A stretch of DNA of 64,000 nt from Antedon mediterranea (taxonomy: Eukaryota; Animalia; Echinodermata), in NCBI RefSeq assembly GCF_964355755.1, contig NC_092671.1:38326304-38390303 (forward strand), given 5' to 3'. The notes beneath the pieces are model-generated. The model was not told where the DNA came from. It saw only the letters and a list, made by a program, of their open reading frames with translations, and did no database searches. Both the position numbers and the translations under genes were made by a program. Of this stretch, positions 1-64,000 are shown one piece after another (position 1 is the stretch's first letter; each line of letters starts with the position of its first letter).

Positions 1-1676
1 AAATAAAGTCTTTTACAAAACAAAAATTGAACTCTGTTTGTATTCTGATTCATTCATTGGGAAAATGTGTGGGTCAGTCAGGGTCATACATATTCATACT
101 ACAAATAAGGTGTGGTGTTTTTATTGTCTGGCCAAGCCACTGTTTTTCTTTCTACCTGTACTTTTCACAATATTTACAATACTAACACAAGCATGTACAG
201 TACTTAGCATAGGGATTTGTGTATAAACAAATATTTTCATTCATTTTCAACAATCAAAATCAATTATAGTTTGCTTAAAAAAACATTAAAGTTATATTAA
301 GAAATATAAAACGTATTCTTCTGGTACAGGAGATCATGAATGATATAACTGTTTACCAAAAACAAAGTTATTTGCATAATTGCCACCTGTAAAAATGTGT
401 CTATTAAATGTATTTAGCCTTTGTACATGAAGCAGATTTCTTGACTGTAAGAATACTAAATTATTACTACACTTAATGCACAATATGCCAAACATTAGTG
501 TGTTGCGATCGACGTTAAATACCTGGATGAGTCCCGATAGGTGGCTCTTTACCTGCTCTAACATGCTAACTGCAACTAAGCTTTTTTTTCACTTACGCAT
601 TTTAAAGTCCATAGCCCACTTAAAGAAGAGATACAACCCCATTATAACATATATACAATTTGTACTAGGCAAATATATTATAAAGTACTGTCAGTCAATG
701 AATAAGCTATTGAGTATTAGCTAATTAATATAAATAAAATATATAATAAACTGCATTCTATATGAAATGGAAGGAGACAAAACATACCATCTATATATCT
801 CCTCCATGATCATACCTGAGGTGTTTTAGACTAGGTTCTAGCCAGTATTAAGTAAAGATAAATATTTTGGCACATACAGCGTTTCATACGTATAATATAA
901 TACTCACAATGCATTCGAGATAAAATCGAAATGTTGACTGGTGGAGACACTAAGTAAGTGTGCAAGTAAGTAAGTCTACTGAGAGTGAAAGCTTATACTA
1001 ATATTGGATGCGACAGACAAATTTACAACGATGATGACAAAAATGCAATTGTTTTTATTTTTAATAATATATGGAAATTCTAATAACACTTGATATACTG
1101 GCCACAGATAAAGTCTCTTATTTAAGGTAATGTGCTTGCCCATGGATATCTGAATTTTTTATTATATCATTTTTCTGTGCATCATTACAATGTTTAACTA
1201 TTTGAATTTTAACTTGAAAAAGTTGAGAATATTTTGTCCACAATAAATATAGGCCTACATATATATGAAGAGTAGGCCTAAAGTCATTTTGAAACCTTAA
1301 GTTATATCAGGTAGGGGGCCTAACCATATGTATTACAGTTGCATTTTTACCAGGGACTATCTGGGACATATAATAGTTCAGTAGTGCACTCACCTAATAG
1401 AATCCCACTTTCTACTAATAAAAGGAAAACCAACACCCACTTGACTAACAGTGCCCTCTATTTTGTTATCATAGAAAAAGCTATTTATAAAATTAAATGT
1501 AAATATTGAACTTTGATTGGAACATGTTTAAAGTCTGATTATTATGTTAAAAACTTTACATTAGCACATTGATGATTAGTAAGATCTTTAATTTATATTT
1601 TAAAATGTTGAATTACAGAACATTTACAAGTTTAATGTGCATTTGTTTTTTGTTTTTTTTAGCCACACAGATAAAT

Positions 1677-4553
1677 TTATGGTATCATATCCACAAATTC
1701 ATACTCTGAAGTTCCATCAAAATGCGAATTGACATGACCATTTATGTATTCTGCAGAAAACAAACACCTATCAAACTGCCTACTGCAAATGGGACATAAA
1801 GTTATGTCTGGTGTAGCACCAAGATTGGCTGCCTGGTCTGGTTTATCTACTATTCCAACTGGTGTGTAAAACTCTGGAGAATTTCTCCCACCAATATCTA
1901 AATCCGTTTCTATGTTTGGTGGGTTTCTAGGTGGTAGTAAGCCTCCCCCCGTCTCTTGCATAATTGGTATTCTAAAGTCAGAAACTTGACTCCCGAGTTT
2001 CTTAGGAGAATTTCTACCGAGAAGAACAGAGCTGGGCGATGCTATGTAATTACTAGACATGACATTTGGGGCACTCCCTGGTTGGAAGTGTGGCCTGGCT
2101 TGTAAATCAGTAATAGGACCATAACTTGCTGACATAGGCTTCAAAGTCCTTGTTTCCTTAAAACTTTGCATTGGCCTGTTTAAATGTTGGCTATATTTAT
2201 CGTCACTGGATGTGTGGGCACTGTAAATGTCATCATCATCACTCTCGGTTGAAGTAAATTTACTTGTTGTTGACAACTCGTCTTTTGGTGGTCGTTTGAT
2301 TTCAGATGACCCCTGACCCATAGAAGTATGAAGAAGATATTCAGGATTTGTTTTTCCTCTCTTCTCATAATCTTCCATTTCAAAATCTATAATTGCAAAA
2401 TAAAAAATCCAAAATATTGATTAATTATACCAAAAAACAGGATGAAAAAACAAATCTTTCAAAAATTCAAACTCTGACCCTTATGGCCAAAGGTCACATG
2501 ATCTGATACCAATTCTTTTCACTTTCAACATACATAGTGAACAAACAAATTCTTTATTTTGAAATTATACACTTTAAACGGTGAATATCAGCCAAGACAA
2601 AACCCAATCCACCAGCATGGTACTAGCCAGTCTAAGTCATTAATGCAATTAAAGTCTCTTCTCAAAACTCAATTGTTCCAACAGACCTTTGGTTTTATAG
2701 CGTTGTGAGACAGCAGTTTGAGCACTTTACTTATAAATGCTTAGTTAACTATTTTCTAGGAATAGTCCTCTACAGAATAAAGAAGAGGCTTTACATCTTG
2801 AGAGGTCCTCTCTACATAAACACAATTGATTGAGTGAATCAACAAGGATATTATAATTACATTAACATTAATCATTTGTATAAATAGCTAGCTTCAGAAC
2901 TATGGAAGAGTACAGCTCCGTCTAGACTATCAAACTAGTTTGATATGCCTAAATAAATGGTAGTGATATGCTCAAATATGGTAGTGATATGACATCATCA
3001 TGTCCATATATGTTCACATTACATTTTTTTGTCACATAAAGTTTGATAGTGTAGACAGAGCTTAACAAATGTTGCTTTACCTGGTTCCTCTGATTTTCTT
3101 TTTCTAATTTCCAATAAACCATCATCCTTTAACTTCTTATAAGTATTCACTTCTTTTAAGAGACTTTTAACCTCCTCTTTTAATTGTTTATAATCCAGTA
3201 TAAATTTATTAATATCAAACTCTACTAAATCTTCCGCTCCGTCATTTCCATCAGTTTCCATATCAGTATCTTTTTCATTTGTGTCCTCCGATATTGACCT
3301 TCTTTGACCCTGTGTAACATCCTTAGGGCCTACTTTTACTAAATCTTTTCTTAGTGTCTCTATTGAAGTTTCTAGTTGTATTATTTTCTCTTGTAAAGAT
3401 TCTTTTTGTTTCTGGCAATCTTTACTTTGACATTGTGTGTCAGATGAGTTGCCAGATTCATGAGCAGTTACTATTGATTTGAGAATGGTGTTTTCAGTCT
3501 GGAGTTCATCTACTTTTGTCTGAAGTATAAACATTTTATTGCTCTCCTGTTCAAAATAAAAGTGATTACATTATCATTAAAGTAAAAAAGACAAGTATTT
3601 TGTCAAGTCAATGAAATTTATTGTCATTTGTAAACATATAAAAACCATTTTTTGGCTCATAAGATAAAAAATTTCTTAGGTATAAGATTCCTAAAAAATA
3701 ATAAAGAACATCTGAATATAAATGGTTTTTAATTATAGAAAGAAATGAAGGAAGCGACCCAAAACCAGAAGGATAAAAATTATAGAGAATTATACAAACT
3801 TATTAAACCATATGTTCCACTATGCAAAGGTCTTCACCACCTAGAACGAACCAACCTTAAATATGTGCCTAAGGGCTTCTTTGCTCAGGCACCGGCACAA
3901 TCTTGAACCAATTTCCTCGTTCCATCTGTTACACTATATTCCCTTTCAAATTCAAATCTATCCTGAAAACTCACCTATTTTAAGTTTAGTTATTCTTTTC
4001 ATGATGCGCTGGGAGACTCCGGTAAAGAGCGTTTTATAAATGTTTGATTATTATTTATTAAACGAAAATAAAAGTAAGTCTATACACTTTGGAAAATAAT
4101 CTCTCTGATTGGAGAAGTCTTGTTAAGTGTGCTATGTTGTAAGATGTTCAGCGTTTGTGATGAATTAAAGAAAATCTTACATAATACAAATGTTTACCTA
4201 CACTAAACTCTAGTGAAAATCTGATATATATATAAAAGAAAAGAAAGAAAAAAGAAATAAAAAAAAAAAGATTGTACACCTACCGCTACTTCTGGAGAAA
4301 TGTCATAAGATTGTATCCTTTCACCGGACTCCTTTAATCTTTCAATTTCTTGATTAAGTTTTTTGTTTTCTTGCCTGAGAGCATTGTTGGAATCATTTGT
4401 GTTATGATATTTCTTTTTTAGATGTTCATAGCCCTGTTTCAGAGCCTGGAACGCTTCAGGATATAAAGCATCATCAATAGGACTTCCATAAACGGGACTT
4501 TCTGCCTTAAAATCATCTTCTTGTGGATTGTTATCCTCCGATTCACTCAACAT
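1677..4553 (-). CDS. Coiled-coil adaptor with C-terminal UBZ-type C2H2 zinc finger, AZI2/TBKBP1/TANK-like (481 aa)
   Basis: Exons 4553-4284, 3546-3081 and 2386-1677 join in frame at GT-AG (phases 0,1). N-terminal 'EAFQALKQGYEHLKKKY..NNALRQENKKL' recalls the AZI2/NAP1 coiled coil. C-terminus CPICSRQF...INGHVNSHFD is UBZ1-like. Probable 5'UTR exon donor at 8576-8581. Family call is from memory, not a search. Confidence 0.6.
2914..3062. mobile_element. MITE family B copy
   Basis: AGCTCCGTCTAGACTATCAAACT...AGTTTGATAGTGTAGACAGAGCT with internal 21-bp units. Confidence 0.75.
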
Positions 4554-7281
4554 AGTGAAGAATATTAACAGAAAATACAGATTCTGAAAAATATACACAA
4601 GACATAGTTAATATAATATATAACTAAAGCTCTGTCTACACTATCGAACTACTTTGACAAAAAAGGGTGTGATGTGCCCAAATATGGTAATGATATGCTT
4701 AAATATAGCAGTGATATGACATCATCATGTCCATATATGTATATGGGCACATCACATGTTACATACTCTGGCAGCAGTAGAGTTGTTTATTGTGTTTACA
4801 AATCCTAACATCTCCAAAAAAAAATGTTTAGGGGTGGGTTTACAGATTCAATTTAAGGATTAGGACTATTATTGTGAGTTAATAAATAGAGTAATGGATT
4901 ACTAATTAGGAGTTGTATGTAGCCTTGATGCCAAGTGCACACTGGGCCAAAATAAGACCAAATATTGACTACAGTACAAACTGAGCAAACAACAGTATCA
5001 CTGTATGACATCTTCCGTTTACACTTGACAGTTAGGTCAGCCAATTACAGTATAATAAGAACTGGGAAATTCCAATATATGCCAAATCGGACCAAAGTTT
5101 TCACCAGACCATATTTGACTAAACTTGAATTTTTTTTAAAAATTAAAACAATTATTATTTTAATTATAATTGTTAATATATTATCAATATAATTTGTTAT
5201 AATAATTATTAGCCAAATAGATCATTCTATGTAAAATGTTATCCCTATGTAATTATTACTGAGCTCAGTGGTAGTAATTTATCAATAATTCTGGTTTTTT
5301 TTTTTTCAATTTTAGTATTGTTTGGAAAAGACATTAAGCTTTTAAATGGTAACCTGTAGTTAACATTTCAATTGTTTGGGTCCACAACACGATAACTTGC
5401 CACGTGGATAGAACTTCCTCTGTTGTTAAAATACTCTTATCAGGAAAAAAAAGTGGTGAATTTTAAATCCCTAAAATTCCCTTAATAATATTAGTCCTGT
5501 AATATAATCTTCTGAGAGCAGGAAAAACTATTAATATCATGCAATATAACAAATAATTTGAACTTACATAAAATCATAAAACACAATTTATAAGTAACTC
5601 AGTTCATATGTCATAGGAATTAGTACTTTATACTAATACAACAATTTTTCTTTGAATGTTAAATTGAAAGAAATAAATTACCACATAAAGACTACAATTA
5701 CAGTAATTATCAGTTGTTATGAACAATTTTTATATAAGATAAGTATTTATTATTACAGACATATTCTAAAAATACTAATATCTAAAGTACAGAGACAGTA
5801 TGTCAAGCTACGGAACTCAGTACTATGGGAATTTCCTAAACTAGTATAAATATAAATGCTCTTTGCGTCATTGAATGTTGTGAATTTAAAATACAGAAAA
5901 AATTATAATCATTTTAAACGGTAAACACAAAATATATTATGGTTTGACATAATATAATGCAGTATAATACATTTATCCTTAGTAGATTATAATTTAGACA
6001 TACAATAAACACGATTAACTTTATTTTCCATACATGTGGAACATCTACGGAAATTATCTTTTTTATTATGTCTTTAGGCACATCTCCAAAAATCTTTTTA
6101 TCAGAGATTTATTAATAAGGTTATGTAATATATATTTTTTCTAAAATGTATATTTTAATTCAAAGTACAGATAACATTTTCTAAAATAATAGATAATAAA
6201 TGAGAAAAGGGTACCGGTACCCCACTGGAAGCTTAAGCTTTAAAATGTGGTGTCCACGCAACATATTTAAGTAAGGTAAGGTAAGAAACATGTAAAAAAA
6301 AACCAATATGATAATGAGCAGTACTACATACACATGGTGTACCGCAAACTTTATATCAACATATTGATTTCACCATCCAAACCTTCAAACAGTTGAGGAT
6401 TACATGAGAAACCGCTCGATAATAATTCACTTTTTTCCTCTCTCTCCCTGTCTGCGTATTGTCTTCTATGTGTTTAAATGGAACTCAACTTAACTGAAAG
6501 AAACTAGTTGCGCGAGAGCGCTTATTTTGAACGGAACTAAAAGAAAACAGTGTGTGAGCGCTTATGTCGACACTGGAACTGATTTTAACTAGTCGTGGTT
6601 ACCTTACGGCGCGCATGATGTGATTCATAGTTGTATAGTAACCAGTATTCAAGAGCGATTTTACGGATATGAACTGATCACTACTACTACTTGATTCAAA
6701 GTTTTCAGTTCTGGAAAAAATAGAACATGGGCAAATGAAAGATTATGTGGACATTTTTTTTTTGCCGGTCAGTTGCTTGGAGTACTATGTCGACACAGTT
6801 GATTTGAGTTCCATTTTGTCATAAGGGCACTTTATGTAAAGTAATATATAAAATAACCTCTCTTTAGTGATATCTATTGTTAGATTATGGTATTTGTGAC
6901 TCATTTCCATGATGATATGTTCAATTCAGTCCAGTCATGTTTTTATTTCTCACCTGATGAGTTCTCTGCTGATGAAACCAGATATCAATCAGACACAATT
7001 AAGACTAAAATAATCTAGTAAATTCTATAGTGTTTTAAAGGTGTGTGGACATTTTAGATCAAAAACTGTAAAAAAAATCTTGAAGTTTAAAACAATCTTC
7101 TGGAAAAGATTATTAAATAAGACCAATTATTAAATGGTAATTTTTATTTTTTAATAACACAAAAAATAAAGAAAAATATAAAAGTAAAAGAAACACTGAA
7201 AATAGGATTACGCTACATAAACCAAAGACTGAGATTGTAACTTTGAACGGTTTTGATATGTAAAAATTTGGGGTTACGGTA

Positions 7282-8090
7282 TGTTATGCGCGATTTGAAC
7301 GATTTGCGCAATTTGAAATTGCGCAAAAAAATCTTTGCGCAATTTGAAATTGCGCAAAGAATTCTTGCGCAATTTAAAATTGCGCAAGGATTTTTTTGCG
7401 CAATTTCAAATTGCGCAATCAACTTGCGCAATTTCAAATTGCGCAAGAAAATCTTTGCGCAATTTTAAATTGCGCTGCACAATTTGTAAATTGCGCAAGG
7501 TAGTTCTTGCGCAATATGACACCTTTGCGCAATTTGAAAACGAACTGTAAATTTTCCCATACATGGCTAGGCTAGGCCTAGGCAGAGGAGTTTAAAATTT
7601 AGTATTTTATTATATAAATAAGACCATTTCAATGAAGATAATGTTTAATACTCACTTTTTAAGTTTTTAATATTAGTTTAGCAAGGCCATGTAACCTAGT
7701 CAGTATCAGTAGTCCAGACCCTAGCTAGGCTAGAGTAGTAGGCTATAGCCGGCCGCGCCCGCCTGGTGGAACACCACCGCTTCGTTTTCTTTCGTCGGTT
7801 CTTCGACGGTATCAGTCTGGACGGTATGCTAACTTATAACAATATTTACACTACTAAAATAAGGAAATGCAATATTTATCTTTAATTTTGAATCATTCTT
7901 AGAAATTACTATAAAAATATGGGTGTGCATGATTTCACAATCTGTCGAAAAACCTTGCGCAATTTGCAGATTACTTGCGCAATTTAATACGTTGCTTGCG
8001 CAATTTGAAACACATGTTTCAATTCAAATTGCGCAAGGATTTTTTTTGCGCAATTTCAAATTGCGCAAATCGTTCAAATCGCGCATAACA
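7282..8090. mobile_element. MITE family A copy 1 (TGT...ACA ends, TTGCGCAA arrays)
   Basis: Long TIR TGTTATGCGCGATTTGAACG; flanking duplication ACGGTA. Confidence 0.88.
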
Positions 8091-8579
8091 ACGGTATTTG
8101 GCTTTTAAAATTGAGCAGCTGTTTTTGTTAAGAATAAAGATTTACACCTTCGCTTTGAATAAATTAATGATGATAATGAATTGATTTCTAATAAATATTT
8201 TAATTTTTTTCGTTAATAAAATAGTAATGAATAGGGCCTAGTAGGCTAGGCCCAGTCATAAATTATAGTAATCGGTGGCTACCAACCACAAAAATTAAAA
8301 AACACAATGTAGGTAAATTGGATGAGAAACAATTAAATTCCAGTCTAAGCTAGAGAGACAGCTTAACCATGCCTTTTGGGCGTTGCTGTAATGTACTGGT
8401 GGTACTGGCATTTACCAACGGTTCGTTAATAATAGGCCTACCTAGCCTAGTAGAGGGAGTAGTTAGGCCACGTTTAAGATGTTGGCAATCGCAGGAGACA
8501 AAAGGAACAGGCTAGCTTGGTTAGAATCTGAAAAATAAATAAATTAAATGTCTAAATACGATCCAATACACGTATACTT

Positions 8580-8860
8580 ACTCAAGTATTTAATAGTAAA
8601 ATTGTCCTTAAAACACAAGAATAGATAATTTTACTAGTAGCATGTTAATGATTTTTGTAAACCACCTAAATTCAATTTTAACACATGACATCACAATAGG
8701 GGAATCCCCTGCTGCTCTCCTAGGTGGCGCGCTTTAATTTGTTTTATTAGGCCGGAAGAGTAGAAATATTAAGGAGGAATTGCCGAATTGCCTAGCTAGG
8801 TCTAGGCTGGTTTAGGACTGTATTATATTGTTTTTAAATCTAGCCCCATGAAAAAGGTAT
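8580..8860. promoter_or_regulatory. Probable bidirectional promoter (AZI2/TANK-like gene and FASTK paralogue 1)
   Basis: Outward-facing donors (minus GTAAGT 8581-8576; plus AAG|GTATGA at 8856); kappaB site GGGGAATCCCC 8699-8709; CTCF-like CTCCTAGGTGGCGC 8717-8730. Confidence 0.5.
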
Positions 8861-9461
8861 GAATAACATGTTCAATATAGTGATATATGATTTTGATGCA
8901 ACCGATTATACGCATTTTGAACTTTAACTAGGCCTACCTAGGCTACTACTAACTAACTAAGCCTAGCCTACTTTACTACTTACTTACTACTACTCTAGCT
9001 AGGCTACTCTGTACTACTACTAGGGCCTAGGCTAGGTGGTACCCTAGTCCCTAGGCTAGTTCTAATAATAGAAATAGTATACTAGGCCGCAGGCGATACT
9101 AGCTAGGCCTAGGCTAGCTAGTCTATAAATAGAGTCTAGGCCTAGTTAGGTACGGTAGGCTAGCTAGCTAACTAGCTAGAGCCTAGTAGGCCTAGGCCCT
9201 AGCTAGGCCTAAACTAAGCCTTTTTTGTGCTAATGCACTTTCGCACCACTAAGCTTACCCAATTTAAAAACATTCACCAGCTGCGCGGCGGTGAAGGTGA
9301 GTGACAGTTAAGTTAAGTCTTTTAGGTGTAACTTCAGTACTTAGCACCGCACTTTTTTAAGCCTAGCTTAACTCTAGGCCTTTCTCAGACTGACCTCAGT
9401 CAGGGCAGGCCTTAAGCCGATTTGTTCCCGCGAATCAAAAGCGTCAGCTTACATATGCATG

Positions 9462-10260
9462 TGTTATGCGCGATTTGAACGATTTGCGCAATTTGAAATT
9501 GCGCAAAAAAAATCCTTGCGCAATTTGAATTGAAACATGTGTTTCAAATTGCGCAAGCAACGTATTAAATTGCGCAAGTAATCTGCAAATTGCGCAAGGT
9601 TTTTCGACAGATTGTGAAATCATGCACACCCATATTTTTATAGTAATTTCTAAGAATGATTCAAACTTAAAGATAAATATCGCATTTCCTTATTTTAGTA
9701 CTGCAAATATTGTTATAAGTTAGCATACCGTCGAAGAACCGACGAAGGGAAACGAAGCGGTGGTGTTCCACCAGGCGGGCGCGGCGCGGGCGGCCGTCTA
9801 TACTACTCTAGCCTAGCTAGGGTCTGGACTACTGATACTGACTAGGTTACATGGCCTAGCTTAAACTAATATTAAAAACTTAAAAAGTGAGTTTTAAACA
9901 TTATCTTCATTGAAATGGTCTTATTTATATAATAAAATACTAAATTTTAAACTCCTCTGCCTAGGCCTAGCCTAGCCATGTATGGGAAAATTTACAGTTC
10001 GTTTTCAAATTGCGCAAAGGTGTCATATTGCGCAAGAACTATCTTGCGCAATTTACAAATTGTGCAGCGCAATTTAAAATTGCGCAAAGATTTTCTTGCG
10101 CAATTTGAAATTGCGCAAGTTGATTGCGCAATTTGAAATTGCGCAAAAAAATCCTTGCGCAATTTTAAATTGCGCAAGAATTCTTTGCGCAATTTCAAAT
10201 TGCGCAAGGATTTTTTTGCGCAATTTCAAATTGCGCAAATCGTTCAAATCGCGCATAACA
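9462..10260. mobile_element. MITE family A copy 2 (inverted relative to copies 1 and 3)
   Basis: Near-identical reverse complement of copy 1; flanking duplication CATG. Confidence 0.88.
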
Positions 10261-10498
10261 CATGCATATTCATGTTTCCATCTTCCAAATCCCTCTCTAC
10301 GCATGCGTATAATATGATGCTTTCGATTCACACAAACAACTTCATCTAGTTCTAGTGGAAAATCGGCTTTTTTAAGCTAGTAGTAGGACTATATAATGGA
10401 ATAGTCTCATACCGCAAACTCACATGCAAAACAGAGGTTATCTTTAATTTTTTTGTCAACTAAAAATGCAGTTTTTATTCTTTACAGACAGTGACAAC

Positions 10499-13474
10499 AT
10501 GGCATCCAGGATTTCTTCATTGAGATATTCCTCAATATTTTACAGATGCAGATTTCTTGTACCTCAGTCATCTAGCTGCCAACATTTAAGAACTTGTAGA
10601 CTGATGTCAACTGAAAACTCTTTAGAAATAAAAATTAAATCTTCAGATACACCAGAAACACTTTTAAATGTTATTCAAGAAAATAAACTATCTGGAAACC
10701 AAGCGTCCTTATCGCTAACGAGAGTGATACAGCTTCAGAACGCCATACCACAGGTTGACACGTTTACGAAAGACCCAATATTTGAAGAACTCTGCAACCA
10801 GATAACAAAAGAAAAATACAAAATTTCAACTGAGAGTTTAGTTCTTTCACTTATTAATTTATGTCAAATTAAGACAAAGTCAGTTATGTCGTTAATTTTA
10901 ATGCTTGAACCAGAGTGCCGGCGACGTCTTCGTCTGATGCAGGTTCGCCATCTTATTTTTTTTATCATCAATCACGGTGCTCTCAAAGCAGTCAATTGTG
11001 ACAAGATTGATGCGTTGGTAGCAGAAACAGCTGACATGTTGGAAAGTAGGCTCAAAGATGTGGTTGGAGTTAAAAATCTGGTTCAACTTTTAATACATTC
11101 TCCACTGGTATCAACAACTCTGCCAAATAAATTAGAACGACATATGGTCTCCTTAATGGATTACTTCAGCTTTTCTGATTTAACAAAATTCTGTGAAGCT
11201 ATGGTAATCAATAAATTTCCAACTGGTGTCTTATTGAAGACAATGTCTTTTAAAATGACGTCTATTCCAGAGGAATGGTCAGTCAATCAGATCTATGAAG
11301 TTCTCAAATGTTTTGATGCATTGGGTTTTAAAAACAGAAGTGTCATAATGGCATTTAGTAAATTTCTTCGGTCCGAAATTGCAAACTGCGCTCTCACAGA
11401 TGTTATAAATATTGCAAACATGTTTTCACGTCTTAGAATGTCAAATATCGAGTTTCTCGCTGAAGTTGAAAAGTTCATAGGAAAACAAATCGCAAGCGTT
11501 TCATTCCGTGACTTGAGAAACGTTCTGCAGGCGTTCTTTGTTCTGCGATTTGTTCCAAGTGAAGAGTTTGTGGATACTTTAACGAAAGAGCTCTTAGCTG
11601 GATGGTTGGATCTCAAACCATATTTACAACTAGAGCTTGCCTGGTGCATGATGGGTTTGAATATATTACCCAAAGTACTTTTGGAGAAAGTTGTTCAGTT
11701 GAATACAGGTAAGTTTATTTGTTCATTCACAATAACACGTTTACTTTTTTATTTTGATTTAGAATTTCCGAGTCAAAAAAGTTGAATAAACGATGTCATA
11801 AACTATATATTTAACCAATTGATGCAGTGTATTTTGTTGAGCTCTTATATATCATTCATGTGTTTTTATTGTATTTGGCCAGGTGCCAAAGTATTACCTT
11901 GTTGCTCAATGTTCAGTCAATGCTTTTTACTCAATGCTATTTAACTTATTTTTCTGATATTCAGATGATTTTAGTCCAGGTCTAGCAACCAAATTTCAGC
12001 ATCTACTCAACTATGCCAAAATGGAAACATCGAGTAACTTACAGAGCTTGGTGGAAAAGGATGTTAACCTACGACATATACAGCAATCTGTTAACCTACG
12101 ACCTATACAGCAATCAGTTATGAATACTCTTATTGATGTGATAAATAAACAACACATATCAACAAATGTCGTAACACCTAGTGGACATGTTATAGGTAAG
12201 TACTTTGTACACCTGGGTGGAGAGGCAAATGTAAGTAACATGTCTTGCTGCCTAAGGATACAAGCAATGCAGCGAGAGTTGGATTCAAACCATGATCTCA
12301 CAATCAATAATCCAACGTCCAACACACTGCACCACACTCCAGTAAATTATATGAATATGATTTATAAAATTAATACTATTTACAAATAAATAATGTTTAT
12401 GCTTTATAAACAGATTTTCAAATATTATTGGATGACCATAAGATGTCAGTTGATCCTACTCAAAGTGAACAAGCACCCTCAAGGTTGGTCGTTTCCTTAA
12501 TTTTTTCATACATTTAATATTCTTAGTTCTAGATTCACCTAAATATTTTTAAAGACAGCATTTTGGCACACGTGGCATGCCATATAAGCTGGAATTATCT
12601 AGAAAGTGGTACAGCATTAGGAATATAATACAGACTTGTGCGTGGCAAGTTTAATCGTATAAAATTAATTAATTAATTTTTACTTATGAAGTTATCGCCA
12701 AAGTCTAGAACCATATTTGGTATTTTAACTGAAAGTAATTGCTTTATTTTTGTGACTTTCAAAATAAATCTTTTTTTTTAAATTTCCATTTTCTCTAGAC
12801 TTGCTATATTAGTTCATGGACCAACAAGTTATTTAAATGCAGGCGAGATGTTTGTGGGACCGGTTAAAATGAAGCGAAAACAATTAACAGATTCTGGATA
12901 TATATTAACCGAGGTACAGCAAACAGTTCTGTTTTGATTGGTTTATTGTCCAGCAGTATTAAATAATGATTAACAATAGCAACAGCTTTCTTCTACCAAG
13001 TGTTCTGTTATGAAAGTACGAAAGCCTAATCCTGCCACATTTGAATATAAATACTGTATAGCTAATTTAGAAATACAGTACTGTAGCAAAAAAAATAAAT
13101 CTAACATTTTTTTTTTGCTGTCGAGATTTTGACATAGGAAAAAAATAAATAAACATTTTTTTTACATGTCTAAATTTAGACATAGCAAAAAAAAATTTGG
13201 TTTGTTTTGTTTTTTTGCTATGACGAAATTTAGACCACATCTATATTTATATTCATGATGTGACAGGATTAGGCTTTCGTATGGGCTTTTACTCTGTATG
13301 CAGAAATACACACGCATCTTACTTTTGCTTAGACATTTAGAGTAAATATACAGTTTAAATTTTTTTTTTTTAAATCTACAGATTGGATATCGTGAATGGT
13401 ATGCGATGAAAACAGAGGTTGAAAAGAAACAGTTTATTAAGAAAAAGCTGGAGAATGATTGTGATTTTTATTAA
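10499..13474 (+). CDS. FAST kinase domain-containing mitochondrial protein (TBRG4/FASTKD-like), paralogue 1
   Basis: Exons 10499-11708, 11965-12195, 12414-12483, 12799-12913, 13382-13474 in frame (phases 1,1,2,0). Arg/Ser-rich presequence MASRISSLRY, Leu-rich helical body, C-terminal RAP domain (RLAILVHGP..MKRKQL..GY..IGYREW). Confidence 0.8.
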
Positions 13475-13733
13475 GATATTATTAAGTCTGTATATAAATT
13501 TCACTGAAGTTGAACTGCAATTTTAATAAAACTTTAATCAATTGAGTACAGTATAGTAGACATAGCATGAGAGATGGGAAAAAACAAAACGTTGTTGACA
13601 GGAAAACAGACGTTAAGCTGTGTGTGAAAAAGTATGTGTTCAAATATGGTAGTGATATGACATCATCATATCCATATTTGGGCACATCACATTTTTTTGT
13701 CGAATAAAGTTTGATAGTATAGACAGAGCTTAA

Positions 13734-14359
13734 AGCCCCATTCCCTACGTTTTTTAGATATAATTTAAGATCACAAACTATATTTAATGTAAAAATAATA
13801 CTATATGGTCCTATTGCGATAACTTTTTTCGTCTTTAAACTCTTAAAAATGTGAAAAATAAATCGATTCTAATAATTATAGCGGCCCGCTATAAATCCCA
13901 AAATGCATTGCGCGCGGATTGATATTTTTGTTTTTCACCTGTAATTCGCCCACTTTTCGATCGATCGTGAAGCCAAAACAAATGGAAGACTCCTAACTTT
14001 TCAGCGAAAATATCGGGTTTTCCCCAATTTGTATCAACGGAGTCTGGCAAAAATAGAAAGACAATTAATGCAGCAACTATGCAACGTCAGGCTAGGTATA
14101 TAGCTAGCGTACGATGTTTGTACGTTATCGATGTTTACCAGCTAGGCCTACAAAACTAAGCCTAGCTAGGCTAGGCCTAAGACCGTCCACGAGAAGTCGA
14201 TCGCCGCGAGCTACTTAGGTAGTGCATTGTTTCTCACTTTTTATCATAATTTACCATAAAACGTACATTTAAGACAAGGAATGACATGGTTTAATGTTTT
14301 TAAAGTGATATATATGTATTATTTTCCAAAAAACGTCCAAAATTGCAGGGAAGGGGTCT
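13734..14359. mobile_element. 626-bp non-autonomous element, TTAA TSD (Kolobok-like), copy 1
   Basis: ttaa|AGCCCCATTCCCT...AGGGAAGGGGTCT|ttaa; near-identical inverted copy at 21343-21968. Confidence 0.82.
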
Positions 14360-15031
14360 TTAAGATACAGTAGAACCAGCCAGGCAATGAAGTATTGTAC
14401 TCAATTGCAATAGAATGCCTTCATTATTATGTTAATCACAATGGTATTGATAATAAAGAAACTATATGTAGAAGAAAGTAGTCATTTAATATTGTCATTG
14501 TCATAAAAGGAGCTGACTAAATAATAGTTTTTGGGACTATTATAAGCATTTTTTTTTGTACTTTTGGCGTTCCATACCTGCATATTGCTGACAAAATCAA
14601 CAAACATGGCCAACACGTGCTGCGTGTGCGAGCGGTGACTGGGGAGCTAGGCCCAGCTAGTTAGACCCGTTTTATCTCAAGTAAAGGGTGAGTATTGTTC
14701 AAGAATATATATACCTATCATCCTAACCATATTGTAGAATAGATAATAATAGTCACTACAGCTAGCCTGGTGTTGCCTATAAAATAAAATGTACACTTGG
14801 TTGGTATATATACGGTAGGCCTAAACTGTAGTCTGTTGTAGACGTGACTACAGCCGCAGCGTAGTGTAAAGTGGAGTAGTGTCGTGTACGTCGTATGTAT
14901 ATAGTCGATTCGCCCCAATGATAATAAATGGCAAAACGACCAGAATGGACACAGACAGTGTATTTTTAATATATTAAAATCTGAATATTAATTATTATTA
15001 TAAAATATAAATATTTTTTTAACAGATCAGG

Positions 15032-17871
15032 ATGTTTGGCAGGAGAGGGCTGGTAACAGCCAAACATTTTTTGGCCAGGTTTTGTGCTTCTCCAACATTA
15101 TTGTCCTCAACTTGTATTGCTCAGCAGCAAAGTTACTTCTTTCTCTTCAAACCTAATGATGTTCGTTGGTATTGTGCTCAGCCATGGCTTAAACTGCTAC
15201 CACCTGCAATAAACGACCCTCGTTTTATAAAGGAAAACTCCAAAGTCTCTGAGAAACAAGTTGTTCCTGTTGATGAAGGGTATGATTACAGTGTTGCGAT
15301 ACTCGAAGGTATACACGCATCTGAGACTATCGAGGACATATTTCAAGCATTTCGCGAAATCGGATCGTATATGAATGAAATTCACATTGCTAGAGCCGTA
15401 GCGCGATTGGCAGAAATGAGCCAAAGTTTACAAATTGAACCAGTTACAAATGCTGAATTAAAACCACTTCAAAGTGCATTAATTGAGAATAACAGAAGTG
15501 ATTTCACATTTATTTGTCAACTGGTTTTAAAATTTTCTGTACACATGGACAGTGAATTGTTTTTACTAACGCTGAATTCACTTCAGGTGTTAGGCTTACC
15601 GGTAAAAAGCTCATTAGTGCAAACTTTGCTAACGCAATCAAGCGAACGCTTCAACGATTTTAATCCAGAAGAGATGAAACAATATGTCAATATTCTTACT
15701 AAAATGTCTAAAGGTCAAAGTGCAGACAACCTTGTGGAAACGCTGTTGGATAGTTGCGTTGTCCTCGTTGATAAGTTTACTGAAAATTCAGAAAATATTC
15801 AACAAATTACATCAGTTCTTTTAAATCTACATGAACGATTAACAGAACAGAAACAGGAGAAGTTACTGAACAAACTGCTTGCTGTCATTGTTATTAAAAA
15901 TAACATAGAGTTCAAATCAGCAAAGTTTATCCTAAATGCCCTAGCCAGTTTGAATAAAACAAAACATCCAATCCAATACAAAGTTTTACAATTTCTTGAG
16001 GAAAACTTTAAAATCATTGACAGAAACTCTTTTACACAATTGATTTATCATTTGAATCGCTGTGGATGTGTTGGTCCCAAAAATTTACAGTTTTTCACAT
16101 CAAATATTTTAGAAAATCCACTTAAATTTTCATTTCCAAACCTAATCCAAATATCAGGAATAATGTCGTCTCATCGATTTGTCAACATCGACTTTTTCAA
16201 CCATGTTACAAAGATGGCGTTAGAAGCAGACGCATGTTTTAAAGAGTTACAGAAACTGGCTGGTATTTTTGCAGCGCTAAATCTTCGATCGATAGTCGAC
16301 CTCACTAAGTTCTGCACAAAACTTTCCCAGTTAGCATTAACGACAATAAAAGAGGATAATTTGTGTCATGATGATTGTAAACTAATCTGTTCAACAACCG
16401 CTTCTCTTGCGCAACTTGGCAACGTTCCAGAAACATTACTTCAATTCATCAATGGAGACCAGTTTCAAAAACTACTATTGAACAGTGAAGGTAATTGCTT
16501 TATTGGTAATTTTAAGTAGGCCTAAAGCTCTGTCTACACTATCAAATTTGATGTGACAAAAAAAGTGCCCATATATGGACATAATGATGTCACGTCACTA
16601 CCATATTTGGGCACATCACACTTTTTTTGTCATACTAGTTTGATAGTCCAGACAGAGCTTAAGTTTTAAGGTAAAGTAAACACTTACATAAGAATTTGCT
16701 TCAACATAATTCTCATTGTCTAATCATTTTGAATGGATGTGTATTTTTTTTTTAATAGCTTTCATTTTATCGTTAAATGGCACAACTTAAGAAGAGTTTA
16801 AAAAGTGCTAAAATACTAATTATTGATTTTGAACACTATTTTTAAAGACAAGCACATACGTCAATATTTGCACATGCTGTCGATGCTTACTGGTTCAACA
16901 TATTTGCCATCAGGACTCCCTCAAGTTGCTCATCATCAATCTACAGAAGTCCAAGATCTTATCAGAAGTGTCCTCAACGAAATAATCCCAGGGAAATGCA
17001 TTGAATGCAATGTACCCTGCACTGGTCATGTTTTGATCAACTTAGGTCAGTCATATTTAACGTAAAGTAATTATACTGTACTTATTACACAAAAATAGAG
17101 AATAATTTCGCCAGTGTAGCTTAGCAAAAGCTATAAAAACTACTTATATTATAATAAATTATGTAGCAAAAAATACAATACAAAACTATGTTGTTTATAG
17201 ACTAAAAAGTCAGTTTGATTTATAGCAATATTGTTAAACAAAATTTTAAAATGAAATTTATGTTGACGGTAATTATTAAAATTTTTGTTGCTTGTATTAA
17301 ATAATCAAGAAGATTAATTTTCTAATATGTCACATAATAACATATTTTATTATTAATTTATTTTATTTTGGACAGATTTTCTAATTGAGGGACTTGGAAA
17401 TGGCTCTCCGAGAAAGTAAGTAAATCTTTATTTATAAAGCAAGACAATTTTATTTTTATATTCTGTTTCCATGTTGTAAATAGGGATGTTTTTCATACTA
17501 CATTTTTTTTAATTGCATCAATTTCTTTATAGAACATGTTTGCTGATTGCACCATTCAGTTACTTTGCGTTTGAAAGCTCGCATCTGATTGGTCTACCAG
17601 CTGTAAAAGAAAACTACCTAAAAAACCAGGGATATTGTGTTATATGGGTGAGAATTGTCTTTAATATATCAAAGTTTATGATTAACTAATTAGTTACATT
17701 TTCAATAAGCCATCTTTGTATTATTTTTATAATTGAAATGAACTACTGTACTGTATTGAAACATTTTTTTTTATTCTTTAGATTCCGGTCCATAAATTGG
17801 AATTGATGAAAAGTACCGAAGAGAAAAGGATTTATTTAAAAGAAATTGTAAAAGATGCCCTTGCATATTAA
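15032..17871 (+). CDS. FAST kinase domain-containing mitochondrial protein, paralogue 2
   Basis: Exons 15032-16490, 16848-17045, 17376-17415, 17533-17647, 17782-17871 in frame, with the same intron phases (1,1,2,0) as paralogue 1. Presequence MFGRRGL; degenerate RAP domain (CLLIAP..LIGLPAVKENYLKNQGYCVIWIP). Confidence 0.75.
16526..16659. mobile_element. MITE family B (PIF/Harbinger-like, TAA TSD)
   Basis: taa|AGCTCTGTCTACACTATCAAA...TTTGATAGTCCAGACAGAGCT|taa. Related copies at ~2914-3062, 4628-4760, 13620-13730, 25560-25760, 25825-25905, 32594-32715, 35716-35790. Confidence 0.8.
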
Positions 17872-18648
17872 AAATAAGAACTTAGTACTGTAGATAAAAA
17901 TTAGATAAACTGTAGTACTGTTATTGATTAACACATGAACTAAGCAATGACCAAATAATAGAGGGGGCTATCACATTTTAAAAATTTGCCAACCCCCCAC
18001 CGATAGAGGTGAATTGAAATATAAAATTACAGAGGGCGCTATGTAAATAAATCGAATACTACTAGACTGCTGTTGTGTGTGTGTATAGAAAAAATTTAAA
18101 ATGGAAAAACATAAGAAACGCATACATTTGGACTTATAATTTACAATTAATTTAGAGCTATAATGTTAAAACCAATGTTTTAGTCGGTGTAGATGTGTAT
18201 AGAGATTAAAACAATTATTGTAAAAGATTAATTTGAGTAGACTTTGACCTTTATAATTTAATATAAGAAAAATGATGTGATGGAAATTTCCACACTGCAT
18301 GTGAGGGGCAGTACCTTTACCGTTTACAAATTTCTTGCGCGTCAGACTAAACCATTTTTGGCATAGGGGTATATATAGTAATTGTTGTTAGTAGGTACTA
18401 TATATTTATGTATTTTCAATACATTATTATTTAAAATACTTAAGCCTGTATTGATTACAAATACTGTATATCTTTAAATGTAACTGGTTTTAAGATAATA
18501 TTTTGCTTAAAATACACACGCTCGCTCTCTCCCGATGAGTTTAACCCCCATTTTATAATTGTTCATGCCATTATAAACAACAAAATCAAACCTGGACGTT
18601 TAGCTGGAAGTTTTTTACATCGTTTTGTAATTTGAAACCAATAAAATA

Positions 18649-20758
18649 ATGAATACATTTAAGATGTTGTCTTTTATCAGATGTAATACTAAAATATTAA
18701 GAATTGTTGTACCAAGAATACAGCAATCAAGCGGTCTCCGATTTAAGAGCAACCTCGCTGCTGATGCCCAATCTTGCTCACTGACAGGTAGGTAGGCTTG
18801 TCACAGACAGTGTAAAGTAGTCGTTTATGATTTTCATACGTGGTTGTGGGGGTGAGTGGAGTGAGTCCCTTTATTAAAGCTTAGTTAGAGGTAGGGCTAA
18901 GCCTATCAATTACATTTACTTATTTCTTTCAATTTTTAATGTATATATTTTGTTTAAATGATGATGTATTATTGTTGTAGACTATATATGTTATGCGCGA
19001 TTTGAACGATTTGCGCAATTTGAAATTGCGCAAAAAAATCCTTGCGCAATTTGAAATTGCGCAAAGAATTCTTGCGCAATTTAAAATTGCGCAAGGATTT
19101 TTTTGCGCAATTTCAAATTGCGCAATCAACTTGCGCAATTTCAAATTGCGCAAGAAAATCTTTGCGCAATTTTAAATTGCGCTGCACAATTTGTAAATTG
19201 CGCAAGATAGTTCTTGCGCAAAATGACACCTTTGCGCAATTTGAAAACGAACTGTAAATTTTCAAATTGCGCAACAAAATTCTACCAGACAATCGGTATT
19301 ATAATAATTTATTGGAAACTAAATAACTCAAAATAAAACATAATAAATGCGAAGATAACATGTGTATTACAATTAAATAATATTATCACTGTAACTTGAA
19401 ATAAATCAAAATAAATGTAAAAATTAAGTTTTTAATATTAGTTTAAGCTAGGCCATGTAACCTAGTCAGTATCAGTAGTCCAGACCCTAGCTAGGCTAGA
19501 GTAGTATAGCCGGCCGCCCGCGCCACGCCCGCCTGGTGGAACACCACCGCTTCGTTTTCCTTCGTCGGTTCTTCGACGGTATGCTAACTTATAACAATAT
19601 TTGCACTACTAAAATAAGGAAATGCGATATTTATCTTTAATTTTGAATCATTCTTAGAAATTACTATAAAAATATGGGTGTGCATGATTTCACAATCTGT
19701 CGAAAAACCTTGCGCAATTTGCAGATTACTTGCGCAATTTAATACGTTGCTTGCGCAATTTGAAACACATGTTTCAATTCAAATTGCGCAAGGATTTTTT
19801 TTGCGCAATTTCAAATTGCGCAAATCGTTCAAATCGCGCATAACATATATAAACATAAATAATCTGAAAAGTTTTTTTACAGTGATATTGATTGATAGGA
19901 ATAACATTATTTTTATGTTTTAATTTTCTATTTAAATAATTTTATTTTTTGTGAAGAGTGGGCAGCGAAGGCAACAAATGCTGACTGGGAAAATGTGTTG
20001 ACGCCAGAACAGTACTTTGTTTGTCGAGAAGGGGGTACAGAACAAGTAAGTATGTTAAAACACTGGCTATTGTATTAAATATATATTTTTCCCCCTAAAA
20101 AAATAATTTTTAAAATTTTTGTTGTTGAAATGCCATTTTAATGTCATATAATGTATGTAAATGTATTAAATTGATGTTTTGTTTTCCAACAGCCATTTAC
20201 TGGTATCAATTTTAGTAATTTTGATGAAGGAGTTTACAGATGTGTTTGTTGTTCATCCACATTATTCAGGTAAGTAACCCTTCTGCAAAATAATGCATTT
20301 TATTTTTTAACAACTAAAACAATAACTGTGCAATAAAAAAGATATGCATTATTCCATTCAATAATTATTAATAATACTGAGGTATTTTTTATTGATATTT
20401 AGTTCTGAAGCCAAATACGATTCTGGCTACGGTTGGCCGTCATTCCACTGGGCCGAGAAAGATGGACCATCATGCAGCGTGATGCAAAGACAAGATACGG
20501 GAATTGCGGTCACTCAAGTTCTTTGTTCACATGTAAGTTTTTTTCATCATGAGCAAATAGCAAAGTGGGGTAGATGGTAAATTATATTGACTATATGTAT
20601 ATTGAGAATTTGTTTTATTATTAAAAAGAAATATACATTTATATTTTTATTTTTTTTAGTGCGAATCTCAGCTTGGACATATATTACAAGATTCTAATGA
20701 TTCGTCAATGGATTGTTATTGCATTAACAGTGAAGCACTCCAATTCGAACCTAAATAA
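18649..20758 (+). CDS. msrB: Methionine-R-sulfoxide reductase B (MSRB2/3-like, probably mitochondrial), divergent active site
   Basis: Exons 18649-18787, 19957-20045, 20193-20269, 20403-20532, 20660-20758 in frame. Motifs LTPEQYFVCREGGTEQPFTG, CVCC, KYDSGYGWPSF, CSHC, LGH, YCINSEALQF. Confidence 0.88.
18989..19845. mobile_element. MITE family A copy 3, in msrB intron 1
   Basis: Same TIRs, different internal segment near 19270-19420; flanking duplication TATATA. Confidence 0.88.
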
Positions 20759-21342
20759 ACTCTTGGTATTCCAGTTAATAGGAAGATTTTGCAACCTTAC
20801 GAATACGATAACACAAACGGATACGTCGCACATTTGTGAAACTTTTGAGCTGATCCCTATTTCATATTCGTAAAGCGTTTTCGTGTTGACGAATATCACC
20901 AGTCATATTCGTAACTACAAAACGAGTATAGTTTTTGATCTATTTTGCATTTTGAATCAGGAATGATTCATGATTATAATATAATTATAGATTTATTGAA
21001 AGTAATTTACTAAAATGCCAGGTCAATTTTGGTAAATAGCAGTTTTTAAAGTTCTCACTCACTTTGATGTTACACTAGGCCTAGGCAGCCAAGCACCAAG
21101 CAATACGTACCTGCGCTTCAAATTTACCGCAGTCATATTTTGGATGGCACCCTCAATACTTCGTTGCTATGCGAAACAGATTTTTACTGGCTTACGAAAA
21201 ACGAAGAGAAAAAAAGCCAAGGCGCACATAAGCAAGGGTTTTTCGTCTTAAGACATCATTTCCTGCCCTCTAGAGTTTAATTTTGCGCATGCGCAAACAT
21301 TTAGCAATTTTGTTGCTAAGACAGTTTGATAAATAAGCTTAA

Positions 21343-21968
21343 AGACCCCTTCTTTGCAATTTTGGACGTTTTTTGGAAAATAATACATATATATCACTTT
21401 AAAAACATTAAACCATGTCATTCCTTGTCTTAAATGTACGTTTTATGGTAAATTATGATAAAAAGTGAGAAACAATGCACTACCTAAGTAGCTCGCGGCG
21501 ATCGACCTCTCGTGGACGGTCTTAGGCCTAGCCTAGCTAGGCTTAGTTTTGTAGGCCTAGCTGGTAAACATCGATAACGTACGAACATCGTACGCTAGCT
21601 ATATACCTAGCCTGACGTTGTATAGTTGCTGCATTAATTGTCTTTCTATTTTTGCCAGGCTCCGTTGATACAAATTGGGGAAAACCCGGTATTTTCGCTG
21701 AAAAGTTAGGAGTCTTCCATTTGTTTTGGCTTCACGATCGATCGAAAAGTGGGCGAATTACAGGTGAAAAACAAAAATATCAATCCGCGGGCAATGCATT
21801 TTGGGATTTATAGCGGGCCGCTATAATTATTAGAATCGATTTATTTTTCACATTTTTAACCGTTTAAAGACGAAAAAAGTTATCTCAATAGGACCATATA
21901 GTATTATTTTTACATTAAATATAGTTTGTGATCTTAAATTAGATCTAAAAAACGTAGGGAATGGGGCT
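21343..21968. mobile_element. 626-bp non-autonomous element, TTAA TSD (Kolobok-like), copy 2
   Basis: Reverse complement of 13734-14359, same length, TTAA on both sides. Confidence 0.82.
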
Positions 21969-23122
21969 TTAAGCACTTTTGAAATATTATAGCTTAAACA
22001 AAAATATAAGCAAGCAAATTTTGATAAATGCCAACCCTGGGCCTACAATTAGTGAAATGAAGTGTTGAACTCAATTTGATGTACTATCTTTTGCATTTAA
22101 ATTTGTGAACTTAGAAGGGGCCTGGGCCAGCTGCCCAAATCTGCCCCAAGATCTAGTAAATAACTTCTCATTGAAAGTAATTATTTTTTTTATTGATTTT
22201 GAGAATGGTTTGAAAATCTTTCTCGTTTTACAATTTACCAGTTATTATTCTTAGCTTTAATACCGGATAGTATTGAAATAAGGTGCAATGTTCTTTGTAA
22301 GTTGTATTTCTATGCTTTTTATTGAACAGGACATTTTGACAACATTCTGATTTTCTAGAAACATTAGGAATTGAGTAAATACTTATAGCATTGTATATAA
22401 TAGTGAGTGGGACAGTGATTGTTGATGGGGAAGGGTTGATGAGTAAGGGGTGGGGCTGATAGAGAAGGGGGTGGCGCTGATGGGGTGCATAGGATAATTT
22501 GAAATGCTACTTACAAAACAGTATTAATTGTTAATATGTTTACAAACGTCTACATTTTTAATTGTTTGGGTATTTAGTTTAACATGTTGAAAGTTAAAAA
22601 CCAATTACAAATATGCAGTTATAGTTTTTGTACATAATTATATAACATACCTGAATTTAGAGTAAAACAATAGAATTAAAACTCAATACTAAAATATGAT
22701 TTACTTAAATAAATTGCTATAATTGTTGGTAAGAATTAATAAAAGTATATTATGTGATAGGTTTAGTGCTAAGGTTTGATATTTTAAATAGCCTATGGTT
22801 GATATTTGCATACACATTTTCTAAATAAAAACAGTTTACAAATGGTAAAGATTGTTATAATAATTTTCATTTTAATAACCCATTTTTAATACATTATTTC
22901 TGATACTAAAGCGTCCTGGTTTTAGTACACATTGTTTAAAAAACATTTCCCCAAAATACAAGTAAATCAAGCATTTCTTCATTGTCATGTTTATATACTT
23001 TGCAGCGTAGATCTGTTGTTAAATCTCCTGGACTGCATACATTAATGTCACCAGCAAAGTTGTTATCTACCTCCATACAGTTTTTGCTTTCATTCATTCG
23101 AAGCACACAGACTATATTTGGT

Positions 23123-23302
23123 TCATGCTGATTTTTTAACATCAATTGATTCAGCTACAAGTTCATTTTTAGTAGCGTTCTTGTTCTTGAAGAACTTGTT
23201 CACTCTCTGGCCAACCAGTATTGTACCATAACCAGTCAATATCAGCATTCCAACTGTGAATGATTTGTATCCAACATCAGCCACACGTACACCAAGACTC
23301 AT
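23123..23302 (-). CDS. COX14: Cytochrome c oxidase assembly protein COX14 (59 aa, below ORF-track cutoff)
   Basis: MSLGVRVADVGYKSFTVGMLILTGYGTILVGQRVNKFFKNK... matches the COX14 pattern ADxGYKxF..MxxLTxYG..RV with one TM helix. Splice acceptor just upstream of the ATG. Confidence 0.85.
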   Translation of the reverse strand: MSLGVRVADVGYKSFTVGMLILTGYGTILVGQRVNKFFKNKNATKNELVAESIDVKKSA

Positions 23303-23689
23303 CTTGATATCTCTGCTGGGATATAAAAAGAAAGAATTGTAAAATAAAATGTTATGTTGACTGTTTCGCCAGTTGACCTAAACAAAAAATTTGATGAGAG
23401 CTTCTTACTTTAGTAAAGATCCTTATCCAATCATCAGCCTAGAGTGGGCGAAACGTCCTGGGATATCCACGTTCTGGGACGCCACGCCACCTTTTAGCAT
23501 ATTACTCTAGCTAGTACCACTCTAGTTAGGGCCTAGTAGCTAGGTAGGCCTGATAAATATATGCTACAGGCTAGCTAGGCCTATCTGTAGACTGTATATT
23601 TGGCCTATTTATATTGGTGAAAGAACTATAAAACATTCAAGCCTAATTTAATCATTTGCGTTTTTAAAATGAAACAATAATACCTTTAA

Positions 23690-24134
23690 TAAACTAGGCC
23701 TAGGCCGTTCTTGTGTCCGTCGTGGAAAACGTGACGGAGAAATCGACAGCAGCATGATACCGCCCTCTGTTGTTTGGTGAGTCAATAATGGATCCGACCT
23801 TTAAAAAAGTTAAATTTACAAATAAAGTTGGCTCTCAGAGATGACATAAATTATGTAAAAAGTCGAGATTTATTGTAAGATTTGATTTAATATTTGACTG
23901 TTTATCAAAATCCTAATTTACTATGAGCGTGGGTCTATTTATTGAAATATATCCTGTTGGATATTGGTTTTTCTTGGTCTTTTTTATGATTGCATGTTAA
24001 GCAAGAGCTCTGAGTGGATATGATTTTGTGTGATGACTTTCGGTTTTTTCAATTTCGCATGCGAGAGTCCGAGTCAACAATCCCCCAAAGTTTTCAGATA
24101 AAAGAACAGAAACAGTACATTTATACAAATTAAG
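23690..24134. promoter_or_regulatory. Probable bidirectional promoter COX14/PSMA2
   Basis: Head-to-head starts ~830 bp apart; CpG patches; NRF1-like TCGCATGCGA near 24055; CTAG-rich flanks. Confidence 0.5.
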
Positions 24135-27100
24135 ATGACTGAACGATATAGTTTTTCATTAACAACTTTTAGGTAGGGTTTTTATCGTTTTAAAATTATA
24201 TTGATAGATTGAAATGTGCTAGCTAGCTAGCCCTAGACCTAGGCCGGCTAGACTCACGGCTAGACTAGGGAAGCGGTCTAGATTGGTCGGCCGGGTCACC
24301 TATAATAAGAGTAGAGTAGAGCGAGGATAGGACCGAAACTGGGCCGGCCTAGGTAGTACTATACTACTAGGCCTATGTTTTGTATGCAACGATTGCAGAA
24401 TTTGAAATTGTTTTATTCTTTTTGTGAAGTTCTTTTATTTATTAACTTGCATTATAAAGTAGGGCCAGAGGCCTAGACTAGAGGCTAGGACTAATATACA
24501 GTATGTCTAATTTAATTATGTATGTACCATAAAATTAACAAGTTTATCATAATATTGAAAAATAACTTGCAATTGTGCAATTTGAAGCAACTAATTTGAT
24601 TCACGTTGCACAAAAGTAAGAGTTCTTGGTTCTGCAAAGAGCAATAAGGAGCTGAAGCACAATAGGGTATGATGAATCTCATAATTCCTGACATCAAATC
24701 ATTTTTATACTTTCAGTCCATCAGGCAAACTTGTTCAGATTGAGTATGCACTCAACGCAGTTGCTGCCGGAGCATCCTCCGTTGGGATCAAAGCTTCAAA
24801 TGGTGTTGTCATAGCAACAGAGAAAAAGCAAAAATCGATTCTTTATGATGAACATAGCATTAATAAGGTTGAAATGATTACAAAGAATATTGGAATGGTG
24901 TACAGCGGAATGGGTCCAGACTACAGGTATAGTCATCATTCACAGTGATATAATTAAAATGTGGTACACTACCATATTTATTTGAATAAAAGCCTTTGAA
25001 TAAACCCCACCCCATAGAACATCATTTTGATTATACACCTCCTCTTTATTTGTAGTAGAATTCATTGATTGACATGATCTACAATATACAGTACAGCAGT
25101 TTGTTGTATTTTATCACTTTTTGTATTTTATCACTTAATTGTGTTGTATTTTTTAATATCTAGGGTGTATTTATTTGATTATACAACGCAAAAAAGTAAA
25201 TGCCTCCTCCAGGGTGTTTATTCAAATAAATACTGTATTTATTAAATGTTATTGCCTATTTTTACAGTGTGTGTTTGTGCTACTTTTACACCTACTCAGA
25301 TTATCTTTAGGCTTATTTACTGATCACAGCAAGTAACACTAATACATACCCTTTTATTAGTTTATCTTTAAATATGGACACTTAGTTCATATTTTTCTTT
25401 TGTTTAACTCTTATTTCTATCTTTGTACTTAGAGTTTTGGTTAGACGGGCACGTAAGTTGGCCCAGCAATACTATATGGTTTATCAAGAACAGATACCAA
25501 CAGCACAACTTGTACACAAAGTAGCCTCAGTTATGCAAGAATATACACAATCTGGGTAATAAAGTTTGATAAAAAAGTGTGATGTGCCCAAATATGGTAG
25601 TGATATGCCCAAATATGGTAGTGATATGCCCAAATATGGTAGTGATATGCCCAAATATGGTAGTGATATGCCCAAATATGGTAGTGATATGCCCAAATAT
25701 GGTAGTGATATGACGACATCAATTTTTTTGTCACATAAAGTTTGATAGTGTAGACAGAGCGTTAATCTTTTATTTATTAACATAATTAATTGTACAATTT
25801 ATCAAGCATTTGCTAAAACCAAATGTGTGGTGTGCCCAAATATGGTAATGATAGGCTCAAATATGGTAGTGATATATCATGACAATATATGGGCACATCA
25901 CATCTTTCTTAGTCTTAAATTATGAATATCAATTATAAGTCCATGATTTCGGTAAAATCAATCTATACTGAACTCACTGCTTCTTTATTTCTAGGTATGT
26001 CTTAGTTAGAAACTAAGTTTAAAATTTTATTAAAAACCATTTTTAATTTGATTATTACTTAATTTAATTATATTTTTTAAGTGGTGTTCGACCATTTGGT
26101 GTTTCTTTACTGGTTGCTGGCTGGGATGATGATGACCAAAAACCGTTTCTTTTTCAATGTGATCCTTCTGGTGCTTACTTTCCATGGAAAGCAACGGCAA
26201 TGGGAAAGAATTTTGTAAATGGGAAGACATTCCTGGAAAAGCGATACAACGAAGAATTGGAATTGGATGATGCAGTTCACACAGCAATTCTTACACTTAA
26301 GGTGGTTCTTTTATTTTTGTACAAAAGTTTTTTATTAAAAGCTTGGTTCCTACTTGGACACAACGTAGAGGCAACGCAATGAGTTAATCAATCACAAGCG
26401 GCAGTTCAGATGATCTATCATGATTGGTCTTGCAGTGCGCTTACGTCCTTGCATTGCGTCCAAGTGGGAAACAAGGTTGAAGTAATATACTGTTCATTTT
26501 GAGTTTTTAAGCATTGATAGAAGGGAACTCTAGTGGTCTTTTTAAGGAGCAGGAAAGGGCAGTTTTCTTTCAATATGAATTGAATTTGTTTTTTGTTTTT
26601 TTTCTCTCTTTTGTGGGGGTCACCCACATTTATTCATTCCTTTTACAAATATATATTATATAACATACATACATTTTTGTAAAAATATAAAACAATAAAA
26701 TTCAATATATTAGTTAAAAAGGCACTATATCTATACATGTAGGCTACATAAAATCGATGGAGTAAAAGTATGCTTTAAAAACGTACATTTTATGTTTAAT
26801 GCAAGTTATAGTAAAAGTACGACTATCATTTAAATTTACTTTATATTAAGAAATGTATTAAAAATTAGCTGTTTCTTTTATTATTTTTAAATCAGTACTC
26901 ACAATTTTTTATGTTTCTTTTCCTTTTGACCTTGTATAACATCCATTACAATACACCCATACACACATTGATAGACCTATTTACATTTACGAATCAGTTT
27001 AACATAGTTATTATAACATTTGTTTCATTCCACTATTTCTAAACCTTAAAGTTCTGTTCTTACTATGTTGGCTATTTACATTTGTTTGTTTACTTATATG

Positions 27101-30100
27101 TTTGACCGTGTGTTTGTTTGACCGTGTGTTTCAGTCTATGTTTTACCCTAATACATTTATTTCTATCATGTATTAGTTTTAGTATAGGCCTAGGTGTTTG
27201 TTAGTTTTATTATGTATGGCTTTATTATAGGTATGACCTTATCTTTAGCATTATTTCATATATAGAATATTATCATAGCAGATGTGTTAACAATATTATG
27301 AAAGAAACTCCTGTAAAGGGTGCTGTACCTAAAGAAATAATGGTAGGAAGAAAATCATTTACTGATTCAGAAGACAGTAAGGAGGATGAGATATATGTGG
27401 AACGTCAACCTCATCAGCCCTTTCGGAGAACGAAAGGAACAGATAAGAGACGTTAGAAAACATGCAGAAGCTATAGAAAATGTAAATATTGTAAATAGAG
27501 AGTCTTTAAATGTTTATTACACAAATGCACAAAGTATTGTAAAAAAGATGGATGAACTGAAAATGGATATTGAACTCTACAAGCCACACATTATTGGAAT
27601 TACTGAAACGTGGGGCAAGCAAACAGTAACAGACGGTATACTTTCTATTCCTGATTACGACCTTTTCCGAAGGGATCATGATGGCGAAACCTCAGCAGGA
27701 GGAGTAATGTTGCTCTGTCACAAATCCTTGCAGGCCACTTCATGCTATGTGCTAAATGAGAATCAGTTCAACGAAAGTATTTGGTGCAAAATCAAGTTAA
27801 CATTATATGAAACAATATTGATTGGAGTATCAGGCCCGTATGCAGCATTTATAATGGGGCTGCCAAGGGCCCCCAGTCAGGGTCCAGGGGCCGAAGGCCC
27901 TGCAAAAATTTGCGTTATTTGACGTTCTAAAGACCTATGTAAGACTCTCTGTTGTGGCTTGGGCTAGTTGAACGATGGACACCAGAACTTAACGCTTTCA
28001 TGATGAGGCCAACTCAGCAGGGGTGGCGCCAGGATCTTCCCGACGCGGGGGCTACATTCCCCGACGAGGGGGCTATGCGAGCAAAGCGAGCATCACTAGG
28101 CTGTGGGCCAGGGGCCGCCAAGGGCCCCCGGCGGGGGTCCAGGGGGCGAATCCCCAGGAAGCAACGCGTTCTAGCGTCATTTGAGGTCTTTTTAATCAGA
28201 TTTAGGGTAGCCATTTTTTCCATTTTTTATAATGCATAAATAAAATACTGCGTGCAAAAAAACGATGCGCGTTGACTGTTTCAATCCATATTTTTCAATT
28301 TAAAAAATAAAAGTTCAAAGAAAATTTTGAAAAATAGAGTTGGAGGTCCCGGAAATTGGACTTATTATACTTCAAAACATGAAAAAAAATATATAAGTCC
28401 CTATCATGGGTTGTGACTGAGCTAAGAAATGTTTGAAAAATAGAGATGTTAGGTCCCGGAAAATGTACTTCTTGTTCTTCGAAATATGACCAGCTTTATT
28501 GTTGGGGCTGAGCTAAGAAAATGTTTAAAACTAGAGCTGCAGGTCTTCAAAAAATTGCATTTTATACTTTGGAAACATCAGGCCTAGAGGCTTAAAAAAC
28601 GCAAGCGTAGACCTTTTTCAGTCGGGGAAAAAAGTTTATTCCTCCCAGGTGTATGCATGCATACCATCTGGACTTCCGAGTGGTGAGAAATTCATGACAT
28701 ACAGTTGGAAAATAACACATTACACATTTTGGTCCCTGGATGAAACTTGATATCGCGCGTCTCGACCCAACGTTGAACGATTCGTACAAAGGGATACCGC
28801 CAGACAAGTGCGTACCTAGCTATTGTTTAGTAGTAAGTTAGATCGCTGGCAATAATGAATGCATATAAAGTGCATAATATCACTCTGACGTACTCTCACG
28901 GTCAATGAAACGTCGCGGTTTTCTAGGCGCTGAAGCTAGCTACGAAGTGAACGCGAACGCTTTTTACTGTATATTATATTCCCCGACAAAAAGTACACGT
29001 GTTCCCTGACGTTAAGTTGTCTGTATTTCTCCAGCAAACACTTTACCGCGTACATGAAGCGCTAAGCTATTGCTTGTCGTCACATGATCGACTGCGCATG
29101 TTTTACATCGAGTTTGTAGTCAGTTCAGATTCCGTAATTTAATTACTGGTATTTTTTCATTTTATATTAGCATATTTTTGTTTGTATACCATTGATAATG
29201 TAAATTTTGTATATATACAATGATATTGTCTTTAGTTAAACAAGACAAGAAAAAATACCAACCGAGGAAATAGTGGACCTTTTGGGACTTGGGGGGGGGG
29301 GTGCGTCTGCATCCAACGCACCCCCCCTGGATACGGGCCTGAGTATGTTACCGAAGCTGTGTCAGTAGCTCAAGACAAAACAACAGAGCCCTCAATATAC
29401 TAATCGAGGAATCCATGAAGCAGAATGTAACTCATACTGACTGTTAATGGGAGACTTTAATTATCCCCAGATCAAGTGGGAGAAATATAGAGTGGAAGCT
29501 GAAGGCATAAAGGGAGATGATGCTGAGAGTTTCTACGAAACAAGCCAAGACTTATTTCTACATCAGCATGTAATTGAGACGACAAGACACAAAGAAGGAC
29601 AAAGGCCATCAATGCTTGACCTGGTATTGACAAATGATGAAAGTGCAGTTGAAGAGATACAACATTGTAGCCCACTTGGGAAAAGTGATCATGATGTATT
29701 GTTTTTTGAGTATACTTGTTCAAGAAATCCTATTGGAAGTGATGAGAAAAAATTACGGAAAAGGTGATTATGAGAAACTAAATGATTCATTTGGGAAATT
29801 AAATTGGGATGCTCTGCTTGATGATAAAAGTTGTAACCCGGCATGGGAAACATTTATGGAAATCTACAATGCAGAAACTGAAAAATATATACCTAAGAGG
29901 TCAATGAGAAAGAACATGAAACCTGTATGGCTGAAAGCTAGAATAAAGAAGAGTATAAAGAAGAAACACAAATTATACAAAAAGTACAGACAGACAAACC
30001 AGTACAAGGACTACCTTGAGTACAAGAAACAGAGGAATTTCGCAAGTGCAAACGTGAGAAAGGCACGTATAGAACATGAGCAAAAGTTAATGAAGAACTT

Positions 30101-32504
30101 TAAGAAAAATCCTAAGCCAGTATACAAGTACATTAGGGAACAACAAAAAGTAAAAGAAGGTATAACTAATCTTGTAAAAGAAGATGGAAGTTTGACCGAA
30201 AATGACCAGGAAGCAGTTGAAATGTTGAGCAAATTTTTTCAATCTGTATATACCCATGAACCAGATGGTGACCTACCCCAGTTTGATAGCAGGAACAGCG
30301 ACAACATTCTTGAAAATATTGTATTTTCGGTAGAAGATGTTCAGAAAAAATTAAATCAACAGCAACCAAACAAAGCTCCTGGTCCAGATGGTGTCCATCC
30401 TATGGTTCTGAACCAATGTGCCAGTTCTCTAGCTCATCCACTTACTATCATTTTCAAGCTCTCACTTGAGACAGGTAAATTACCAAAAGATTGGAAGACT
30501 GCAAATGTCACACCAATTTTCAAGAAAGGATCCAAGAAGAAAGCTGAAAATTATCGGCCCATCAGCCTAACATCAATACCATGTAAAGTTTTTGAATCAA
30601 TCATCAAAGACAATGTGCTTGGCTTTGTTAAAGGAAGTAGAATGCTGTCTAGGTGTCAACATGGATTCCTAAGTGGTAGGTCTTGTCTAACAAATTTGCT
30701 ACAAACATTCGAAACAGTCACTGAAGCTCTAGATAGTGGTGAAGATGTGGATATCGTATACCTTGATTATATGAAGGCGTTCGATAGCGTTCCACATCAA
30801 AGACTAATTCACAAGCTGATAGGCTATGGAATATCTGGTAAGACTATAAATTGGATAGCTGAGTTTCTGGCAGGAAGAACACAGAAAGTAATTGTAAGAA
30901 ATACAACATCCAAGCCGGTAGATGTAGTGAGTGGAGTCCCACAAGGATCAGTCCTTGGCCCAATCCTATTCATCCTCTTCATAAACGATCTTCCAGATAA
31001 AATTATCAGCGCAGACTTTAACATGTTTGCAGATGATGCAAAGATTATAAAGACCATCAAAGAAAAATCGGATTCAAGAAAACTTCAAATTGATCTTGAT
31101 AGGGCTCAGGAATGGTCAGAGGACTGGCTGCTAAAATTCAATACCAAGAAATGCGAAGTGCTCCATGTTGGTAGAAAGACAGAGAAATCAGAATATTGTC
31201 TAAATGGAGAAACGTTATTGGCAGTAAACGAAGAAAAAGATCTTGGTGTTATCTTCACTAGCGACTGCAAGCCAAGCCGACAGTGTGCTGCAGCAGCAGC
31301 TAGAGCGACGAATAGTATGAGAACTGTCAAAAGAACATTCAAAAATATTGACAAAGAAAGTTTTCAGGTCATGTACAAGGCATACATCCATCCACATATG
31401 GAATACTGTATACAGTCCTGGTCTCCTTACTATAACAAAGACAAAGAAATCTTGGAGAAGGTGCAGAGAAGAGCTACAAAGATGGTCAAGTCAATAAGTG
31501 ATCTACCATATGAAAAAAGGTTAGAATATCTTGATCTTCAACCATTCGAGACAAGAAGACTACGAGGAGATTTGATTGAAGCTTTCAAAATCACTGGAAT
31601 TCTCTGCCTGAATATGTAATACAAGCCTCTTCAGTGAACATCTTTAAGTCTAGACTTGACAACTATTTTCGGCTAGAAATGGAATCTAATAGGCACTAGC
31701 CTAAACTATTTCCATCAAACATTAAGTGTAAGTGTAAGTGTTTCAATTATGTGTTCTGCCTAAACTTAATTAAATTGAATTTGTTTGTAATTTATACTGG
31801 GTGACCTCTTCAGTCAAAGACTGATCTCCCAGAGGGCCTAGTGGCTGTGTGTACTAGTAAACCGGGGTAACCCCCTACTCGTGTCGAAACATGTACTAGG
31901 TTCTTTAAAGTGCACACGAGCTAGATGTGTACACTGGACCTACGGTTTATAGTCCTTATCCGAAAAGACTTGTTCTACTCTCAGAACCATGGAGCCAGTG
32001 AGCCTCAAACCCTTGAACCCTTGCCGATGTTATTGCTACATAATTACGGTCCCACTGTCTTTACCGCTCGGCCAAATTGATTAATATCATGGTACTTTAA
32101 CCATTGTGTTATTGTTGGCTACTAAAATGTTTAAAGTTTAAAACGGACCAAACATACTTTCTGTGCTAAATTTGTGGTGTAATTTTATTTGTGACAACCA
32201 AGGAAAAATTCAGACTATGAGTTTGACCAAATAAATTGAAATAATCGATTAAAATAAATTAATATTTTTTAAGTAGTTCATATCAGCTGCTGCTTTTACA
32301 GATTTTTTCGAGATAAACTACTTTACAAATAGTACATTCAGCATGTTTCCAAAATGTAGATTAATATTTATTATTCTTTTATTGCAGGAAAGTTTTGAAG
32401 GACAGATGACAGAAAATAATATTGAGATTGGAATTTGTAACGAGGCTGGTTTCCGACGATTACCGCCAACAGAAGTGAAAGATTATCTGGCGTCAATAGC
32501 TTAA
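24135..32504 (+). CDS. PSMA2: Proteasome subunit alpha type-2 (235 aa)
   Basis: Exons 24135-24172, 24717-24926, 25433-25555, 26082-26301, 32388-32504. [25 protein letters not shown]...[13 protein letters not shown]...[10 protein letters not shown]. Confidence 0.97.
25581..25710. repeat. 21-bp tandem repeat (~6 copies) inside a family B MITE
   Basis: (GATATGCCCAAATATGGTAGT)n; explains the spurious ISLPYLG / YHYHIWA ORFs. Confidence 0.9.
26340..26479. mobile_element. Small MITE family D
   Basis: Imperfect TIR AGCTTGGTTCCTACTTGGACACAA...TTGCGTCCAAGTGGGAAACAAGGT; related end at ~48885-48930. Confidence 0.55.
27290..31740 (+). mobile_element. Decayed CR1-clade LINE (APE endonuclease + reverse transcriptase) in PSMA2 intron 4
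   Basis: EN motifs [21 protein letters not shown]; RT motifs [38 protein letters not shown]; C-terminal [14 protein letters not shown] after an internal deletion near 31595; (TAAGTG)3 tail. Frameshift near 29750 and a nested insertion. 5' boundary approximate. Confidence 0.92.
27831..29341. mobile_element. Non-autonomous TIR DNA transposon nested in the LINE endonuclease (hAT5-like)
   Basis: TIR CAGGCCCGTAT...ATACGGGCCTG; 5-bp TSD AGTAT (27826-27830, 29342-29346); removal restores IGVCYRS. Confidence 0.85.
31776..32074 (-). mobile_element. tRNA-derived SINE with Deu/Nin-like central domain
   Basis: Minus strand: box A TGGCCGAGCGGT, box-B-like GGTTCAAG/GGTTTGAG, core GGATAAGGACTATAAACCGTAGGTCC..GCACTTTAAAGAACC..GAGTAGGGGGTTACCCCGG, A/T-rich tail. 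Confidence 0.7.
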
Positions 32505-32593
32505 AACACTATTTTTGTACTGTTTTAAAAACATATTTGTTTTCAATAGTGATTACCCAACAGAAGTGGAAGATTGTGTAGAGTCCAGCTTAA

Positions 32594-32715
32594 AGCCTTG
32601 TCTACACGATCAAACTTTATGTGAAAAATGTGATGTTCCTATATATGGTCATGATGATGTCATATCACTACCATATTTGGGCTCATCACACTTTTTTTGT
32701 CAAGTAGACAGAGCT
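32594..32715. mobile_element. MITE family B copy downstream of the PSMA2 stop
   Basis: taa|AGCCTTGTCTACACGATCAAACT...GTAGACAGAGCT|taa. Confidence 0.75.
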
Positions 32716-33004
32716 TAAAACACTTTTTTGTACAGTTTCAAAACCTACTTGTTTTTAATAGTTTTGCTTGTAACTGTTAATCTTATAATAATAAAACATA
32801 TACCATATTACTGCATAAATGATACATTTTGAAAAGTTTATATTTTCATTTGTTTCTGCCAAAAAATCCCTATTATATATTATATTATACAAATAATGAA
32901 TGTTTATGTATAATGGTACAAATAATGGCATGAGGTGAAAGGTTATGTCCACAAATAAAAAGGTATAAATTATATATTGAGGTGAAATGCGCACATGATG
33001 TGCG

Positions 33005-33930
33005 TACAGGGACTTTAAAAAAAAGACCAAATTTTGACCCTTTTATTTTTCGAAATAACTGGTTACAAACACTCTATAAGATGATGGTAACGTATTATAG
33101 GCGCATATATAGCAACATTATTGCATAATAATTGATTTTAAAAAGTGGATATTTTGGCCATTTTTTGATAAAATTCCTGTACAGGGATTTTTTCCAAAAT
33201 TGGGCAAATTTCGACTCTTTTATTTTTTTAAATAACTGGTTACAAACACTCTATAAGATGATGGTAACGTATTATAGGCGCATATATAGCAACATCATTG
33301 CATAATAATTGATTTTAAAAAGTGGATATTTTGGCCATTTTTCGATAAAATTCCTGTACAGGAATTTTTTCCAAAATTGGGCAAATTTCGACTCTTATTT
33401 TTTTAAATAACTGGTTACAAACACTCTATAAGATGATGATAACGCAATATATGCGCATATATAGCAATATTATTGCATAATAATTGAATTTTAAAAAGTG
33501 GATATTTTGGCTAATTTTTAAAAAAATCCCTGTACTATAGTACAGGGATTTTTTCCAAAAACGACCAAATTTCCACCCTTTTATTTTTCGAAATAACTGG
33601 TTACAAACACTCTATAAGATGATGATAACGCAACATATGCGCATATATAGCAATATTATCGCATAATAATTGATTTTAAAAAGTGGATATTTTGGCCATT
33701 TTTCAAAGAAATCCCTGTACTATTACAGAGTTTTTTTCCAAAATTGGGCAAATTTCGACTCTTTTATTTTTCGAAATAACTGGTTACAAACACTATAAAT
33801 TGATGAAAACGCAATATATGCCAATATATAGCAATATTATTGCATAATAATTGATTTTAAAAAGTGGATATAAAAAAATGACAAAATTTCGCATAATATT
33901 TTGGCTATTTTCGAAAAAATCCCTGTACTA
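33005..33930. repeat. ~180-bp tandem satellite, ~5 copies, between convergent PSMA2 and collagen 3' ends
   Basis: Recurrent AAATAACTGGTTACAAACACTCTATAAGATGATG and TTGCATAATAATTGATTTTAAAAAGTGGATAT about every 176-184 bp. Confidence 0.9.
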
Positions 33931-34836
33931 TAGTATATAGATTTTGTACATCTGTTAGTATAACTGGTTACTATGACTTGGGTCCTAGACACGATAAAAA
34001 GATGATTGTCAATAAACAGTAAGTATGGGCTCTTCAAGAGAAGATTTTATTTCACAAATTCAGTTGGTTGACTTTTTAAAAAACTGACATTATTGAAAGT
34101 GTTTAAAACAGGATTGGATTTGAAGACAGGTTTGATTACACAAGTCTCTTATATTCATTAACATACAACTTTGAGGTCACTTGATGACATAGTGCTGAGG
34201 TCAAAGTTTAAGAGTTTTATGATACAAAAATATAAAAATATATTCCAACAACAGATTTCCTAAAGTTGTATTAACTGTCTTCAACTACGCAGTATTTTGA
34301 AAAAGTAAGCAAATATAAATTATTATAGTGATTGCATAGCTTTTGATCTACCTATGAGAATACAAGTTGTATATTTTCAATTAGTTAAAAACACTTTTAA
34401 AATAATTATATTGGAAAAACTAATTTGAATAAAATACTGAATCTCTCTAGCATGATTGATGGAAAAACTGTATTCTACTACTGCACAATCTATAAACTAC
34501 TCTGCCAATGCAGCGTGAGATGGTAAAAAAGTCACTGTAAACCATAGCCTGATTTCAGCTCTTTCTAGCCAATTAGCACCATTTAATCCATTGGGGTAAA
34601 ACTAGGGTATTAATCCCCGTATTGTTACCATTCACAAGTTAAAAAGTTACATACAAAGATTATTTTTTTTTTATTAATTTTTTTTTATTTAAAAGCACCA
34701 TGTTAAAATCACTTAAAATATGTACGTCCCTAAACAATCTAATCAATTCGGCTAACTGAGACTCTTACTGACGCAGAAAGATCATCTCCTCCTGTAATTG
34801 ATGGTAGTGGTCAAAAGAGTCTGGTTAATTTGAAAT

Positions 34837-37800
34837 CTATGAGAAGCAAACTGCTCCAATTTCGAGGCCGAATTGTTGGTCTTGACTTCCGATATCAGCA
34901 ATTGCTACATCAATGATGGGTAGTCGGGTGTTCTTCTTTGTGTTATATTCAAATACAGTCTTGGCCCAATCACCGGTAGGTTCCTACAAGAAATAAAGTA
35001 TCAATATTTAGTAAATTCATTAAACAACTGATTTTACATAAATTCCCAAAAAGGAGACTTTTTACATCTGCAAAATGTAACAACTTGTAACCAGGTTTGC
35101 ATAGTGTGAAGAAAATTAACTTAAGTTTGAATAAAAAGTGAACTTGCATTTTGTTCTGTACAATAAATTTAAAAGCTTTTGGAAACTTACTTTGCAGCCA
35201 TCTTCAAGTACTGAGTATCGGAATTGTTTCTTGCCATCGGCGGTCAATTCAATTTCGCTGCTGGTCATCAATTTGATGGATTTGTCCAATTCATCATCAG
35301 CATCAGCATATCCGACAGAGTTCAAGCAGTTGAAGGTGATGTTCTGTCTGGCGTTGCTAGTAAGAAGTCTCAAGAAAGCCATCTGGGCTTGGTCGGCGTA
35401 TGCGAATTGGTATCCTCCCTTCATGTCACTGAAGTAAACGCTCTTGGCTTTGCCAAGGTAGTATTGGGCTCGTGGTACGGTTCCCTCTACCGGGGCTACG
35501 CAAGTCTCCATTGTTTTCTTGTCACAGTATACTTCAAAGGCATCTGATGAGCATCCCTGGTTAGGATCAATGAAGTATTTGCCTACAGGAGAAGAAGATA
35601 ATAATATATTATATTAATTTATTTATTTAAGTACTATAATATTAATATTAATAAAACACTGTTCTGTCAGGCTTGCTGTAATATGTATTTGCTTAATCAA
35701 CAGTGTAGCATGTTTAGCTCTGTCTACACTATCAAACTAGTTTTGCAAATAAAGGGTGATATGGTAGTGATATGACATCATCATGTCCATATAAGGGGTG
35801 GAGGCAGAAAAGCTTGTGGTGTCTTACCGCTTGGGAGGTCTGGGTAGCATTGGAAGAGGTCTTTGCATGTTCTTGCTGGACTAGCCTTGGTTCCAAGTGG
35901 AGATTTGATGGCCTGGATCTGGTAGTTCAATGATCGGAGAGCTCGGAGGATCTCAACATCTGAAAGCTCAACATTTTCATCATTGGCCTGATCAGCATAC
36001 TGAAAGGTAATAACATTATTTGTATTAAAAACAATGGTACATTATATAGTTAATATATACTTAGATTTGTCTTTTCACATTCTTCGAAAACATTTAAACA
36101 ATCCATAACAATTTCTTTACATGTATAATATCTATTACTACACAATCTATAAACTAAATGAACTAAGCTACAGTTTTAGTATGTTTCATAAGTAAAACCT
36201 GTATAAGGGTAGGTGTTAATTACAATCACTTTATTTCACACAACTCCATGTTACAACACAGAAGAGGCCAGGGGCGATCATGCTTCAAACCCCTAATTTT
36301 TACAAAAACATTTTGTAGGAATAGTTTCCGTACACATATACAAGGTTTGTGAAACCTAGTCAAATTTTGATTGCAATGACAACCCAAGGTTTATAGAAAT
36401 TATAAAAAACTAAAGCAGTAGCACAATATTTTAAAACATTGCTTAAAATATCTACTCTAAGTGTACTACTACAAACATTAAAATATTGCTTCCAATTTTA
36501 TTTAACATTAATACAATAAAAACAGATTAAATCATATGTATAAGAGATATGTACAAAAAATTACAGTGTAACAAAAACTATCTAGAATACGGTACCAGCA
36601 ATGACATGAATTGGGACAATATAGCGTACACTTGTGTTAAGCTCGACAACAATGCACAGGTCACATATTAGGGACATTTATAAAACTTACAGGCTGGTCC
36701 CCATATAGATACCCTGATGGATCAGTGTTGCCCTTGGTTGAACTTGACGCCAATCTCGCTAAGTATGCAGATGCATATGCATTCTAATTTTATAAGTATA
36801 CAGGAAAAGAAGGATAGGTTAATATGAAGTATAAAAATTTATAATCCGATACTTACGTAATATTCTCCCATACTGGGTCCCTTTGGTGCGCTCTGTGGGT
36901 AGACTGGGGCTCTGTAACCGTACTAAAAAAATCCACCATACATGTTATATTTGTATTTCAGTATAATAACATTTAAGCCCAAAGAGTATGTAGTTATAAC
37001 TGCAGCATATTAGTACATATCTATTCATTACTATTGATGTTAAAACATAAATATATGTATAATATGTATATAGTAGTAAATTATAATTAAAATTATCTCG
37101 CCATTTCTTTTGGGAATATATATATTTATAGTATAAATTATAATAATACTTTACATAATAGAAATATTTAAATGTAATATTAAAAAAAAAAATAATAAAA
37201 ATATCCAACTTACAGCATCTCCTGAGGCACCCTGAAATCAAGCAAAAACAACAATTATTTAAAAAAAATACAATAACATATAATATGGTTTTCAATACTT
37301 AAGCAGTTTTTGAATAAATACTATGAACAATTATGAAAAATGAAACTTACTGGTGGACCTGGAGGTCCTGGTGGACCAGCTGGACCTGGGGTACCATCTG
37401 CACCTCGTGGACCACGGGCACCAGTGCTACCAGTTCGTCCTTGTTGACCTGGGTTACCAGCTGGACCGCTGCTACCTCGGGAACCTGGTGTTCCTCTAAG
37501 ACCTGGGGATCCAGACTCACCAGATGAGCCAGTTTCTCCTGGGGGTCCTTGTGGTCCTGGAAGACCTGGAGCTCCCATCATACCTGGATGTCCTTTGTGG
37601 CCCTAAAGAAAAATAATTGTTTTTATTACCAAAAATATCTTCAAAATTTCTATGTCAGTATTTTTATAATAAATTGTAATAGTATGCTTATGTTAAACAT
37701 AATACAGCAAGAACAATATAAATAATAAAGATAATATTGAAAATTAGGTAGACTTACAGCAGCACCTTGAGCGCCTCTAGCACCTTGAGCTCCTGGGGCA

Positions 37801-40800
37801 CCAGCTGGACCCTAAATTGGAAAAAACAGTTTTAAATTTTAATATTTGAATTTCTAAAAAAGGTGTAAAACATTTATAAAATATAATTTAAGCAAAGAAA
37901 TCTGTTTTATACAAACAATTTGACTTTGTATTCATAGTTTATTGATGAATGTGTAAGAATGATTTTTGCACTAAACCCAACTCGCTAATTAAACAAGTAA
38001 GATTGAAGTAAATACATACAGCTGGACCAACAGCACCACGTTCACCAGATGGACCGGAAGGTCCAGCAATACCTGGTGAACCACGGTCACCTCGTTCACC
38101 ATCAGATCCTTGTGATCCTGGGGCACCTGGTGGTCCGGCAATTCCTGGGGCTCCTGAAACTCCTGGTGCACCAGCATCTCCCTTATCTCCTCTGGCTCCT
38201 TGTGGTCCTGGTTGTCCATCATTACCTGGTTCACCCTAAAGTACAAAACAAAAAAAGTGAACATCTTATCTAACGTCAAGTCAATTTAAGAAGTTAAAAG
38301 TAAAGTATTTGCATCTGACTAGGATATAACATGGAGGAATAACAACAACGGCAACAGCAATAACAACATAGATATTTATAATATCCAAAATGCAAACTTA
38401 CAGATTGTCCTCGTTCTCCTTGCATTCCTGGCATACCAGCTGGACCTGCAGGTCCAGTTTGTCCTCTTTCTCCAGCAGGTCCTTGAGTACCTTGGGCACC
38501 ACTATCTCCAGACATACCTGGAGCACCTGGAAGACCACGTACACCAGCTGGACCTGGCATACCCTATAAATTAAAAGGAGCAATTATTCACTAAACTTAA
38601 ATTATTATCACTAAATCTGATTTAAGGCCTACTATGCAATCTAAAATATTGAACAGTACACCTCTTCTGCGTGTCCTGCAACATTTACTAAGTAAAAGAA
38701 AATATCTACATTAAATCAGGGAGATGTAAAATAAAAATTTTACATCTCCCTGATTAAATCAATCAATAGAGCATTTTTAATATAGTAATAAATATGTAGT
38801 ATACTTACCAAAATACCTGAGGGGCCGGATTCACCTGGTCTTCCTGGGGAACCAGTCAAACCCTGAAAAGCAATAAACATTGAATTAAGTAAAACAAAAC
38901 TGCACTTCCTTGACTATGCACTTAAGTATTATAAAAAAATTTAGGATTATGTCAATAATTATTAAAATATATTTCAAAATGTCATTTTTTTGTAATACTA
39001 CTAATAATACTGTAAGTATTTTAAATACATACTTGTGGACCTGTATCTCCTTCATCTCCCTTGTCTCCTTCTTGGCCTGGTGCTCCTGGGGCTCCAAGAC
39101 CACCTGGTCGTCCTGGGCTACCTGAATCTCCACGGGGTCCCTACAACAAAATGTACATGTAAATTAATAGTTTTCTAACCTTGTCATTAACAAGAGAATG
39201 TCTTTAGAATTGGTAAGCAAGGATTTTTAATAAACCAACGCATAGTGCCAGTTGTACACCTTATATCAACCTCTGTTGATGATGATGAGGGTTTTTTTTT
39301 TATGGTGAGGGGGTTCTGTGATGGCTAGGTAGCTCTTTGATGGGAAGAAGGCCCTGTTGTGGTGAGGTGATTATTTGATGACAAGGTTTCTCTTTGAGGG
39401 CGAGATCGCCCTGTTATGGTGAGGTGGCTATTTGATGAGAAGGTTTCTCTTTGAGGGTGAGATGGCCCTGTTATGGTGAGGTGGCTATTTGATGAGAAGG
39501 TTTCTCTTTGAGGGTGAGATAGCAAGAAACGACTTCAGAGTGTATTACTTACGGGTTGTCCATCTTTTCCTGGGGAACCAGTAGCACCAACAGATCCAAC
39601 AGCTCCCTGATAACAACAATTACATAAATCATTACTGATGTAATAAAATATACAGTAGTTAATAATCTTAGTAATGAAATACAATCTACCTAACTGTGTA
39701 ATGAAATTTTAACTTACGGAAGGTCCTTGTGGGCCGACAGGTCCCATTGGTCCTGGAAGTCCGGCAGCACCCTGTAAAACATTAAAAGATTGAATCGCAA
39801 TTAAGTTTCCACAGTCAAAGAGGGAAAATTGATATATTAGTAATAGAACTCGTAAGTACAATGAATATTGATATTAATCAAACATATCAGTTTGTAATTT
39901 GAATTTTATCTGTAAAATTAACTAAATCAATCAATCAAATATACTTGTGATTAATATACTTACAACTGCGCCACCTTCACCTCTATCTCCCTTGGGTCCG
40001 GCAACACCTGGGGCTCCCTGAAATCAAAACATTTATCATTGTAAAATAAAAAACATTTCTAGATTTATTATAGATTTATTATACAATTTTAGGTAAAAAG
40101 TTTGGCATAAAAAAATATCTAGACCAAAAGGTTTTTTCAACATATTTAATATTATATCTTGGGGTGGGTCAAACTTAAAGTCTTTCTGACTTATATGACC
40201 CTCCCAAAATGATTACTTCATTATATTTTTTATCCTGTATGTTATTATATTGTGGAAATAAATTGAAATTGAAATTACTGTTTTTGTTATAAAATGTGAT
40301 TTTTTTATATTAGTTATATACTTTACCTGGGCACCTGGGGCACCTGATTGTCCTGATGGTCCTGATGGGCCAGATTCTCCACGTTCACCAGTTGCTCCAG
40401 AGTCTCCCTTTCGTCCTTGTGCGCCAGCTGGACCCTATCATAGTTAAAAATTTAGAAGATTATATTATGGATAATGTTGCTATTTTTTGTAAAATTCTGT
40501 ACAGTAAAAAAGAATGGTAATTAACTATTTGTTTTTACTGTACAAAATGATATAATTTATAGGTTGAAAAAACTAAACTAAAACAATGCATTATGTTATA
40601 AACATTTAAAAATTATTAAATTATACTATGTAATCACAAACAGCATACACTACGAGATTTTATTATGTAAAAAAGCATAAACTACAACATTATACTAAAG
40701 CATAAACTACAACACTATACTAAAGCATAAACTACAACACTATACTAAAGCATAAACTACAACATTATACTAAAGCATAAACTACAACATTATACTAAAG

Positions 40801-43800
40801 CATAAACTACAACATTATACTAAAGCATAAACTACAACATTATACTAAAGCATAAACTACAACATTATACTAAAGCATAATCTACAACATTATACTAAAG
40901 CATAAACTACAACATTATACTAAAGCATAAACTACAACATTATACTAAAGCATAAACTACAACACTATACTAAAGCATAAACTACAACATTATACTAAAG
41001 CATAAACTACAACATTATACTAAAGCATAAACTACAACATTATACTAAAGCATAAACTACAACATTATACTAAAGCATAAACTACAACATTATACTATGT
41101 AAAAAAAGGAAAATTACAACATTATAATAAGTAATCACAAAAGAACAACAAAGTATATTACAACTACTTTCATCATCAGAAGTTCAACAAAAAATAGTCC
41201 TCAAACATCCTCATCCCTAAACTATGTTCTATGTATAAGCAACACAAGCTGACAAGATTTCTGATATAAATTGTTATCTTACTAAGAATTATATATTCCT
41301 CTAAACAAAGCAAAGATAGCAAAAAACCTAGATATTTGTGAGACAACTAAAAGCGCAATAAGAACATAGGTAAACTACAGGTGTACTTGTTAGCAACATA
41401 CGCAAACTGCAACGGGTGTACGATACATTTAAACTAGGCCATCCACTTGTTAGCAACATACGCAAACTGCAACGGGTGTACGATACATTTAAACTACGCC
41501 CTCACACTTGTTAACAACATACGCAAACTGCAACGGGTGTACGATACATTTAAACTAGGCCCTCACACTTGTTAACAACATACGCAAACTGCAACGGGTG
41601 TACGATACATTTAAACTACGCCATCCACTTGTTAACAACATACGCAAACTGCAACGGGTGTACGATGCATTTAAACTACGCCCTCACACTTGTTAACAAC
41701 ATACACAAACGGCAATGGGTGTACGATACATTTAAACTAGGCCATCCACTTGTTAACTTACGCGTTTACCAGTGAAGCCTTGACGGCCTGCTTTTCCTTG
41801 TAAACCTGTTTCACCCTGAGGGAACACACGAAGAAAGAGATCAAAATAAAGTGAACTTAAAATACATAATAAATCTTAGTTGACTTACTGGTGGTCCCAT
41901 CATACCAGTCTGTCCCATTGGTCCTGGGGCACCGCCTTCACCCTGGAGAACAAAGAGTCAATGTTAATTAGTTGGATGTCAATCAATATAAGTAAGATAT
42001 GAAGACTTGAGAATTAGGATGAAATGGTTAAAAGAAAATAGTGAAGTAAACAATGCTTGAAATGAATAGTATGAGGAAAAAATAAAAGAAAACCTGGTGA
42101 GATAACAGGACATGAATTAAGATGAATCTAAAGAAAATGTAAACAAATGAAAATTAAATAAAAATTAAATAGATAATTATTGATAGAAAGTATGAAATAT
42201 TAGTAAAATTCAGGAAAATAAAATATGTTTAAATAAGTTAACAGTAAGCAATGATTTACACTAAACAAAAATTTATAAATATATTTAATTGTAAAACGCT
42301 TAAATCTATATTTCAAACTGAATTGGATAACTAAACAAATTCCAAAGCATACTATTAATATTATATTATTATAAAATCATTACAAATACAAGTAAAACAT
42401 TTGTAACCCAAGACCAATATTTAAAACTAAAACATGGAAAATTATTTTAGCAATTGAAATTGAGCCCCAACAAAACAAAATCTATCTACATTTCATGGTT
42501 AAGTTTACCTGTTCTCCTCGGCTTCCTGGGGCACCATATGGACCTTGTTCACCAGCATCTCCCTTCTCACCTGGAAGTCCCTGGGCTCCGTTTGGTCCCA
42601 TTGGTCCAACTGGACCCTAAAACAATTGTAAAGGTAAAGCAAACTTTACATTCTATGTTCACTATCAAACTATTGTTATTTGTTTTTGATATTCTTTAAA
42701 TAATTAATGTTCTTTGATTAGTAGTTTTTTTAAATGTTCAAAAACTGAAGAGCTTTAAAATAGGTATCAATATAATACTGTTACATATATATGTAAATAA
42801 TATTTGTATCTATTTCTTTGATTGATGTTATGATGATAATTATTTATACAAAATAAATTTGTTTACTAACTCGTTCACCAGCTTTTCCTGCTGGACCTGC
42901 TGGTCCTGAAGATCCTCTTTCTCCTTGTGGTCCTCTACCTCCTGCAATACCAGCTGGACCTCTTTCTCCTTGTACACCACTCAAACCTTGTGGGCCTGGT
43001 TCTCCTCTTGCTCCGGATGGACCTGGTGCTCCTTTCTGGCCATCAGATCCTGAGCTACCTGTTCGTCCTCTTAGACCAGCAGCTCCTGGTGATCCAGCAA
43101 CTCCTCGTTCTCCTGGGGAACCTCGTTCTCCTCTTGGTCCTTGTGGTCCTGATTGTCCAGTCTCTCCCTTAGCACCACCTTCACCTGGGGGTCCAGCTTC
43201 ACCTGGGGCACCTCCTGGACCTGGGCTTCCCATGAAACCTTGTTGTCCTGGAGAGCCTGCTGGTCCTCTTTCTCCTTGTGGTCCGGCAGAACCGGCTGGT
43301 CCTGGTGGTCCTGGGTTTCCAAGTTTACCTGGCTCACCCTAATAATTTAATTAATCAAAGCAATAAATTAAGAAATCAAATAGTATGTATTGGAACAACA
43401 AATGTATACAGTATCATATTAATTGGAGATAAATTTATAAAAAAAAATAACTTACTCCTGGTCCTGGCGCACCTCGTTCTCCCTGTGGTCCTTCTGGGCC
43501 AGAATCACCCTAGAAGACAAATACTATTTTATCAGTAATACTGAAAACATTTATAAACATATATGAATACATTAACAACAAACAGAAGGAACTCTAAAAC
43601 ACCAATAACAATGTAAAACAAAGATATATACATGTTGTATCAAAGTATTTTAAAATGTATTGGTTTACTTACAACATCTCCCTTAGATCCTGGAAGTCCA
43701 GCAAGTCCAGCTGGTCCTCGTTCTCCTTGTGGTCCTGGGCTACCTGGGCGACCATCATCACCTCCTGGACCTTGTGGTCCTGGCTTTCCATCTCGTCCTT

Positions 43801-46800
43801 CCTTTCCTGGAGATCCTGGCATACCACGTGGTCCTGGAATACCGGCTTCACCTTGTCGTCCTTGGTCTCCTTCAGCTCCTTTCATTCCTGGTTCTCCTCT
43901 GGCACCACGTTCTCCTTGTGGTCCAGCAGATCCTGGTGCACCTCCTGGTCCTGGGGCTCCACTTGGTCCACCTGGTCCTCGTTCTCCTTGTGGTCCACTT
44001 GGTCCTTGAGGTCCTGTAGCACCAGTTGCTCCTCGTTTGCCATCATCACCAGCATCACCTGGGGCACCAGCTGGGCCACCTTCTCCTCTCATTCCCTGTG
44101 GTCCCATCTCACCTCGTTCTCCTTGAAGACCTTGTGGGCCAGTATCTCCTTTGCCACCAGCAGCTCCTGGTGCTCCAGCGGGTCCTGGTGTTCCTCGTGC
44201 TCCTTGGAATCCTGGTTGTCCTTGTGCTCCAGCGGGGCCAAGTTCACCCTTAGCTCCAGCAGCTCCATCTCTTCCTGGAACTCCAGCTTTTCCTGGTACA
44301 CCTGGTTGTCCTCCTGGGCCTCGTTCACCACGGGCTCCCTGTGATCCTGGTTGTCCTCTAGCTCCTTCACTGCCAGCCTCTCCTTTAGCTCCTCCTGGTC
44401 CTGGGAATCCTGGAGATCCAGTGGCACCAGATGGACCCTGTTAAAACAAAATTTAAAATGCATTTAAAGGTGAACAGGGTTATGTTGTAGCTATCAAGTT
44501 GGAAAACCATTATTTTGATATCATATCAAATCAAAATGAAATGAAATAATGAATATTTTAAAAAGAAATGAAAAAATACACTTACTGGTGAGCCTTGGCT
44601 TCCTGGGGCACCATCTTCACCTCGGGCACCCTATTATAAAGCAAATTATATACATAAGTCAGCTACAAATGTTATACAAATCAACACAATAAACATAAAT
44701 ATTTTATATATATATATAATTCATTTATTGGAAAGGCTAAAGAAATGAGAGTAAGTTACTTACTGGGGAACCTGAAGCACCTGATCGACCTCGTTCACCT
44801 GGAGCACCACGGGCACCCTAGAAGATAAAAAAGTACAATGTTATACAAAACAAGAAATCTATATCTTATTTAAATTTATTACAATATTTGTATGTAAATT
44901 TTATTCTGTCCCATGTATGATAGGAATTCATTCTTCTTTAATATAAAGGTTAAAGGTTAAAGGTTAAGCTAATATTTGGATACTAAACTATTTATTAGTT
45001 ATTTTATTCAAAATGTTTGTATTCTATCTAAATTGATGGAAAATGACTCGATAAGAGATAAGTTCCAGTTTCACAACTTTAATGAAGAGTAATGTAGAAC
45101 TTACTGGGGCTCCTGAAGCACCTGGGGCGCCTGATTCACCATCAGAACCTCGTTCACCTGCATTTCCTTTGTCTCCCTTGGCGCCTCTCATTCCCATGAA
45201 ACCCTGAAATATAGCAATATTAAAATTAGCACAGAACACAAGAATTTACAAAAACAAGAAAAGCTATAGTTACAGAGATGAAACAAACTTGGATCTTTCT
45301 TGCGTTTTTTTTTATAAATGAATATCATTTTAATCGTACTATTATTATTTATTAGTTGAATTTTGTATTATTTGTCATTTGAACATAATTTAATTGAATT
45401 TGCGCAATATAAATGAATAGATTATTATTATTATTAAAATACACATTTGTATAAGTATGACTCAAACCATTTTGTGTTACTTACTCTGTGTCCCTTTGGT
45501 CCGCTCATTCCCATTGGTCCTGGCATACCACGTGGTCCCTTTGATCCAGATGGACCCATTGGTCCTGGTGAACCATCTCTACCATCATCACCAGAGTCTC
45601 CTTCACGTCCCTGAGGTCCTGGTGGTCCCATTGGTCCGGTGGTTCCCTAAAATGTCAACAGCATATATCAATAAACATACACACTTTAGAGCTTGCTTAT
45701 ATGCACTATATAAGAATGAACTATTATCATTATTATTAAATACAAAAAGGGGGATATGAAAGCCAAAGTTATATGGAAAATTAGTTTTAACAATGTGTCT
45801 TCTTAATGATCATAAGACTGCTATGTTGAAAAGGCTGCTGGAAATGGTATTTAAAACTCATAACTTTATTAGATATTAAAACTGAATAATACTTATATCT
45901 TTCAATTATATGTCTTACTTTGAATTAAAATGTGTGTAGTAAACGAATAAAAGAACAAATAAACTTACAGGTTGTCCAATATCACCAGATTCGCCAGATG
46001 GTCCAGCAATACCTTGGGGTCCCTACAATGCAATTACAGAATACATAATTATAGTATTTAATGTAAGACAACATTTTTATTTTTATTTTCATTCATTTAT
46101 GATTTATTATATATATAGTAAATATAAAATAGTTGTAGTTGTTTAATATTACAATCATCACTAAAAGAAAAAAAAATGTAAATTGTAATACTTACTCGGA
46201 TACCAGCTGGTCCTGGGGGTCCTCGTGGGCCTGGGGGTCCAGCCTAGAGATTTAATGAATTGTATTATTTATAAAAATAATCTTTTTAAAAATGTTTTGT
46301 TTTTATTTAATAAAGAACAAACTGTCCAGATTTTTTATGAAATAAGAAATCAAATGCAATAAGCTTTTTAAAAAGGGGTCAAAAGTAAAATTTAAAATTT
46401 AGAAGAGAGTGATTGGTCCAATTTTGTAAACTACAGTAAATTTATTACAAACTGATTAAAATCATAAAGAAGTAAAATCATAGTCAGATTAATATTATAT
46501 ATAATACAGTATATTATCTTGTTTAAAATCTGGTATTCTGGACAGATAAGTCTTTAGAATTTAAATTGTTATTTTAAGTGTTAAAACAGTTGAATATCAT
46601 TCACTTAGTTCAAACAAATTAAACATTGATTATTGGATTGGAAAGATTAATTGATGCAAAGAGTCATCATTTACTAAAAAAATATTATAAAAGTTGGATA
46701 AGTGTAATATGAAAATAAAAAATTGCAATTGTGTTAAAACATGAAGCAGTTAGTAAAGTGAGTAGAAAGCTAGGCAGTTAGGGCAAAAATGGCAAAAGGC

Positions 46801-49800
46801 TTCCTACTTTCTAGGAGTTTTATGTGGTTATTAGATCAGATCAGATCAGATCAATCTATATTGTTTTGGCCACAGTGATGCATTTGCCATTTTCCCCCTA
46901 ACTGAGGGGCATACACGTAATGGTCTTAGATCAATAAGATCTCATTTATATAATTTTTCTACAATTTAACAGCAATGATTATTATTTTTAATGCAATACT
47001 AACAACTCCAGAAAAACAAGTCTATTTGACATGCGTTCATTTTGAAGTTTTCACTAAATGTTTAGAAATTATGGAAATAATATTAGTGTTAATGATAATA
47101 TTTAATGGTTCCAGAAGAAAAAAGTTTAAATTTCATTATTAATTGTTATGCAATTTAACTGCAATGATTATTCTTTTTTTCTTTAACACACAATTCCAGA
47201 AAAAAGTCTATTTGACATGCGTTAATTTTAAAAGTTGAATTTATTGTTAAATATCTATAATTTGTTGTAAAACCTTAATGAATTATTGTAATTTGTTGTC
47301 ACCTAATCTAAATCTAAGAGTGATGAATCAAAGATTGCACAAAAGGAGAAGGGGGAAATCCCGAATCTCGTCTCCCTGCTTCCATCCGGACATTTCCTTA
47401 CAATATTTGGTTGCATCTCTTTTACTTATCTGATATTCCAATGCACTATTCATTCATTCACAAGACAAATCCAAGCACAAGTAAATGGGTTAGTAGCGTT
47501 ACAAACACTTACAACTTGAGCCTGTGCGTAGCCGAGGGCACCACCGTACATTGGGCCGGGTCCTTTGTATCCGAAACCACCTTGGGCGGCGCTAGCGACA
47601 ACCTAAGGCCGTGTTTAAGAGGGGGAAGCAACAAAAATAAAACGGTGAATACATAGTTTACACAACAACTGACTTACAGTAACGGCACCTAAGTTTCCGT
47701 AACCAGCATAACCGGATGGGTATGCGGGTCCTTTATATTGGCTGGTCTTTCCAACGGTGGCTGCGGCAACTACTTGTACCTGTAATACAAAGCATACTCA
47801 TCTGCAATATACTGAACTCTGACTACAATTATCCCGAGAGTCAACAGAAATATTCTGGACAGCTAATGATTATTCAATTTTTTTTAACAGTTTAAAATTT
47901 GTTTGTGAATTGTTGATTCTTATTAATAATTTAATAACTATTTTATTTATTTAAAAATACAATCAATGATATTGATTTGAACATTTTACGAATATATTAA
48001 AACAAATACATCGATAACTTTTATATTGTATTGTATTTAAATGGTTTACAAATAAAATAAAATAAAAATTGTTTTCTTTGTTCTACCTCTCCTGGTGGTC
48101 CTGGTGGTCCTGGACGTCCTGGGTTACCTGGTGGTCCTGGGAGACCATTCAAACCATCAATACCATTGTCTCCCTATTAAAAAAAAAAACAATACAATGT
48201 CATTTTGATTAAAAGTGTAAAATTGCAATAAAATATTGTTTGCCCATTAAAATTTGTTTTAAAATCAACATTGCAACTCTAGATCTATTGAAGGTGGAAA
48301 CCTGTAATAAAAATGAAATATTAAGATTAAAATATTAAGATTAAAATATTGTAATTAAAAAGCCATAAGGTGTATTTGTACTTACTCTTGATCCTGGGTT
48401 ACCAGAGGAACCTCTTGGTCCTGTAGATCCACGTCCTCCCTAGAGTCAAAGAAGCTTTCAAGTTAGCACAAAAACCCCACAAACATAAACCCTAGCAATT
48501 TGTTACCATTACATTCGTTGCAAAAACCTAAGTGTTGTTTCTTATTAGATTTGTAAAGTTTAATATTATATTAAAAATATTGTATAAACTTATAATATTT
48601 ACATACAGTATTTTAAATTTTGCTGAATTAATTTGCTTAATGGGAATTTTCTTGAGGACTCTAAAGTATTATTATCTTACTTTAATACCTTTAATGTATT
48701 ATACACTTTTAGTTGAATTAGGCATAAATAAATAATAAATATCTAACATATATTAAAAACGCTTAGCAAAGAAATGGCATGACTATGTGGAATATCTTAT
48801 TCTAGCTAATCATTAGGACTACTATCGCAAGATGCTTTTACACACACGCGGCTAATCCATCGCTTGAGATTGGTCAAACCACTTTGCGTTGCGTTACGTA
48901 CTGGCGTTGCGTTCTAGTGGGAACCAAGCTTAAGCAAGAGTTGCTGCAACATTCAATCAGGTCAGTCAGTGTTGACTTTAATACCACAACTATGTACAAT
49001 TGTACTTTAAAACATGATTGTTTTAATCATATTACAATTGTAAATAGTTGTAATATACATGACACATGGATGGAAATTAAAGAAATATTTGAATACAATT
49101 TAGAAATCTGTATAACTAGATAATATAATTATAAATTTAAATTTTTAATTAATTTAAACCTGATGTGAATTAATACATTATGCACTACTTATTTTTATCT
49201 TGGACTTTTTCTCACAGATTAAGTAACAATTATTTGATCGTTCTAATGGATGTTTTGGGACAATTTAATTGTTTTTTGTTAATCAAAATTCCATCCATGT
49301 GACAATAATACCAATTGTTACCAACTTACTGGAGAACCTGGAGCTCCTGGTGGTCCAGCAGGACCCATTGGTAGCTACATTAAGTAGGAATAAAAATAAG
49401 AAAATACAAATTAAATAACAATGTATTAAACTCACCGCTGGTCCTGGTGGTCCAGGTGGACCTTGGACTGGTTGAAACTGTTAGAAAAGATGCAAAAACA
49501 TAATATGTTTGTCCCAACACAGATCAAAATGATAAAACCCCATCAGATAAATGTTTGACAATTGGAAAAATTGAAGAATTTTATAATTAGAATTGCACTG
49601 TAGTTTATTTAAAAGTGTACAGTATGAAATTTTCCAAAACATATTTTATTACTTATTAGTTAAAATTCCAGTTCAAGTTTGAATTTTATTATCAGAATTG
49701 CATTGTGGTTTATTTTAAAATTATTTGAAAATTTTCCAAAACATATTTTATTAATGATTAGTTAAAATTCCAGTTCAAGTTTTAATATTTCAATTTATAT

Positions 49801-52800
49801 TCAAAATAATTTTTTTTTGGATTCTAAAATTTTGATCTGTCATGGAATTTCCTACTTTTTGACACTCAAGGTAAATGCACTATTTTAATCTAATTTTATA
49901 TTGTTGATTAGTTAGAAATTATAATTAATATTTAAAATTAACGCCTTGAGTGTCAAGCTACAGAGTTCTTGAGTGGATGCGGAATGTGCAGATGAATGTA
50001 ACTCGTTGACTGACCCCTTCATCTTTATCAATAAATAATAAACAGTGTCTCCTCTTAAGTATTTTCCAATATTGCATTTTTGTACATTTTAAATGATTTT
50101 TTGGTTTGAATATAGCCAATTATTGCATATTATTGGATATTAAAAATTGGAATACTGTCAGGAGTAGACACTTTACAATCAAACTTATCATTAATTTACT
50201 ATTTAAACAACTAGAAGCCTACATGGTCCTATGATACACTATATAACCTTACCACTAGAGTAACTATTTAGGCAATGCTATTGTATAATAGATTATAGTA
50301 CAATTTGAAATGGTTTATTAAAGTAGTACAGCATTTTAAATTTCGTCCACCATTTTAAAATGTCTAGCACTCCTTTCACTAAATGAGCAAAACTTTGGCG
50401 ACACTCCTAAGTTTGATATGAAATTGGTATAGTGCCACCCCCCCCCCCCCCACTCCCTCAAAGATGACTTCAATAGCATATCCTTTACAATGATTTCCTA
50501 TAGATTACTCTATTTAAATACTGTATTCAAATTCTAACATTGATAATCGTTCCTTCAAACTGGTTATTTCCTAAATTGATAAACTAATGTTATATTTATT
50601 TCATACTAAGATTTCATTAATCAAATATTTTTAATAATTTATTTAAAACTAATTTCTGCAAATAATTATTATTTAAACAAAATCCAAAAGTGATAACAAT
50701 TTTAAAAGCAGGGTTTGAATTTTGGTGATTTTTTCTCATTTTTAAAGATTTTCTCAACTTCACCATAAATTTCCAGTATGTCACTGACATATTTGTTTAT
50801 ATTTGTTTGAAAATTTATATAATAAAAAATGAATTTGTTGTATTAATTCTAAACTTTTCAATAGAAAAATTATTTGCAGATTACATATCTAGCCCTATAC
50901 ACATTTATAATTAATTATTTTAAGTTTGATTTCTCCTAGAAATATACCATTAAAAATAAATAGTCTCTGAATTAAAATATTATTAAAACTAAACTAATCC
51001 TAAACTAGGAATGGTTTTTGCTAATTACCAAATTAAATGCTTTTTCACTTAATAAAATTCAAATAATATCGCATTGGAGCTTTTTGTGAATTATAAAGCA
51101 GCAGGCTTATAATAATGCTGGGCAACGAAAAATATATAAATCAGCATTTAATTTGTTTACATTTAATATCCTACTTAAATTACTCATTTAAAAAAACCAA
51201 CAGTGTTGATGTTTATGATATAAATTTCATTAAATTTTGCTTTTTCAAAAATTTGATATTTAACAATAATGTGGAATGATTTTGTAACAATTTATTTGTG
51301 GTTATATGGTATTGGATTTAATAGTCGATATAAATTTAATAATGAAATATTTACAATTTGAGTGTAATACGGTACAGAGTACTGTATAAATCTAAAAAAA
51401 AATATATTAAATTTGAGTGGAATATTTGTTTTAAAAAAACATCAACAGCTGCCGATTTCAAAACGGATAAAAACGAAGGGGTTCTTAATCGCAGAAGTTG
51501 CACTCACTGCACTTCCAAGTTCTGGAACTTCGCCGGGCTCGCCCTTTTGGCCCTTAGGGCCGGTTGGGCCAGTTTCTCCACCAGCGTCTCCTCGACGCGT
51601 ACTACCCTGGAATATTAATATAATATAAGAAATTAGTACAAAGAATAAATCAACTTACTCCCCCTGGGAACATATTGTTGAGATCAGCAGGCTCTCCCTT
51701 CTGGCCCTTTATGCCAGGTGGTCCATCGGGCAATACCTGATAATATATAAAAGCATTGAAATACATAGAATACAACATGTGTAATTATGATAATGATGAT
51801 AATGATGTTGATAATATGAGAATGATAATGACAGTTTAAAAATATGATCATGATGTTGACAATAATATGAGGAGAATTACAATCACAGTTTAAAAATATG
51901 ATAATGATGTTGATAATATGAGAATGATAATCACAGTTTAAAAATTTGATCATGATGTTGACAATAATATGAGGAGAATTACAATCACAGTTTAAAAATA
52001 TGATAATGATGTTGATAATATGAGAATGATAATCACAGTTTAAAAATATGATCATGATTTTGACAATAATATGAGGAGAATTACAATCACAGTTTAAAAA
52101 CATGACAATCATGTTGATAATTATATGAGGAGAATTATAAATTACAGTTTAAAAACATTCATTATAATGAATAATATGTGATATATACATTTGTAAACAA
52201 TTGTATATTAACATTACATTATGTATTTTAGATACTCAAATTAATCATTTATTTTTCTTTTAATATTGTTCAATTCAATATGAATAATAACCTGGGAAGG
52301 GCAAGTATTCCTTGCTCTTCCCAGGTTTTAATTAGCATGTTACCCTTCAAACTTACCTCTATAAATAGTTGAATAAACAGGAATCGGCAGCAATGGAGAG
52401 AGAGAGAGAGGAAAAATAAAATAATGGTTAAAATCAACATTTTCTATTGAAAATGCCACTGTATCCCTTGAGAGCAAAATGATACCTCATCGGACTACTC
52501 AGTATAGTCAGATGAAGTACCATTTGAAGTGTGTGATGACAATACCTGTTAATACATCTTAAAACATAGAGGAAAAAAAAAACATCTCTCAAAAAAGTCA
52601 GAATGTTTTACCTATTGAAAATAACTTACACTGCAAAAAAGAAGAGTCTCACAGCAAACTGCAATCGAAGATTGCAATTTGCTGCTAAACCATAGTCAGA
52701 ATATACATAAACATTTTGGTCACATAATAAATTTAACTAAAAGATCTTAATACATTGTTTTCTTCTACTCGACTTAAACTTACGACTAGCAGGAGGTGCG

Positions 52801-55800
52801 CATTCTACTTTTGCACAACTAATGAGAGGTCCGCCCTCTAGTGTCATCTCCTCATTAGCTGGCGACAATTCAGCACAAAGATAATTATCGCCATTGCAAT
52901 TTAAATCGGCTTGCTCAATAGAAGCCTCAAGGCCTCTGAAAACTGTTCTTCTTCCTGCTGACAGTAAACGTCCACTCTGGTCAGGAGAGAGCACTTGTGA
53001 GTCTTTGATCTCTCTGACTCCAGACCCATCTCTGTATCCTGCAACGAATGTAGTTACTTTCCATTGATTATCCAACAAAGCATCTGCTCCGGTGCTGTCC
53101 AATCCTAAATCAAAGTCAAAGTCCACCTTGGTCTTGTTAAGACCAATTATGGGTGAGCTTTCCAATGTAATATCAGTATCGTATACTTTGACGCCTGCAA
53201 GATACAATAAAACAATTCTGTTAGCTGTTGTTGTTAATATGTTGTATTTTACAATGATAAAATGGTACAATTTAGTACCAATAGTTGGCTAGTTTTTCAG
53301 CTATCAATCACTCTTTGCTGTATTTTCACTTCAATGTACTAAGATTGAAGATGTTAATAAACACTTCAATGTAATCAATGTTAATCTAAAATTGGCTGGG
53401 AAGGACTAGTGACACCTCAAAAACATATATTTAAAATCAATCACATCAATCAGCTGAAGATTCCTCAGACAAGAATGCATAAGCAGTAACATTTTCAATA
53501 ATGTTTATTTTGTCCCCAAACAAATAATAATCGATGAATGGAATGTCAAATATCAACATTGATGGGTAAACTGGAGAAATTATACAAACATAACTATAAA
53601 CCGGGTCAACCGGCTCAGCTACTGGGTCAACTGGCTAAGCTATAGTGACTGGTCTCCCCAATTTCACGGTTTTTTGTTATGTGTATACTGAAATAGACCG
53701 AATAAATAATTAAATGAAATGAAAGAACATTTACTCACCAGCACAATTAACCTGGTTAGCAGCGACTAATCGGTTTTTGGCAGTCAAAGCATAATCTGGA
53801 TCGGCATTCGGTCCTTTCTTCAATTCTGTGCAAATGTATTTCATCTTTTTGCAGCTAATGCCTTCCATACTGTAATCAACGTATACATCGCCAAAGTCAA
53901 TCTTGCGATTGCTCGTTCCTTTAGGAGCGATTCCTTTGCGTGATTCATATGATGTGAAGACGTTGGTTTTGGGATTGAGTTTGGGTTCCTGACAATCTTT
54001 GGTTTCACTACCAAAGACATCCAACTGCCAGAGGTCATCTCCTTCCAAACTATTGGATTCATCAGCAGGTAAAGCTGCAACATTCAGGTATAGACTGTTT
54101 CTTGGTTTGTTCTCAACAACATTTAAACCTGATGGAAAAACTGGGCGTGTCTGCAACTCTTCCATTACAATACCTGAAAAACACCAAACAATGTAAACAT
54201 CAATAGGAGTTTCAATTCTATGATTTTAATCACTTTGAAAGGTATATTACATATTTATTCATAAGTTTGGAGACTATGCTACTAGTCAATTTAAGTCTTT
54301 TTCTCTCTTGTGCAACAACTTTTATTAATTTATATTAACAATCGTATACATGATATTTCGTATATCAACACAACAACACACAATACTACTGAAAATAATA
54401 ATATTATTGAAAATTCAGTTGGTAAAATTTAAACATCTAAAACAAGTCAATTTAATTCTTTGTTGTTCAATTGTAAAATGTTGTTAAATTCAAAAACTAA
54501 ACTCACCATCTGGGCACTCCTGCAACTTGCACTTCTTGATGGTTTTCTCGTCTGGCTTTCCTGGTCTCTTCACTTTGAAGTTAAAGTCTGTGCTTGGGGT
54601 TGGTGCCTTTGACAACTCCAGGCAGGCATACTTGTACTCACCGCATCCCAATTCTCCGAAGTTATACTCAACTGGAATGTTTGGAAAATCAACACCTCGC
54701 CCTGGAGTAAGATCTTGTCCTGAATTGTAGGTGTTCAAAATCTGAGAAACTGGGTTTAATTCATCACCAGTTCCGTCTTCATTTTTGCTGCCAAAGAGTT
54801 TCACTTGCCAGAGATCATCACCAGATACTGCAGCTGAAGTGACTGGTGCAACAGCGTTTGCGTCAATTCTCACTTCTGATGGTCTGTTTCGGTTAATCTC
54901 ACCATCCATTGTCCAATCAAAGTCCTCAACAACAACGCCTAGTAATAATAATTACCAAAATTAGTTTCAAAATGGCATTAGGATAGCAACAAAACAACAA
55001 TTCAAATAAATAAGTTTACATTTTAACCACAGAGTATTTGAACAGCATTATTGAACAATTATATTCGTTTACTGTAAAAGAATAGAAAGTTTATTGCAAG
55101 AACGCAAGCATTTTTAACAAGATTATGTAACTATGTAAACTAAAATATATATTACAAAACTAATTCATATTATAGATAGAAAAATGTAATGTACCTTCAC
55201 AATCTTTGTTGGGGTAACAACTTGTAAGGACTCTGTCATCGGGCTGAGTTGTCATGGCGAAGGCTGGTTGTGGTCGTGGGCCTTGATCAACTCTTGAACA
55301 GATGTATGGAACATCATCACAGGTTTTTCCACGCATGTCCAAGTTGCTGTCTACTGGGCCTAATGTCATTGGCTCTCCAGCAGTCAATGGTCTATCAGCT
55401 GAAGACTGTGGCATGTACACAGATTCTGGGCTAACCATTGGACCTTCACCGGATGGGCTCTGACTACCGAATGTTGTCATTGTCCATGATCGTCGACTGT
55501 CGGAACTAGCACCTTCTGGGCTTGACTCAACTGTTGTTTGGACACTGATAGGGTTGTTTTGTCTGCCTTCAACAAGACTTCCACTGACTGGTTCTGTGGC
55601 TGTTCCGGTAAGGACAACCTCTGTAAAAACAAGCAACATTTATTTTTGATTAAAAAGCAGTTTATTTTTTAGAATGGAGATGACCGGGGTATTAATATGT
55701 ACAGAAGTTTCACAACATAAGAAGCTTTATAAATCCAAGATATCATTTTTTTATTATTTGTTATGTGGTTCAGTTTCTTGTAATGGAATAGTTGTCTTCC

Positions 55801-58800
55801 ACATTTTTGGGATTTACAGAAACCTTTGTTCCGTTGAAATCATCTAAAATTGATTTAAACATTTGTTTTAGACTGCTGATTAAAATGTTCAATGAATAAT
55901 ATATCGGTCACTAATTTCATGTTTTACAGTACCTACCATTACAATCGGCTTCTTTGCAAGAAATCAGTCTGTCCTTGTCAGGTAGAGCAGTAAATTTGAA
56001 GTCTTTTGGTTGTGGATATTGTCCCTTTGTGAATTCCAAACACATATATCTATATGGAGAATTACTGCAACCAATACCTCCGATATCAAAATCTGTCTCT
56101 GTTCGTGGGAATTTCAATGGGTCACCAGCAGTAAGAGGGAATGCCTGTTCATCTTCACTCAATGTCTGTCGCACTTCTCCGAATCGATCTCCTGTTCCTT
56201 GAGCGTTACGGCTTCCGAAAACTCCAAGATTCCACATTCCATTTCCAGATATGCTGCGAGTGTCTGGCACGGTACTGATATCGGTTTTCAGCGTAATTGG
56301 GCTTGGTCGGCCAGGAACAACAGAGCTTGGTTCATAATCGACTTCCCAGTCCATGTCATCTACAACAACACCACGACAACGGTCCTCAATATTTACGCAA
56401 TCTGTCAACTCATCTTCATCACCTCTAAACTTGAAGTCTGGTTTTGGTTTTGGTTTGGTACCTTTGTCTAGTCTAAAGCAGAGGTACTTGGCTTTGTTAC
56501 AGTTGGCCTTCAGTAGGTTTGGATTCACTTCTACGTCTCCAAAGCTCATTCTTGAATCAGCTGGGTCAAGAGTTGTTCCTGACTTTGGTGGATCCAATAC
56601 TTGTTCCTTGAAACCATATTGCCGTCCTGTACCATCACTATTTGGTGATACCCATTGTTGCATTTTCCACAGATTTTTGCCTTCAACACCAAGAGTGTCA
56701 TAGGCTGGCGTAGCCTCAAGGTTTACTTTGATGGGGTTTGTTTTCGAGCCTTCTGTCACGTAAACATCGTCTTGATTTGGTGAAAGAACGGCATCAAGTC
56801 TACGCAAAGCCACAGCTATAAAAAAAACAATACAATATATTCATTAATACATGTTTTTAAGAGCTTATGCCTCTGGCAAATATTAAGAAATTTTCAAATT
56901 TTTTAAATGTCATCATAAAAAATTTATAATACAATTGTCTAACATTTTTTTATCAATAAATTTATCAAAATAATACTCTTGATAAAAAAGTGATAACGCA
57001 TAATTCATCCATAAACCATAATAGACATTTTTATTCAATTATTTAAAAAAATTAAATGTAAATACAAATTAGTAAACAAATGTGAAACTTACAGTCTGAG
57101 CATGCTGGTTTCTCGCACTTGACCAGTGTGTTTTCTGCGGTGGCTTTCTCACCAATGGCAGCAAAGGCAAAGTCTGGTTGAGGGGCATCAGCCTTGGCAT
57201 ATTCCATGCACACATACTGCCCCTTTGAACAAACAGATCCCATATCAAAATCTCCTCCAACAACACCCAAAGGAAGGAATTGGCCTCTACCATTCATTGT
57301 CATGCCTTGTTGTTCTGGTGTAAGAAGTTGCTCTTTGTAACCAGATCGATCACCAGATCCATCCATGTTGTCACTTCCAAAGATTCCAACCTTCCATAAA
57401 CCAGAGCCAGTTGCACCAGCACTTTCATAGTCAGATTCTACTCTGAAGTTGTTAGTAGATACAGGAGTTTCTCGTCCAATGATGTAATCACTACCTGCAA
57501 CAGGTGGATATATGAGGTCTTTTGCAATAACACCTTCACACTGCAGTTTGGTACATTGTCTCAAAGACTGTTCATCTGGAACACCTTCAAGAACGTATAC
57601 TGGATCGGAATTCTCATTTCTTGAAATCTCAACACAAGCATATTGCAGGTCAGCACACGCCTTGCCAGTTGTATCAAATGAAACTGGAATTTTCCCGTAG
57701 GCAAGATCGGCTGGCATCAAAAGATTTTGGTCTTTTTGCCCTGAGTTCAAGGAGTTGGGAATTACTGAATTCTGTACAGTGCCAGATTCATCCGGAGACA
57801 AGTACGTTTTGAGGTTCCACAGACCACTGCCAACCACGCCAGCACTAGTGGAGTCTGTTAGTCCAGTGACATCAAGAGTTACCTTCTGGTTCTTTTTGTC
57901 CGACTTTATCTTTCCATCAACAGCAAGCTGAGTTTCTCTAATTTTTACAGCTATCAAAAATACAAAATAAAAATCCATTTAATTACAATTCATAATATCT
58001 CCGACTGAAAAAAGCGAGAGATGGGAATATTATTTTTAATAAGTTCTTAATAAGTTAAGTTACTAATATTTATTTAATTTTCACCAGGCTGCATTGTTTT
58101 ATTTGTATTGTTTCTAGTTTTAGATAACATACCTGCATTACAAGGCACTTCTTTACAAGACCTTAGGATTGGTTCATCTTGACCAAGTACAACCAAACTG
58201 TAATCCGGGACAGATCCATCTCCTTTGGTGAACTCAGCACATATATATTCTGTGCCATCACAGCCAACTGATCCTATTTCAAATTGTGTGTCAACATTAG
58301 GGTATTTCAAGTCAGGAAAACGCCTTTCGTTGGTGGTCATAGCTAGACCTTGTCCAGCGTCGTTGAGGGTCTGATAGGTGTAACGCTCTTTTTTACCAGA
58401 ACCATCTTCGTTGCGACTACTGTACATTCCCAATCGCCAGAGATTCTGTCCGCCATTTAAGATCTGGCTTTCACGGTCAAATGTTACATTGGCACTTAAC
58501 ACACCAGGAGATTTTTGTCCGAAGACATAACTCTCTGGTTCGTAGTCCCATTCAAGACCCATCATGTAAACCTCTGAAACAAGAAAATTAAATTAAAGTC
58601 ACACTAAATCAAAATAGATGGTAACAGGCTTTCTGAAATAAAAAACTGCCAGCTACTACTAAATCTAACCGCTAATTCTAACTGTGTTATGTATGATGTA
58701 CACGTGCATGTTTATGATGTGTCTACCCATAAAGCATTGAGGGAAGAAGCTTGTAATGGACTATAAGAAGGTTAATTCAATACAAACCTTTGCATGGCAT

Positions 58801-61800
58801 TACATCACAATCAATTAACTGAGAATCGGCTGTAAAAGAATAATCAACGCTGGCCTTTTCGTTTTTATAAAGCTCAACGCAGATATAACCAGTATCTTTA
58901 CATGCCAGGCTTGTCATGTCTACATCAGTGTTGATTGTACCAAAATCAATAGTTTCACCGGCTACAAGTGGTGTTTCAGACTGTGCTTTGGAAAGTTCGT
59001 CGTTTTTAAGTTTATATCTAGGACTGTCTGGTGTTGGAAATTCGGTTGGACTTAAAAATCTAGACATGCGCCACAGGTTCTCTCCTTCTAGGCCAACTTC
59101 GCTGTCTGGAAAAGCTTCAGTGGTCATTCTGACATCATTACTTGGTAAGTAGTCTTCGATACTACCACCAGTCACTGTCATCTCTAAACGATCAATTTTT
59201 ATTTCTGGAAGAACAAAAAAGATATGATTTGTAAAATTTATTGGTGTAAAAAAAAGTTTAATTATAACTACCGTATGTGGCAACTACTATTATGATTATT
59301 AGCATTAATTCAAGCACAATTGCAATATAATTTTTTAACAATTCTGTAATACTTCATTATCTAATTTTATAAGAAATTTACAGTAAATAATAAATGACAA
59401 AATAAATGTATAATAAAAAGGAAGATTACACACAAAAATAAAAAAAAAAAGTACAGTACAAATTTAAATAAATAAATAAATAAAAAATAAATATTATATT
59501 AACTACTTGCTAGGCAATGGAAAAAGTTAATACAAATAATAATTGAGATTTTGTTGGAGTAAATACTCTCGTTGTTATTTATATTATTATTTATTTAACA
59601 AAAATAAACATACCTGAATTGCACTTCATTTTTTTACAAGTTCTGTAGAGATCTGGGTTGCCTTTTTGTAAAGACTGGAATGGATACTCTGGCTCGGGAT
59701 TGTCACCACGCTGGATCTGAACACATGCAAATGGAAACCTGTCACATCCAACTTCGGCCATTTTGAAATCAAATTTAGCTTTTCTGAAAGAAAGATCAGC
59801 ACCTGCTCCATCGTATCTTTGCTTTGCTTGATCCTCAGAAAGTACCTGATCAACTTGGCCAAAACGAAGACCTGTGCCTTGTTTGTTCTGACTACCAAAG
59901 ACGGTAACTTTCCACAAGCCTTCGCCTTCTGTTAAGGTACTGTCTGTTGTTGTTGTTGATGTCATGTCAAGACTGACGCCAGTAGCACGTCCTAATACCA
60001 TAGTATCAACTGCTTCCAGGTCAAAGTCTAAACTATCTACAATCACAGCTGAAAATGGAATATGAAAAATATGTTATAGAAATTCCAAAAATGCTGCATT
60101 CTAAATCAATCTGCCATAACTAAGAACATTAAAAGTCACAATTTTCTCCCAATCTACAAAATAATTCTTAAATTCTTTTTACTTTAAAATTAAAAAGGTT
60201 TGCCAAAAGTGTGGTCTTTAAAAGTTTACAAGCTTTCTGAGGTCAAGGGTTAACTTTTGCTTATGAATAATACAGAAGATGGAAATGTTCATGGGAAAAA
60301 CAAAACAACAACAAAATTATTAAATAAAACATAAAAATTAGTACCTTGACAATCAACTGGAAAGCATTTATAGACAACAGTTTCATCTGGATCAATGTTT
60401 TCATTGGTCGGATGAATCGTAAATTCATGTTGTGATTCACGTCCTTTGGTAAGATGTAAACAGACATATTGTGCTTGTTCGCAAGTTAAATCTGTCATAT
60501 CAAGTGTGTAGGGAACAATACCAATTCTTGAGGTTGTAAATGGTACAAGTCTTGTAGCACTCTGCGGACTATTTAAAGATTGTCGTGTTTCACTGTATCG
60601 TGTACCTAGGCCGTCGTTTTGATCACTGGCGTACACCGCAAGATTCCATGAATTTACACCATTAACACCAATTGGACCTCTTGATATAATATCCACATCA
60701 AATGCCATTTCATTTTCCGGTAATCTTGGTGCTGCTTTTAAGTCACCAGGAGCTTCGGCTTCCATAGCAAGATTGACAGCTAAAAAAGACCAATGAATTC
60801 TATTTATAAGCCATTATAAACACAGTTTTAATACTTAATCATAGCAATAGCCACTGTTATTAATGTTTCAAAATTTTGATTTCAAATGTTATATGTTAAT
60901 TTAATAAACATTATTATTTAAATACAAATACATGTGCGAGTAGCTGGCAACTAACTTACTGTTATAACAACCACTTTTCTTGCAGTTAAGCTTCAAGGCA
61001 GATTCTTCAAATTTGTAATCTGGTTCTGCATCCTCATTCTTGTCTATTTTGGCACATAAAAATTTGTACTCCCCACAACCCACACCAGATAGATCAAAGC
61101 GGAAGTCTGGTACAGTGAATGAGAGTTCTGTTTTATCATTTTCTCTTTTCAGTGGCTTGCCCTGCTGATCATTATTTAATGCCTGTGGCTTATAACTATA
61201 TTTGGTGCCAGTTCCTTGCATGTTTTTGGCTCCAAATATACTAAGGGTCCATAGATTTTCGCCATCCACCTCTACTGAACTATCCGACATGGTCGCTGTG
61301 TATTTCAATGTTGTGTTATCATCCTCACCAATAACCAACGCTCCGGTACCAATGGACCAATCAATACTAGTTACTATTACAGCTGTTTTTCGATCCCCTG
61401 TGTAAGAACATCACAGCAAAAGAAACGTAAATTATTGCACTAGTAAAAAGCACCAAATAAATTGTCTCATAACATACAAAAAATCCGAATGGCATTAAGA
61501 AAAGTTGAGAATTTAGCAACTTTAGACATAGAATTTGAAAGATTTCATTTCAAAAAATTATAGGAAAGAACCAAAAACCCAAAATCATCTTATCATAAGG
61601 TGAAAGTTTTTAAAAACCCATTTTTTATTTTAATTAACCCAATGAAAGAATTATTTTGGAAGGTAAGGCAAGACAATAACAATTGTGCTTTTTTATACTA
61701 AATGGTGCAATAAAAATGTGAAGACTGAAGCATACACTTTACATTATATTAGGTGTAAGTGTACAAATTAGAAATGATAAAAGCATGCACTAGGCAAAGT

Positions 61801-64000
61801 AATATGGCAAGACTGGAATTAGGGCGGGTGAAGAGGGGTACAGATGAGTTTAGTTCACCTGAAGAAAGGTTGAGCATTCATATAACCCTAACTTGGCCAG
61901 GTGTTTTGTAAAACATATAAACCATATATAAATTTGGTATACGTATTTATATGCTTTTTACCTCCATATAACAATATCATAATGATGGAGATTTTATATA
62001 TAATATTCTTTACATAATAATACAATGCTTGTAGAAATAAAGAACAATTGCGTTCGGTTTCTACACACCTTGGCACTCTATTTCTACACACTGAGTAAGG
62101 CTTCCAGCATTGTCAATGCCTCGTATGGTGAAATCTATATTCGGATTTTCGCCCATCTCCAGCCTGGCACACATATATTTCACCTCAGCACAGGAGAGTT
62201 CAGACATATCAAAATTAAAGATGATGTCAGTGAAGTCCAAGATCCCATCTGGATTCAGAACCTCATCCTGTTGAGATGGCATGAGAACCGTCTCTTGTGT
62301 GCCATACTGCAAGCCAGAGCCATCAGGTTCGGTGCTTCCGAACAGAGATATCTGCCATAACCCCATTCCACTTACAGCAGCGGAAATGTCTGCTGGTAAG
62401 CCACGGAAGCGCAACTGCAAGCTGTTGTCTTGCTCATTGCTTAAAATTTGACCCAAAACTTCAACTTCAATATCTTTTATAACAACCTCTGAAAAAAATA
62501 AAGAAACAAAAATAACAATAAGTAAATTTTATTTAATATTTTTAATTTCTATATACAAAACTATTGTTTATAATCATTTGATTGGTACACAGGGAGTGGC
62601 TACAGTATTTTAATTAAATAGACCAATAGTTGAAACACATTTAATGATACAAATACAGAAAATAATCATTACATTGTTTATAAATTAATTCTAAATAATC
62701 CAATTATATACTATTTAAAGAGAATAACTTTAAGAAATATTTAATAAAGACAATAACTTCAAGAAATGTATGAAAAAAAAGAAAATCAAACATACCATTT
62801 TTACACTCTGACTTTTCACAAGTAATCAGACTGTCTCCACCATTTTCAACCAACAAGATGAAGTCAGGTTCAGGGTTCCTGCCCTTTTTAATTTCGACAC
62901 ATATAAATTTAAAATCATCACAACCAATCGATCCCGACTCAAAATCAAACTCAACACCCGCAAAGTTCATGGTTTCGCCAGTGCCAGCATAGGATTTACT
63001 AGATTGGTTTTGGTTGAGAATTTGAGACACATCTCCAAATCTAGCTCCAGTTCCTTCAATGTTTTCAGAACCGAAAATGGACATTTGCCAATTGTGCTGA
63101 CCTCTGATTGGATCACTGGTGTCGGCAGTAGCAACATCTGCTATTAAAGTGTGTTCACTTGGCTGACCAATCACAGCCTTGCTCTTATCCAAGTCCCAAT
63201 CCAAGCCTGTCAGGGTAATAGCTACAAAAGAACAGTCAAAATGATTAATATAATTTAATACAAATAATGTAAAATATTAGATAATATACTTGTAATTATT
63301 ATTTATTGTAATATTAGTTATTAAAAGTGATTGTGAAGTAAAGAATAATTGAAAGTATTTTTACTTACTTCTGCAGGCTATTGGGGTGCAAATGGTACCA
63401 CGAAGAGGATCATTTTCAAAGACAGCATTTTTGTGATGGAGGTTAAATTGAAATTCTGGATCATCTCCTTTCAGTAGCTGAAGACACATGTACTGTATGA
63501 CATCGCAGCTAAGGTCACGCATATCAAAGTTAAAGGTTACGTTTCCCATATTGGTTAAAGTAACACCAGTTTCAAATGAGATTGGCTCCAGTCTGGTATT
63601 ACTTTGTAGTGTGTTAAGAACCTGCTGTTCATTATAGCGGACACCATTGCCATCAGCATTGTCACTACCAAAGGCTACCACTTTCCATGAGTTGTTACCA
63701 TTGATGCCAATTAGACCTTGATTTGCAAGACTGGTATCAAATGCAAGAGGATTGGTGCTACTGCCAGGATCAAGAAGCATTTCACTGGTTGCTTTACTTT
63801 TAAAATGCACATTAATATCTGAAAAATAGAAAAATATTCATATAACTAACAAGTTTCATAATAACATTTTTCTAAAATATGCAAAATTGATATTTAAAAC
63901 AAGTTTATCGGCTTAGAATTTTTTAGTTTTTTACCAACATATTTTACAATTCAATTTACAGGAATATCTTACCATGATAACATCCAGCTTTTTCACAATC
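34837..64000 (-). CDS. Fibrillar procollagen alpha chain (echinoderm 2alpha/5alpha-like) with SURF-module N-propeptide; 5' end outside window
   Basis: SURF exons 64000-52784; minor helix 51736-48087; N-telopeptide 47779-47513; Gly-X-Y exons of 45/54/99/108/162 bp and fusions from 46243 to 37351; C-telopeptide 37231-36691; COLFI exons 35999-35828, 35582-35191, 34983-34837 ending [11 protein letters not shown]. Confidence 0.93.
36691..36922 (-). other. Duplicated C-telopeptide exon pair D: 36922-36857 and 36783-36691
   Basis: [22 protein letters not shown] vs [31 protein letters not shown]; each has one KG lysine; spacer 73 nt; preceded by 18-nt exon 37231-37214 (GASGDA). Confidence 0.8.
37351..46243 (-). 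CDS. Main triple helix, 22 Gly-X-Y exons
   Basis: Exons 46243-46196, 46022-45969, 45646-45485, 45203-45105, 44817-44764, 44630-44586, 44437-43673, 43509-43456, 43338-42871, 42616-42509, 41942-41889, 41815-41762, 40434-40327, 40017-39964, 39771-39718, 39606-39553, 39140-39033, 38862-38809, 38563-38402, 38235-38020, 37811-37758, 37602-37351. All phase 0; helical cross-link motifs KGHR and KGHP. Confidence 0.92.
39330..39520. repeat. 60-bp tandem repeat, ~3 copies, in a collagen intron
   Basis: GGCCCTGTTATGGTGAGGTGGCTATTTGATGAGAAGGTTTCTCTTTGAGGGTGAGAT repeated. Confidence 0.85.
40672..41097. repeat. 25-bp minisatellite, ~17 copies
   Basis: (AAAGCATAAACTACAACATTATACT)n, nearly invariant. Confidence 0.95.
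41386..41757. repeat. 60-61-bp minisatellite, ~6 copies, abutting the donor of helix exon 41815-41762
   Basis: ACTTGTTAACAACATACGCAAACTGCAACGGGTGTACGATACATTTAAACTA repeated. Confidence 0.92.
41762..41942 (-). other. Duplicated 54-bp main-helix exon pair H: 41942-41889 and 41815-41762
   Basis: [18 protein letters not shown] vs [18 protein letters not shown]; spacer 73 nt; including both makes the helix 18 aa too long. Confidence 0.8.
47513..47779 (-). other. Duplicated N-telopeptide exon pair C: 47779-47678 and 47602-47513
   Basis: [34 protein letters not shown] vs [30 protein letters not shown]; both carry YKGP and GTAAGT donors; spacer 75 nt. Confidence 0.8.
49330..49477 (-). other. Duplicated exon pair B (minor helix): 49477-49436 and 49374-49330
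   Basis: [14 protein letters not shown] vs [15 protein letters not shown]; each starts non-helical then Gly-X-Y; spacer 61 nt. Confidence 0.7.
51508..51736 (-). other. Duplicated exon pair A (minor-helix start): 51736-51659 and 51606-51508
   Basis: [26 protein letters not shown] vs [33 protein letters not shown]; both phase 0-0; spacer 52 nt. Confidence 0.75.
51790..52155. repeat. Alternating ~42/48-bp (90-bp higher-order) tandem repeat
   Basis: ATCACAGTTTAAAAATATGAT..ATGATGTTGA..ATAATATGAG repeated; explains the Ile-rich spurious ORF 51684-52112. Confidence 0.85.
52784..64000 (-). CDS. Array of ~140-aa 4-Cys SURF modules (16 complete plus 1 partial)
   Basis: Phase-1 symmetric exons 63818-63369, 63221-62796, 62488-62069, 61397-60960, 60779-60345, 60048-59614, 59204-58788, 58573-58133, 57950-57093 (x2), 56815-55937 (x2), 55620-55195, 54938-54507, 54173-53739, 53194-52784, plus partial 64000-63973. 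Shared motif G..LW....FGS...G.G....Q.L...C....Y.C....K....P.F...C....C. Confidence 0.85.
61749..61858 (-). CDS. Candidate alternative terminal exon encoding a GPI-anchor-like signal
   Basis: Acceptor cctttcttcag; phase-1 join from SURF exon 62488-62069 gives [36 protein letters not shown]; minus-strand AATAAA at 61629-61624. Confidence 0.55.

Follow-up and report, generated by a model that had tools for sequence, protein, structure and literature searches.

Does one fibrillar collagen gene of the crinoid Antedon mediterranea build different chains by choosing between duplicated exons? Within the window analyzed here, a stretch of 64,000 nt on contig NC_092671.1, an A-clade fibrillar collagen gene on the minus strand encodes a 1-alpha-like helix and a SURF-type N-propeptide and carries five tandem exon pairs (Table 1), running on past position 64000. 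Both the A-clade placement and the 1-alpha orthology were judged by eye from a supplement alignment. An earlier note on this DNA had proposed that each pair offers two mutually exclusive versions of one structural position. We consider it probable that the gene includes one exon per pair at all five, likely because splicing cannot excise such short spacers, and that the resulting chains are few and partly coupled. The same window contains a proteasome gene, the mapped exons of which are at least about 500 nt apart.

Table 1. Features of the collagen gene, ordered from the 5' to the 3' end of the transcript.
Feature	Position	Strand	Observation
SURF-type exons (14, phase 1-1; 16 module-sized units)	52784..63818	-	Four-cysteine modules
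Likely 2-nt microexon (AG)	52357..52358	-	Phase 1 to phase 0 ahead of A1 or A2
A1, first minor-helix exon, long-propeptide form	51736-51659	-	21/26 residues equal in orthologue model, by eye
A2, alternative first minor-helix exon with RGD, short-propeptide form	51606-51508	-	A2-B1 joint in X1, X2 and X4 (3/4 runs)
B1, minor-helix exon	49477-49436	-	B1-m1 joint bypassing B2 in X1, X2 and X4
B2, alternative minor-helix exon	49374-49330	-	12/15 residues equal in orthologue model, by eye
m1 and m2, constitutive minor-helix exons (54 and 87 nt)	48087..48439	-	Joint in 4/4 runs
C1, N-telopeptide with cross-link-type lysine	47779-47678	-	C1-helix joint bypassing C2 in X1 and X4
C2, alternative N-telopeptide	47602-47513	-	m2-C2 contigs bypassing C1 in X2 (record 12) and X4 (record 16)
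Major triple helix exons	37214..46243	-	338 Gly-X-Y triplets with one H exon, 18-nt last exon counted
H1, 54-nt helix exon, triplets 207-212, form seen spliced	41942-41889	-	h10-H1 joint in X1, X2 and X6
H2, candidate alternative 54-nt helix exon, basic, proline-free	41815-41762	-	Strong splice sites
D1, C-telopeptide, form seen spliced	36922-36857	-	Helix-D1-C-propeptide joints bypassing D2, 4/4 runs, three studies
D2, alternative C-telopeptide	36783-36691	-	24/31 residues equal in orthologue model, by eye
C-propeptide (COLFI) exons (three)	34836..35999	-	Pfam PF01410, E 3.1e-40

Exon pairs and splice geometry

All ten exons that the earlier note had described as phase 0-0, stop-free and flanked by good splice sites were recovered where it had placed them, with AG acceptor and GT(A/G)AGT donor ends. 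Its contrast between spacers of 52 to 75 nt and other coding introns of at least 111 nt was borne out over the 50 introns mapped in the gene: the intra-pair spacers (52, 61, 75, 73 and 73 nt for A, B, C, H and D) are the five shortest, and the remaining 45 measure 111 to 2,030 nt. A random pick would hit the five shortest with odds of 1 in 2,118,760, but closeness was partly how the pairs were spotted. In each of the five pairs, a retained spacer would either shift the frame or run into a stop. Seven long introns of the gene contained no further hidden phase-0 exons. Motif prediction places candidate YTNAY branch adenines 9 to 48 nt from the upstream donor in the five spacers. For human genes, the steric limit for mutual exclusion is given as a donor-to-branch distance of about 50 nt in the sections consulted of PMC5740500 and PMC7969005. 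If this vertebrate-derived limit holds in crinoids, all candidate branch points fall under it and the two partners of a pair would be unable to join.

The partners differ widely in their likeness to each other. It is clear for A1 and A2, whose alignment score was reached by 0 of 5,000 shuffles, and modest for H1 and H2 (16 of 5,000) and for C1 and C2 (210 of 5,000). For B and D the scores are at shuffle level (853 and 3,483 of 5,000), and these exons are therefore paired by position, a shared Gly-X-Y or KG motif and RNA joints. As the earlier note had noticed, the alternatives differ in charge and RGD: H1 has a net charge of -1 and four prolines versus +3 and none in H2, and RGD is found within A2 alone.

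Helix length speaks to pair H. With a single H exon the major helix comprises 1,014 residues, all 338 triplets retain Gly, and the KGH sites stand 843 residues apart; with both exons these values become 1,032 residues and 861. The corresponding cross-link lysines of the helix are K87, visible in rat alpha1(I), and K930. Since the canonical helix length is obtained with one H exon only, mutual exclusion at H is supported.

Spliced contigs and a second crinoid

Contigs of five runs, numbered within X1 to X6, were compared with the gene. All five were treated as RNA on the basis of joints at GT-AG exon ends, none being recorded as RNA. X2 to X6 are filed under other organism codes; because their long pieces show 0 to 1 differences to the window, this agreement was not taken as evidence of conservation between species. 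The contig joints examined were 15 of 26 for the region of pairs A, B, C and H and 2 of 2 for the D region. The comparison left out the long tandem repeats at 39300-41760 and from 51796 upward, so the joints from H to the next exon and from SURF exon through microexon to A are known as loose ends; that of H1 corresponds to the next constitutive exon in X1, X4 and X6.

Spliced contigs from three studies bypassed the partner exon at all five pairs. Among the 15 of 26 and 2 of 2 joints shown there was no partner-to-partner joint, contigs being prone to lose rare forms, and none leading into or out of A1, B2, H2 or D2 in Antedon mediterranea. A2-B1-m1 formed a single unbroken contig in three of four runs, and neither A1-B1 nor A2-B2 appeared among the 15 of 26 joints shown. 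In X2 and X4 the path extends to A2-B1-m1-m2-C2, contigs being graph paths and not single molecules. C1 and C2 are both spliced, and both forms occur within run X4. An X1 intron contig ends 29 nt within B2, much as contigs end at the spliced exons C2 and m1. D2 is represented in X1 by a low-depth unspliced contig that starts exactly at its first base, with a depth at most about 5% that of D1. Leftover depths in X1 of roughly 360 for A1 and 420 for B2, beside A2-B1 at 1,020, fit an A1-B2 path but are a hint only, as contig depth cannot rank gene parts and an overlapping upstream contig would equally explain the A1 value; the leftover for C2 is about 1,550.

The orthologue of Anneissia japonica (LOC117103165), known from a gene model whose helix has a gap, contains exactly one exon per pair (A1, B2, C1, an H1-type exon and D2) and joins SURF-A1-B2. 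The last residues of C1 are equal at 31 of 32 positions by eye. From the content of this model, the four paired exons besides H1 are conserved in a second crinoid. Bypassing contigs, helix length and the one-per-pair model together support the mutual exclusivity that had been proposed for the five pairs. Use of both exons of a pair is seen directly for C1 and C2; for A1, B2 and D2 it is suggested by the gene model of the orthologue and, indirectly, by contig ends, with no use of H2 seen.

Two features ahead of the minor helix had been overlooked in the earlier note. The repeated four-cysteine modules, which recur in LOC117103165, take their SURF label from the available portion of PMC2852846; a Pfam family match was obtained for none of the three tested. 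The likely 2-nt microexon has a pyrimidine tract and an AG/AG/GTAAGT context, and like motifs at 52630 and 50254 make this motif weak by itself. The AG yields a Gln found at the same junction in the orthologue, the letters AG directly precede A2 in X2 and X4 contigs, and the microexon likely sets the reading frame. The A2-B1 form is preceded by a leader that bypasses the SURF exons, and in X4 the contig upstream of A2 runs into sequence missing from the window. The choice at A and B looks tied to the length of the N-propeptide, long with SURF modules or short.

How the five choices combine

Under the reading that we favor, of exclusive and partly coupled choices, A and B would be selected along with the N-propeptide, SURF-A1-B2 giving the long form and leader-A2-B1 the short form. 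C would switch the N-terminal cross-link context, H1 and D1 would be the default, and H2 and D2 would be minor or restricted to certain tissues or stages. Splicing would in this way tune lysyl-oxidase cross-linking and the fibril surface with the D-period register unchanged.

An unlikely alternative is that live choices are limited to A, B and C, and that H2, along with D2 in this species, is a dormant duplication relic made harmless by its short spacer. Contigs cross H2 in three runs and D2 in four, and the orthologue model has the H1 type. H2 had no contig cover or joint, with a leftover X1 depth of about 5, but contig assembly tends to drop rare variants and equal-length bubbles such as that of H, so silence is not implied. 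H2 retains six intact Gly codons (12 of 12 GG letters), no stop and strong splice sites despite sharing only 14 of the 42 other letters (33%) with H1; under neutral drift such glycine retention would have a probability of about 1e-3 to 2e-6, and from its sequence H2 looks to be under selection. For D2, the identity to a second crinoid whose model uses this exon argues against a relic.

The earlier note's Dscam-style reading, in which five independent choices yield up to 32 chains, appears overstated, and we think it improbable. Every pair is in frame alone, C is used both ways in X4, and joints outside the 15 of 26 shown, as well as popped contig bubbles, could hide other combinations. Against it, A and B look coupled, given the unbroken A2-B1-m1 contig with no A1-B1 or A2-B2 joint among those shown and the complementary A1-B2 of the orthologue model, and at pairs H and D splicing was seen for H1 and D1 alone, D1 in four of four runs.

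We are similarly doubtful of the note's other suggestion, two chain types coordinated over all five pairs. Here all pairs would switch jointly to give two chains that form heterotrimers, the short one 1-alpha-like (A2-B1-C2-D1) and the long one 2-alpha-like (A1-B2-C1-D2). The orthologue model matches the latter combination, A2-B1-C2 occurs in X2 and X4 contigs with D1 present in X4, and a holothurian 2-alpha-type chain has, by eye, C1-like and D2-like ends. Yet X1, which joins C1 to the helix and covers C2, shows H1 and D1 joints only, across H2 and D2, and has D2 just in its unspliced contig, while X4 contains C1 and C2 but D1 alone. Since both runs have C1 with D1 as the sole spliced form, C1 must often go with D1. 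That the pairs are simply successive exons divided by short constitutive introns, or cassettes spliced independently and sometimes both included, is highly improbable: double inclusion would stay in frame, phase 0-0 being kept throughout, but it is contradicted for the runs examined by the bypassed partner at five of five pairs, by the spoiled helix length and cross-link spacing of a double H and by the one exon per pair in the orthologue.

Chain ends, paralogues and known systems

By eye, the N-telopeptides of 1-alpha chains from sea urchin, sea star and sea cucumber look like C2, and those of the 2-alpha type look like C1, a likeness read on short Tyr/Gly/Ala-rich peptides. For D the likeness, again by eye, is mixed: D1 is similar to both S. 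purpuratus chains, and D2 to a holothurian 2-alpha-type chain and partly to P. miniata 1-alpha. SURF/1-alpha/2-alpha-like entries among those compared numbered one of four A. japonica fibrillar entries versus two in S. purpuratus and three in P. miniata. The proposal that splicing replaces paralogous chains thus gains some support from the N-telopeptides, and the chain ends for which other echinoderms (sea urchins, sea stars and sea cucumbers) have paralogues, 1-alpha and 2-alpha-type genes, may in a crinoid come from just one gene. The C-propeptide exon, used as a protein query, returned no near-identical echinoderm orthologue (three matches at 43 to 46%), and in a larger search full-length matches stayed below 50% among the best 150 of 632. 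Two metagenome scans did not find the locus, and no collagen passage was found in the accessible part of a crinoid long-read paper (PMC11861897).

More tentatively, the ancestral echinoderm could have had one A-clade gene choosing two N- and two C-telopeptides by splicing. Crinoids would retain it, with mixed trimers and fibrils from one gene, and the 1-alpha and 2-alpha genes elsewhere would have arisen by duplication, each retaining one of the exon sets; cross-link partners would be set per tissue through splicing of the telopeptides and the basic helix segment. Such isoform separation after gene duplication, each paralogue retaining one ancestral homologous exon, is described for vertebrate genes from curated alignments in the portion of PMC4494069 seen; the same split is proposed here for 1-alpha/2-alpha telopeptides, the crinoid case being a by-eye match only. 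The sea urchin A-clade chain likewise has KGH-type cross-link motifs at both helix sites and a short isoform (N-propeptide of minor helix only) beside a putative long SURF isoform. In contrast, the excerpts of its description mention no duplicated minor-helix, telopeptide or helix exons, and it has a separate 2-alpha gene.

Dscam1 has several mutually exclusive exon clusters in one gene, in large arrays; the crinoid gene also has several such positions but in pairs, with choices that appear partly coupled and skewed. Among fibrillar collagens, the COL5A1 exons 64A/64B lie in the C-propeptide, outside the telopeptides and major helix, and they are missing from the earlier note's account, which has splicing in vertebrate fibrillar collagens confined mainly to the N-propeptide. 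Mutually exclusive exons were already known in collagens IV and XI (PMC2119826, PMC7558312). As excerpted, C. elegans let-2 alpha2(IV) exons 9/10 (PMC2119826) are similarly exclusive within the collagenous domain and stage-switched, but let-2 encodes a network collagen with one pair that varies a helix interruption; the crinoid gene encodes a fibrillar chain with five pairs that include both telopeptides and an uninterrupted helix exon. COL11A1 6a/6b (PMC7558312) and COL5A1 64A/64B (10.1101/2025.10.06.680821) are alternative pairs of fibrillar collagens, but in the parts available both chains are B-clade, and 6a/6b belong to an N-terminal variable region outside the telopeptides and major helix. 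Sterically enforced exclusion is exemplified, in the text consulted, by OGDH 4a/4b (PMC7969005) and 57 human clusters (PMC5740500), with a similarly short spacer and a donor-to-branch distance below about 50 nt; the crinoid case differs in its predicted branch points and in having five pairs in one structural-protein gene. The literature searched yielded no swappable telopeptides.

Paralogous genes are the normal source of chain diversity in fibrillar collagens, each chain being regarded as having fixed telopeptides and a fixed major helix. This gene appears to swap both telopeptides, with their cross-linking lysines, and holds a candidate alternative helix segment with helix length kept; its likely product is several chains of the same helix length with different cross-linking ends. 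The likely 2-nt microexon adds another unusual splicing case. The gene is a natural system for learning what the telopeptide sequence does to cross-linking and fibril mechanics when the helix is identical. Its isoforms could serve as markers in the ligaments of crinoids and the rest of their mutable collagenous tissue, and it is a candidate living intermediate for the origin of paralogous collagen chains.

Paired exons in a fibrillar collagen gene, probably of a crinoid

The minus strand of the window carries the 3' part of a fibrillar collagen gene, the C-propeptide of which matches Pfam COLFI. The 14 phase 1-1 exons upstream of the first exon pair hold 16 module-sized units, which are four-cysteine SURF modules as in the sea urchin collagens of PMC2852846. 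A close but non-identical orthologue, LOC117103165 of the crinoid Anneissia japonica (PMC10381214, supplement entries), has modules, helix and C-propeptide in common with it, which makes the window probably crinoid DNA. By eye, the helix has KGH motifs, as do the 1-alpha chains of sea urchins and sea stars, where the sea star 2-alpha-type chains have KGW. Two fused helix exons are very long, a sign that many introns of the 54-nt pattern have been lost.

The earlier note described five pairs of adjacent exons: A and B in the minor helix, C in the N-telopeptide, H in the major helix and D in the C-telopeptide. This description was correct at all ten exons and at all five spacers, the introns between the partners of a pair. 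At 52, 61, 73, 73 and 75 nt, the spacers are shorter than any other of the 50 mapped introns (next shortest, 111 nt), and keeping any of them results in a frameshift or stop. A shuffle test found A1 and A2 strongly alike and the partners of the H and C pairs modestly so; the B and D partners showed no likeness. A helix built with a single H exon contains 338 triplets, with its KGH lysines 843 residues apart; with both, these values are 344 and 861, and with neither, 332 and 825. In rat alpha1(I), K87, visible in the compared sequence, and K930 have the same spacing of 843.

Exclusion cannot be enforced by the decay of frameshifted messages, because every paired exon is phase 0-0. In all five spacers, all candidate branch adenines (YTNAY, 15 to 60 nt from the acceptor) lie 9 to 48 nt from the upstream donor, below the limit of roughly 50 nt given for human mutually exclusive exons (PMC5740500, PMC7969005). 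Judged from these motif-predicted branch points, steric hindrance within the short spacers would be the simplest mechanism enforcing one exon per pair.

Features of the window outside the exon pairs
Feature	Position	Strand	Remarks
Collagen gene	start beyond 64000; stop near 34836	minus	3' part in window
Likely AG microexon	52358-52357	minus	2 nt
AG-(1 or 2 nt)-GT motifs	52630; 50254	minus	pyrimidine tracts; in collagen introns
Fused helix exon	44437-43673	minus	765 nt
Fused helix exon	43338-42871	minus	468 nt
Helix-terminal exon	37231-37214	minus	18 nt; letters between joints in 4/4 runs
Tandem arrays	40672-41097; 41385-41757; 51796-52155; 33028-33871		units of 25, 61, 102 and 177 nt
Proteasome alpha-subunit gene	24685-32501	plus	Pfam PF00227; convergent with collagen gene
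LINE-like element	27347-31616		endonuclease and reverse transcriptase; in last intron of proteasome gene
31/61-nt repeat array, three copies	7303-7475; 10067-10239; 19011-19182		one copy inverted; likely mobile-element ends
Open frame, 247 codons	2420-1680	minus	C2H2-like zinc-finger pattern at end; no Pfam match at E 0.01

Use of the alternative exons

The stretch was present in ten public runs, six of which were judged to be probably RNA; five of these (X1, X2, X3, X4 and X6) were compared as contigs. Splice joints were read at 41760-51790 in X1, X2, X4 and X6 (15 of 26 joints listed) and at 35700-37650 in X1, X3, X4 and X6 (both joints listed). A2 is joined to B1 in X1, X2 and X4, and in the same three runs B1 continues into the next constitutive exon, skipping B2. 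X1 and X4 have C1 spliced past C2 to the first helix exon, and single contigs of X2 and X4 run from A2 through B1 and two constitutive minor-helix exons (m1 and m2) to C2, skipping C1; both C forms therefore occur in X4. The preceding exon joins H1 in X1, X2 and X6; in X1, X4 and X6, H1 is followed by the opening letters of the constitutive exon that comes next, with H2 skipped. All four runs read at the 3' end, from three studies, pass from helix through the 18-nt exon and D1 to the C-propeptide, skipping D2. None of the listed joints (15 of 26, and 2 of 2) splices partners of one pair together. The proposed multi-site mutually exclusive splicing is thus real in so far as partners are skipped at five pairs and both N-telopeptides are in use.

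Spliced use is direct for six of the ten exons (A2, B1, C1, C2, H1 and D1). There are indirect hints for two more: an X1 intron contig ends 29 nt inside B2, just as others end inside m1 and C2, both of which are spliced exons, and in X1 the first base of D2 is the exact start of an unspliced contig. The A. japonica gene model, which has a helix gap, contains exactly one exon from each pair. Residues counted by eye agree with A1 (21/26), B2 (12/15), C1 (31/32 at its end) and D2 (24/31), and its H exon is of the H1 type (12/18, versus 8/18 for H2). With this model added, there is some evidence of use for nine of the ten exons.

H2 showed no sign of use in the contig joints of the compared runs or in the A. 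japonica model. It nevertheless lacks stops, has strong splice sites and keeps all 12 GG letters of its glycine codons, although it matches H1 at just 14 of the 42 remaining letters, a pattern indicative of purifying selection. A charge of +3 or more occurs in 7 of 333 18-residue windows of the H1 helix, and H2 is among the most basic. It lies at 2.66-2.73 D periods, presumably in the gap zone by collagen I geometry, and glycosaminoglycan binding by H2 is a reasonable guess from charge and position. The 61-nt tandem array stops 4 nt past the H2 donor, where it might influence whether H2 is used.

Coupling between pairs and to the N-propeptide

Phase 1 at the end of the last SURF exon does not fit the phase 0 in which A1 and A2 begin, a mismatch that the 2-nt AG exon would bridge. 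It would give Gln, as at the same junction in the A. japonica model, and accounts for the two additional letters that contigs of X2 and X4 carry ahead of A2; it is likely a microexon by which the reading phase changes from the N-propeptide exons to the minor helix. Use of either of the two further motifs of this form would disrupt the frame; they may be recursive-type sites or have arisen by chance.

In X4, what precedes A2 is not A1 and does not match the window anywhere, so all SURF exons of the window are skipped in this transcript, which resembles the short sea urchin 1-alpha form (PMC2852846). Since the A. japonica model instead joins SURF to A1 and B2, the choices at A and B seem to go with the long or the short N-propeptide, and free combination into 32 chains, as once suggested, is not supported. 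Two coordinated chain types are also unlikely: C varies within X1 and X4, and the H and D joints seen in these runs are only those of H1 and D1, so the five pairs are not switched as one block. The system looks partly coupled, not freely combinatorial, and the repertoire is likely a few chains, as inferred from contigs, which cannot phase molecules.

Relation to other collagens

The sea urchin trimer has the composition (1-alpha)2 2-alpha. Mutually exclusive exons have been described for the collagen IV gene let-2 of C. elegans (PMC2119826) and for COL11A1 (6a/6b; PMC7558312), COL5A1 64A/64B is listed as a splicing event (10.1101/2025.10.06.680821), and the title of a cited work refers to N-propeptide splicing in sea urchin 2-alpha. 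The main text of an echinoderm matrix review contains no mention of "splic". Paper searches, which covered few subscription papers and none of the original sea urchin ones, turned up no fibrillar collagen described as having alternative exons for a telopeptide or for the major helix; isoforms of this gene may already be listed in genome annotations.

Among the supplement entries examined (PMC10381214; parts 1, 2, 4, 5, 12 and 14-17 of 98), which may omit crinoid genes, the number of such genes is one in A. japonica, which has four fibrillar entries, two in S. purpuratus and three in P. miniata. Compared by eye, C2 follows a pattern of 1-alpha N-telopeptides from sea urchin, sea star and sea cucumber: an ASAQ-like start, then KG and, close to the end, Y-x-QA. 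C1, again by eye, has features in common with 2-alpha-type chains, namely KGPAY for S. purpuratus and ATV and YKGP for a holothurian chain. The D match is mixed: D2 is similar to the holothurian chain that also matches C1, and D1 to the sea cucumber 1-alpha as well as to each of the two sea urchin chains. Such likeness could be convergence among short, biased peptides. The telopeptide likenesses would also fit separation of splice forms after gene duplication, as described elsewhere (PMC4494069).
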